In this document: one piece after another, positions 1 to 32,000 of the stretch
Layout of the letters: every line of letters starts with the position of its first letter
How positions within the stretch are numbered: position 1 is the first letter of the stretch
Assembly (NCBI GenBank): GCA_016700375.1
Contig: CP065016.1
Coordinates: 1,140,001 to 1,172,000 of the forward strand
Reading direction: 5' to 3'
DNA: 32,000 nucleotides
Source of the DNA: Candidatus Saccharimonadota bacterium
Lineage (GTDB): Bacteria; Patescibacteriota; Saccharimonadia; Saccharimonadales; UBA4665
The notes under the pieces: model-generated
Database searches by the model: none
Told to the model about the DNA's origin: nothing
Seen by the model: the letters and a program-made list of their open reading frames with translations, nothing else
Made by a program: the position numbers and the translations under genes

Positions 1-1
1 T

Positions 2-397
2 ACGGGCAAAACCATACTCATGGACGGAGCACATAACGGGCAGAAAATGAGTGCGTTTTGGCAAAGTTTTGCTGCAAAATATCCTGGTGTGAAGCCAGTC
101 GTACTGCTCGCCCTGAAGCAGGGTAAAGAAATAGCCGATATTGTTCCGCTACTGCAAAACCACGCCGCTGAAGTCATAGTTACGACCTTCACCAAAACAC
201 AGGACTTGCCCCTGCTTTCCATAGGACCAAGTGAAATCACCAGCGTACTACAGGCAAATGGAGTGAAATGTCGTGCCGTACACAGTCAAAAGGAGGCATA
301 TGAAACGTTCCTCCATCACGTTCAAGATATTGGTGTTATAACGGGTTCTTTCTTCCTCATTTCTCAGCTTCGGGAAGGACATAGAGAACTCAGATGA
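2..397 (+). CDS. folC: Folylpolyglutamate synthase / dihydrofolate synthase, C-terminal fragment (5' end lies outside the window)
   Basis: The frame is open to the window edge. Translation TGKTILMDGAHNGQKM... carries the Mur-ligase/FolC 'DGAHN' motif, followed by a C-terminal-domain-like sequence. TGA stop at 395-397. Confidence 0.75.
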   Translation, partial: TGKTILMDGAHNGQKMSAFWQSFAAKYPGVKPVVLLALKQGKEIADIVPLLQNHAAEVIVTTFTKTQDLPLLSIGPSEITSVLQANGVKCRAVHSQKEAYETFLHHVQDIGVITGSFFLISQLREGHRELR

Positions 398-402
398 TAT
401 TT

Positions 403-475
403 TGTCATTCTGAGCGAATGCGAAGAATCTTCTCTGGACTTCATAGGAGATCTTACGCTCATGCTCAAGATGACA
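403..475. repeat. Imperfect 73-bp palindrome of the 'TGTCATyCTGAGCGAAg' repeat family
   Basis: tgtcattctgagcgaatgcgaagaatcttctc (403-434) pairs with ggagatcttacgctcatgctcaagatgaca (446-475). Related cores recur at 6653-6690, 18770-18868, 23210-23269, 27059-27084 and 31820-31859. Confidence 0.7.
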
Positions 476-509
476 AGATGGTGGCGGGGTGCATTAGGAG
501 AAGACAATC

Positions 510-1019
510 ATGATTCGGGATATTGTGGCGGTTGATGAAAAAGGTGGTATGGCAAAAAGGGGTAAAACCCCATGGTTTATACCGGAAGACCTTACGTATT
601 TTCACGAACAGAGCAAACGGTTTGGCGGCAACCTGCTCATTGGGCGTGGCACCTACGAGGCTATGAAAAAGGGGTTAGTCGAAAGACACGGTGCGAACGC
701 GTGGCCACCAGCTGGACGCCACTTGTATGTACTAACTTCTCATGACATACCAGACGAAACGAACGTAACCATCATTCATTCTCTCGAAAAATTTTTGGCA
801 GATATGGCCGCCGCTGGTAAAGATGTATGGAACGGCAGCATTGCCGAGGTGGAGCCAGACCAAATCTACCTGACTCGCGTGCATGCAGACTACGACTGCG
901 ACAAGTTTTACCCCATGGAACGACTACGAAACTTCACGCTCATAAAATCATGGCCGGGTACGCCAGGTGTAGATGAGCCGCAGTATACATTTGAGGTTTA
1001 CGAGCGTATAAAAAACTAA
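510..1019 (+). CDS. folA: Dihydrofolate reductase
   Basis: 169 aa. The N-terminus IVAVDEKGGMAKRGKTPWFIPEDLTYF...LLIGRGTYEAM fits the DHFR pattern (G-x-x-PW-x-x-P-x-D-x-x-F ... G-R-x-T-x-E). Size is typical, and a folC fragment lies upstream. Confidence 0.7.
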   Translation: MIRDIVAVDEKGGMAKRGKTPWFIPEDLTYFHEQSKRFGGNLLIGRGTYEAMKKGLVERHGANAWPPAGRHLYVLTSHDIPDETNVTIIHSLEKFLADMAAAGKDVWNGSIAEVEPDQIYLTRVHADYDCDKFYPMERLRNFTLIKSWPGTPGVDEPQYTFEVYERIKN

Positions 1020-1077
1020 GATAACACTGGCTTATATATAACCAAAGATACGAACGTAATAGAAAATTGTGTCTAGA

Positions 1078-1110
1078 AAAATGAAAAAGCCCAGACAAGC
1101 CGGACTTTTT
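1078..1110 (-). terminator. Possible rho-independent terminator downstream of the GIY-YIG gene
   Basis: On the minus strand, AGUCCGG-CUUGU-CUGGGCU forms a 7-bp stem (including G-U pairs) followed by UUUUUCAUUUUU. The stem is weaker on the plus strand. Confidence 0.35.
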
Positions 1111-1255
1111 CATGCGGATTGTCACTAGGTGACTCCCCGCACACTGCCCCGAAGGGCGGTGACCACCTCAACGATGGTATTTACCACTCTACGCTCATGC
1201 GCAAACCATTGCAAGCACGAGCATTTTATGATGTGGATAACCTGGGGATAAATCC

Positions 1256-1504
1256 CTATAGATAATGTCTTCTTAGGAAGGCGATACCGGAACCGGTTTT
1301 AAGATATTGCTCGTATGCAATGGCTTTATTCTTCGACGTAAAGGCAGTGTAAACGATTAAGTCCCAAGGACGGTACTTGCTCGTGTGTTTGCTGCGACCG
1401 GCATTATGATTGGTAAAACGTTGTCGTAAATTGGAAGTGATACCGACATATGTTTCATTGAACCGCTGACTTTTTAGCAGATAGACGTAATACACAGGTA
1501 GCAA
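1256..1504 (-). CDS. GIY-YIG nuclease family protein (small, stand-alone URI domain)
   Basis: 82 aa. YYVYLLKS...YVGITSNLRQRFTNHN...RPWDLIVY matches the GIY-(x10)-YIG ... R ... H/N core. The apparent start codon is TTG. Confidence 0.8.
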   Translation of the reverse strand: MLPVYYVYLLKSQRFNETYVGITSNLRQRFTNHNAGRSKHTSKYRPWDLIVYTAFTSKNKAIAYEQYLKTGSGIAFLRRHYL

Positions 1505-1634
1505 TAATATACAAAGAATCCTCCTTCGCGCAAGGCTTCGGAGGACATTCTATTTCATGGTTTGGACTAGTGGAATGTATCAGACAGAACACACGTTCGA
1601 TATATTTATTCTACGAAGCTTTAGCGAAGTAGAA

Positions 1635-1711
1635 TGGTACGCCCTGCAGGATTCGAACCTACGACCTTCTGTTCCGAAGACAGACGCTCTAATCCGCTGA
1701 GCTAAGGGCGC
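1635..1711 (-). tRNA. tRNA-Arg (anticodon TCG), CCA encoded
   Basis: The reverse complement GCGCCCTTAGCTCAGCGGATTAGAGCGTCTGTCTTCGGAACAGAAGGTCGTAGGTTCGAATCCTGCAGGGCGTACCA folds as a cloverleaf. Anticodon loop CTTCGGA, T-loop TTCGAAT. Confidence 0.9.
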
Positions 1712-1743
1712 GCAAATGTATGCATAGTATAACAGGGAAATAT

Positions 1744-2595
1744 CTAAATAACGAGGAGGATGACGCCAAAGGTGCACATGGCGGCAGCAGTGAGTTTGCG
1801 TGCAATGTTAGTGCGCTCGCTGCGCATAAAAGCAAAGGCCAGTAGGGCGGTGACGATTATTCCTGCTTGGCGAATAGGCGCTACGAGGCTAAAAGGACCG
1901 TATAGGTAGGCATAGTTCATAGCGGCATTGCCAAGTGCATATATCACTGCCAGGATGATCAGCAGACGAAGTACTTTACCGCGGATGAGGTTTTTACAGA
2001 GAGGTATTTTACTTGGTTGGACCATCAGTGAGCCGATGCCACCCAAAACAAACGAAAACCAAATCCATGTGATTGGCTCAACATTGCGAACGACATACGC
2101 AGAGCTGGCTATAGCTATGCCAAAAAGAAAACCGGTAATAAGCCCATATACAACGCCCTTACGCCTCCTGAATACTTGGCGGCTCTCGCTCAAAAGGACT
2201 ATGCTTCCAAAAACGAGTATGCCACCAGCGAGCTGTAGCCAACTGAGCCGTTCGTTGTACAGCCATATTCCAGCTAAGATTATCCATATGGCCTGCGTTG
2301 CAAACAACACCGAAAATACAGACGCATCTATATGTTTTAGCGTTTTTGCGTACACCACAGAACCAACCCCAAAACAAGCCGTGCAAAGCCCAACGGCAAA
2401 CCACTGAGAAGAGTACCCGGCAAACGATATGCCGTTAGCGAAAACCCATGGCAACATGACCGTCGCCACCGACAGCTGAAACATACCGGCAAACGCCACA
2501 TCATCTACCTTATAGCGGTGCAAAATAATTCTTTGGAGCAGTATTGAAACCGAAAGAAGTAGCACGGCAACAGCAATATACACCTGCCAGCTCAT
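1744..2595 (-). CDS. DMT-superfamily (EamA-like) transporter
   Basis: About 10 hydrophobic segments arranged as two EamA-like halves. I prefer the ATG at 2595, which forms an ATGA start/stop overlap with the upstream gene, over the ORF-track start at 2637. Confidence 0.8.
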   Translation of the reverse strand: MSWQVYIAVAVLLLSVSILLQRIILHRYKVDDVAFAGMFQLSVATVMLPWVFANGISFAGYSSQWFAVGLCTACFGVGSVVYAKTLKHIDASVFSVLFATQAIWIILAGIWLYNERLSWLQLAGGILVFGSIVLLSESRQVFRRRKGVVYGLITGFLFGIAIASSAYVVRNVEPITWIWFSFVLGGIGSLMVQPSKIPLCKNLIRGKVLRLLIILAVIYALGNAAMNYAYLYGPFSLVAPIRQAGIIVTALLAFAFMRSERTNIARKLTAAAMCTFGVILLVI

Positions 2596-4007
2596 GGGGT
2601 AATCCGGAGCTTCGCTGTTCGAAACAATGTTCGCCACAAACCGCGGTGCGTATCTAATTTGAAACGCTCACGTACGCGAACCTTTTCGTAAACCGTTGGC
2701 TGATATGACGTTTGATATGTACGACGTAGTTTTTGGTACTTATTCTTATGGTAGATATGCCAAAAGTCTTCCTCGGAATAGTATGTGTGGGCATAGAACC
2801 ACTTTTTCCCACCCAACTGGGTCAGTTTTTTTTCAATTGAGCGATTTGCCCGTAAAAACTGATTATAATCTGGTATAAACTCACCCCACACGCCGACATT
2901 TATAACGAGTGGAGTTGGTAAGTTACTCGAGATGAATGGCGATAGCTTGTCGGTTTTAAGTGGACAGAGCCATAGTGGATAGATGCCTAACGTATTGTCA
3001 ACGAAATTCATGAACTCTACAGCTTTTTCTACGGGCAGCGCCAGATCCTGTACGACATGATGCTGAGACATGCCACTTTCCTGGAGTGCTTCATATAGTT
3101 TGCGGGTGTGGAGCATCCAGTTAAGTAATCTGCGCCAAAATTTTGTAAAAGGAATGTCGAATACCTTAAAAGCATATTTACCGACCCAAAACGCACCTCG
3201 GTCGTAGCGGAACAAATAGTCGGTTAGTGGGATTATTTTGTTCCAGATGCCCCCATGGGATTCTTTTTCGGCGTCAAGGTAAAACCGTTCATCACGGGCG
3301 CGACTGAAGCGGGTGACTACGCCAGCTTTTTCATTTGTAAGCGAGCCAACCATAATGACGCCACGGTCGCGTGCGAACATAATCCCGTCTATGTAATCGG
3401 GTTTTTTGGCTGCTTCTTTTTGCATGAGTGACACTGCAGCGTCGAAGCTTTTGACGGGAAAATACGTAAGCCGTACATATTTTTTGGCAGGAATGAGGCG
3501 AAGCTCTATCGCCGTCATTACGCCAAGGGTGCCATAGGAGCCTGCTGTGCCATAAAATAAGTCAGCGTGTTTCTTTGGGCTGCAATTCGTAATCGTGCCG
3601 TCCCCGGTAATTATCTCGTATGATGTACAAGTGCTATGAAAGCAGCCATACCGGAAGGAGCTACTTTCGCCGGCTCCGCCCTGTACGCCGCCACCCACCG
3701 TAATGCCGGGGAATTCCATAACAACCGGTGGAATGAGACCGTGTTTTAGCGTGGCGCGGACGAGTTTGTCCATGGGGACGTTTGGCTCTACGAGGGCGGT
3801 TTTGGTCTTTGGGTCAATATGCAAGATGTGGTTAAGCCCACTGGCGTCGAGCATTTCGCTCCGTTTAAAAACTTGAATCCGGGTGGAATTTGTGCTGCCA
3901 TGGTAAATTTTAAAGGGTTTCTTTTGCTCGTAAAATCCTGCGACTTGTGCGGCTAGCGCCGCAACCCGTTCTTTGTGCGTTTGTTTCATCTGCGCAGATT
4001 GTATCAT
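2592..4007 (-). CDS. FAD-binding oxidoreductase of the DHCR24/DIMINUTO (delta-24-sterol-reductase-like) family
   Basis: 471 aa. It has a PCMH-type FAD domain (GITVGGGVQGGAGESSSFRYGCF, DLFYGTAGSYGTLGV). Long C-terminal matches, recalled from human DHCR24, include RLIPAKKYVRLTYFPV vs RIIPAKKYVKLRFEPV and QHHVVQDLALPVEK...IYPLWLCPL vs QHHVVQDMLVPMK...VYPIWLCPF. Confidence 0.8.
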   Translation of the reverse strand: MIQSAQMKQTHKERVAALAAQVAGFYEQKKPFKIYHGSTNSTRIQVFKRSEMLDASGLNHILHIDPKTKTALVEPNVPMDKLVRATLKHGLIPPVVMEFPGITVGGGVQGGAGESSSFRYGCFHSTCTSYEIITGDGTITNCSPKKHADLFYGTAGSYGTLGVMTAIELRLIPAKKYVRLTYFPVKSFDAAVSLMQKEAAKKPDYIDGIMFARDRGVIMVGSLTNEKAGVVTRFSRARDERFYLDAEKESHGGIWNKIIPLTDYLFRYDRGAFWVGKYAFKVFDIPFTKFWRRLLNWMLHTRKLYEALQESGMSQHHVVQDLALPVEKAVEFMNFVDNTLGIYPLWLCPLKTDKLSPFISSNLPTPLVINVGVWGEFIPDYNQFLRANRSIEKKLTQLGGKKWFYAHTYYSEEDFWHIYHKNKYQKLRRTYQTSYQPTVYEKVRVRERFKLDTHRGLWRTLFRTAKLRITP

Positions 4008-4822
4008 GTTTTTCGGCGGGTACGGAGGGCGTGGAGGAGGTCAATCATGATGAAGCTAATGAGCATCAGGAGTAGCCAGGCGCCTAGTTTGTGTATGCTC
4101 ACTAGGTGCCATTCAGTTGCCTGGTTTGGGTACAGCCAGCTTTTTGTGAAGGTGCCAATGTTTTCAGCCAGCCACACAAAAAAGGCCGACAAAAGAGCGG
4201 TGACCAAAAACGGCATGCGCCGTTCCGTAGTGTGTACGGTGTAGTAGGTCCAGGTGCGACCATATAGGACAAGGGTTGCACCAAAGAGCAACCAGCGGAT
4301 GTCATAGGTGTAGTGGTGCGAGAAAAAGTTCAAATAGATTGCGGCCGCAAGTAAAATGGTATACAGGCGCTTTGGGTAGGGGCGGAATTCAAGCGCAAGG
4401 ACTCGCCACGCACGAGCAATGAAGCTACCAACCGCAGCATACATAAAGCCCGAATACAGCGGTACTGTGGCTAGTTTAAAAACGGCATCTTCAGGGTACG
4501 ACCAAGACCCAATCCCTGGTGCCGTTTTGAATAGTTCCATACCGAGACCCACAAGGTGAAAAATGAGTATGGTTACAACTTCGTGTGGCTTTTCGAGCTT
4601 TGTTGCGACCAGTACCAGCTGAATGAAGACTGCAAAGAGAAATAGCCAATCGTAACGGGCAAGCAGGGGAAGCTCAACATACTTGGTGACGATAATAGTC
4701 CCGAGCATAAGCCCGCCAAATATCGCTGCCCAGCCAAGTTTGATAGTAAACGCAAAGAGCCATCCGCCTGGGAATTGTTCTACTCTCTGTAAAAAACGCC
4801 ATTTTTTACCTGGGTTTGTCAT
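4004..4822 (-). CDS. DUF817-family integral membrane protein
   Basis: Multi-TM protein with FHLVGLGMELFKT...GSWSYPE...VPLYSGFMYAAVGS...AENIGTF..WLYPNQ, as I recall for DUF817. The preferred start is ATG 4822 (MTNPGKK). The stop overlaps the next start as ATGA at 4004-4007. Confidence 0.75.
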   Translation of the reverse strand: MTNPGKKWRFLQRVEQFPGGWLFAFTIKLGWAAIFGGLMLGTIIVTKYVELPLLARYDWLFLFAVFIQLVLVATKLEKPHEVVTILIFHLVGLGMELFKTAPGIGSWSYPEDAVFKLATVPLYSGFMYAAVGSFIARAWRVLALEFRPYPKRLYTILLAAAIYLNFFSHHYTYDIRWLLFGATLVLYGRTWTYYTVHTTERRMPFLVTALLSAFFVWLAENIGTFTKSWLYPNQATEWHLVSIHKLGAWLLLMLISFIMIDLLHALRTRRKT

Positions 4823-4853
4823 GTGGCTATGATAGCATGCCGCAGGTAGGGGG

Positions 4854-5858
4854 TTAGGCGAGGAGGAGAGTGATGGTGAAGGTGGTGCCTTTGCCGCTTG
4901 CATTAGAGCGGGCGGCAATGTGGCCGTGGTGTGCGGATATGATTTGTTTGGCTATAGAAAGACCAAGGCCATGGCCAGCCACATTTTGACTGCTACGTGA
5001 TGTATCTGCCCGGTAGAAACGGTCAAAAATGTGGGGTAGGTCTTTTTCGGCAATACCGTGCCCGGTGTCGCTGATACTCAGTGTCGCCTGTTTGCCGCGT
5101 TTTTGAGCACTGAGGGTAATGGTCGATTTTGATGGGCTGTATTTCACGGCGTTGTCTAGCAAGATTACAAGTACGTCGGTAAGGCTTTCTGCGTTCGCAA
5201 CTACTGTGATATCTCGAACAGTATTTTCGATGGAGATTTTCTTTGCTTGCGCGAGCGGAATGGTGCGGTTGACGGCTTCTATGGCAGCCACTTCGAGTGA
5301 AGTGGGGGATAAGGATATATCGTGATTGTTCGCGAGCATCAGTAGTCGGTCAGTGAGCGTGCGCATGTGGTGAACTTCGTCGAGGCTGCTTGCAAGCAGG
5401 GCTGCGTGGCTGGCTTTGGTAGCAGTTTTATCACGCAAGCCAACCTCAATCTCCGACTGCATAATGGTGAGCGGGGTGCGCAGCTCGTGCGCGGCATCAC
5501 TACTGAACCGCGTTTGGCTTTCGAGCGCTTCTTCGACGGGTCGTAACGTACGTCGGGCAAGCAGGTAGCTCCCTATAGCTCCACCCGAAAGAACGACCAG
5601 ATTAAATAAGACTAATTGCCCAAGCAGGCGTGAGCGACTCTCGGCAACACGTTGTTCGCGCCACGTCCGAAAGCCATCGGCATCGTCGGCGAGGTTAATG
5701 AATATTTCACCTGCTCGAGGCGGGCGGTAGCTTCGCCCCAGCTCGTGCGTAGATATCTGGAAGACAATAAAACTAAACAGCAGGCTAATGAATAGTAAAA
5801 TCAGCGTGTACCACGCCGTGAGACGAAGGGTTGCAGAGTGAAACACTGGGTGTTTCAT
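4854..5858 (-). CDS. Sensor histidine kinase (two TM segments, HisKA + HATPase_c)
   Basis: H-box AAHELRTPLT, N-box LLDNAVKYSP, G1 DTGHGI and G2 GHGLGLSI. The start overlaps the regulator's stop as ATGA. Confidence 0.9.
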   Translation of the reverse strand: MKHPVFHSATLRLTAWYTLILLFISLLFSFIVFQISTHELGRSYRPPRAGEIFINLADDADGFRTWREQRVAESRSRLLGQLVLFNLVVLSGGAIGSYLLARRTLRPVEEALESQTRFSSDAAHELRTPLTIMQSEIEVGLRDKTATKASHAALLASSLDEVHHMRTLTDRLLMLANNHDISLSPTSLEVAAIEAVNRTIPLAQAKKISIENTVRDITVVANAESLTDVLVILLDNAVKYSPSKSTITLSAQKRGKQATLSISDTGHGIAEKDLPHIFDRFYRADTSRSSQNVAGHGLGLSIAKQIISAHHGHIAARSNASGKGTTFTITLLLA

Positions 5859-6535
5859 GCGACCTCGCTCAGTTTGTAGCCAAACCCGCGAACCGTGTGG
5901 ATAAGGGGTTTGGATTTGAACGGCTTATCAACTTTATTGCGCAGGTAACCTATGTAGGCTTCGACAGTGTTGGGCAAAATGTCTGCGTCAAAATCCCAGA
6001 CGTGATTGATGATGTTATCCTTACTCAAGACCCGTTCCTTGTTCCGCATAAGATATTCCAGTAGCGAATATTCGGTTTGCGAAAGGGCAATTGGCTTGCC
6101 TGCGCGGCGGACGTCATAACTCACGGTGTCGAGACTGAGATCACCGACCTGCAAATTTGTGCCACTTGTTTCGTGTGGGCGACGGGTAAGGGCGCGCAGG
6201 CGAGCTAGGAGCTCCTCAAATGAAAATGGCTTTACGAGGTAGTCGTCTGCACCGGCGTTGAGTCCAGCTACGCGGTCGCGGACCTGGCCTTTTGCGGTGA
6301 GCATAATGACGGGGGTTTTGACGCCCTTGCTGCGCAGTTTTTCGCATATTTCGAGCCCGTCCATACCGCCAGGGAGCATACGGTCAAGGATAATAACGTC
6401 GTAGTCGTCGCCAAGTGCGGCCGCCAAACCATCGGCACCGTCGTGACAGACCTCCACGGTTGAGTGTTCTTGCTCAAGCCCCAGTTTGATTGCGCGGGCG
6501 ATTTTGGGTTCGTCTTCTATAAGGAGTAGTTTCAT
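5855..6535 (-). CDS. OmpR/PhoB-family response regulator (receiver + winged-helix)
   Basis: Receiver signature MKLLLIEDEP...DVIILDRMLPGGMDG...LTAK. The C-terminal winged helix ends in TVRGFGYKL. Confidence 0.92.
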   Translation of the reverse strand: MKLLLIEDEPKIARAIKLGLEQEHSTVEVCHDGADGLAAALGDDYDVIILDRMLPGGMDGLEICEKLRSKGVKTPVIMLTAKGQVRDRVAGLNAGADDYLVKPFSFEELLARLRALTRRPHETSGTNLQVGDLSLDTVSYDVRRAGKPIALSQTEYSLLEYLMRNKERVLSKDNIINHVWDFDADILPNTVEAYIGYLRNKVDKPFKSKPLIHTVRGFGYKLSEVA

Positions 6536-6652
6536 ATGCTTTAGTCTGATACCTTTCCCTGAATTATACCTGAGAACACTCTGACTGGCATTGTGTAATG
6601 TGTGCGTTCTTATGAACGGAGCGAAAATATTCTCCTCAGCGCTGTTATCCCC

Positions 6653-6690
6653 GTCCTGAGCCTGTCATTCCCGCGCAGGCGGGAATCCAT
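6653..6690. repeat. GC-rich palindromic repeat (GTCATTCCCGCGCAGGCGGGAATCC type)
   Basis: Hairpin attcccgc-gcag-gcgggaat, preceded by gtcctgagc. It belongs to the same family as 27059-27084. Confidence 0.65.
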
Positions 6691-6957
6691 GCGCTTATAC
6701 AACCGTCTGTGCATTCACTAAACCTCACAGCCTCACTAACCCTCTCAATTCCTGCAGGCTCCCGCACCTGCCAAGCGGCTCATTTTGTACGGACAAAATG
6801 AGAGTAAACCGCCGGGGAGAATGCAAACGACCGGCTTACTTGCCCATGACTGCTTGCTTGTTTGGCTTGTGCAGAACTCACTGCACTTTGTTTCGTTCAA
6901 ACAGCTTCCGCGCGCAAGCAACCAAGCAGCCATGGGCAAATCAGTCGTTATGCAGCT

Positions 6958-7044
6958 ACGTTCCGTAGCCTCGGAACTTCTACCATGAAAGCATAGCTTC
7001 CAGGTGAAGATTCCCTTGCGACCCGCCACAGGCGGCTCTCACCC
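6958..7044. ncRNA. Conserved structured block, copy A (unknown RNA or DNA element; strand unresolved)
   Basis: About 87 nt align without gaps to 23295-23380, with roughly 60 identical positions by hand alignment. The block has two conserved hairpins, one with a compensatory pair change. It sits inside a ~650-nt ORF-free, hairpin-rich tract. Confidence 0.3.
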
Positions 7045-7214
7045 GGTTTCCCAAGAATCACCCCTTACTGCATCAAGAAAAGTACTCACCGTAGACCTCT
7101 CTGGCATAACCGTATCATGCGCTACTGTAAACTAGCGGCCTGAGACTGCGCCTTGAACGTTGGTTGCTGGGCGTTTGGCATTTGCTCATTGAAAATTGAC
7201 TCAAAATTGTAGAC

Positions 7215-7263
7215 TGAAAACGAAATTACAAACACCCCGGGTGAAACTACCAAGGGTGTTTGT
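7215..7263 (-). terminator. Rho-independent terminator of the 7280-7834 gene
   Basis: On the minus strand, ACAAACACCC...GGGTGTTTGT forms a 10-bp stem followed by AATTTCGTTTTC, 17 nt after the stop codon. Confidence 0.6.
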
Positions 7264-7279
7264 GGCGGATGCGGTGAAA

Positions 7280-7834
7280 TTACTGGTTGACTTTCGTGTT
7301 GGCATTTTGCGAAGAATCACCTCGTTTGTGGTCGCCACGTGGTCCACCGGGGCCTCCCGGGCCGCCGTGACCGCGCCCGCCGCCAAAGACGAGGTAGCGG
7401 TAGTCGGTCGATATGCCGTTGTCGCTAAACCACTTATCGAGAGCGGTGCGTTCAGCATCCATAGCTGCTTTTCGCTCGGCGTCGGTTTTGCTATCCATGC
7501 TGGCGCGGTTGGCCTCACGGGTTTTTTGCAGTTCGGCACGCTTGGCAGTGATGGCATCGGCTTGCGCTTGGGTAAGCTTGCCGTCTTTCACCAGAGTAGC
7601 GAGTTCAGTTTTCACTTCTGCTTCACGCTGGGCTTTCATTTCGGCGCGGTTGGCGTCAAACACTGACTGCACATCACTTTCTTTCAGGTTAAATTTCTTC
7701 GCAATGGCGCTGACGAGGCCCGACATAGGGTGGGAGCCATTGTTTTGCGTGGCGGCGCTTGCCATACCGAGTCCGGTGAGTCCGGTGACGGCCACCATAG
7801 CAGCGACGCCTGCGGTTACTAACGATTTCTTCAT
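7280..7834 (-). CDS. Secreted helical protein with an LTxxQ-like motif and a Gly/Pro-rich tail (hypothetical)
   Basis: Signal peptide MKKSLVTAGVAAMVAVTGLTGLGMASA. The body is rich in charged and Ala residues and contains GKLTQAQADAI. The C-terminus is GGGRGHGGPGGPGGPRG. AAGGAG lies 7 nt before the ATG at 7834, so I prefer that start to 7840. Confidence 0.7.
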   Translation of the reverse strand: MKKSLVTAGVAAMVAVTGLTGLGMASAATQNNGSHPMSGLVSAIAKKFNLKESDVQSVFDANRAEMKAQREAEVKTELATLVKDGKLTQAQADAITAKRAELQKTREANRASMDSKTDAERKAAMDAERTALDKWFSDNGISTDYRYLVFGGGRGHGGPGGPGGPRGDHKRGDSSQNANTKVNQ

Positions 7835-7969
7835 GGGCATTCTCCTTTACGGTTGATATGTGTTGCAACTGCCGTATGATACCCATGTTTCATGAGAGCT
7901 TCCTGAGACACTCACTGCTTGAGGTTATGGTTATGCAGTGCTACGATGAATGTAAGGAGATTCTTTGCG

Positions 7970-9394
7970 ATGGGCCAAGAAGACGCCAAAAACAAACACA
8001 TCGTTATCATTGGCGCCGGAACTACCGGCATAATGGTTGCAAATAAGCTGGTGAAGTCTGGCCACCATGTAACGGTTATTGACCCGGCTAAAACACATTA
8101 CTATCAGCCCGGCTTTCTGTTTGTCCCGTTTGGGCAGTACCAGTTGAACCAGCTGAGAAAGCCACTTGTTCGCCTGCTCCGAAAAAGGGTTAATCACCTT
8201 CGAGCCGTGGTGCAAAGCCTGCAGCCTGCCGAGAAAACACTGCAACTCGACTCGGGTGAGTGTGTTCGCTACGATGTTTTGGTTATAGCCACGGGTACAC
8301 AAACAGACCCAACCATGACGGAAGGGCTTGTGGGTGAGGGCTGGCGCAAAGACATTCACGATTACTACACTCCCGATGGTGCCGAGGCGCTACGCCAGGC
8401 TCTTCAGAAGTTTCAGGGTGGCAACCTGGTTGTGCAGATTATGGAAATGCCTATCAAATGCCCAGTCGCGCCCCTGGAGTTCACCTTCTTGGCAGATGAT
8501 TACTTCAAGCGCCGTAAGATGCGCGAGAAAGTAAAGTTAACATACGTAACGCCGCTTCCCGGGGCTTTCACCAAGCCAGTCGCCGCTGCCAAGCTTAGCC
8601 ACATGCTCTCAGACCGTAGCGTCGAAGTGGTAACAGATTTTCTTACCGAAAAGGTGGACCAAGCAGCCAAAAAAGTCGTGTGTTACGATGGCCGCGAAGT
8701 GCCGTATGACCTGCTTGTTTGCGTGCCTATGAACGTTGGTGCGAAGTTTTTGCAAGGCAATGAGCTCGTGAATGATGTGGAGTTTGTGGAAGTAAATCAC
8801 CACAGCCTACAGTCTACTAAGTACCCACATATTTTTGCTATAGGCGACGCCGCTGATGTACCAACAAGTAAGGCGGGGTCGGTCGGGCACTTCGAGGCTC
8901 ACACACTCCGGCGAAACATCGACCACTTTTTGGCTGGTCGCCCAGTGGAAGAAACATTTGATGGCCACAGTAATTGCTTTGTAGAATGTGGCGGTGGTAA
9001 GGCGCTGCTGCTTGATTTTAACTACGACACGCAGCCATACGAAGGTACCTTCCCGTTTGCAGGCATTGGCCCGATGAAGCTGCTTAACCCCAGCCGGTTG
9101 AACCACTGGGGGAAACTGGCTTTTCGCTGGATCTACTGGCACATGCTTTTGCCTGGCCGCAGGATTCCGTTTATCCCTGAACAAATGAGTTTGAAAGGGA
9201 AGAATATTCCAGCCGATACTAGAGTATCAGAGAGTTATGAGACAAGAGACATGAGTCAAGATGTACCGGCGCAATCCCAGGTGAAACCACCAGAGGAAAA
9301 TGAACCATCCCAGGTGGAACAACCACAAGTTTCTAGTGTGCCAAATGAACAACCAAATCAACTAAATCAACCGAAGGAGGGTGGTCGTGAATAA
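7970..9394 (+). CDS. Sulfide:quinone-oxidoreductase-like NAD(P)/FAD-dependent oxidoreductase with a Gln/Pro/Glu-rich C-terminal tail
   Basis: Rossmann motif HIVIIGAGTTG, Cys motifs PIKCPVAPLEF and HSNCFVECGGG, and FAIGDAADVPTSKAGS. AAGGAG lies 8 nt upstream of the ATG at 7970. The last ~60 aa are low-complexity. Confidence 0.8.
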   Translation: MGQEDAKNKHIVIIGAGTTGIMVANKLVKSGHHVTVIDPAKTHYYQPGFLFVPFGQYQLNQLRKPLVRLLRKRVNHLRAVVQSLQPAEKTLQLDSGECVRYDVLVIATGTQTDPTMTEGLVGEGWRKDIHDYYTPDGAEALRQALQKFQGGNLVVQIMEMPIKCPVAPLEFTFLADDYFKRRKMREKVKLTYVTPLPGAFTKPVAAAKLSHMLSDRSVEVVTDFLTEKVDQAAKKVVCYDGREVPYDLLVCVPMNVGAKFLQGNELVNDVEFVEVNHHSLQSTKYPHIFAIGDAADVPTSKAGSVGHFEAHTLRRNIDHFLAGRPVEETFDGHSNCFVECGGGKALLLDFNYDTQPYEGTFPFAGIGPMKLLNPSRLNHWGKLAFRWIYWHMLLPGRRIPFIPEQMSLKGKNIPADTRVSESYETRDMSQDVPAQSQVKPPEENEPSQVEQPQVSSVPNEQPNQLNQPKEGGRE

Positions 9395-9698
9395 AACCAT
9401 TGCTGGCCAAGAAGTCGATGTCGACGTAGAAGGCTACATGACGAACAAAGATGCCTGGAACGGCGAAATTGCCACGGCAATTGCTGCGGAACTGGGCATA
9501 CATGAACTTTCGCAAAAGCACTGGGATGTGCTGAACTGGCTCCGTGAACAGGTTGCGCAAGGGGTTGAACTCAACATTCGCAAAGTTGGTAGTTCCGGAA
9601 TTGTCGACATAAAGGAGTTCTACCAGCTGTTTCCCGGCGGCCCACTAAAAAATGCCAGCAAAATTGCCGGATTACATAAACCAACAAGCTGTCTGTAG
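9387..9698 (+). CDS. TusE/DsrC-family sulfur-relay protein (single C-terminal Cys type)
   Basis: VDVEGYM...WDVLNWLRE...LFPGGPLKNASKIAGLHKPTSCL parallels the E. coli TusE architecture and its ...AGLPKP..C. end. The likely GTG start at 9387 follows GAAGGAGG and overlaps the upstream stop (GTGAATAA). The ORF-track start is 9381. Confidence 0.85.
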   Translation: MNKTIAGQEVDVDVEGYMTNKDAWNGEIATAIAAELGIHELSQKHWDVLNWLREQVAQGVELNIRKVGSSGIVDIKEFYQLFPGGPLKNASKIAGLHKPTSCL

Positions 9699-9706
9699 GA
9701 GGCACT

Positions 9707-10279
9707 ATGTCAGAACAACACCCGCACAAAACTGAACACACTGGCCACGAAATGTGTCATGTCTGCAACCAATGCAAAGACTGTCATGCCTGCCGCTGCG
9801 AAACGCAGCAGGGCCCAGCACTGAAAAAAATGATGATTATTGTGAGCAAGGCAGGTATAGACAGCGTGTACGCCGCGCTCATCCTGGCGAACGGCGCTCG
9901 CAGCGAAGGCATAGAGTGCGACATGTTCTTTACGTTCTTTGGCCTCGACGCCATCACCAAAAAACGCATGGAGCACTTAAAGGTTGCTATGAGTGGTAAC
10001 CCAGGTATGCATATGCCGGAAATTGCCGGGGTCGTACCTGGCATGGAGACCTTTGCAACACACATGATGCAAAAGCGCATGGCCGAGCTTGATATACCGG
10101 GCGTAAGCGAATTCCTCGACATTATCAAGGCGGCTGGCGGGCACGTGTATGCCTGCAAGCTTGCCATGGAAATGTTTAAACTAGAACAAAGCGACCTGTG
10201 GGATGACACGGACGGCGTGCTTACCGTCGGCCAGTTTTACGAACGCTATGTGCCAGGTAGCCAAATCATCTTTATCTAG
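9707..10279 (+). CDS. DsrE/DsrF-like (DrsE_2-type) protein with a Cys/His-rich N-terminal extension
   Basis: Core MMIIVSKAGIDSVYAALILANGA...CDMFFTFFGLD...YACKLAMEMF is typical of DsrE-family proteins. The N-terminal 36 aa are HPHKTEHTGHEMCHVCNQCKDCHACRC. AGGAGG lies 5 nt upstream. Confidence 0.8.
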   Translation: MSEQHPHKTEHTGHEMCHVCNQCKDCHACRCETQQGPALKKMMIIVSKAGIDSVYAALILANGARSEGIECDMFFTFFGLDAITKKRMEHLKVAMSGNPGMHMPEIAGVVPGMETFATHMMQKRMAELDIPGVSEFLDIIKAAGGHVYACKLAMEMFKLEQSDLWDDTDGVLTVGQFYERYVPGSQIIFI

Positions 10280-10664
10280 CACGAATTTCGCACCAGCCAG
10301 CCTCCCGCCCAGCGAAGTTGGCCGCACCGCTGGCTTCTCCCCACCCCAATGAATCGTTCCGATACCTTGGGAGCCCCGGTTCGACTCCTGCACATTTTTC
10401 CTCTCCGGTACATCGGCTTCGCCTCTTTTCTCACTGCTCGGAAAGAAAAAGTAAACTTCTTTCTTTCCTGCGCGACTGCGACACCACTCGCCGTAGTACA
10501 GTACGGCTCCTGGAGCCTGTCCTGAACTTGATTCAGGATGCTTCAAGGAGAAAATGCACATGAACTCAAAGTGCGAAACGCGTGTCTAGCGCGATTTAGT
10601 TCCAGTTCGTGTTTGGGTTCTCTACTAGCTTGACCCGCTGCTAAAATACTCTACAGTGTATGGT

Positions 10665-10907
10665 ATGAAACATGTGGTGAGGCGCTTGTTTATTTTTGGT
10701 TACGCGCTTGCGTGCGTCATTGCATCTTGTGCACCCGCCTCGGCACAACAAGTAACTTTTTCACAGCAAATCAAGCCGCTCGTCTGCACGGTAGACATAG
10801 TGGTAGCTGGCGCAACCATGACCTTCAATCTGTATCCCGACGAGTGCAAGCACTCGGCAGCTGCTCGGCAACTACTTGCTGACACAAAAGCAAGTCGCTA
10901 CGAATAA
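10665..10907 (+). CDS. Small secreted hypothetical protein
   Basis: An ~80-aa ORF with a signal-peptide-like N-terminus (MKHVVRRLFIFGYALACVIASCAPASA) and three further Cys residues. I recognise no homology. The 3' end overlaps prs convergently by 10 nt. Confidence 0.4.
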   Translation: MKHVVRRLFIFGYALACVIASCAPASAQQVTFSQQIKPLVCTVDIVVAGATMTFNLYPDECKHSAAARQLLADTKASRYE

Positions 10908-11917
10908 TTACGGCCGTCAAAAAGGTCAGACACGGAGCCGCCGGTGGCTATTTCGTGCAGGGCTGTTGCTATCATGGGGGCAACTGGTATGACGGTGAGT
11001 TTATCGCCAAGAACCTTTTTGGCGTAATCGATGGGTACTGTATCGGTTACGATTAATTTGTCTATAGCACCACCTTCAAGACGCTCTATTGCTGGGTCGG
11101 AGAGCAGGGCGTGTGTTGCACTCGCAATAACCGCAGTCGCGCCAGACTTACGGAGCGTCTCGGCGGCCGTTACAAGTGTGCCAGCAGTATCTATCATGTC
11201 GTCTGTCATGAAGCATATACGGCCCTCGACGCCCTGAAGCTTCTTGGGGCGAATAAGTTTGCTACTGTCGTGCCGGTCACGGGTCTTTTGCAGGTGACGC
11301 AAGCGAACACCCAGGATATCAGCAGCCCGCTCGGCATCTTTGGCTCGACCGGTGTCTGGCGAAACAATGGCAAAAAGTTCTGGGTCGCGGTCGCCCATCT
11401 CAGTTTTTAGCCCATCTAAAATGAGTCGTTCGGCTATGAGGTGGTCAAACGGTCCATGAAATGTTCCCTGTACCTGCGACGAGTGCATGTCTATAGTGAC
11501 CAAGCGGTGCGCACCAGCCATCTCAAGCATGCGCGTGACCACGGCAGCCGAAATTGGTTCGCGCCCTTTTGCTTTTCGGTCCTGTCGGCTGTAGCCAAGG
11601 TATGGTATGACGACTGTTATTTCGCGGGCAGATGAACGGCGTGCTGCATCTATGAGCAGCATAGTTTCCATAAGCGCGTCATTCACCGAAAGGTGCCGTT
11701 TATAATCATGCGCAAATGTTTGAATAATAATGACGTGCTTGCCGCGTACCGACTGCTCGTACTGGACATACAGTTCACTGTTTGCAAAGCGCTTCCGGTT
11801 GACCGGACCAAGCTCTAGCCCCATGTGTTTAACACTTTCCTCAGCAAGCTTTGGGTGAACCGTACCAGTTACTATATATAAATCATCTGGGTTGATAGTA
11901 ACCTTGGTTCCGTTCAT
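10898..11917 (-). CDS. prs: Ribose-phosphate pyrophosphokinase
   Basis: 339 aa with YSRQDRK, TIDMHSSQVQGTF and the PRPP-binding loop MTDDMIDTAGT. Confidence 0.93.
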   Translation of the reverse strand: MNGTKVTINPDDLYIVTGTVHPKLAEESVKHMGLELGPVNRKRFANSELYVQYEQSVRGKHVIIIQTFAHDYKRHLSVNDALMETMLLIDAARRSSAREITVVIPYLGYSRQDRKAKGREPISAAVVTRMLEMAGAHRLVTIDMHSSQVQGTFHGPFDHLIAERLILDGLKTEMGDRDPELFAIVSPDTGRAKDAERAADILGVRLRHLQKTRDRHDSSKLIRPKKLQGVEGRICFMTDDMIDTAGTLVTAAETLRKSGATAVIASATHALLSDPAIERLEGGAIDKLIVTDTVPIDYAKKVLGDKLTVIPVAPMIATALHEIATGGSVSDLFDGRNYS

Positions 11918-11984
11918 AGTGAGCTAAGCCTCTCTTTAAACCTATTTCTTCCAGAGTATAGCGAAAACATGCAGAATGCAATGA

Positions 11985-12746
11985 TTATGGACGGAGCGTG
12001 CCACCAAAGACCTGCCACGCCAAGAGCGATTTGGCCACAAGGCTCAAAATGATGTAGGCGCGTTCGCCGTAGAGGTAATCGCGCCATTTACCAACCTGCT
12101 TGTACTGCAGCACCATATTCAGCGCAAAGCAGCTGAAAAATACGAAAATAGAGACAGATATCCAGTACACAAACGTTGGGGCGGCACTCCCATTGGCTGC
12201 TCCGAGCCACATATAAAATGCCACGACTACCCAAGGGATGAGGCCAGCGAAGGTACCAAGGTTGAAGCTGAGCCAATTAGTCTTTTTGGTGGTTTGGTTG
12301 TGCACTTCCATGACGAGCCCGAGCAGGTTCATGACGGCGGTCAGGCTAAACATCATCAGCAGTGAACTGAAATCGTAGATACCCACTAACATGCCAATGG
12401 CGACCATCATGGTGCTGGCCGAAATGGCGTATTCGACCCAGCGTAGTTTGTTTATGCCGAGTTTGAGGTCGGCAGCATAGCGCCTGTTGTACACAGTGGC
12501 GATAGTAAAGTGGAAAAAGGCCGAGAGGAAAAAGAAGGCAGCAATCAGCCAGGGCAGGTCAACGTTAAAAAGCGTCGTTGTTGTCGGTTGGAGTGACTGG
12601 GTTGCTTTGTCGAACTCGAGGTAGTTACCGCTAACGGGCACAGGCAATGACTTGCTGAGTAAGAGGACCGCCACGGCTTGCGCCAGATGCAAGCAGCCGG
12701 CGATGATATTGAGTTTCTTGAGTGACCGCGCGGTTATTTTCTTCAT
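11985..12746 (-). CDS. Heliorhodopsin
   Basis: 253 aa, 7 TM. It has IAGCLHLAQ, FFHFTI, RWVEYAISAS (counterion Glu) and ERAYIILSLVAKSLLAWQVFGGTL (retinal Lys). It is collinear with heliorhodopsin 48C12 as I recall that sequence. Confidence 0.88.
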   Translation of the reverse strand: MKKITARSLKKLNIIAGCLHLAQAVAVLLLSKSLPVPVSGNYLEFDKATQSLQPTTTTLFNVDLPWLIAAFFFLSAFFHFTIATVYNRRYAADLKLGINKLRWVEYAISASTMMVAIGMLVGIYDFSSLLMMFSLTAVMNLLGLVMEVHNQTTKKTNWLSFNLGTFAGLIPWVVVAFYMWLGAANGSAAPTFVYWISVSIFVFFSCFALNMVLQYKQVGKWRDYLYGERAYIILSLVAKSLLAWQVFGGTLRP

Positions 12747-12864
12747 AGAATAAATGTAGCATATAACGCTATAAAATCATGCGCCGCACCCGGAATACCC
12801 TTGTGGCAAGTAGCTCAAGAGAACGCTGCGCGGGAACAACCCCATTTTTCCCAACAAGAATTAG

Positions 12865-13167
12865 CTAAAAAACATCTTCGATGTAAATAGTAAATTTACA
12901 CCTATCTCCGGTCGATATTTTAGCCCTTTTTCGTACATCTTGCTTTATGGGAAGTAGGTAAGAACCTGTTTTTCTGTCTGGGAATATCGATGTAAACCAT
13001 TCGGTATCGTTTACTGCTGCCCGTACTCGTATTGAGCCGAAACCCCTTTTCGGTGATGTACTTGTAACCAGCTTTATGTCCTGGGCAATCTTTGCGGGAA
13101 GGGTGGCAAAAACCCATGCTCCTTCTCCTGGGTAAAGCCATAGTTCAGAACTGAACGCAAATTGCAT
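12865..13167 (-). CDS. DUF1905 domain protein
   Basis: 100 aa. AWVFATLP...FGSIRVRAAVNDTEWFTSIFP...YLLPIK matches the DUF1905 pattern. An extended -10 (TGATATCAT) lies 6 nt before the ATG. Confidence 0.8.
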   Translation of the reverse strand: MQFAFSSELWLYPGEGAWVFATLPAKIAQDIKLVTSTSPKRGFGSIRVRAAVNDTEWFTSIFPDRKTGSYLLPIKQDVRKRAKISTGDRCKFTIYIEDVF

Positions 13168-13326
13168 AGTTTTATGATATCAAAAGCTATCTCCACAGAA
13201 GCCATAGATTAATGAATGGCAAAGTGGTAAGAGGCTCTTTAACCCGCGCCGCTACCTATCTCCCATGAAAGTCGGAAAGGAGGGACTCACCGGCACGGCA
13301 GCTTTGTTAGTGAGGTCATTTCTCTC

Positions 13327-13370
13327 CAAAGAAAAACACCCCATCCTTGGGGAGGGGGTGTTTTTCTTTG
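13327..13370. terminator. Bidirectional hairpin terminator next to tRNA-Lys
   Basis: caaagaaaaacaccccatcc-ttgg-ggagggggtgtttttctttg forms a 20-bp stem with one mismatch. Both arms contain A or T runs. Confidence 0.65.
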
Positions 13371-13445
13371 GAGGGTCAGGAGGGACTTGAACCCTCGACA
13401 TTCTGCTTAAGAGGCAGACGCTCTAACCAGCTGAGCTACTGACCC
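13369..13445 (-). tRNA. tRNA-Lys (anticodon CTT), CCA encoded
   Basis: The reverse complement GGGTCAGTAGCTCAGCTGGTTAGAGCGTCTGCCTCTTAAGCAGAATGTCGAGGGTTCAAGTCCCTCCTGACCCTCCA folds as a clean cloverleaf. Confidence 0.92.
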
Positions 13446-13536
13446 GGGTAGTGTTACACCTTTTTAATACGGGTTTAACAGGCGAAAGTGTACCAAAATA
13501 CCTCTGTTTTGGCAAGAGTACGCCACGACTGATACA

Positions 13537-14352
13537 ATGAGTGACATGAAATTACTCAATGGCCTCGAATTAGCAGGGTTTATCAAAGAGCGGCAGGCAA
13601 AAGATGTCCGGCGCGTCAAGCAAACAATGGGCGTGCAGCCCAAGCTGGCCATAGTCTACACTCTCGAACACGGCCCCAGCCTAACCTACATGGGCATGAA
13701 ACAGCGTTACGGTGCGGATATTGGCGTAGATGTAGACATACACTATGTTGAGCAGGCAAAGGTTACAGGATTGCTTGCCAACCTAAACGCCGATACGAAC
13801 GTACACGGTATAATCGTGCAGCTACCGCTGGCTGATGCATCCGAAACAGATGAAGTAGTAAACGCAATTGCCCCCGAAAAGGATGTGGATGGGCTGGGCG
13901 AAACAGCGCCGTACACCCCAGCAACACCTATGGCTATACTCTGGCTCTTGGCAGGCTATAATGTTGACCTCCAAAACGCACGCATTGCCCTCATTGGGCG
14001 TGGCAAGTTGGTGGGCGCACCGCTCATCAAGATGTTTACAGAAAGCGGCTACAACTTTGTGCTCATTCATAGTCAGACGCCAAATACGAAAGAACTGTGC
14101 TTGGAAGCAGACGTTATCATTACCGCGACCGGCCGTGCCGGGCTCATTACCTCAGACATGGTGAAGCCGGGTGCGGTGGTATGCGATGCTGGAGTGGCTG
14201 GCGAAAAGGGCAAAACCGTTGGCGATGTTGCAGACGATGTCTACGAACGCGACGACATTACGCTCACCCCGCGCAAGGGCGGTGTTGGCCCGCTCACCAT
14301 TTGTGCCCTCTTTGAAAACACTATCCGCGCCGCCGAGGCTAGCGCGAAATAG
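13537..14352 (+). CDS. folD: Bifunctional methylenetetrahydrofolate dehydrogenase / methenyl-THF cyclohydrolase
   Basis: HGIIVQLPLA, VDGL, IGRGKLVGAPL and PRKGGVGPLT motifs. The start may instead be ATG 13546, which would be leaderless: TACAAT at 13533-13538. Confidence 0.9.
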   Translation: MSDMKLLNGLELAGFIKERQAKDVRRVKQTMGVQPKLAIVYTLEHGPSLTYMGMKQRYGADIGVDVDIHYVEQAKVTGLLANLNADTNVHGIIVQLPLADASETDEVVNAIAPEKDVDGLGETAPYTPATPMAILWLLAGYNVDLQNARIALIGRGKLVGAPLIKMFTESGYNFVLIHSQTPNTKELCLEADVIITATGRAGLITSDMVKPGAVVCDAGVAGEKGKTVGDVADDVYERDDITLTPRKGGVGPLTICALFENTIRAAEASAK

Positions 14353-14356
14353 TGCT

Positions 14357-15007
14357 ATGAAAATAGGTGTATTTGACTCGGGCATTGGCGGGTTGAGCGT
14401 CGCACAAGCAATAGAGCGGGCTTTGCCTGAACACTCCGTTGTATTTCGCCATGACTCTCCAGAGCACTTTCCGTATGCTACAAAATCGCCAGATGAACTT
14501 TTTGGGTACGTTGTGCCCGTGGTACACTCGCTCGTAGACGATGGGTGCCAGGTAGTTGTTATAGCATGCAACACAGTAACGACAACCCTTATCTCAAGAT
14601 TACGCGAACATTTCAGCGTGCCGCTTGTCGCTGTTGAGCCGATGATTAAGCCCGCCGCCAAAATGACAAAGACTGGCGTCATTGCTGTTTGTGCAACGCC
14701 GACAACACTTGCCAGCCCTCGGTACAGCAAACTAAAACAGCTGCATGCCCAAGGCCTTACTGTACTCGAACCGGATTGTAGTGATTGGTCCGTGCTTATC
14801 GAACACGACGCCATGAACCGAGCACGCTTAGAGGAAGTGATTGAGCCCGTTTTGCGTGCGGGTGCCGACGTCCTTGTTCTTGGGTGTACGCATTATCATT
14901 GGATACAGGACGAAATTCAGGCGCTATGTCGCGACCGAGCTCAAGTTATGCAACCAGAAGAAGCTATTGTTGCCGAGCTTAGACGAGTGATTGCAGAACT
15001 TGCTTGA
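14357..15007 (+). CDS. murI: Glutamate racemase
   Basis: MKIGVFDSGIGGLSV, VIACNTVT and LGCTHYHW (the two catalytic Cys motifs). The ORF-track N-terminal extension (from 14171) overlaps folD and is rejected. Confidence 0.9.
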   Translation: MKIGVFDSGIGGLSVAQAIERALPEHSVVFRHDSPEHFPYATKSPDELFGYVVPVVHSLVDDGCQVVVIACNTVTTTLISRLREHFSVPLVAVEPMIKPAAKMTKTGVIAVCATPTTLASPRYSKLKQLHAQGLTVLEPDCSDWSVLIEHDAMNRARLEEVIEPVLRAGADVLVLGCTHYHWIQDEIQALCRDRAQVMQPEEAIVAELRRVIAELA

Positions 15008-16301
15008 ACTGATTTCCTCTATCTTTGTAATTTTCAAACATACCAAAACTTGCACAACCTGTGGAGAGTAGAACCACATCTCCTGGTTCTGCGGAGGAGC
15101 GAGCATTTGTAATGATTGCGGTCATGCTTTCGCCACCAGGTATAAAGTCGCGAAACCCAACGCGTTCAAGCGCCGCCTGGATGCGTCCGGCCTGGTCGCC
15201 TATAAGAAGCGCTTTACGAACATCGTTTGATGCAACAGCGCGTGCAAGTTCGTCGTAGGGAGCGCCCTTATCCGACCCGCCTAGGATAACTACTTTTGGC
15301 TGTGCAAAGGCCTCTATGGCGACAATGGCAGTCTCGGGCGTTGTACCGAAACTGTCATCGTAGTATTTGACACCTTCTATTTCACGCACAAATTCGAGAC
15401 GATGCTCAAGCCCTGAAAAAGTAGTCAATACACCGCGGATGGCGGTTTTTACGGTGTTGATTTCACCTGGGATTGTTGGCTGGAGGGCCTGCCAGACGGC
15501 AGTGGTAGCCGCGCAGGCATTTTGCCAGTTGTGTTTGCCCAGGAGTTTGAGCTCGCTGGTTGTACAAATTTCCGCCCCACTAATAGTAATTGTGCCGTTC
15601 TCTACAAATGCACCTGGCGTTTGAAAATATGGGATTTTTTGCCCATGGCTCTGGGAGGCTATCTCTGTAGATATTTCATTCCCCGCAAAATAAATTGCGA
15701 CATCGTCGCGATTTTGCTGCAGGAAAAGCCTTCTTTTTGCAGCCGTATAGTCGGCCATATCTGCGTGCCAGTTCAGATGCTCGGGCACAACCATAAGGCA
15801 TACCGCGATATGTGGTGAGTGCCGGACGTCGCAGAGCTGAAAACTACTGAGTTCCAGTACAACCCAGTCGTCTGGCTTAATTTCGTTTACAAACTCAAGC
15901 GGGGAACGGCCAATGTTGCCGCCCAACCAGACTGTTTTTTCGGCTGCTTCTAACATTTTTGCGGTCAGGGTTGAGGTTGTGCCTTTGCCTTTGGTACCGG
16001 TTATGCCTATGACGTTTTTGGTCGGGCACGCTCGCAGAAACTCATCCACAGCCGTCGTAATCTTGCTTTCTAAGTTCGGGTTCGCAGCCAGCAATATTGA
16101 CGGGTGTATTCCTGCGCTGCGCACAACTACATCAAACCGGTCTAAGTTTGCAAGATAGCCATCACCAAGCTGTGGCTCGTATGCTTCGGGAACCACAACC
16201 GCTGTGTTTTGGTCGCACACGGTCACGCTGTGCCCTTGCGCCGCAAAATACGCAGCGCTTACTACACCCTCTGTCGCAAAACCAACAATCGCAATCTTCA
16301 T
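14979..16301 (-). CDS. murD: UDP-N-acetylmuramoylalanine--D-glutamate ligase
   Basis: 440 aa. Mur-ligase P-loop ITGTKGKGTT, plus GLEHRLEFV and DDSFGTTPE. The 3' end overlaps murI convergently by 29 nt. Confidence 0.92.
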   Translation of the reverse strand: MKIAIVGFATEGVVSAAYFAAQGHSVTVCDQNTAVVVPEAYEPQLGDGYLANLDRFDVVVRSAGIHPSILLAANPNLESKITTAVDEFLRACPTKNVIGITGTKGKGTTSTLTAKMLEAAEKTVWLGGNIGRSPLEFVNEIKPDDWVVLELSSFQLCDVRHSPHIAVCLMVVPEHLNWHADMADYTAAKRRLFLQQNRDDVAIYFAGNEISTEIASQSHGQKIPYFQTPGAFVENGTITISGAEICTTSELKLLGKHNWQNACAATTAVWQALQPTIPGEINTVKTAIRGVLTTFSGLEHRLEFVREIEGVKYYDDSFGTTPETAIVAIEAFAQPKVVILGGSDKGAPYDELARAVASNDVRKALLIGDQAGRIQAALERVGFRDFIPGGESMTAIITNARSSAEPGDVVLLSTGCASFGMFENYKDRGNQFKQVLQSLV

Positions 16302-16327
16302 CCCTCCATTTTACCTCATTTCCCCTG

Positions 16328-16414
16328 CGTGAAAGCTCCGACCTTTCACGCTTATGCTTGCATGACTGTATCTGTTTGGCTTATATTCATGCGTGAAAGG
16401 TCGGAGCTTTCACG
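16328..16414. repeat. REP pair (two 23-bp hairpin repeats in opposite orientation) upstream of the RAYT gene
   Basis: cgtgaaagctccgacctttcacg (16328-16350) and its reverse complement cgtgaaaggtcggagctttcacg (16392-16414). Confidence 0.85.
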
Positions 16415-16416
16415 CT

Positions 16417-17055
16417 ATGGCAAGTCGAAATACGGTTCGGGAATTTACAGAAAACGCCTACTACCATGTGTACAACAGGGGTGTTGAGAAGCGGGTAATT
16501 TTCCTTGACGAGCAAGACTACACCGTGTTTCTTGGCCTCCTCAAAAAATATCTGGTAGGCGAAAACTACAATAAAGCAAATCGGCACAAAGCCGTGACCA
16601 TTGGCTCTGAAGTTCAGTTGCTGGCATATTGCTTGATGCCAAATCATTTTCACCTGTTGTTATATCAGGTTAGCCAGGAGGGTGTCGCGAAGCTCATGCG
16701 TCGGGTGACAACTGGCTACGTTATGTATTTCAATAGTCGTTATGCTCGCGTAGGCGGCCTGTTTCAGGGGCGATACAAAGCATCACACATCAATGCAGGC
16801 GCATACCTGCACCATATATCCCGTTATATCCACCTCAATCCGGAGCAGCACCAGACGTGGCCTTATTCGAGCCTCAAGTACTATCAGCGTACACAAGCAC
16901 CACCAGAGTGGCTTCATACCGAAAAGATCATTGACTTATTCCATTCGCGTCGCGAATACCTGGATTTTGTAGACGAGTACCAAGACTCAATGCGAGAACT
17001 TTCTTTGCTCAAATGGCAGCTGGCCAATAACCCAGATGATCCTGACACCCCATGA
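16417..17055 (+). CDS. REP-associated tyrosine transposase (RAYT, IS200/Y1-transposase-like)
   Basis: HUH motif LMPNHFHLLL, a downstream Tyr region (ISRYIHLNP), and flanking by REP pairs. I prefer ATG 16417 because the ORF-track GTG start lies inside a REP. Confidence 0.85.
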   Translation: MASRNTVREFTENAYYHVYNRGVEKRVIFLDEQDYTVFLGLLKKYLVGENYNKANRHKAVTIGSEVQLLAYCLMPNHFHLLLYQVSQEGVAKLMRRVTTGYVMYFNSRYARVGGLFQGRYKASHINAGAYLHHISRYIHLNPEQHQTWPYSSLKYYQRTQAPPEWLHTEKIIDLFHSRREYLDFVDEYQDSMRELSLLKWQLANNPDDPDTP

Positions 17056-17072
17056 AACTACCTCGGTAGCGC

Positions 17073-17138
17073 CGTGAAAGCTCCGACCTTTCACGCTCGA
17101 ACCGCGAACCATAACCGTGAAAGGTCGGAGCTTTCACG
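17073..17138. repeat. REP pair downstream of the RAYT gene
   Basis: The same 23-mer occurs at 17073-17095 (forward) and 17116-17138 (reverse complement). Confidence 0.85.
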
Positions 17139-17157
17139 GTTATTGGAGAGGTGGAGG

Positions 17158-17529
17158 TTAGGCGGCGAGTTCGGTTTTTACCATTTCGGCAACCTGTCGG
17201 GGGGTCATTTCTGCCTTGACAATGTAGCGACGGATGCCGAGTTCCTTTAGGTCTGGGGGTGCTTGCTCCTCACCTGAGTTTGTGAGGATGACAACCTTAA
17301 TGTCTTTACCCCAACTGGTTTTGCGGAGTTTTTTGAGCATTTCGCCGCCGTTCATTTCCGGCATCATGAGGTCTAAGAGGATGATGTTCGGTTTCATCGA
17401 TTCAGCCAGCTCCAGCCCAAGTTTGCCATTGGCAGCAGTCTCTACTATAAAGCCCTCTGCCTCAAACTTTATGCGGTACATGGTACTTATGGCTTGATCG
17501 TCTTCTACAATAGCTACTTTTTTGCTCAT
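17158..17529 (-). CDS. Receiver-only (CheY-like) response regulator
   Basis: 123 aa. VAIVEDD...IILLDLMMPEMNG...LTNS...KA, with no output domain. TATAAT lies 7 nt before the ATG. Confidence 0.9.
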   Translation of the reverse strand: MSKKVAIVEDDQAISTMYRIKFEAEGFIVETAANGKLGLELAESMKPNIILLDLMMPEMNGGEMLKKLRKTSWGKDIKVVILTNSGEEQAPPDLKELGIRRYIVKAEMTPRQVAEMVKTELAA

Positions 17530-17570
17530 ACTTTGTATTATACAATACGGCCAAAATTATTGCCGAACGA

Positions 17571-18737
17571 CCTGACCCACACTCACTTTTTTCCTCCTCC
17601 CCGTACATGAGCCACCGGTATCGGTGGTAGCAGCGGCGTACGTAGTAGCCGTTGCATATACTCCCAGGCTTGCTTGAACCAGCTCAGTCGTTTCTTGGGA
17701 TGAATCTTCTGCTGTTGTTTTGGTAGTACTTTGACCGCATAGCGCCACAGTAACCACCAACCGAGGAAGACAAACAGCAGCAAGTTACGGATGACTTGTG
17801 GTTTTCTGACTCGTTGCCACTCCAATCGTTGCAACCACTTCACATCCTTGAAGGCTTCTTCAATTTCGAACCTTTCTGCGTAACGGTTCAGGACTTGTCT
17901 TCTGGTGAGGGCCTCTGTTCCCTCGCTCGGTAGGTTGGTCAACAAAAACCAGGGCTCCGGATCCTTCATGTTCGGATTGTAATCCGAACGAATAAGTCGG
18001 AGCTTATGTGTATGGTACGTGATGGGTAATTCCTCATGACTAATGTCATGGATGGGTTCCTTCCACCAGCTGGGATCCCAGGGAAGCTGAACGAGCTTGT
18101 CGCTCTTGGTACGAGCGATGAAGTGCACATCGTACAGGGCAAACAAAGTGAACAGTTTGTCACTAGCAAACCAGCGATCCATGACAAGTACCAGTTGCAG
18201 ATCTGGTGCATTAACTTGAAGGAAATGGAACAGTCCCTCCAGCGCCACTAGAAGTGGCGCAATGAGAGCTGCTTCGCTGAGGTTCACCTGACACCAAATG
18301 GGTATAGCTCGACCCTTGCGATGCGACACCGCCAAGATGGCGATACAAAACGGGCCGAATTGAGAGTGGTCCAGAGAGCAGTACCACCGACCAGTATGCG
18401 AAGCTAACGCTTCGCTAACCAACAATCGCTGCAAGCGCACTGGCAGTTCCTCGTCAGTAACTAACCGACGAATGCGGTTTTCTCCAGTCCAGCGATTCAG
18501 CCCAAGCGTTCGACCAGCAGCGTTGAGCGAACAGAACTCCTGAAGGGAAAACTGTTCAACTCCGAGGAAGAAGCGACGAGCCTTAGCTTTTGGGATGTAT
18601 GTCGCACGCAGCCGCTTTACAGCAGTTGCCATCTTTTGTAGTGTAGTCATTAGAAAACGACCTTTCTGTTTTAGCTTTTGTAACCAAAACTGTAGGGTCG
18701 TTTTTGTTATGTGTCAAAAAAGTGAGTGTGGGTCAGG
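17571..18737 (-). mobile_element. Intact IS4-family insertion sequence (1167 bp)
   Basis: 22-bp terminal inverted repeats: CCTGACCCACACTCACTTTTTT at 17571-17592 and its complement at 18716-18737. Flanked by direct CCGAACGA (17563-17570 and 18738-18745). Single DDE ORF. Confidence 0.85.
17583..18650 (-). CDS. IS4-family DDE transposase
   Basis: 355 aa. YAERFEIEEAFKDVK fits the IS4 Y-(2)-R-(3)-E-(6)-K signature exactly. Upstream Asp candidates are LDHS and VMDRWF. Confidence 0.88.
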   Translation of the reverse strand: MTTLQKMATAVKRLRATYIPKAKARRFFLGVEQFSLQEFCSLNAAGRTLGLNRWTGENRIRRLVTDEELPVRLQRLLVSEALASHTGRWYCSLDHSQFGPFCIAILAVSHRKGRAIPIWCQVNLSEAALIAPLLVALEGLFHFLQVNAPDLQLVLVMDRWFASDKLFTLFALYDVHFIARTKSDKLVQLPWDPSWWKEPIHDISHEELPITYHTHKLRLIRSDYNPNMKDPEPWFLLTNLPSEGTEALTRRQVLNRYAERFEIEEAFKDVKWLQRLEWQRVRKPQVIRNLLLFVFLGWWLLWRYAVKVLPKQQQKIHPKKRLSWFKQAWEYMQRLLRTPLLPPIPVAHVRGGGKK

Positions 18738-18745
18738 CCGAACGA

Positions 18746-18895
18746 CCTGACCCACACTCACTTTTTGAATGTCATCCTGAGCGAAGCCGAAAGATCCCGT
18801 CTGATGTACGCCTAACGAGATCCCTCCACGGAGTTTACCCCGTACTTGATACGGGGGTCGGGATGACACAGGAGTAAAAAGTGAGTGTGGGTCAG
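18746..18895. mobile_element. 150-bp MITE sharing the IS4-element termini
   Basis: Starts with cctgacccacactcactttttg and ends with aaaaagtgagtgtgggtcag. The interior is a TGTCATCCTGAGCGAAG...GGGATGACA palindrome (18770-18868). It is followed by a third CCGAACGA (18896-18903). Confidence 0.7.
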
Positions 18896-18926
18896 CCGAA
18901 CGACAACCTTCGTTATTGCTATTACC

Positions 18927-19313
18927 CTAAGTGTGCTTTGGGAGGCGCAGAACTTCTCGGACAACGTCCACTACCTGTGAAGGTGTATAGTGAGCTTTTA
19001 CGATGTAGCGATCGACGTGTAAAAAGCGCAGAGAAGAGGGTGCTTCGTCCCGACTCAAGTTCGTCAGGATGATCACTCGCATGGAGGCTCCCCAATCTTG
19101 AGCGCGTACCTTCGCCAGCAGCTCCTCGCCCTGCATGCCGGGCATACGGAGATCTAGCAAAACTACATCTGGCTGTTCATTTTTGAGCAACCTGTACCCA
19201 GCCGCTCCATCGCCAGCGGTCAAAACAGTAAAACCCTCAAGCCGAAATTTTGTCTCGTACAGTCGCCGAATCGCAACCTCGTCCTCAACAACCGCAATCT
19301 TTACAGATGCCAT
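18927..19313 (-). CDS. Receiver-only (CheY-like) response regulator
   Basis: MASVKIAVVEDE...VVLLDLRMPGMQG...LTNL...KA; a paralog of 17158-17529. I prefer the ATG at 19313. Confidence 0.88.
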   Translation of the reverse strand: MASVKIAVVEDEVAIRRLYETKFRLEGFTVLTAGDGAAGYRLLKNEQPDVVLLDLRMPGMQGEELLAKVRAQDWGASMRVIILTNLSRDEAPSSLRFLHVDRYIVKAHYTPSQVVDVVREVLRLPKHT

Positions 19314-19346
19314 ATGATGTAATACTAACATAACTCTTACCCGGCA

Positions 19347-19375
19347 TTGATTTTATGAGGGATTTTTGCTAGTAT
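19347..19375 (+). promoter_or_regulatory. Sigma-70-like promoter (TTGATT-17-TAGTAT) with no ORF downstream
   Basis: Hexamers at 19347-19352 and 19370-19375 with a 17-nt spacer. The next feature downstream is the hairpin terminator at 19405-19447. Confidence 0.3.
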
Positions 19376-19404
19376 CGTAGAGAAAGTACATTTTGAAATA
19401 AGCG

Positions 19405-19447
19405 CAACGTAAACTCGACCAGGTCGAATGTTTACGTTGTGTTTTTA
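19405..19447 (+). terminator. Rho-independent terminator-like hairpin in a divergent intergenic region
   Basis: CAACGTAAAC...GTTTACGTTG forms a 10-bp stem with an inner tcgacc/ggtcga stem, followed by TGTTTTTATTT. Confidence 0.55.
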
Positions 19448-19471
19448 TTTGGAAATTTAAATAATACATTA

Positions 19472-19500
19472 TTGACCTATTACATAATAAATGATATTAT
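19472..19500 (+). promoter_or_regulatory. Sigma-70-like promoter (TTGACC-17-TATTAT) for the 19510 gene
   Basis: The -10 hexamer ends 9 nt before the ATG and there is no Shine-Dalgarno sequence, implying a leaderless or near-leaderless mRNA. Confidence 0.5.
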
Positions 19501-19509
19501 TACACGAGT

Positions 19510-20877
19510 ATGATACAAACTTTTGAATCAGGTACCACAAATATGCCTTCTATTTGCCCGGAAGGGCACGTACCTAGTTATTTGCCTAGATACCCAGGGG
19601 GTGAACACCTTAAAAAAATGGAAAAAGCCGGCTCATTGCTCATTAGCCAGGGTCGTGCTACCGATGAAGATGTTGCAAGATCGCTGGCTTTTACCGAGCG
19701 TGCGCATGATGTTTATGCTGGCCGGGAAGAGCCTGATAGTGCCGGAAGCTTTGTATTCGCCGTGCCCACTCGGGTTACGCGCGGAAATGGACATCTATAC
19801 CCAAGCGAGATAACACCGTTTTTGCCCATGGTGAAGCAATGTAGCGGGCGGGAGATGCTGTATCTTCTTGACGATATGCCGCCAAGCGTAATCGAGTCAT
19901 ATGCACCAGACGGCACTGGTAGGCAGGGACACGTTCTTTTCGTGCCACTATTTGGTGATATTGTTGGTGATATGCAGCGAATCCCCAGAAAATTCCTCGG
20001 GAATCGAGGAGTGGAAGTAGGCAATAAGGTTGCAGGGCTGATTGCTCTTACTGTCATCAACCAAGCCGCCTCTTTCGCAAAAAAAAGACTCGGTGCTGAG
20101 GTAATGGGGCTTGGGGCTGTACTTCCAGCTTTAACTGACTATGGCAGAAGGATACGCGTAAATGGGCTTACGACTACAACAGGTCACGGCGGGACAGTCG
20201 CTCTGATAGGAGGCACCGTTGACAAAGTAATAGAGGATACCGGCCTATCAAAAGATAAGATAGGCGTAATTGGCAGCGCAGGCTCGATTGGAAGGTCAAG
20301 TCTGGCGCTATTGCTCCAGAAATACCCGTCAACGAAATTTATTGTTCACGATGTGAGGACAATGGAGCGTGTGATGAATTCTCTGAGTCCCACTGACAAG
20401 GCAAGAGTATACGTAGCGGGTGCAATCGATGGCGTCTTTAGTGAATCTAATGTGGTCGTGTCTGCAATAACAAGTACAGTTAATTTTGCTCGAGATTTTC
20501 CTGCAATTGATTTATCGAAGAAAGTAATCATTGACGACAGTCAGCCAGGGGCATTTGACAGAGACGAAGTTGAGTCGCGTGGAGGAAAAGTGGTGTGGGT
20601 GGTAGGGGACGACACTAGCACCGATAGAACGACGACGCGGCTTGGAGGCTATCTTTTCGGTGATCATACTGGTCTTATGACTGATTCAAATGTTTGGGGA
20701 TGTGAAGCTGAAGCGGCAGCCATAGCGAGGACTGGACGATATGACCTAGCCTTACGATCGGCAGTCACACCCCAGGCGGCACAGAAAATTGGTGAGCTAC
20801 TAAAGGGTGCTGGCATAAGGGTCGCTCCCTTCCAAAGTTTTGGAAAACCAGTTGACTTGCCGGTTATCACACGATAG
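19510..20877 (+). CDS. NAD(P)-binding dehydrogenase, acyl-ACP-reductase / shikimate-DH-like fold; function unknown
   Basis: 455 aa. GLGAVLPALTDYG...TTTGHGGT...IGVIGSAGSIGRS resembles the architecture of cyanobacterial acyl-ACP reductase (ALGGFTSI...TTGNTHT...VGATGDIGSA). I do not recognise the N-terminal ~150 aa. Confidence 0.5.
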   Translation: MIQTFESGTTNMPSICPEGHVPSYLPRYPGGEHLKKMEKAGSLLISQGRATDEDVARSLAFTERAHDVYAGREEPDSAGSFVFAVPTRVTRGNGHLYPSEITPFLPMVKQCSGREMLYLLDDMPPSVIESYAPDGTGRQGHVLFVPLFGDIVGDMQRIPRKFLGNRGVEVGNKVAGLIALTVINQAASFAKKRLGAEVMGLGAVLPALTDYGRRIRVNGLTTTTGHGGTVALIGGTVDKVIEDTGLSKDKIGVIGSAGSIGRSSLALLLQKYPSTKFIVHDVRTMERVMNSLSPTDKARVYVAGAIDGVFSESNVVVSAITSTVNFARDFPAIDLSKKVIIDDSQPGAFDRDEVESRGGKVVWVVGDDTSTDRTTTRLGGYLFGDHTGLMTDSNVWGCEAEAAAIARTGRYDLALRSAVTPQAAQKIGELLKGAGIRVAPFQSFGKPVDLPVITR

Positions 20878-20958
20878 CCATTGAACATAAAAGCTGCGCG
20901 TCAGATATAATCATTCTTTTTGTGGTACACTAGTTGTGATGTTCTTTGCGTAACAATA

Positions 20959-23127
20959 ATGCAGCCTGTCCTAATATCACTACTTGCTATCATTCCAGTA
21001 AACCTCGCGCTCGGGGCTTTGATACTATTGCGCGATCGTAAGTTACTTTCCAATATATTTTTCAGTGCATCTATATTATTTCTTTGTATTTGGGCTTTAG
21101 GTGATGCCCTTTTACTTTATGGGTCTAGTGATTTATCAATCGGGCTCGGGTCAAGACTATTCTATATTGGGCCTATGTTCACGGCGCTGTTTCTAGTGCT
21201 GTTTTCGTTGAACTTTCATTCCCAAAAACAGGTTACAATTGGTTTATTTGGAGCAGTTCTTTCTGTTGTAAGCATCGGCTTGTCCGTCGTTATTGCACTT
21301 CAGCAAACAATACTCGTCGCCGATATACATATAGCGGGTTATGGGAGGAATGTCGTTGTCGTTAACCCTAAGGGGTGGCTGGTATATACTGTCTACTTCA
21401 CTACCTATTTTGCCATCTCGTATCTCGCGCTAATTAAAAGAGCACGCAGATCTGGAGTGGTACAGAAAGTACAGCTTGAATATGTCTTTGCTGGAGTATT
21501 TCTAACGAGCATTTTTGCTTCCATTACGAATCTCGGCCTACCGTTAAGAGGGCAGACAGATTATATTTGGCTCGGGCCGCTTTTTACAATGCTCTACGTT
21601 GGCATAACGGCTATGGCTATATTACGCCACAAGCTGTTTGATATTCGCGGCTTTGTGTTGCGTGCTGGTGTTTATTCACTTACTGCTTTAATACTGGCGG
21701 TGCTATATGTTGCGCCGATTATATTATTGATGTTGGTAGTATTTGATTTGAAATTTCATATAAAAGATTTTATTATAGCTGTAATCATAGGAACCATATC
21801 GTCAACAAATTACAACAGACTGCGACAATGGTTTGATAGGACCACTAATAAAATTTTTTTCAGGGACGCATATGATCCGACGAAACTAATTGCGGAGCTA
21901 AACAAGGCTCTTGTGGCTACAATCGATCTACAGCAGTTATTAAGAGATACAACAAATCTTCTCGAGCACCATGTGCATCCTGAGTACTGTTGTTTTGTGC
22001 TCAAAGGCGTAGATAAAACAAGCCTGAGGGTCGTAGGTGATCCTTCTATTGGATCGAGGGATTTTAGCGCAGAGCGGCTAGAGCGTGCTCTGCGGCAGAT
22101 TACCGAAAATATTGTCATAACATCGTTGTTGACTGAAGAAGACTCTGGGCTCAAAACAGTTCTTCACGAGTCTGATATTTTTGCCGTAGCACGGTTGACT
22201 TCTGGACGAGGCACAAAAAAGGAGTTAATCGGCTATATGTTGCTGGGACAGCGCAAGAGCGGTAAGGGTTATGATCTGCAAGACGCACAAGTTCTAGGGG
22301 CCGTATCAAATACTTTGGTAATTGCAATGCAGAACGCACTTCATTTTGAGGAGATACAACACTTTAACACAACCCTTCGTTCCCAGGTTGAAGAGCAGAC
22401 GCGGAAGTATCGGACAGCGAACGAAAAGCTCAAAAAGCTTGATGAGACAAAAGATGAGTTCATTTCTATGGCAAGTCACCAATTGCGTACGCCCCTGACG
22501 AGCGTAAAGGGCTACCTGAGTATGGTGCTGGAGGGGGATGCTGGAGCGCTGAAGCCGCAGCAAGAAGAGCTGCTGAAGCAGTCCTACATGAGTAGTCAGC
22601 GCATGGTGAATCTTATAGCCGATCTACTGAATCTTTCACGCATTAACACGGGCAAATTTGTCATAGATGCTCAGCCTACCGACCTTCGCATGGTGATAGA
22701 CCAGGAAGTTGCACAGCTGAAAGAATCTGCCAACGCAAAAAATATCACTCTTCAGTGGGTCACGCCTACAACGTTTAGCCTGCTACCGCTGGACGAAGGC
22801 AAAATTCATCAGGTAGTAATGAACTTTGTCGACAATGCACTGTACTACACTCCCGAGGGCGGTACGATAACACTAAGCCTGACAGAGTCTGCAAATGCGG
22901 TCGAATTTAAGGTCACCGACAGCGGTATAGGGGTGCCGCGTGAACTACAGCGGCATCTTTTTTCCAAGTTCTACCGCGCCGACAACGCGCGCCGTATGCG
23001 CCCAGATGGTACGGGGCTGGGGCTATATATGGCTAAAAAAGTCGTGATTGCGCAGGGCGGCTCAATAGTGTTTGAAAGTGAAGAAGGCAAGGGAAGCACT
23101 TTTGGGTTCCGCTTCGCGAAAAGGTAG
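20959..23127 (+). CDS. Histidine kinase with an N-terminal multi-TM (7TM-type) sensor, a central GAF-like region, HisKA and HATPase_c
   Basis: About 8 hydrophobic helices in the first ~290 aa. H-box ASHQLRTPLTS, N-box FVDNALYYTPEGG, G1 DSGIGVP, G2 GTGLGLYM. I prefer ATG 20959 to the TTG at 20920. Confidence 0.9.
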   Translation: MQPVLISLLAIIPVNLALGALILLRDRKLLSNIFFSASILFLCIWALGDALLLYGSSDLSIGLGSRLFYIGPMFTALFLVLFSLNFHSQKQVTIGLFGAVLSVVSIGLSVVIALQQTILVADIHIAGYGRNVVVVNPKGWLVYTVYFTTYFAISYLALIKRARRSGVVQKVQLEYVFAGVFLTSIFASITNLGLPLRGQTDYIWLGPLFTMLYVGITAMAILRHKLFDIRGFVLRAGVYSLTALILAVLYVAPIILLMLVVFDLKFHIKDFIIAVIIGTISSTNYNRLRQWFDRTTNKIFFRDAYDPTKLIAELNKALVATIDLQQLLRDTTNLLEHHVHPEYCCFVLKGVDKTSLRVVGDPSIGSRDFSAERLERALRQITENIVITSLLTEEDSGLKTVLHESDIFAVARLTSGRGTKKELIGYMLLGQRKSGKGYDLQDAQVLGAVSNTLVIAMQNALHFEEIQHFNTTLRSQVEEQTRKYRTANEKLKKLDETKDEFISMASHQLRTPLTSVKGYLSMVLEGDAGALKPQQEELLKQSYMSSQRMVNLIADLLNLSRINTGKFVIDAQPTDLRMVIDQEVAQLKESANAKNITLQWVTPTTFSLLPLDEGKIHQVVMNFVDNALYYTPEGGTITLSLTESANAVEFKVTDSGIGVPRELQRHLFSKFYRADNARRMRPDGTGLGLYMAKKVVIAQGGSIVFESEEGKGSTFGFRFAKR

Positions 23128-23209
23128 GCGTCACAATTTCACTCTCGCCTCAGGCACGAACGCGTCGCAATCATGCCGGTTCGCCAGAGAGGCACTACAC
23201 CCACATCCC

Positions 23210-23269
23210 TGTCATCTTGAGCGAAGCCCGGCTATCCTTAGGATGGTCGGACGAAGTCGAAAGATCTCC
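23210..23269. repeat. Member of the TGTCATCTTGAGCGAAG palindromic repeat family
   Basis: tgtcatcttgagcgaagcccggctatccttaggatggtcggacgaagtcgaaagatctcc. It shares its core with 403-475 and 18770-18868. Confidence 0.5.
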
Positions 23270-23294
23270 TTCTTACGGATGCAGGCTCTCGCTC

Positions 23295-23380
23295 ACGTTC
23301 CGCGAACCCGGAACTTCACGGTGTCAGGCATAGCTTGACCCGGAAGGTTCCCTTGCGATTCGCCACCGGCGACTCTCACC
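23295..23380. ncRNA. Conserved structured block, copy B (paralog of 6958-7044)
   Basis: Shares ACGTTCCG-N6-CGGAACTTC, GCATAGCTT and GGTTCCCTTGCGA-hairpin-CTCTCACC with copy A. The surrounding ~500 nt contain perfect 8-12 bp hairpins and no credible ORF. Confidence 0.3.
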
Positions 23381-24425
23381 TGCAGGCGACCAGGACCTTT
23401 TGCTGCCAAAAGGTCCTGGACCTAAAACTAGGCCAGAGGCTCCAACTCTTAGTGTCATAGTTGTTCGTTTTAACAACCGACGCAAGGACTCGTCACTCCG
23501 GCATTGCCACTGGCAATGCACCTCGTTCCTCAAACAACTTGCGTCGCCTGACGGGAGTTGTCAAACCCGACAACATGCCAGCCAGGAGTATTCGCATGGC
23601 CGTCTTAGCTGTATCGCTGACGCGATGATTTCTAAACGGCCTGCGGCCGCATTCATTTCTCGTTAATTGTATTGTCTAATTCGTTGGTGTTTGATTGTTT
23701 TTTGGTAACTTGGGCGTTGATAGTCTGTTGTTAGTTGTTGCATCCAACTTGCACAAGCGTCAAAACGCTTGTGCTATGTATTGACTTTTTTGCAATTTAG
23801 TTCCAATATGTATACATCCTTTGTTGTAAGGACGCACACATATAATTCCATAACCGGACATTCACAGGTCGGAAATCGAGTAAGTAAGGCAGCAGCCTGA
23901 AGGAGGCTGTACTATTTGCACGTTTGCGAACCTATATGATCCTGACTCTCCGCCAGCAAACGATCATTCACAATTTACAAATCAATCAGTCTAGAATGTA
24001 AGTAGCTAAGGACACCCTTGCTCACATCGCTGTTTTAGGGTTAACTAAAGAGAGTTATCCTTTTGCCCTACAACTGGACTTTTATGTCGTTCGCCTGTTG
24101 CTACTGAACCAAATCAAAGCGGATGCAAGATTATGGCATTAGACGCAATATAATTTACATTTAGTTGCTACGAGACACCAAGGCGTAGCGCTGGAGGGTG
24201 ATATGTGCATTAGTTTGAATGACGAAGCGACATGCGTCTAGCTAGTAATATATGGCCAGTATTTATCTCTGCCAGTACGTTTAGCAGGGCTTTAATAGTC
24301 GGGTAGCATCTCAACGCCTGTAAGCCCCTTATTACTCGAAGCATTCTGCACCCTCCTAATCGGCAGGCGTCCATTGCAAGCCCTGGCTCCCATCACATGA
24401 TTATTGCATAAGCAAATTTAAGTTA

Positions 24426-24441
24426 ATAAAAATTTGACAAT
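24426..24441. repeat. Left copy of a 16-bp direct repeat flanking the IS481-like element
   Basis: ATAAAAATTTGACAAT, identical to 25484-25499. Confidence 0.85.
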
Positions 24442-25483
24442 TGTACTAAGCCCCAATTGTCCAGACACTTAGACATGAGTTACTGTTCCTTTCCATACCG
24501 CTTCATAGTGCTCCATTGGCGGCAGGTTATTGCAGCTGCTATGCCGTCTCACGCGATTGTATTCGTTCTGCCATAGTTTCATTGCTTCGTTGAACGCGAC
24601 GACATCAAGCTCGGTCGTTTTGGTGACGTGGTAAAACTCTTCTTCGTCTGTCCGATGGCTCCGCTCGACAAAACCATTATGTTGGGGTGTACCCGGTCGG
24701 GATAGCTTGTGCTCGATGCCCCGGTCGAGCAGGTACTGCGTGAACGGGTGGATACGTCTGAGCTCATGGTCACGCTTTTTGTTACCGCCAGTAGACAAAT
24801 TGGTGAACGTGGAGTGGTTATCTGTCTGGACACATTCCACCGTAATACCAATCGATTCGTAGAACGCCAGGGCTTCACGCACAAAGGCGATTGAGTTGCT
24901 ATTCGACAAGCCATCCTTGACCGCCAGGTACCGGATCTTGCTGACAATGTCTATCGCTGTAAACTGCTGTCTCCGACTCCGTCGTTTATCTTCGTCCGGA
25001 CGAACCGGTGCAGCCTTAGTGTCAATCTGCACTCGGTAGCCTGGATAGGGCGCGTAGAACGGTCTCGTTGGCTTTTTCTTTGGATGTTTCTGGTGCTTTA
25101 CGAGGTCGGCTCGTTCAATAATGCCGCGGACAGCTTTCTCGCCAATGGATATTCCAGAGTCACTCATCTCATCGACGATTCGCTTCGGGCCATAGGATAG
25201 TCCCAGCCTGATTTGTAGCACCAAATCCTCAATGTCTTCATTCGTCTGCCAGGATACCCTGCCTTTTGGTCCAGGCTTCTGCGGGAACAGTTCGATCCGC
25301 CAAGCATAGATAGTATCCCGATGGATCCCAAACATTCGGGCAGCGATTGCCGCGCCTTTCGCATCGGCTTCAGTTAACACTCGTTTACGATAGGCAATAA
25401 CTTGATGTCGGGTTAGGTTCTTCTTCATACACATATGCCCCAATTCTACACACCGAGGTGTCGGAGGGATTGGGGCTTAGTAT
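24442..25483 (-). mobile_element. IS481-family-like insertion sequence (~1.04 kb)
   Basis: Ends TGTACTAAGCCCCAAT... and ...ATTGGGGCTTAGTAT form imperfect inverted repeats that also share TCC-GACAC further in. Single rve-type ORF. 16-bp flanking direct repeat. Confidence 0.8.
24469..25443 (-). CDS. IS481/IS3-like DDE (rve) transposase/integrase
   Basis: N-terminal HTH (FGIHRDTIYAWR). The rve core has RVQIDTK, VQTDNHSTF, NGFVERSHRTDEEEF and YNRVRRHSS. Confidence 0.88.
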   Translation of the reverse strand: MGHMCMKKNLTRHQVIAYRKRVLTEADAKGAAIAARMFGIHRDTIYAWRIELFPQKPGPKGRVSWQTNEDIEDLVLQIRLGLSYGPKRIVDEMSDSGISIGEKAVRGIIERADLVKHQKHPKKKPTRPFYAPYPGYRVQIDTKAAPVRPDEDKRRSRRQQFTAIDIVSKIRYLAVKDGLSNSNSIAFVREALAFYESIGITVECVQTDNHSTFTNLSTGGNKKRDHELRRIHPFTQYLLDRGIEHKLSRPGTPQHNGFVERSHRTDEEEFYHVTKTTELDVVAFNEAMKLWQNEYNRVRRHSSCNNLPPMEHYEAVWKGTVTHV

Positions 25484-25499
25484 ATAAAAATTTGACAAT
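25484..25499. repeat. Right copy of the 16-bp direct repeat flanking the IS481-like element
   Basis: ATAAAAATTTGACAAT; it contains a TTGACA hexamer. Confidence 0.85.
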
Positions 25500-25503
25500 A
25501 AAC

Positions 25504-25532
25504 TTGACATTATATTATTTCAATGATAGAAT
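25504..25532 (+). promoter_or_regulatory. Sigma-70-like promoter (TTGACA-17-TAGAAT) of the 25590 gene
   Basis: Consensus -35 hexamer, 17-nt spacer and a 4/6 match at -10. AAAGGAG RBS before the ATG at 25590. Confidence 0.55.
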
Positions 25533-25589
25533 TACATATTAGGGTTAATGTAGACCGGAACACGGATAGTTCCGAAAGGAGTAAGAAGT

Positions 25590-26855
25590 ATGAGAAATAT
25601 GAACAAAGGGCTAGTGGCAGTCGGCACGGCGGTTGCCATAGGAGTCGGTGGTTGGGGTATATCACGTCAAGCAGGCGCGGAGGCTGATTTAACTGTCGAC
25701 GCGGTTGCTCAGTTAGATTTGACTATTGACCAAGGAGTTGATTGTGTAAAGCTTGTGCAGGAACATGGCCAGCCAATGTATGACGGTCAAGGCCCCAGCA
25801 CGATTGAATCGGGTGGAAAAACGTATGTTCGCTTCCGAGCTGGTGCGGGAGAAGACGGAACTCGAAGGCTCTATCAAGATGGTCCCAACGTTCCACTGCA
25901 AAACAGAACAACAGAAGGTATGCAGGCCAGCATATGCCAAGACCCGCTTGAGGCAGGGATATTCGTTGCAGGTATGCATGACGAGCGACTAAAAATAGGC
26001 GATAAAACGCCGGGGCAAGTAAACGCTGCGTGGATACCAGAAGAACTTCGCACCATGGATGGGGTAAATGATTGGGCGGCTAAAGCGATGACAGATAATG
26101 TCAAAACGCACAACGAGGCTCAAGAGGTAATGGCGCGTGCGGCTGCTATGTTTGGTAAGCTTCACCCAAATGGAGTAACTAAAGACACCACATTGGCAAA
26201 CGCGCATCTTCCTAATGCAGAAGGCGTAAAAGAAGGTTCCTTGCCTGAAGTTGCTTGGAATCATGAACAATATACGGGCTACTTTATAAGTGCAAAATAT
26301 GTTCTAAAGACCGGTAAATGCGCCCTAAACGTCGGTTTCAATGTGGGTAAAGATAAAGTAGATGGCGGCGACCAACGCTTTGCTATACTCCCATGTAAGG
26401 AAGAAACTAAGGCAACGAATCCATCGCCATCAAGCACAAGCACCCCGTCAGAATCTACATCACCAAGCACAAGCACCCCGTCAGAATCTACATCACCAAG
26501 CACAAGCGCATGCAACAACGCCTCAAAACCGCAAGACCCAGAACACACCTATACGCCTGTTATGAGAAATGGCTGCGTCGTAAGATGGGTTATTCAGGGA
26601 TCATCGCTGAATAGTGGCCCTCAGAATCAGGGGATTCAGACAGATCGTGGTGACCAGGGCGGCGCTCAGCAACAAGAGGGTGTAGTCGACACGACACCCG
26701 CCTCGCAGCCAGAGGTTCCCGTGGCTCCTGCTGCTCCCCCTGCGCCTACGAACGGTGGCTACAACGGCGGCTCAACTACACAGCCTGGACAGACGGGAAC
26801 TCCTAACCCCGGTCCGTCACAGCCCCCTGTTCAAGGTGACCCGGGCGGGTTCTAG
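25590..26855 (+). CDS. Secreted protein with a Ser/Thr/Pro repeat linker and a Pro/Gln/Gly-rich C-terminus (hypothetical)
   Basis: Signal peptide MRNMNKGLVAVGTAVAIGVGGWGISRQAGA. An internal STSTPSESTSP repeat. No LPxTG motif. I recognise no homolog. Confidence 0.75.
   Translation: MRNMNKGLVAVGTAVAIGVGGWGISRQAGAEADLTVDAVAQLDLTIDQGVDCVKLVQEHGQPMYDGQGPSTIESGGKTYVRFRAGAGEDGTRRLYQDGPNVPLQNRTTEGMQASICQDPLEAGIFVAGMHDERLKIGDKTPGQVNAAWIPEELRTMDGVNDWAAKAMTDNVKTHNEAQEVMARAAAMFGKLHPNGVTKDTTLANAHLPNAEGVKEGSLPEVAWNHEQYTGYFISAKYVLKTGKCALNVGFNVGKDKVDGGDQRFAILPCKEETKATNPSPSSTSTPSESTSPSTSTPSESTSPSTSACNNASKPQDPEHTYTPVMRNGCVVRWVIQGSSLNSGPQNQGIQTDRGDQGGAQQQEGVVDTTPASQPEVPVAPAAPPAPTNGGYNGGSTTQPGQTGTPNPGPSQPPVQGDPGGF
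26431..26507 (+). repeat. Perfect 33-bp in-frame tandem repeat (2.3 copies)
   Basis: caagcacaagcaccccgtcagaatctacatcac occurs at 26431-26463 and 26464-26496, followed by an 11-bp partial copy. Confidence 0.9.
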
Positions 26856-26897
26856 CGATAGCGTCAAGAACAGTGTCTGTTTTCGATAAGCGAAATA

Positions 26898-27050
26898 TCT
26901 GACCCACATTCACTTCCAAATTGTTAACGTCCCAGATGGCCCGGAACCAGGATAGCTGTTTCTTGAGGTGAGTCCTGCGTGCATCGGGGTGCTCTTTAGC
27001 CGTGCCATAGTCTTTGAGCAATAACCACAATCCACACCTCGACACTGACA
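26898..27050 (-). pseudogene. Truncated remnant of an IS4-family element related to 17571-18737
   Basis: IR-like TCTGACCCACATTCACTTCC at 26898-26917. The minus-strand translation ...LWLLLKDYG...HLKKQLSWFRAIWDV parallels the intact transposase C-terminus WWLLWRYA...HPKKRLSWFKQAWEY. Homology stops at the palindrome at 27059. Confidence 0.6.
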
Positions 27051-27058
27051 ATAGTCTT

Positions 27059-27084
27059 GTCATTCCCGCTTGCGCGGGAATGAC
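27059..27084. repeat. GC-rich palindromic repeat (GTCATTCCCGC-TTGC-GCGGGAATGAC)
   Basis: Perfect 11-bp stem. Same family as 6664-6688. Confidence 0.7.
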
Positions 27085-27128
27085 AACGATGTCAATACGA
27101 AAGTGCTTATGGATATTGTATAATAATA

Positions 27129-27157
27129 TTGACAATAAATAGTGTTTATGATAAAAT
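27129..27157 (+). promoter_or_regulatory. Sigma-70-like promoter (TTGACA-17-TAAAAT) of the 27295 gene
   Basis: Hexamers at 27129-27134 and 27152-27157. It shares the TTGACAATAAA context with the promoter region at 25492-25503. Confidence 0.55.
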
Positions 27158-27294
27158 GGCTAAGAATAAGCTGTGTGAGGTGGAAGTTATGCGGCAAATG
27201 GTTATTTAACAACCGAACAACCGATATGAACTAGAGACATGAGTCAAGAGAATTGAGTCATGAGTAATTTAAGTAAGTTAAGAAGGAGAAAGAT

Positions 27295-29409
27295 ATGAAA
27301 TGGTTTTCTAAACTATTCAGTACCCTCCCAAAGCGTCTTGCAACTGCAACTGCGATAGCACTTGCAGTACTGATACCGGCTACTACTATGGCAGCCGATG
27401 TCAGCATAGAAGGCACTATGGGTGTGGCCAACAAGACTGCTGGCGATACAACGTACAGCAAATCAATAAATGCAAAGTACAACGACGTTGTGAAGGTAGA
27501 AGTCTACTACCACAACCGCGAACTGCCAGATAGTGGCAAAATAGCCCAAAACCTTCGTGTGAAGATCAACATCCCAAGCACGCCAGGTACGGCTCAAACC
27601 CAAACCGCAACCATAAGTGGTGATAATACCAATACGGTAACGGCTACGACTTCAGTAACCCTCGACCGTGCCGATGCCTACCTGCAGTATTTACCAGGGA
27701 GCGCTGTGTGGCGCCACAATACTGGTACTAACGATGCTCCAAACTGGGTCGATACTGTCATTTCTGACGGTGTCGTAACCAGTGGAACCGGTGTAGTATT
27801 GGAAAATGAAAAGCCCTGCTATAACTTTTCGGCTACGGTCACGGTGCTTGCACGCGTGATGGTGCCTGGAGTGAGCGTTGATAAGTATGTACGTGCCAAG
27901 GGTTCAACTGAGTGGGTACGTAGCATGGCTGGTCAGCCCGGTCAGACAGTACAGTACCAGATAGCCTACAAAAACACGGGCAACACTACTCAGTCAGATG
28001 TAGCCTTCCGTGACCAACTACCGGCTGGTGTTACCTACGTGCCTGGTTCAGCCAAACTAAAGAACACTAACTTCCCGAACGGAACTGCCATAAGCGACAG
28101 TATTGTTGCGAGTAATGGGGTTATCGTCGGTACCTACCTACCTGGCGGGGCAGGCTACGTGATGTTTGAAGCAGTACTGCCTACAGTTGACAAACTTGCT
28201 TGTGGTAGCAATCTGCTACGGAACCTAGCCTTTGTACAGCCAAAAGGCATGAACTACTACTACAACACGGCTGACGTGACAGTAAACAAGACCTGCACAA
28301 CGCCAACACCGGTTTACTCCTGCGACGACCTCACGGTCACCAAGGGTGATAACCGTACCGTTACGGCAACAGTGAAATACACCGCCAAAGACGGTGCAAC
28401 ATACAAGAACACCACCCTCGTTTGGGGTGACAGTAAGCAAGATGTCATTACTGGTACAACTGGCACGCATACCTATGCTGCCGACGGTACGTACACAGTG
28501 AAGGCGAACATGCTCTTCAGCGTAAACGGTGTCGATAAAGCTCCAGCTGTAAATGCAGCTTGTAGTAAAACAGTTACCTTTAGTACGACTTCCAAGACGC
28601 CAAGTGTCAAGATTGAGAAGATGGTTGAAAAATCTGTTGTGAATGTGAACGAAGAGTTCAAGTACACAGTCAGGGTTACCAACGATGGCGAGGTTGACCT
28701 TACCAACGTTAAGGTCCATGACACCCCTGCAGATGCTTCAAACATCAAGCTTGTCAGCGCAAACGGCGTCGGTAGCATTAGTGGTAACACATGGAGCTAC
28801 ACAATCCCAAGTCTGAAGGTCGGTGAAAGTAAGAGCTTTACGCTAACCGCAAAGGTTACAGCTTACACCGAAGGAAATCTGGTTAATACGGCGTGCGTGA
28901 ATGCGCCAGAGGTTAACCCAGAGAACCCAGCCAAGGACGACGACTGTTCAAGCGTCCCTGTTACGGTCAAAAAGCCAGTAACACCTGTATACAGCTGTGA
29001 CGCGCTAACCCTGACCGCTGGCGCAAACCGCACCCTGACGGCCAAAGTTGACTACACCGGCAAAGACGGTGCCAAGCTGAAGATGGTCACATACAACTGG
29101 GGTGATGGTGCTACGCCACTTGTTACCGATAAAACAACTGCAACGCATACCTATGGTAGTGACGGCACATTTAGCGTGAGCCTCAAGCTCCTCTTCAGTG
29201 TCAACGGTACTGACAAGTATGCTGCAGAAAACCAGAGCTGTGTGAAATCAGTGACCTTTACAACTCCAACTCCTCCAACGCAAAAGCCAGATAGCCCGCA
29301 GGTTCTTCCTGACACGGGTGCAGGTAGTGTGATTGGGCTGTTCGGACTCGTAAGTGTCCTGAGCGCTCTAGCGTATCGGTTGTTCCTGAGCCGTAAGCCT
29401 GCTCGCTAA
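27295..29409 (+). CDS. LPxTG-anchored surface protein with DUF11-like and PKD-like repeat domains
   Basis: Signal peptide ...ATTMA/AD. DUF11-like modules (YQIAYKNTGNT..., YTVRVTNDGEVDLTNV...YTIPSL). Two Cys-bracketed PKD-like repeats (WGD...THTY..DGTY.V). C-terminal LPDTG + hydrophobic helix + RKPAR. Confidence 0.88.
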   Translation: MKWFSKLFSTLPKRLATATAIALAVLIPATTMAADVSIEGTMGVANKTAGDTTYSKSINAKYNDVVKVEVYYHNRELPDSGKIAQNLRVKINIPSTPGTAQTQTATISGDNTNTVTATTSVTLDRADAYLQYLPGSAVWRHNTGTNDAPNWVDTVISDGVVTSGTGVVLENEKPCYNFSATVTVLARVMVPGVSVDKYVRAKGSTEWVRSMAGQPGQTVQYQIAYKNTGNTTQSDVAFRDQLPAGVTYVPGSAKLKNTNFPNGTAISDSIVASNGVIVGTYLPGGAGYVMFEAVLPTVDKLACGSNLLRNLAFVQPKGMNYYYNTADVTVNKTCTTPTPVYSCDDLTVTKGDNRTVTATVKYTAKDGATYKNTTLVWGDSKQDVITGTTGTHTYAADGTYTVKANMLFSVNGVDKAPAVNAACSKTVTFSTTSKTPSVKIEKMVEKSVVNVNEEFKYTVRVTNDGEVDLTNVKVHDTPADASNIKLVSANGVGSISGNTWSYTIPSLKVGESKSFTLTAKVTAYTEGNLVNTACVNAPEVNPENPAKDDDCSSVPVTVKKPVTPVYSCDALTLTAGANRTLTAKVDYTGKDGAKLKMVTYNWGDGATPLVTDKTTATHTYGSDGTFSVSLKLLFSVNGTDKYAAENQSCVKSVTFTTPTPPTQKPDSPQVLPDTGAGSVIGLFGLVSVLSALAYRLFLSRKPAR

Positions 29410-29457
29410 AAAGCATCATACGCTATAAAAACGACAAGACTGACCGCTCGCAAAAAA

Positions 29458-29491
29458 CCCCGCTCTCCGAAAAAGAGAAGCGGGGTTTTTG
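29458..29491 (+). terminator. Rho-independent terminator
   Basis: CCCCGCTCTCC-gaaaaa-GAGAAGCGGGG followed by TTTTT, and flanked upstream by an A-run. Confidence 0.8.
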
Positions 29492-29632
29492 TGTTAGTAG
29501 GCCGGTCCGTCCCCGTGAAAAGGGTTATCTATGCTGAAATGTATGGGCGCGTGAGTTTTTTAGTGTGTTGCACTTGCGCTCGTCCGATACTTATGGGACA
29601 ATTCCCTCAGAATATCTAACAAAAGGAACCAT

Positions 29633-31480
29633 ATGCGTATCTCGCTACCGCGTATCAAGAGGCAAAAAAAGTTAATAGTAGTTGCACTAGGACTTCTATT
29701 TGTTGCAGTAGGTGCTGGAAACAACATACCAAAAGTCTTCGCTGCAGATTGTGACGCCAATGCCATCATATACTGCGGGTTTACTTCTAATCAAAGTTTT
29801 ATTGACAAAGTGAACCTTAACAACAGCGGCAATGGATTTAATGATCTGCAGACAATCTATGCACATTTCGGCCTCACATCCAGTGCATATGGCACATTTG
29901 TCTCTAATGCGAAAGACGGTACGATGTACCGCGATGGGCGCGTTGTGGTAGGTAGCGACACTATCATGACTGGCGGGCAAAGTCTTGGGCGCCAAAGCAC
30001 TGCCGGTAGCTACGCTTATGCGATTAGCGGTAAAAATTATTATGCTGGTGCACCCTCGGTACGCTGGGCGTCCGGTGTCAACACAATTGGCGTTAAAGTA
30101 CTTTTCGATAGCAATGGTACTCCACTATTTACGGTTATGCCTACTTGTGGTAATCCAGTCTGGGGCAGCAAGGTTGTTTCTGGCGCTACTTGCGGAATGC
30201 TTAATAAATCGCCTGTATCTGGAAAGGTAAACACATACAATTTTACGGCAACCGCTAATGTCAGCGGCCTCGCTAAGATAACAAAGTATGTGTATGACTT
30301 TGGTGATGGAACGCCGATGGTGACCACTACTAGCCCAACACAGATAGTTCCGCATGAATATACAAAGGTCGGCACGTTTACGGCAAAACTTACCGTCTAC
30401 GCATCTGCCCCAGGCGGAACAACCATCACAGCGACAGCAAAAACGTGCGAACAGGTCATTCCGGTTGCCCCACCGCCGGCTCCGAAAGTTACCATCACCA
30501 AGACAGTAAACAAAACAGAGACACTCAAGACAGATACAGGCAAGAATTTTACCTATGAGCTCAATGTTAAAAATACCGGTAATGTTGTTCTAAATAGTGT
30601 TCTAGTTACTGACGAAGCACCAAATGGAGTCAAATTTATCAGTACGAGCCTTGGAACTATTGCGAACAATAAATTGACCTATACCATTCCGAGCCTTGCT
30701 CTCAACCAAACAGTAACTATTACGATCACTGCGAAAGCTGTCATATATACGCCTACGTCCATCGTGAACAAGGCCTGTGTTGATGCACCGAGTACCCCTA
30801 GTACACCTGACGCCTGTGATACAGCATCTGTTACGGTGAATCCTCCACTCTGCGCAAAGCTCGATGGCCCTAGCCCGAACGGTCTAGCCTATACCTTTAT
30901 TGCCACGGGCAGCTTTGGAGAAGGAGTTTCACTAGTGAGCGGAGACTTTGACTTTGGCGACGGCAAGACCCAAAATGGTGTCGCGGCAGCTGGCTCAACC
31001 GTGACTGCTACGCATACCTATGCAGCATCTGGAACCTATAGTGCCGTTGCAACACTTCGTTTTACGTCTGATGGTAAGATGTACACTGCACCTGGCTGCC
31101 GAGCGTCTGTGAAGCCAGAGGCTCCACCAGCCCCCGAATGCAAACCCGGCATCCCCGTTGGCGACATCCGCTGTAACCCTTGTGAGTATGACGCAAGCAT
31201 TCCCAAAGATGACCCTCGCTGTGTTGCCCCTGTTGCAACCCTCCCGAACACGGGTGCCGGTAACATCATTGCCCTTGCTTCAGCGGCACTGGTTGGCGGA
31301 TTCCTCTGGTATAGACACATCCTGTTCCGCAGACACAAACGAGCCTATTTAGCGGCTGACTTTGGTACCTCACCATTACCCCTCGCAGAACCACTCGAAT
31401 CACCAGATCCACTCGCCGCAACGCCACTTGCACCCCAACCCCGTGGACGGTTTAGTATGCGCCGACGGCGTCAGTACTAG
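29633..31480 (+). CDS. LPxTG-type surface protein with PKD-like and DUF11-like domains and an extended post-anchor tail
   Basis: Signal peptide ...KVFA/AD. FGDGT...HEYTKVGTFTAKL and FGDGK...HTYAASGTYSAV (PKD-like). YELNVKNTGNVVLNSV...YTIPSL (DUF11-like). LPNTG + TM + RRHKR, then a further 45 aa. Confidence 0.85.
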   Translation: MRISLPRIKRQKKLIVVALGLLFVAVGAGNNIPKVFAADCDANAIIYCGFTSNQSFIDKVNLNNSGNGFNDLQTIYAHFGLTSSAYGTFVSNAKDGTMYRDGRVVVGSDTIMTGGQSLGRQSTAGSYAYAISGKNYYAGAPSVRWASGVNTIGVKVLFDSNGTPLFTVMPTCGNPVWGSKVVSGATCGMLNKSPVSGKVNTYNFTATANVSGLAKITKYVYDFGDGTPMVTTTSPTQIVPHEYTKVGTFTAKLTVYASAPGGTTITATAKTCEQVIPVAPPPAPKVTITKTVNKTETLKTDTGKNFTYELNVKNTGNVVLNSVLVTDEAPNGVKFISTSLGTIANNKLTYTIPSLALNQTVTITITAKAVIYTPTSIVNKACVDAPSTPSTPDACDTASVTVNPPLCAKLDGPSPNGLAYTFIATGSFGEGVSLVSGDFDFGDGKTQNGVAAAGSTVTATHTYAASGTYSAVATLRFTSDGKMYTAPGCRASVKPEAPPAPECKPGIPVGDIRCNPCEYDASIPKDDPRCVAPVATLPNTGAGNIIALASAALVGGFLWYRHILFRRHKRAYLAADFGTSPLPLAEPLESPDPLAATPLAPQPRGRFSMRRRRQY

Positions 31481-31577
31481 AAGCTGAAGAGGGCCTAGCT
31501 TTTTGGTCGAAAGTGTGCTATACTTCGGTAAATACGTTTCAGGGTAGTAATGACTGACCGCTCTAGACTTGTGTGAT

Positions 31578-31606
31578 GCCCCGCTCATTTATTGGCGGGG
31601 TTTTCA
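31578..31606 (+). terminator. Rho-independent terminator
   Basis: GCCCCGC-tcatttattg-GCGGGG followed by TTTTCATTT. Confidence 0.7.
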
Positions 31607-31691
31607 TTTCGCCCCTGTTATGCTATACTATTTTCGTTGTATTCGTTTACTGAAGGATACTTTCAATATCCAGCTTAAAACGCAGCAATTT

Positions 31692-31766
31692 GGCCTCATC
31701 TTCTAACGGTTAGGAAATCGGGTTTTCATCCCGGCAATCGGAGTTCGATTCTCCGTGAGGTCACCA
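31692..31766 (+). tRNA. tRNA-Glu (anticodon TTC), CCA encoded
   Basis: GGCCTCATCTTCTAACGGTTAGGAAATCGGGTTTTCATCCCGGCAATCGGAGTTCGATTCTCCGTGAGGTCACCA folds as a cloverleaf with anticodon loop TTTTCAT. Confidence 0.92.
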
Positions 31767-31767
31767 A

Positions 31768-31800
31768 GTAAAAACCTCAGCCAAAGGCTGGGGTTTTTAC
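31768..31800 (+). terminator. Hairpin terminator after tRNA-Glu
   Basis: AAAAACCTCAGCC-aaa-GGCTGGGGTTTTT. Confidence 0.7.
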
Positions 31801-31918
31801 TTGGTTTCTTCAGGCTGAAGCGAACTCCGCAGAATGAGCGAAGCGAATGGGGAGTTCGATAATCGAGGACGCGCGCAGGAGCTAAAGCTCCGAGCACGTC
31901 GCAAGAATATAACAGAGT

Positions 31919-31937
31919 ATTCTCCGTGAGGTCACCA
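31919..31937 (+). repeat. 19-bp perfect direct repeat of the tRNA-Glu 3' end
   Basis: ATTCTCCGTGAGGTCACCA equals 31748-31766. A further T-arm fragment, GGAGTTCGAT, lies about 60 nt upstream at ~31851-31860. Confidence 0.85.
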
Positions 31938-31941
31938 CAAG

Positions 31942-31971
31942 AGACTCATCGGCATTTGATGGGTCTTTTTG
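31942..31971 (+). terminator. Second hairpin terminator after the duplicated tRNA 3' end
   Basis: AGACTCATC-ggcattt-GATGGGTCT followed by TTTTT. Confidence 0.6.
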
Positions 31972-32000
31972 ATGGTCGCAATGCTAACACGAGTAATTTT

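What the first reader, a model, noticed from the sequence alone, without database searches (positions are those of the whole stretch)
2592..4007. Eukaryote-type DHCR24/DIMINUTO-family flavoprotein in a bacterial operon
Similarity to delta-24-sterol reductase is not limited to the generic FAD-binding PCMH domain. It runs into the C-terminal substrate half: RLIPAKKYVRLTYFPV, QHHVVQDLALPVEK, IYPLWLCPL and EEDFWHIY all have close counterparts in human DHCR24 as I remember it. The eukaryotic N-terminal membrane anchor is missing. Bacterial members are rare; Coxiella's eukaryote-like sterol reductase is the known precedent. In an organism likely dependent on scavenged lipids, this enzyme could saturate an isoprenoid or sterol-like side chain taken from a host.
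Basis: partly seen in the sequence, partly recalled or inferred. Interest (0 to 1): 0.65.

Follow-up and report, generated by a model that had tools for sequence, protein, structure and literature searches.

The report
DHCR24-like flavoprotein of candidate-phyla bacteria
A tiny symbiotic bacterium (Saccharibacteria) encodes a genuine full-length relative of the eukaryotic cholesterol-pathway enzyme DHCR24, but it belongs to a large uncharacterised, mostly prokaryotic sister branch of that family that probably saturates a non-sterol isoprenoid lipid.

Summary
ORF 2592-4007(-) encodes a 471-aa flavoprotein that aligns to human DHCR24 (sequence verified) at 31% identity over 461 aa (E=1e-66). All four quoted C-terminal motifs align, and the N-terminal membrane anchor is absent.

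Such proteins are not rare in bacteria, and this one is not "eukaryote-type". It sits in a Saccharimonadales clade inside a large family (663 clusters at 50% identity with E<=1e-30). That family is common across CPR bacteria and also occurs in DPANN archaea, some Myxococcota, Bradymonadaceae and Verrucomicrobia, and Pezizomycotina fungi. Members are 37-71% identical to the window protein; canonical DHCR24/DWF1 is about 30% identical and forms its own clade (bootstrap 100).

Function is inferred, not shown. It is probably an FAD-dependent C=C reductase acting on an isoprenoid lipid, and sterol is unlikely here. A few relatives lie in isoprenoid operons (UppS, prenyl synthase, mevalonate genes, P450), but most have uninformative neighbours. 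In this lineage the gene is translationally coupled within a cluster of response regulator, histidine kinase, DUF817, flavoprotein and EamA genes. I rate it an uncharacterised variant of a known family, of moderate interest.

The parts
2592..4007 (-). DHCR24-like two-domain FAD flavoprotein, 471 aa including stop codon; no transmembrane helix
   Evidence: ORF; BLASTP to human DHCR24 E=1e-66; AlphaFold2 model pLDDT 88, pTM 0.88; two-domain VAO/PCMH fold, best solved matches DprE1, CKX and GalLDH.
3393..4007 (-). N-terminal PCMH-type FAD-binding half (aa 1-205). Pfam PF01565 core is aa 16-143 (nt 3579-3962). The glycine-rich flavin loop ITVGGGVQGGAGESSSFRYG is aa 102-121 (nt 3645-3704).
   Evidence: Pfam E=1.6e-18; PDB sequence matches to CKX and DprE1 are confined to this half; invariant G105, G106, G110, E114, S115, S117 and G121 across the family and in human.
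2667..3392 (-). C-terminal substrate (cap) half, aa 206-447. It carries the DHCR24-type motifs QHHVVQDLALPVEK (nt 3024-3065), IYPLWLCPL (nt 2958-2984) and EEDFWHIY (nt 2751-2774), plus the subfamily signature YLFRYDRGAFW (aa 264-274, nt 3186-3218).
   Evidence: Alignment to human DHCR24. The subfamily signature replaces the canonical YYHRHTRSIFW. No Pfam model exists for this half, even for human DHCR24.
2595..2666 (-). Basic C-terminal tail RFKLDTHRGLWRTLFRTAKLRITP (aa 448-471), absent from DHCR24/DWF1; candidate peripheral membrane-binding element (inferred)
   Evidence: Alignment A1. The last 30 aa carry net charge +8. Prokaryotic family members average +5.7 against +1 in canonical enzymes.
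4004..4918 (-). DUF817 polytopic membrane protein. The true start is probably the ATG at 4822. Its stop codon overlaps the flavoprotein start by 4 nt.
   Evidence: Pfam PF05675 E=6e-93; junction analysis. It is present next to the flavoprotein only in WIN, L018 and (displaced) L014. No solved relative.
1744..2637 (-). EamA/DMT-family transporter. The likely start is the ATG at 2595, which overlaps the flavoprotein stop by 4 nt.
   Evidence: Pfam PF00892 E=1.7e-20. There is a weak, sub-threshold NCBIfam hit to ArnE, E=6e-4. Start inferred from homologue L010. Adjacent to the flavoprotein in WIN, L018, L009 and L010.
4854..5858 (-). Membrane histidine kinase (HisKA + HATPase_c) of the upstream two-component system
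   Evidence: Pfam. 4-nt overlap with the RR gene. The RR-HK pair lies directly upstream of the flavoprotein gene (or of DUF817 where that gene intervenes) in WIN, L018, L009, L010, L001-3 and L014, with two more intervening genes in L075.
5855..6535 (-). OmpR/PhoB-type response regulator, first gene of the cluster
   Evidence: Pfam Response_reg + Trans_reg_C.
6563..6591 (-). Best sigma-70-like promoter match in the region (10 of 12), just upstream of the RR gene. This is a consensus match only.

Best explanation
The ORF encodes a cytoplasmic FAD enzyme with no transmembrane helix. I infer that it attaches peripherally to the membrane. It is a full-length homologue of delta24-sterol reductase (DHCR24/DWF1) but belongs to a separate, uncharacterised and mostly prokaryotic branch of that family.

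Shown:
- The two-domain VAO/PCMH fold.
- Conservation of most family-invariant residues in both domains.
- Absence of the N-terminal anchor and presence of a basic C-terminal tail.
- Membership of a Saccharimonadales clade within a family that is widespread in CPR bacteria and also present in DPANN archaea, a few other bacteria and Pezizomycotina fungi.
- Translational coupling in this lineage with an OmpR-type two-component system, a DUF817 membrane protein and an EamA transporter.

Inferred:
- Like DHCR24, it uses flavin reduced by NAD(P)H to saturate a C=C bond in a hydrophobic isoprenoid chain, of the same type as the trisubstituted isopropylidene double bond at sterol C24=C25.
- The organism and most of the family's hosts have no known sterol source, and the only informative gene neighbourhoods of relatives are isoprenoid operons. 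So the substrate is more likely a non-sterol isoprenoid lipid, either scavenged or self-made (polyprenyl phosphate carrier, or another prenyl lipid), than a sterol.
- In this lineage the enzyme may serve as an envelope-lipid remodelling step under two-component control.
For: - Homology and motifs.
- Fold.
- Conservation: of 39 columns conserved in at least 93% of 187 family sequences, 33 carry the same residue in human DHCR24. These include the equivalents of human R103, E191 and Y471.
- Separate branch: none of the 150 best representatives exceeds about 32% identity to human DHCR24, while they are 31-55% identical to the query. In the NJ tree the canonical clade has bootstrap 100, the Saccharimonadales clade 80, the fungal clade 82, and the two as sisters 78. 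Median identity to the query is 49% for Saccharibacteria, 48% for other CPR, 43% for fungi, 42% for DPANN and 30% for canonical enzymes.
- Distribution. Archaeal marker genes sit next to the Woesearchaeota copies.
- Isoprenoid context in relatives: L055 and L091 have flavoprotein-UppS-trans-prenyl synthase. L048 has UppS-flavoprotein-NUDIX, followed by HMG-CoA reductase, HMGS-like, thiolase and DUF35 genes. L079 (Myxococcota) has a P450 coupled to the flavoprotein by a 4-nt overlap, with a polyprenyl synthetase nearby.
- Closest solved folds include enzymes acting on prenylated substrates, DprE1 and cytokinin oxidase.
- Operon structure in the window.
Against: - No biochemical data exist for any member of this branch that I could find, and the literature tools failed throughout the session.
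- Gene context is uninformative in most loci. No Pfam family occurs in more than 6 of 150 immediate neighbours.
- UppS is directly adjacent in only 3 of about 155 loci (2 independent lineages), against about 0.3 expected by chance, and I singled it out after seeing it.
- The substrate-half signature differs from the canonical one (FRYDR against HRHTR), so the chemistry or substrate could have diverged further than assumed.
- A close relative has a truncated copy (L014) and others carry fragments of a second copy (L001-3), so the gene is dispensable in some lineages.
- Sewage and sludge do contain sterols, so a sterol substrate is not excluded for this particular organism.
Confidence: 0.55

Rival explanations
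1. It is a true delta24-sterol reductase, as JGI and UniRef automatic names say and. It would saturate C24=C25 of sterols scavenged from eukaryotes or from sewage, as I recall was reported for Coxiella burnetii CBU1206.
For: Full-length homology to DHCR24 with most invariant residues retained. JGI names many relatives 'delta24-sterol reductase'. The MAG's isolate name (MAG_MBR_AS.65) hints at a bioreactor or activated-sludge origin, where sterols would be available; the link from that name to a sterol-rich habitat is my assumption.
Against: - The protein lies outside the canonical clade.
- It has an altered substrate-half motif and no ER-type anchor.
- The family is widespread in many CPR lineages and in DPANN archaea.
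- Its nearest eukaryotic relatives are Pezizomycotina fungi. From background knowledge, these make ergosterol via the unrelated ERG4 reductase and have no known delta24(25) reduction step.
- Known hosts of Saccharibacteria are Actinobacteria, which lack sterols (background knowledge).
- Isoprenoid contexts in CPR relatives involve UppS and the mevalonate pathway, not sterol genes.
Confidence: 0.12
2. It is a flavoprotein oxidase or dehydrogenase whose chemistry has diverged from DHCR24, for example oxidising a lipid-linked sugar or alcohol as DprE1 does. In that case only the fold and the cofactor are shared.
For: The best solved structural matches are oxidases and dehydrogenases: DprE1, cytokinin oxidase and galactonolactone dehydrogenase. 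The subfamily-specific motif change lies in the cap domain.
Against: Sequence similarity to DHCR24 (31% over the full length, E=1e-66) is far stronger than to any oxidase (16-20% structural-alignment identity, with sequence hits only in the FAD domain). The DHCR24-specific C-terminal motifs are conserved across the whole family. The score against the DprE1 equivalog model is 58 bits against a cutoff of 500.
Confidence: 0.18
3. The gene is a recent horizontal acquisition from a eukaryote, that is, a 'eukaryote-like' effector-type gene as proposed for intracellular pathogens.
For: Canonical characterised members are eukaryotic. There is a eukaryotic (fungal) clade at 40-48% identity in the trimmed alignment.
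Against: - GC content at the gene (about 0.48) is like the rest of the window.
- Orthologues occur throughout Saccharimonadales and many other CPR lineages, with a tree structure compatible with long vertical residence.
- The fungal clade branches beside the Saccharimonadales clade and not the reverse, and the fungal genes are intronless or nearly so.
Confidence: 0.05

Closest known systems
DHCR24 (human seladin-1) / plant DWF1-DIMINUTO, delta24-sterol reductase, EC 1.3.1.72
   Same: The architecture is the same over the full length: a PCMH FAD domain plus a family-specific C-terminal half. Identity is 30-31%, E=1e-66. The shared motifs are IPAKKYV, QHHVVQD, YP(L/I)WLCP and (E/D)FW. Equivalents of human R103, E191 and Y471 are conserved.
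   Different: There is no N-terminal membrane anchor, and there is a basic C-terminal tail instead. The cap-domain motif is YLFRYDRGAFW instead of YYHRHTRSIFW. The phylogenetic clade is separate (bootstrap 100 for the canonical pair). The host has no known sterol metabolism.
Coxiella burnetii CBU1206 'eukaryote-like' delta24-sterol reductase (recalled from Gilk et al. 2010, J Bacteriol; I could not open the paper)
   Same: It is a bacterial protein of the DHCR24 family in an organism that obtains lipids from a host.
   Different: CBU1206 is described as closest to eukaryotic enzymes and as complementing a yeast erg4 mutant (from memory). The window protein instead belongs to a broad CPR/DPANN branch.
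DprE1, decaprenylphosphoryl-beta-D-ribose 2'-oxidase
   Same: It is the best solved structural match (TM 0.6-0.73). It shares the two-domain VAO fold, non-covalent FAD, a polyprenyl-linked lipid substrate and peripheral membrane association.
   Different: Identity is only 16-20%. The NCBIfam equivalog score is 58 bits against a cutoff of 500. It is an oxidase, not a reductase, and its cap domain is not alignable by sequence.
Uncharacterised Pezizomycotina 'Delta(24)-sterol reductase' (UniRef automatic name), e.g. Exophiala dermatitidis H6C4U0, Aplosporella, Trichoderma, Colletotrichum
   Same: Identity to the window protein is 40-48% in the trimmed alignment and up to 52% over HMMER-matched stretches. 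There is no N-terminal anchor. In the NJ tree this clade is sister to the Saccharimonadales clade (bootstrap 78).
   Different: These proteins are eukaryotic, 500-650 aa long with insertions, and some have hydrophobic C-terminal tails. Their function is also unknown, and they are not in biosynthetic clusters.

Membership tests
VAO/PCMH flavoprotein superfamily | PCMH-type FAD-binding domain (Pfam PF01565) | tested here: met
   E=1.6e-18, 67 bits against a cutoff of 26.4, residues 16-143.
VAO/PCMH flavoprotein superfamily | Two-domain fold (FAD domain plus cap/substrate domain) | tested here: met
   AF2 model pLDDT 88. Foldseek full-length matches to DprE1, CKX and GalLDH, E about 1e-19, TM 0.6-0.73.
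DHCR24/DWF1 family (broad sense) | Homology through the family-specific C-terminal half, not only the FAD domain | tested here: met
   BLASTP covers query 11-443 and human 67-510, E=1e-66. It is 31% identical to verified Arabidopsis DWF1. Motifs are aligned.
DHCR24/DWF1 family (broad sense) | Conservation of family-invariant residues | tested here: met
   33 of the 39 columns conserved in at least 93% of sequences are identical in human. Equivalents of R103, E191 and Y471 are conserved; N294 and K306 are not. That these residues are desmosterolosis sites is from my memory.
Canonical DHCR24/DWF1 (EC 1.3.1.72 orthologues) | Placement inside the clade of characterised enzymes | tested here: not met
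   Human plus DWF1 form a separate clade (bootstrap 100). The query lies in the Saccharimonadales clade. More than 150 representative clusters are closer to the query than human is. Caveats: NJ method, only two canonical sequences, midpoint root.
Canonical DHCR24/DWF1 (EC 1.3.1.72 orthologues) | N-terminal transmembrane anchor | tested here: not met
   The alignment starts at human residue 67. Maximum KD19 is 1.23. N-terminal hydrophobic segments occur only in human and DWF1.
Canonical DHCR24/DWF1 (EC 1.3.1.72 orthologues) | Cap-domain motif YYHRHTR(S/C)(I/L)(F/Y)W shared by human and plant enzymes | tested here: inconclusive
   It is replaced by YLFRYDRGAFW in at least 85% of the non-canonical family. 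It is not established that this motif defines substrate or chemistry.
Canonical DHCR24/DWF1 (EC 1.3.1.72 orthologues) | NADPH-dependent reduction of sterol C24=C25 | not testable with these tools
   This requires an enzyme assay or complementation.
Coxiella-type 'eukaryote-like' bacterial sterol reductases | Clustering with CBU1206 and amoebal/eukaryotic enzymes | not tested
   No CBU1206 sequence was available.
DprE1 | NCBIfam equivalog NF053785 at or above 500 bits | tested here: not met
   58.5 bits, FAD domain only.

The most novel reading that the evidence does not exclude
This branch of the DHCR24 family could be a previously unrecognised isoprene-unit reductase for polyprenyl-phosphate carrier lipids, for example saturating the omega-terminal isopropylidene unit, which is chemically equivalent to sterol C24=C25. 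It would be shared by CPR bacteria, DPANN archaea and filamentous ascomycetes, and exchanged between a Saccharibacteria-like lineage and the Pezizomycotina ancestor by inter-domain gene transfer. It could then be the missing enzyme behind omega-saturated polyprenols and dolichols. I recall, without having been able to verify it, that these include the hexahydropolyprenols of Aspergillus, alpha/omega-saturated archaeal dolichols and partly saturated mycobacterial heptaprenyl phosphate. In this lineage it would be a regulated step in tailoring scavenged or self-made carrier lipid. Support is thin: UppS and prenyl-synthase operons in two CPR lineages, the phyletic pattern, and the sister relationship with intron-poor fungal genes.
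Probability: 0.15. Interest if true: 0.75.

Novelty: new variant of a known kind. Interest (0 to 1): 0.45.

Why it matters
CPR bacteria and DPANN archaea are thought to build their envelopes largely from scavenged lipids, and very few lipid-modifying enzymes are known in them. A conserved DHCR24-like reductase found across many of these lineages, and shared with filamentous fungi, points to an undescribed isoprenoid-lipid saturation step. It also gives a concrete, expressible soluble enzyme with which to test that idea.

The result also has an annotation consequence. Thousands of database entries labelled 'delta24-sterol reductase', in CPR bacteria and in Pezizomycotina, are probably mis-named by similarity transfer. 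The apparent prokaryote-fungus sister relationship is a candidate case of inter-domain gene transfer.

Tried and rejected
- **Literature.** Every paper search and paper reading timed out. Statements about Coxiella CBU1206, desmosterolosis residues, ERG4, Saccharibacteria hosts and saturated polyprenols therefore rest on memory and are marked as such.
- **Domain libraries.** Pfam and NCBIfam cannot discriminate the family. There is no model for the DHCR24 C-terminal half, even for human DHCR24.
- **Fusion partners.** Long family members (700-1441 aa) show no recognisable extra domains. Proteins of about 900 aa are tandem duplications of the same module.
- **Family-wide neighbour enrichment.** Positions ±1 and ±2 in about 76 loci show no conserved partner. 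DUF817 and EamA linkage is restricted to the window's own sub-lineage.
- **Fungal gene contexts.** Neighbours are housekeeping genes, with no biosynthetic cluster.
- **Metagenome scans.** A scan with a single Levybacteria protein found nothing. The repeat with an alignment added 80 loci, of which only one (L091) repeated the UppS operon.
- **Solved structures.** There are no solved relatives for DUF817 or EamA.
- **Rejected readings.** A recent eukaryote-to-bacterium transfer was rejected. Identity with DprE1, GlcD or ADPS was rejected because those hits cover the FAD domain only.
Full report
**1. The observation**

Window 2592..4007(-) is an intact 471-aa ORF. Pfam recognises only the generic FAD_binding_4 domain at residues 16-143. 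No NCBIfam model comes near its cutoff; the best is DprE1 at 58 bits against a cutoff of 500. PDB sequence matches (cytokinin oxidase, DprE1, GlcD-like enzymes, ADPS) cover only the FAD domain.

I wrote human DHCR24 from memory, and an exact look-up confirmed it as NP_055577.1 / DHC24_HUMAN. BLASTP of the window protein against it gives 31% identity over 461 columns and E=1e-66, spanning query residues 11-443 and human residues 67-510. The human N-terminal membrane segment has no counterpart.

**2. Whose gene it is**

The window is 99% identical to contig JBGAWL010000001.1 of 'Candidatus Saccharimonadales bacterium MAG_MBR_AS.65'. GC content at the gene is unremarkable.

**3. Size and spread of the family**

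- A word-indexed search returned 3773 clusters at 90% identity. The top 120 are all proteins of about 466 aa and 52-98% identical, largely from Saccharibacteria, and JGI often names them 'delta24-sterol reductase'.
- An exhaustive HMMER pass over 1.84 billion representatives at 50% identity found 663 clusters at E<=1e-30.
- Two peptide patterns alone matched 238 species-representative prokaryotic genomes. These include many CPR lineages (Saccharibacteria, Paceibacterota, and Doudna-, Magasanik-, Davies-, Kaiser-, Lipton-, Levy-, Nomura-, Berkel- and Kerfeld-bacteria), Woesearchaeota, and scattered Myxococcota, Bradymonadaceae, Verrucomicrobia, Solirubrobacteraceae and Spirochaetaceae.
- Archaeal hallmark genes (TFB, CTP-dependent riboflavin kinase, class-I LysRS) lie beside the Woesearchaeota copies. 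One representative is from a Nanohaloarchaeon.
- Every named member of a large group of representatives 500-650 aa long is a Pezizomycotina fungus: Aplosporella, Periconia, Lineolata, Trichoderma, Elsinoe, Exophiala and Colletotrichum. A dedicated search added Capronia, Fonsecaea, Cladophialophora, Zasmidium, Dothistroma, Glarea, Calycina, Orbilia and Trapelia. None is characterised.

'Bacterial members are rare' is therefore wrong.

**4. Relationship to canonical DHCR24**

None of the 150 best representatives exceeds about 32% identity to human DHCR24.

I built a neighbour-joining tree of 187 sequences over 459 trimmed columns. It included verified human DHCR24 and verified Arabidopsis DWF1. 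Human and DWF1 fall in a separate deep clade, the query falls in a Saccharimonadales clade, and the fungal clade is its sister. Bootstrap values (100 replicates, 72 taxa) were:

| Clade | Bootstrap |
|---|---|
| Canonical human + DWF1 | 100 |
| Saccharimonadales clade | 80 |
| Fungal clade | 82 |
| Saccharimonadales + fungal as sisters | 78 |
| Deeper nodes | below 40 |

Median identity of the query in the trimmed alignment was:

| Group | Median identity |
|---|---|
| Saccharibacteria | 49% |
| Other CPR | 48% |
| Named fungi | 43% |
| DPANN | 42% |
| Other bacteria | 40% |
| Canonical DHCR24/DWF1 | 30% |

Caveats: the method is NJ only, there are only two canonical sequences, the root is a midpoint root, and sampling is biased towards sequences similar to the query. 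The sister relationship therefore holds only among the sequences sampled.

**5. What is conserved and what differs**

- Of the 39 columns conserved in at least 93% of the family, 33 carry the same residue in human DHCR24. These include the equivalents of R103, E191 and Y471, which I recall as desmosterolosis sites.
- The branch has its own cap-domain signature, Y-L-F-R-Y-D-R-G-A-F-W, against the canonical Y-Y-H-R-H-T-R-S-I-F-W. It also has K402 where canonical enzymes have Q.
- N-terminal hydrophobic anchors occur only in the canonical enzymes. Prokaryotic members end in a strongly basic tail, with mean net charge +5.7 over the last 30 residues and +8 in the window protein. Some fungal members end in a hydrophobic, tail-anchor-like segment.
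- AlphaFold2 gives a confident two-domain model (pLDDT 88, pTM 0.88), with lower confidence around residues 261-300.
- No DHCR24 structure exists in the PDB copy. The best full-length matches are DprE1 (TM 0.6-0.73), cytokinin oxidase and galactonolactone dehydrogenase.

**6. Genomic context in the window**

On the minus strand the order is response regulator (5855-6535), histidine kinase (4854-5858), DUF817 (4004 to about 4822), flavoprotein (2592-4007) and EamA transporter (1744-2595).

The RR/HK, DUF817/flavoprotein and flavoprotein/EamA junctions each overlap by 4 nt. The best promoter-like site lies upstream of the RR gene.

The RR-HK-flavoprotein core recurs in relatives down to about 54% identity (L018, L009, L010, L001-3, L014, and more loosely L075). 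DUF817 is present only in WIN, L018 and L014, and EamA only in WIN, L018, L009 and L010. More distant Saccharibacteria have unrelated neighbours. The cluster is therefore probably an operon, but it is specific to this lineage.

**7. Context elsewhere**

Pfam scans of the ±1 and ±2 neighbours in about 76 loci found no family in more than 6 of 150 proteins. There are informative exceptions:

- L055 (Levybacteria) has flavoprotein, then UppS, then a trans-polyprenyl synthase. This order is repeated in the metagenomic relative L091, which is 66% identical.
- L048 (Paceibacterota) has UppS, the flavoprotein (overlapping) and NUDIX. HMG-CoA reductase, HMGS-like, thiolase and DUF35 genes follow 1.7 kb downstream.
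- L079 (Myxococcota) has a cytochrome P450 overlapping the flavoprotein start by 4 nt, and a polyprenyl synthetase 3 kb away.

UppS is thus directly adjacent in 3 of about 276 immediate-neighbour slots, representing two independent lineages, against roughly 0.3 expected by chance. I selected it after seeing it, so this is suggestive and not compelling. Fungal members sit among housekeeping genes and are intronless or nearly so.

**8. Most likely mechanism**

- **Shown:** the protein is a DHCR24-family two-domain flavoprotein with no transmembrane anchor and a basic tail, it is under strong conservation, and in this lineage it is co-transcribed with envelope-type genes.
- **Inferred from family chemistry:** reduced FAD, regenerated by NAD(P)H, transfers a hydride to a C=C bond of a hydrophobic isoprenoid chain.
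- **Inferred from distribution and the few informative operons:** the substrate is a non-sterol isoprenoid lipid. The distribution covers CPR, DPANN, predatory bacteria and ergosterol-making fungi. The operons involve UppS, prenyl synthase, the mevalonate pathway and a P450.

A polyprenyl-phosphate carrier lipid is the most economical candidate common to all these hosts, but that remains a hypothesis (novel case, p about 0.15). The rivals are true sterol reductase (0.12), diverged oxidase chemistry (0.18) and recent eukaryotic origin (0.05).

**9. Novelty and verdict**

The similarity to DHCR24 is already captured by automatic annotation (JGI and UniRef names), so the homology itself is not new. 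Three things appear to be unappreciated:

- These proteins form a distinct, very large and uncharacterised branch of the family.
- That branch is characteristic of CPR and DPANN symbionts and is shared with Pezizomycotina.
- The 'delta24-sterol reductase' label is probably wrong for it.

I could not check the literature, because every call to the literature tools failed. I rate this a new variant of a known kind, with moderate interest (0.45).

Noticed in passing
window 11985-12746 (-): An intact heliorhodopsin (Pfam PF18761, E=3e-96; E=8e-77 to the solved heliorhodopsin 6is6), with the lysine in the SLVAKS motif conserved, sits in a Saccharibacteria genome about 8 kb from the flavoprotein. 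An ORF of the same size is syntenic in relatives L009 and L014. No retinal or carotenoid synthesis gene is visible in the window, so the chromophore (itself derived from an isoprenoid) would have to be acquired.
   Followed up: partly
window 7919-9394 (+) and 9707-10279 (+): A sulfide:quinone/FCSD-like pyridine-nucleotide-disulfide oxidoreductase (491 aa) lies next to a DsrE-like protein. This is an unexpected sulfur-handling pair for a reduced CPR genome.
   Followed up: no
window 16393-25443: A mobile-element-rich stretch contains an IS200-like Y1 transposase, a DDE transposase and an rve integrase. These are interleaved with two orphan receiver-domain proteins (17158-17529, 18927-19331) and a 7TM-HisKA sensor kinase (20920-23127).
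   Followed up: no
window 27295-29409 (+) and 29633-31480 (+): Two large DUF11/PKD-repeat proteins, probably surface proteins. PKD proteins also flank the flavoprotein cluster in relatives L001-L003.
   Followed up: no
P0152, P0154, P0170, P0171, P0196; L080 1709-3109 and 3719-5015 region; L053 and L060 (both OY969576.1); L027 and L069: Some metagenomic proteins of about 900 aa are head-to-tail fusions of two DHCR24-like modules. Bradymonadaceae carry two adjacent copies, and some CPR genomes carry two dispersed copies. This hints at paralogues with different specificities, or at a dimeric enzyme.
   Followed up: partly
L014 6007-7098 (CP064992.1); L001 8561-9859, L002, L003: There is gene decay in close relatives. 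A complete Saccharibacteria genome has a copy truncated to about 363 aa (78% identical). The 69%-identical relatives carry fragments of a second copy just downstream of the intact one.
   Followed up: partly
P0150, P0155, P0161, P0165, P0177, P0204, P0346-P0463; L088, L089, L090: A Pezizomycotina-wide family, auto-named 'Delta(24)-sterol reductase' and uncharacterised, branches as sister to the Saccharimonadales clade (bootstrap 78). Its genes are intronless or nearly so. This is a candidate inter-domain gene transfer, and a probable systematic mis-annotation in fungi that use ERG4.
   Followed up: partly
L079 3023-5907 (Myxococcota MAG JBCBRU010000128.1): A cytochrome P450 is translationally coupled (4-nt overlap) to a DHCR24-like gene, followed by an ECF sigma factor, with a polyprenyl synthetase 3 kb downstream. 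This looks like a terpenoid or sterol tailoring operon.
   Followed up: partly
L048 9091-12726 (Paceibacterota MAG JANWIQ010000057.1): An archaeal-type upper mevalonate module (HMG-CoA reductase, HMGS-like, thiolase, DUF35/OB-fold) lies in a CPR bacterium, next to the UppS-flavoprotein-NUDIX genes.
   Followed up: no
window 7280-7840 (-): A 186-aa protein has a hydrophobic N-terminal stretch resembling a signal peptide and a Gly/Pro-rich C-terminus, with no Pfam match. It is conserved at the same position in relatives L014 and L018 (neighbour cluster c19).
   Followed up: no

Follow-up and report, generated by a model that had tools for sequence, protein, structure and literature searches.

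The window analysed here is a 32,000-nt stretch of a Candidatus Saccharimonadota genome, and the locus under study adjoins a response-regulator gene that starts at position 6535 on the minus strand and belongs to a response-regulator/histidine-kinase operon. The regulator protein is 86-87% identical to Candidatus Saccharimonadales / Saccharibacteria proteins. Elsewhere the window also encodes heliorhodopsin, Mur ligases, PRPP synthetase and DUF11/PKD surface proteins.

Between the regulator gene and the terminator of an upstream gene lies a tract rich in secondary structure (Table 1), which as a whole folds better than its shuffles (z = -5.9). An earlier sequence-only reading of this DNA had described the tract as poor in ORFs, which agrees with our finding of mechanical ORFs of 94 and 67 aa only; protein coding was considered and rejected, the 94-aa ORF having no Pfam match. 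The same reading had listed three hairpin features here, and all three exist. The long imperfect hairpin of about 100 nt is present, the family palindrome is present and recurs further along the window, and the perfect 10-bp hairpin is real, its coordinates having been off by one.

Table 1. Features of the two loci discussed in the text. R1 is the covariance model of the RNA family; positions are those of the window.
Feature	Positions	Strand	Remarks
Element copy 1 (~88 nt)	6954..7042	-	R1; P1 7020-7038, long P2 6973-7014, P4 6954-6970
Element copy 2	23291..23379	-	R1; P1 23357-23375, P2 23310-23351, P4 23291-23307
Non-coding insertion carrying copy 1, 648 nt	6577..7224	-	absent at intact junction in relatives
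Terminator hairpin of upstream 186-aa gene; left border of insertion	7229..7262	-	conserved in L064
Promoter-like site of response-regulator gene	6563..6591	-	downstream of insertion; conserved in relatives
Imperfect fold-back, ~100 nt	6841..6938		-55 kcal/mol, z = -6.4
Conserved 3' flank TGCATAACGACTGATTTG of copy-1-type unit	6937..6953	-	also after element in L020, L027
Perfect 10-bp hairpin	6779..6802		z = -4.4
REP-like palindrome TGTCATTCCCGCGCAGGCGGGAAT	6663..6686		second copy 27058-27085; repeat families D15, I8
Conserved structured non-coding region, ~440 nt, with copy 2 as 3' domain	23279..23725	-	73% identity to L035 1361-1800

In relatives that share the regulator/kinase operon, the regulator gene is preceded by only 98-300 nt. 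Identity to the regulator protein of the window is 97% in L071, 88% in L072-L074 and 86% in L064, and in all of these the junction is uninterrupted (TTTGTAATT^(T)CTCAGGTATAAT), L071, L073 and L064 reading ...TTTGTAATT(T)CTCAGGTATAATTCAG...ATG. Global alignment with the relatives places the gap at 7224/6577, with the terminator of the 186-aa gene on one side of the insertion and the -10 box of the regulator gene on the other; the string TCTCAGGTATAATTCAG of the regulator promoter region is common to L064-L074. No terminal inverted or direct repeats are present at the ends of the 648-nt insert. The intact junction without the tract in the relatives shows it to be a non-coding insertion specific to one lineage, and no leader of the regulator gene. 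The insertion is recent and carries the element; it does not make up a single RNA unit linked with the regulator gene.

The position of the tract, upstream of the regulator gene and on the same strand, together with its high content of structure, would fit a long structured 5' leader or riboswitch of the response-regulator/histidine-kinase operon. However, the closest relatives carry the same operon without the tract while keeping its promoter, and a predicted -10 box stands between tract and gene. Moreover, the second copy of the block in the window faces the 3' end of a convergent gene, and other copies lie by tRNAs. For the family in general, a riboswitch or cis-regulatory leader was rejected on the ground that the neighbours are tRNAs or unrelated genes, with no constant gene family. 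We consider a leader scarcely credible. Copy 1 came within the 648-nt insertion and does not seem to regulate the response-regulator gene.

The window agrees with three contigs of the same population, and a fourth one, the strain variant L027, encodes an identical regulator protein (DNA 98.8% identical) and matches the window from the regulator gene to position 6954, the 3' edge of the element, from where it diverges. L027 has a different upstream gene, and only GTAG-TTCCGGGG is left of the element; with this remnant kept, it was rejected as a clean empty site. In L020, an assembled Saccharimonadales genome, a unit of the copy-1 type is located between purD and glyA and consists of about 35 nt of 5' flank, the element with P2 deleted, and TGYATAACGACTGATTTG. 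The copy-1-type unit is thus longer than 88 nt, changes its context and decays. A tmRNA-like or tRNA-like nature of the copy-1 flank (GGGGUGAUUCU...) was also considered and rejected, nothing having been found by ARAGORN or Rfam and the string being missing from L027.

Fold and distribution of the RNA family

The claim that a block of 87 nt recurs in the window is borne out by an ungapped match of 53 nt with 79% identity (6991-7043 against 23328-23380), by an alignment that extends from GGTGAGAG to CGGAACGT, and by two covariance-model matches. The anchors TCGCAAGGGAA and GAAGTTCCG-N6-CGGAACGT are found in the window at these two sites only, the latter with 0.03 occurrences expected there by chance. 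The covariance model R1, built from a structure-independent alignment of 32 distinct copies, scores copy 1 at 92 bits (E 2e-19) and copy 2 at 87 bits, and detects no third copy in the window, also with filters off.

The element is bounded by 5'-UGAGAG...GUGAC-3', is about 88 nt long and is made of three helices, P1, P2 and P4, all of which are reproduced by the single-sequence minimum-energy fold of each window copy. In 5' to 3' order, GUGA is followed by P1 (GAGNNGCC-NNU-GGCNNNUC), GCAAG is followed by the long, bulged P2 (GGAA.CUUC ... variable hairpin ... GAAG-UUCC), and GG is followed by P4, which has a GAA loop (GGUCGCG-GAA-CGUGACY). The strands joining the helices (GUGA, GCAAG and GG) are conserved, and about 15 unpaired nucleotides at the helix junctions are invariant in the family alignment.

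This alignment of 32 distinct copies was made with MAFFT without any use of structure. Standard pairs occupy 93.2% of its pair cells against 74% in shuffles, and double (compensatory) changes occur at 25 of the 32 pairs. The covariation score is 0.53, compared with 0.19 in shuffles, and is reached by none of 500 shuffles; when partners are slid as a control, pairing falls to 27-47%. A G-U pair is present at pair 80-88 in 29 of the 32 copies and at pair 76-92 in 13 of them, so the fold exists only on the minus strand of the window. As the copies were gathered by patterns fixing GTGAGAG, TCGCAAG and CSGAASGT, the invariance of these three strings is partly by construction, while the helices are unaffected. 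Mutual information gave subfamily signal only when extra tertiary pairs were sought, and a C(GCAA)G mini-hairpin at the P1/P2 junction was rejected for its inconsistent covariation in the family alignment.

Covarying homologues and strand-fixing G-U pairs both uphold the proposal that block A, on the minus strand, is a structured RNA; homologues could be found, and their covariation is strong. The compensatory change from CCGCC/GGCGG to UCGCC/GGCGA lies in P1 and is present as described, as is the purine-purine mismatch. The elements said to be shared by the two copies need partial revision: the P1 hairpin stands, whereas GAAGUUCCG-N6-CGGAACGU, although it can be drawn, is not a conserved hairpin, as UUCC really pairs with GGAA of AAGGGAA and CGGAACG forms the tip of the separate hairpin P4. 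Likewise, AAGCUAUGC is not a general shared element: it belongs to a single subfamily, where it forms the tip of the variable hairpin of P2.

About 40 copies were found in all, and wherever a copy has a named source, that source belongs to Saccharibacteria. When one genome per GTDB species was scanned with a pattern, 25 loci were returned, approximately the number expected by chance; the whole motif of about 88 nt is present in six Saccharibacteria genomes among these loci, and only these six are true. A looser pattern with three anchors returned about 27 further true instances from JGI metagenomes, whereas no copies were found in IMG/VR viral contigs, phage records or plasmid records. The earlier failure to match the block to any RNA family also holds: Rfam 15 (4227 models) reports only three tRNAs in the window at gathering thresholds, nothing credible at E<=10 in 6500-7300 and 23100-24500, and tRNAs only in the six Saccharibacteria loci. 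Block A represents a previously uncatalogued RNA family that is real and structured. By comparison with Rfam 15, and to our knowledge, the family has not been described.

The two copies in the window differ in their surroundings. Copy 2 has become a fixed part of a larger non-coding RNA of about 440 nt, conserved and structured, of which it forms the 3' domain and for which an orthologue is found in L035 (Table 1). The orthologous copy in L035 occupies the same place in the host RNA and shows compensatory changes; in the two-sequence alignment of the region such changes are seen at 21 of 115 predicted pairs, and no protein-level conservation is detected between the copy-2 host region and L035. 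The first 70 nt at the 5' end of the host RNA are A/C-rich, unstructured and conserved, and the host of copy 1 begins alike, with CAA(A)CGCCCA(A)G..ACCAACG at its 5' start. Within this host RNA, copy 2 and its L035 orthologue are vertically inherited and under selection for the fold. The element part is 83% identical between the two, compared with 73% for the host RNA, which points to a function of the RNA itself and not to pure selfishness.

Copies within partial tRNA duplicates

About 35 of the roughly 40 copies lie within a partial duplicate of an adjoining intact tRNA gene, and in 25 of 25 copies the strand of the element is that of the tRNA. Two layouts are seen. In type A, a tRNA 5' fragment is followed by the element, a short 3' remnant, a spacer of 30-50 nt with a -10 box, and the intact tRNA. 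In type B, the intact tRNA comes first and is followed by a terminator, a spacer, a short 5' remnant, the element, a tRNA 3' fragment extending to CCA, and a second terminator. The points of insertion are in the D, anticodon, variable or T loop, and the tRNAs hit are those for Gln, Ser, Leu, Gly, Pro, Val, Glu, Lys and Arg.

Comparison of the fragments with the adjoining intact genes at about 15 junctions reveals one rule, X-NN-Y -> X-[UGAGAG...GUGAC]-Y, by which two target nucleotides are replaced (GT, TT, TA, AG, CG or GC). X ends in G and Y mostly begins with a pyrimidine able to pair with G76 of P4, so that the target site may be summarised as G^NN^Y. Fragment and intact tRNA are similar precisely as far as position +1 or CCA and have unrelated flanks. 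As a rule the canonical resident promoter (TAnAAT-C-CCTCTGTTG...) has stayed with the fragment, and the intact gene is served by a promoter in the spacer.

The truncated side often carries an inverted copy of the adjacent uninterrupted tRNA sequence, that is, a fold-back scar; examples are TCGAATCC-A-ATTCGAACCCC, CTAGTG-A-CACTAGTACCT and CCGAATGC|GCATTCGG. The spacer of L030 matches the reverse complement of tRNA positions 8-34 (z = 7). Two models of the spacer were rejected: as a full inverted tRNA copy, since only partial fold-backs are seen and these are clear in about 9 of 20 loci, and as a copy of the region upstream of the tRNA, as in tandem duplication, since the upstream regions are unrelated. 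The imperfect fold-back at copy 1, which begins 15 nt past the element, resembles the inverted-duplication scars of the tRNA loci and may, by this analogy, have a related origin.

We also considered the element as an intron whose removal would restore a tRNA. When 35 boundary combinations were excised from each copy, ARAGORN recognised a tRNA in only 2 of 33 copies, and this reading was rejected. A bulge-helix-bulge tRNA intron was rejected too, as the two ends of the element, UGAGAG at 5' and the P4 strand at 3', are not complementary and the host copies lack one side of the tRNA. Clustering of all ORFs within 4 kb gave no recurrent protein gene near the copies.

Partial tRNA duplicates which flank a short insert beside an intact tRNA recall classical attachment sites, and at about 30 loci partial tRNA direct repeats do lie by an intact gene, with breakpoints in anticodon and T loops. 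It might be, then, that tRNA-targeting elements moved by integrases left these fragments behind, the 88-nt block being their conserved end. However, the block lies within the loop, which it splits between stem and loop residues, and not beside an intact core site; no integrase or element body is found between the repeats. The inserts in tRNA loci are only 150-250 nt long with no integrase found nearby, 5' fragments that have resident promoters and 3' fragments are equally common, and covariation of the RNA type would be left unexplained. We give integrase scars very little credence.

An alternative of a different kind is that the element is no parasite but a functional RNA domain, for example a small self-cleaving or self-ligating ribozyme or a protein-binding module, the chimeras with tRNA fragments being made or stabilised as guides, decoys or regulators of the neighbouring tRNA. 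The invariant unpaired junction nucleotides would be expected of such a domain, as would the orthologous pair of copy 2 and L035, which is more conserved than its host and shows compensatory changes. Furthermore, each fragment has its own -10 box or terminator, and tRNA fragments of 17-25 nt are identical to the local tRNA and follow its lineage-specific changes while the flanks are unrelated, a hint of selection on the fragments. On the other hand, the copy-1-type locus decays freely, as the internal deletion in L020 and the remnant in L027 indicate, and some interrupted tRNA copies (L015, L033, L037, L040, L064) have gathered two or three elements or degenerate remains. One and the same site also holds different subfamilies in different genomes. 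No known ribozyme model matches, the models for hammerhead, twister, pistol, hatchet, HDV-like and hairpin ribozymes giving nothing even at E<=10. Taken as a whole, a purely functional domain appears to us an unlikely explanation, though one that deserves consideration.

Proposed movement and mechanism, and comparison with known systems

The element occurs in several copies per genome, and the copies cluster by subfamily and sample and not by insertion site. In one sample, a copy in the D loop of tRNA-Gly (L042) and a copy in the T loop of tRNA-Leu (L044) are 94% alike, and the Gly D-loop site is occupied by four subfamilies in four genomes. In the complete genome CP064993.1 (L064) there is a type B insert at tRNA-Lys, whereas the orthologous tRNA-Lys genes in the window and in L068 are without insert; L064 has, 3.5 kb away and on the opposite strand, a second unit of element and tRNA-Lys 3' fragment. 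Within one genome, copies are for the most part 78-94% alike. Any movement would then date back some time, and gene conversion could give the same picture. No clean empty site for the 88-nt element alone was found, nor did five exact-protein look-ups return strain variants around copy 2 and tRNA-Glu. Neither terminal inverted repeats nor target duplication of the DNA-transposon kind is present, and the element has no linked transposase, integrase or reverse transcriptase. A MITE was rejected for the same kind of reason: GTGAGAG... at one end and ...GTGACC at the other do not form inverted repeats, and the target loses two nucleotides and has none duplicated.

The sequence-only reading had allowed that the block might be the edge of a degraded mobile element. 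This is partly what was found, the block being a repeated, inserted module which sits mostly in tRNA gene fragments. The absence of any gene, the presence of several copies per genome and the insertions in exposed loops of structured-RNA genes suggest that the behaviour of the element is mobile and non-autonomous. Our preferred reading, which we consider probable, is that block A belongs to an uncatalogued, Saccharibacteria-specific RNA family of about 88 nt that acts as a non-autonomous mobile structured-RNA module and may move by a mechanism of the following kind.

An enzyme encoded elsewhere would recognise the fold, which would form on the sense strand either in RNA or in single-stranded DNA. 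An insertion into an essential single-copy tRNA gene would survive only where repair or duplication leaves an intact tRNA copy adjoining it, and the intact tRNA beside the insertion does have a promoter or terminator of its own. Survival only with a regenerated intact tRNA would explain the truncated duplicates, the fold-back scars and the layouts of types A and B. If the intermediate is RNA, it might be inserted into tRNA loops and then be reverse transcribed. If it is single-stranded DNA, the tRNA sense strand would be exposed as lagging-strand template, which for genes co-directional with replication it is.

It is possible to go one step further and to see here a new class of bacterial mobile element: an RNA of about 88 nt, possibly a ribozyme, which would insert itself at the level of RNA or single strands into exposed loops of tRNAs and other structured RNAs; without regeneration of an intact tRNA copy it would not be fixed in DNA. 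We put this forward tentatively, as an idea that could be right but is open to doubt. If true, the element would correspond, in bacteria, to mobile tRNA introns or retrozymes, and none of its kind would have been described before in bacteria of the candidate phyla radiation.

The family adds a structured RNA to ultra-small episymbiotic bacteria, the non-coding RNA content of which is almost unexplored, and it accounts for tRNA pseudogenes and long non-coding stretches that are otherwise hard to explain in assemblies of Saccharibacteria. Known pathways of bacterial transposition or of introns do not explain the combination of loop targeting, loss of two nucleotides, fold-back scars and a restored tRNA. 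The preferred reading could explain how essential single-copy tRNA genes survive under attack in minimal genomes. If the fold were catalytic, or a handle for a novel enzyme, it could bring to light an RNA-guided or RNA-mediated route of genome change not known so far.

Among known systems, miniature derivatives of IS200/IS605 and REP elements are likewise non-autonomous, have a strand-specific single-strand fold and insert without target duplication. The element might accordingly be viewed as the remnant of a single-stranded-DNA transposon of the IS200/IS605 or REP type, folding on the lagging-strand template and moved by a Y1 (HUH) transposase encoded elsewhere. Its strand-specific structure tolerates G-T wobble, in tRNA genes it is always found on the sense strand, and the window does encode a REP-associated tyrosine transposase (16393-17055). 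However, the end hairpins are dissimilar, P1 being GAGNNGCC-NNU-GGCNNNUC and P4 GGUCGCG-GAA-CGUGACC, and the target is only G^NN^Y, with no fixed motif of 4-5 nt (the left flanks share the final G only, not a tetranucleotide) and with two target nucleotides lost. The transposase at 16393-17055 is flanked by its own, unrelated REP hairpins (family D2), and Y1 genes do not recur near element copies, no transposase being linked to them. A remnant of this type seems to us improbable.

Eukaryotic tRNA-derived SINEs also combine a tRNA-derived head with a shared structured module which a trans-acting enzyme could recognise. Here, however, the tRNA portion is a piece of the adjacent gene and does not belong to the moving unit; the host is bacterial, and we know of no reverse transcriptase partner for it. 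Group I introns in the anticodon loops of bacterial tRNAs offer another likeness, as structured RNA in a tRNA loop on the sense strand. The element differs from them in its length (88 nt against at least 200 nt), its three helices and the lack of an Rfam group I match; it is not confined to the anticodon loop, and its host copy is not a functional gene.

The ERIC, BOX, Correia and bcr1 repeats and the Rickettsia palindromic elements are, like the element, about 100 nt long, gene-less, multi-copy and lineage-restricted; they are co-transcribed with their neighbours, as the element would be, and like it can sit within RNA genes. Unlike them, the element is without terminal inverted repeats or target duplication, has a multi-helix fold maintained by extensive covariation, and strongly prefers tRNA loops, where it leaves a loss of two target nucleotides and fold-back scars.

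A further parallel is provided by archaea of the Thermoproteales, which have transposing tRNA introns with a bulge-helix-bulge at non-canonical positions. There, as here, short related inserts occur in the D, anticodon, variable and T loops of many tRNA genes, which implies movement between tRNA genes. In contrast to these introns, the element is bacterial (Saccharibacteria) and has no evident bulge-helix-bulge at its junctions, and its removal gives no tRNA in 31 of 33 cases. Its host copies are truncated with an intact gene beside them, and it has a conserved three-helix fold of its own.

Conserved structured RNA candidate around the second copy of the element

The region around copy 2 of the element (block A, a three-helix structured RNA family) that is conserved with L035, a locus outside the window (positions 1361-1800), spans ~440 nt and is non-coding and strongly structured. 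Its 5' 70 nt are A/C-rich and unstructured, and comparison with L035 reveals several covarying hairpins, for example CCAGGACCUUUUGGCAGCAAAAGGUCCUGG versus CCAUCUUUCUUUGGCAGCAAAGAAAGAUGG. No Rfam match was found for this region. It looks like a separate large non-coding RNA candidate, of which block A forms the 3' domain.

Features of the window, with (-) marking the minus strand
Feature	Position	Remarks
REP-like palindrome	6663-6686; 27058-27085	TGTCATTCCCGC-N-GCGGGAATGACA, two copies
Sulfide:quinone reductase and Dsr-like gene cluster	7919-10279; 11985-12746
REP-associated tyrosine transposase gene	16393-17055	within 16328-17140
IS4/IS701-like DDE transposase	17583-18650	within insertion sequence 17562-18895; 20-30-nt bounding repeats GCCGAACGACCTGACCCACACTCACTTTTT
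~440-nt RNA candidate	23279-23725 (-)
IS481-family element	24444-25482	transposase 24469-25443; 25-nt inverted ends
ORF of unknown function	25590-26855	421 aa
33-nt tandem duplication	26428-26493	copies 97% identical
tRNA-Glu	31692-31766	terminator downstream
tRNA-Glu scar	31767-31975

Possible rearrangements and tRNA scars

Comparison of the window (6954-7300) with L027 (1-560), a strain variant, reveals that the sequence becomes unrelated or highly diverged precisely where the element ends on its 3' side. The regulator protein of L027 is identical to that of the window, and its upstream gene is a different one. This switch marks a breakpoint, at the element, of recombination or rearrangement. 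In L064 (CP064993.1), two units, each consisting of the element and a tRNA-Lys 3' fragment, are present at 2780-2990 and 6250-6520 in inverted relative orientation, 3.5 kb apart. One unit adjoins tRNA-Lys while the other, which contains tandem degenerate copies, sits after a Fasciclin-domain gene. The segment between them could be inverted by recombination between the two units. The orientation of tRNA-Lys with respect to the heliorhodopsin gene is not the same in L064 and in the window.

The sequence that follows tRNA-Glu in the window is a tRNA scar resembling type B. An inverted T-arm copy, CGAACTCCG, lies 3' of the tRNA and its terminator, followed by GGGGAGTTCGA, a 59-nt insert, ATTCTCCGTGAGGTCACCA and a second terminator. 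The insert, which contains a GGAGC-UAAA-GCUCC hairpin and GUCGCAAG, receives no score from the covariance model of the element. It resembles either what decay has left of the element's 5' half or a member of another family.

In interrupted tRNA copies, the anticodon loop or its vicinity repeatedly shows a short expansion that contains GGCC; it is found on the right flank of the element in loci L008, L030, L034, L042, L045, L055 and L059. Four fragments of tRNA-Gly, each from a different genome, share one such expansion, CTTGCCAGGCCAAGG. These expansions are only partly accounted for by fold-back copying.

Possibly acquired genes, repeats and a candidate recombinase

A type III sulfide:quinone reductase (553 bits to a 'selenoprotein subtype' model) is clustered with DsrC-like and DsrE-like genes. 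On one side of the cluster lies the inserted tract that carries copy 1, on the other the genes for PRPP synthetase and heliorhodopsin. Because one relative, L064, lacks the cluster in its syntenic region, the window may have acquired it as a second segment.

The tandem duplication falls within the 421-aa ORF, and a palindrome related to the REP-like one, ATCCCTGCATTCGCTGGGAT, is located downstream of the element in the Saccharimonadales genome L020 (~6640-6665). Pairs of 25-nt hairpin repeats, CGTGAAAGCTCCGACCTTTCACG, present on either side of the tyrosine transposase gene, have no relation to block A. Two insertion sequences are present, of which the IS481-family element lies 1.1 kb from copy 2, within a 1.3-kb stretch without genes.

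In the relative L065 (5970-7713), the gene for a large serine recombinase has its end inside or adjoining tRNA-Glu, a short distance upstream of the regulator operon. Serine recombinases cleave with a 2-nt stagger. Because of this stagger the family is a possible candidate for the partner of the element.

Follow-up and report, generated by a model that had tools for sequence, protein, structure and literature searches.

The closest described counterpart of the gene studied here is TaHeR, the heliorhodopsin (HeR) of the Thermoplasmatales archaeon SG8-52-1 (structures 6is6, 7u55 and 7clj), followed by 48C12 (6su3, 6uh3 and 9ljj), the founding member of the family. A study of freshwater lakes catalogued 80 HeRs of the class Saccharimonadia, besides those of other CPR bacteria, and lists SLVAK as one of the most frequent lysine motifs (Chiriac et al. 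2022, PMC9166423); type-1 rhodopsins of the same host phylum, the SacRs, are outward proton pumps with a DTS motif (Jaffe et al. 2022, PMC9296517). With respect to function, HeRs were shown to regulate partner proteins, including soluble enzymes encoded beside them, through basic intracellular loops (ICLs) that are necessary for binding the partner, the described pairs being OcHeR with the OmrDE ABC transporter, HeR with glutamine synthetase and HeR with photolyase (PMC11109279 and references therein). Ten classes of HeR neighbours have been published in the same study, namely GS, NAD+ synthetase, photolyase, MerR, TerC, ABCT, SDR, alpha/beta hydrolase, DUF2177 and DUF2238, and genes with a HisKA domain were reported in the vicinity of HeRs from several phyla, among them Patescibacteria (Bulzu et al., PMC8612252). 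A literature search found no experimental work on the window protein or on any HeR from CPR bacteria.

In the 32-kb stretch of DNA analysed here (the window), one open reading frame had been read in an earlier note as a heliorhodopsin collinear with 48C12. Its position and the residues referred to below are as follows.

11985..12746, minus strand: heliorhodopsin (HeR) coding sequence, 253 aa, ATG start
12689-12687, minus strand: HeR codon H20
12512-12510, minus strand: HeR codon H79
12434-12432, minus strand: HeR codon E105, counterion
12044-12042, minus strand: HeR codon S235
12032-12030, minus strand: HeR codon K239, retinal Schiff-base lysine
Within the same coding sequence: fenestration residues F161, T165, G168, F204, S205 and A208

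This gene is a genuine and intact heliorhodopsin, as profile searches, matches to solved HeR structures and the predicted fold all agree. The Pfam family PF18761 (Heliorhodopsin) matches far beyond chance and over its full profile (positions 1-242 of 242, E=3.2e-96, 321.8 bits against a cutoff of 26.7), and the NCBIfam equivalog NF038020, "heliorhodopsin HeR", scores 330.6 bits against a cutoff of 100. Amongst the solved structures the best match is TaHeR 6is6 (E=8e-77, about 51% identity), with those of 48C12 (6su3/6uh3/9ljj) coming next at E~1e-54. The type-1 rhodopsin family PF01036 (Bac_rhodopsin), in turn, gives no match at E<=0.01, and the TM7 motif is SLVAK, i.e., SxxxK instead of the type-1 DxxxK, which places the protein outside the type-1 microbial rhodopsins; in these two respects, and in its predicted inverted topology, it also differs from the SacRs. 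The motifs quoted in the earlier note are all present in the translation, with GCLHLAQ at residues 17-23, FFHF at 77-80, RWVEY at 102-106 and ERAYIILSLVAKSLLAWQ at 228-245. The exact sequence was not on record when looked up, the nearest entries being 96-98% identical (P0001, L005).

The similarity to TaHeR amounts to 50-51% identity over the full length and includes the set of two histidines, glutamate, serine and lysine as well as the fenestration pattern Y/F, C/T, G, F, A, whereas the two proteins differ in their hosts (archaeal for TaHeR, bacterial of the CPR type here), in the replacement of N204 by Ser205 and of C168 by Thr165, and in four extra residues of the window HeR in the TM5-TM6 region. 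48C12 is more distant (42-44% identity, TM 0.85) and differs in the sequences of ECL1 and of the TM4-TM5 loop, although the five site residues are kept. Two alignments were used for these residues, one of 18 sequences comprising the window HeR, TaHeR, 48C12 and 15 database relatives, and one of 53 sequences comprising the window HeR and 52 relatives. In both of them, H20, H79, E105, S235 and K239 occupy invariant columns, corresponding by explicit mapping to H23, H80, E107, S237 and K241 of 48C12 and to H23, H82, E108, S234 and K238 of TaHeR (the chain index of PDB entry 6is6 being the native TaHeR numbering plus 6). The TM7 lysine, the TM3 glutamate and both histidines thus stand in homologous positions; the misplaced lysine or glutamate that would have refuted the assignment is not what the alignments show, and the collinearity with 48C12 is borne out.

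An AF2 model built on the larger alignment (pLDDT 74.6, pTM 0.73) has seven helices (residues 6-30, 64-83, 100-121, 126-152, 158-183, 191-215 and 224-250) and a long ECL1 beta-hairpin between TM1 and TM2 (strands 35-46 and 51-63), the confidence being moderate across TM4-TM6 (pLDDT 53-70). In Foldseek comparisons the model resembles 6is6 most closely (TM 0.89, rmsd 2.2 A) and 48C12 at a TM of about 0.85, with an overall range of 0.84-0.89 for HeRs as against 0.54-0.68, at 9-15% identity, for type-1 rhodopsins. Lysine and arginine residues number 16 on the side that comprises the N-terminus with the TM2-3, TM4-5 and TM6-7 loops but only 3 on the other face, and by the positive-inside rule this bias leads one to expect the inverted orientation; it fits a predicted topology with a cytoplasmic N-terminus. 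Basic residues are kept in both of the cytoplasmic loops implicated in partner binding, namely R88, R89, K95, K100 and R102 in ICL1 and K216, K220, R222 and R229 in ICL3, a feature in common with the regulatory HeRs. The ratio dN/dS (Nei-Gojobori) is 0.085, 0.051 and 0.037 in comparison with the orthologs of loci L083, L003 and L001, respectively, and values of 0.04-0.09 indicate strong purifying selection on the gene.

Since viral HeRs transport protons, as cited in PMC11109279 and PMC12873467, one might ask whether the protein is a proton channel or pump like some HeRs of giant viruses. This is extremely improbable, however, as the window HeR is closest to TaHeR and not to the viral subfamily, and as it carries the fenestration motif that the transporting viral subfamily reportedly lacks (preprint 10.1101/2025.11.27.691015).

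The closest named database proteins, annotated as "heliorhodopsin HeR [Candidatus Saccharibacteria bacterium]", are 85% and 83% identical and are encoded on CP064992.1 (1.23 Mb) and CP064993.1 (1.21 Mb), respectively. A scan of species-representative genomes yielded 80 loci with HeR, mostly from Saccharibacteria, Saccharimonadales and other Patescibacteria, the remainder being a few from Thermoplasmata and Dehalococcoidales; more than 60 HeR loci from Saccharibacteria and Patescibacteria were recovered. The best relative, L005, a Saccharimonadales MAG, has a HeR that is 98% identical and shows synteny over 10 kb. Judging from these nearest relatives together with the taxonomy, the host is a TM7/CPR bacterium (Candidatus Saccharimonadales). 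The window HeR shares its host class and the SLVAK motif with the HeRs catalogued by Chiriac et al., although those came from freshwater lakes whereas the record titles of several close relatives of the window point to activated-sludge or soil-type samples, where light may be limited.

With regard to the cell envelope, the earlier note had connected LPxTG proteins in the window with the reported restriction of HeRs to monoderms. One such protein has a canonical C-terminal sortase signal:

27295..29409, plus strand: surface protein with a C-terminal sortase signal (LPDTG, hydrophobic stretch, RKPAR)

The 29633..31480 product contains a second motif, LPNTG, which is 78 residues away from its C-terminus. 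The window itself has no sortase gene, and sortase genes adjoin HeR in related loci. Taken with the Saccharimonadales host, the LPDTG protein and the sortases of the related loci agree with the proposed connection, and the data fit, as indirect evidence, a monoderm-type envelope in a small-genome lineage.

The earlier note had also stressed that no gene for chromophore synthesis is found nearby. Indeed, Pfam searches of all window ORFs of at least 90 aa over the 32 kb revealed no Blh, no carotenoid oxygenase/CCD and no Crt family, and a lenient rescan (Pfam at E<=1 and NCBIfam) of the unannotated ORFs (19510-20877, 25590-26855, 7280-7840, 6745-7029, 10656-10907 and 7196-7666) returned nothing related to retinal or carotenoids. 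The region 23180-24462 contains no ORF longer than 88 aa. A Rossmann-type match of Lycopene_cycl to the SQR flavoprotein stayed below threshold (E=0.002, 17.7 bits against 23.4). While the observation as such holds, the oddity that it seemed to imply does not, for the lack of local pigment genes is the published norm for both the HeR family and the host group: blh is rare among HeR neighbours, and genome-wide HeR and blh co-occur mostly where another rhodopsin is present (Chazan et al., 10.1101/2021.02.16.431466); in rhodopsin-bearing Saccharibacteria blh was not found, and a supply of retinal by their Actinobacteria hosts was proposed (Jaffe et al., PMC9296517). The same authors describe that HeR in organisms without a retinal pathway takes up retinal rapidly via a small opening. 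The window HeR resembles the SacRs in its host phylum, in having no blh beside it and in the logic of a fast uptake of host retinal. From the window without chromophore genes, 32 kb of a genome of about 1.2 Mb, and for the rest from the literature on other Saccharibacteria, we infer that the cell may rely on retinal from outside.

Such an opening can be recognised from a few positions, which in 48C12 numbering are an aromatic pair at 162/206, small residues at 166/210 and Gly169, as set out in the preprint 10.1101/2025.11.27.691015. At the sequence level the window HeR agrees with this pattern throughout (F161/F204, T165/A208 and G168), so that the residues of a putative fenestration exposing the beta-ionone ring are kept. 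The sole deviation is Ser205, which takes the place of the usual Asn (Asn207 in 48C12) and is found in 41 of 53 relatives. The same residues, i.e., the aromatic pair, the small residues and the glycine, together with the smaller Ser205 in place of the Asn of the characterised HeRs, are those of a candidate carotenoid site, and the preprint puts forward an antenna hypothesis, by which the fenestration would mainly take up a xanthophyll from the host or environment to serve as a second antenna and the protein would act as a two-chromophore light harvester beside, or instead of, a plain sensor. However, in its available part the preprint builds this hypothesis on structure, sequence statistics and docking, with no experimental carotenoid binding by a HeR, the window holds nothing related to carotenoids, and the use to which a HeR that does not pump would put the energy is undefined. 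An antenna role, unlikely as it seems here, would be compatible with a retinal-based sensor and would not exclude it.

Concerning the genes on either side of HeR, a comparison of 87 HeR loci with 1.16 Mb of flanking sequence was used. The features concerned are given below.

10898..11917, minus strand: prs (ribose-phosphate diphosphokinase), directly downstream of HeR
11918..11984, minus strand: HeR-prs spacer of 67 bp with a TTGCAT-15 nt-TATACT pair and GAGAGG, a Shine-Dalgarno-like site
12753..12761, minus strand: extended -10-like element TGcTACATT, 6 nt before the HeR ATG
12865..13167, minus strand: DUF1905 gene, upstream of HeR (PF08922, E=5e-24)

HeR thus lies between prs and a DUF1905 gene as had been noted, yet any significance attached to this arrangement is not upheld, the synteny being lineage-specific and shallow. 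Neither gene is among the HeR neighbour classes published in PMC11109279 and PMC8612252. A DUF1905 gene stands beside HeR only in the window and in L083, whose HeR is 96% identical, and tblastn at E<=10 found none in the first 82 HeR loci; between folD and HeR, a tRNA-Lys is all that the nearest genomes share. DUF1905 was rejected as a HeR partner on these grounds.

The prs gene begins 67 bp past the HeR stop codon and has the same orientation; no terminator-like hairpin stands in between, and the adjacency is held in the loci L001, L002, L003, L005 and L083-85 while the other flanks vary. A functional pair might be conceived in which light-activated HeR binds and modulates the PRPP synthetase and thereby ties the supply of nucleotide precursors to light, in parallel to the pairs of HeR with glutamine synthetase and with photolyase. 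However, these loci are exclusively orthologs with a HeR at least 83% identical, the adjacency is lost at 81% (L086/87) and 78% (L004) and does not occur in the other ~75 loci, and the term "phosphoribosyl" occurs in neither PMC11109279 nor PMC8612252. In addition, the spacer contains the promoter-like element and Shine-Dalgarno-like site listed above, and the window agrees with L001 at 58 of its 67 positions despite saturation of the synonymous sites of HeR in this comparison (pS 0.73). This conservation, together with the two sequence elements, suggests a promoter of its own from which prs would be transcribed, even though a consensus scan of the minus strand for terminators and promoters returned no match to either. 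With an adjacency so shallow and a promoter-like spacer, prs was rejected as a conserved partner of HeR, and a functional pairing of the two is very improbable.

As for HeR itself, an alignment of the upstream regions of the window, L083-85, L001, L002, L003 and L086/87 reveals that the -10-like element is kept across the clade as TGnTACA(C/T)T (TGGTAGACT in L001). A two-hexamer promoter scan did not pick it up, and an Rfam scan of the window found three tRNAs and no regulatory RNA near HeR. Since the motif is kept whatever gene stands upstream, it suggests a promoter belonging to HeR, whose putative transcript would be autonomous and leaderless or nearly so.

When the 1257 neighbouring ORFs were clustered without bias, the commonest close neighbours of HeR were an OmpR-type response regulator (RR) and a small histidine kinase (HK). 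Both are present in the window, on the same strand as HeR and 5.4-6.1 kb downstream of it:

5855-6535, minus strand: OmpR-family response regulator (RR)
4854-5858, minus strand: small histidine kinase (HK) with two TM helices

The kinases of this kind are 325-340 aa long, have two TM helices round a loop of ~40 residues and a conserved FHSATLRLTAWY N-terminus, and contain neither PAS nor HAMP domains. A probe with the sensor region of HK detected orthologs 2-6 kb downstream of HeR in the clade of the window and, in L019, L041 and L069, directly upstream of it, the order being RR-HK-HeR, all on one strand and separated by gaps of 58-130 bp. As the HeRs of L019, L041 and L069 share only ~55% identity with one another, the arrangements do not stem from one recent lineage. 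Overall, a small OmpR-type two-component system (TCS) recurs near HeR in four lineages.

It might be supposed from these arrangements, and from the HisKA genes near HeRs reported by Bulzu et al., that the OmpR-type TCS receives its light input from HeR, the kinase without large sensor domains sensing the change in HeR shape via membrane contacts in the way SRII acts on HtrII. This supposition is unlikely for several reasons. In the reciprocal comparison, nine metagenomic loci that encode a full-length orthologous RR-HK pair (L088-L096, RR 59-68% identical; several of them with 10-kb flanks) were all without a HeR, so that the linkage is sporadic rather than obligate. Conversely, that pair is missing from most of the 87 HeR loci. 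In the window, 5 kb including an inserted cluster of sulfur genes separate HeR from RR-HK, and the best NCBIfam matches of RR and HK are to TCSs of the heavy-metal or phosphate type, all under cutoff. A functional HeR-TCS link is accordingly rated as improbable.

Besides the sortases, two further genes recur beside HeR in Patescibacteria. The methionine sulfoxide reductase MsrA adjoins it at 6 loci, one of them archaeal, and a TRAM/uracil-5 RNA methyltransferase is found near it at 7 loci, in some only 10-13 bp downstream (all three Pfam-verified); the window has neither of these two genes. The MsrA neighbourhood fits the published idea of a role in oxidative stress (PMC9166423).

Taken together, the window gene probably encodes a functional HeR that would work as follows. 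The apoprotein would insert with its N-terminus inside, as do TaHeR, 48C12 and OcHeR. All-trans-retinal, not made by the cell, would be taken from the host or the surroundings via the lateral fenestration formed by F161, T165, G168, F204 and A208 and would be bound to K239 as a protonated Schiff base, E105 serving as the counterion. On illumination with green light the retinal would isomerise and enter a slow photocycle with a long-lived photointermediate, which might alter the basic cytoplasmic loops ICL1 and ICL3; touching a partner protein directly, these loops would modulate it. HeR would thus signal without ion pumping, and an extended -10 promoter of its own would drive the transcription of its gene. 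Since the neighbourhood comparison found no conserved partner gene, the regulatory step is drawn by analogy: no conserved operon partner of HeR emerged for the host lineage, and, in contrast to the regulatory HeRs, the window HeR has no gene of the ten published classes beside it. What speaks against this account of a light-driven sensor is the hint of sludge or soil habitats in the titles of the relatives, with light perhaps limited.

The observation made in the earlier note and its interpretation are both borne out, and the finding is an ordinary one, as the absence of local pigment genes is already published as the norm for the HeR family and the host group. The novelty implied there does not hold, given that HeRs have been catalogued in Saccharimonadia (PMC9166423) and are known to be common there, that retinal from the host has been proposed (PMC9296517), that the rarity of blh is published and that genomes with a HeR as a rule have no retinal pathway; beyond a correct annotation, which the NCBI equivalog model would supply automatically, the significance is small. 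What the locus contributes is, firstly, a negative, in that prs and DUF1905 are not conserved HeR partners, and, secondly, a modest lead in the form of the small TCS that recurs beside HeR in some Saccharibacteria. The proposal that HeR with host-derived retinal is the light input of a dedicated minimal TCS in Saccharibacteria, consisting of the FHSATLRLTAWY kinase and the OmpR regulator, is a doubtful one; if true, it would provide a concrete HeR-to-kinase pair, and the supply of chromophore by the host would gate the light response of the symbiont. The window HeR or a near relative is a suitable candidate for studies on the scavenging of retinal, and possibly of carotenoids, in an episymbiont.

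Exactly 6 nt ahead of the heliorhodopsin (HeR) start codon lies an extended -10-like motif, TGnTACA(C/T)T (window 12753-12761, (-)), which is kept at the orthologous positions of the related loci L001-L003 and L083-87, whichever gene is upstream. This suggests that the HeR mRNA would be leaderless in the window's clade of Saccharimonadales. In one of these relatives, the complete genome CP064992.1 (L001; HeR 85% identical), three genes are each broken into at least two called genes:

10830-11416, prs (ribose-phosphate diphosphokinase)
4185-5314, aminotransferase
14950-15760, histidine kinase

The splits may stem from indels in the assembly, or the genes may be true pseudogenes; the HeR gene of this genome is intact.

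In three other loci, HeR directly follows an OmpR-family response regulator (RR) and a histidine kinase (HK), 58-130 bp separating the HK stop from HeR:

L019, 7748-10327, RR-HK-HeR, all on one strand
L041, 4643-7176, RR-HK-HeR, all on one strand
L069, 8343-10762, RR-HK-HeR, all on one strand

The hosts represent three lineages of Saccharibacteria/Patescibacteria whose HeRs are just about 55% identical, and the kinase, of the minimal 2-TM type, is an ortholog of the one at window 4854-5858. None of the nine metagenomic loci with an orthologous two-component system carries HeR.

Between prs and the RR/HK pair of the window lies a cluster of three sulfur genes, and further signalling genes are found near mobile elements 4-12 kb from HeR:

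7919-10279 (+), flavoprotein (SQR), TusE/DsrC-family protein and DsrE2-like protein
16393-18650 and 24469-25443, three transposase/integrase genes (IS200-like Y1, DDE_Tnp_1, rve)
17158-17529 and 18927-19331, two stand-alone receiver proteins
20920-23127, 7TM-receptor histidine kinase (HisKA_7TM), in the same cluster as the receiver proteins

Adjoining the transposase/integrase genes, the 1.3-kb stretch 23128-24468 has no ORF above 88 aa and no Rfam match. The sulfur cluster looks like a recent insertion, because at this position it is confined to the window, L005 and L083, with fragments in L001 and none in L002 or L003. Its flavoprotein scores 552.9 bits, above the cutoff of 525, against the NCBIfam model NF049943, "type III sulfide quinone reductase, selenoprotein subtype". 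CPR bacteria are generally thought to be without a respiratory chain, and given this supposed absence an SQR is unusual in such a bacterium.

Two HeRs with 52-69% identity to that of the window bear diderm labels, both on short MAG contigs: P0092 (10.9 kb, "Thiobacillus sp.") and L082 (13.9 kb, "uncultured Gammaproteobacteria bacterium"). As the family is restricted to monoderms, these contigs are probably misbinned CPR.

The closest relatives, L003 and L005, are likewise MAGs, with names including MAG_MBR_AS.10 and MFD10491, which suggest a membrane-bioreactor/activated-sludge sample and a large environmental survey sample, respectively. Going by these names the samples would not be sunlit lake water, yet HeR is under strong purifying selection. 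Finally, a gene for the methionine sulfoxide reductase MsrA (PF01625, E=1.7e-55) recurs in bacterial as well as archaeal loci, where it lies 170-950 bp upstream of HeR:

L034, L035, L036, L050 and L065, Saccharibacteria
L077, Thermoplasmatales

This recurrence agrees with published work linking HeRs to the mitigation of oxidative stress.
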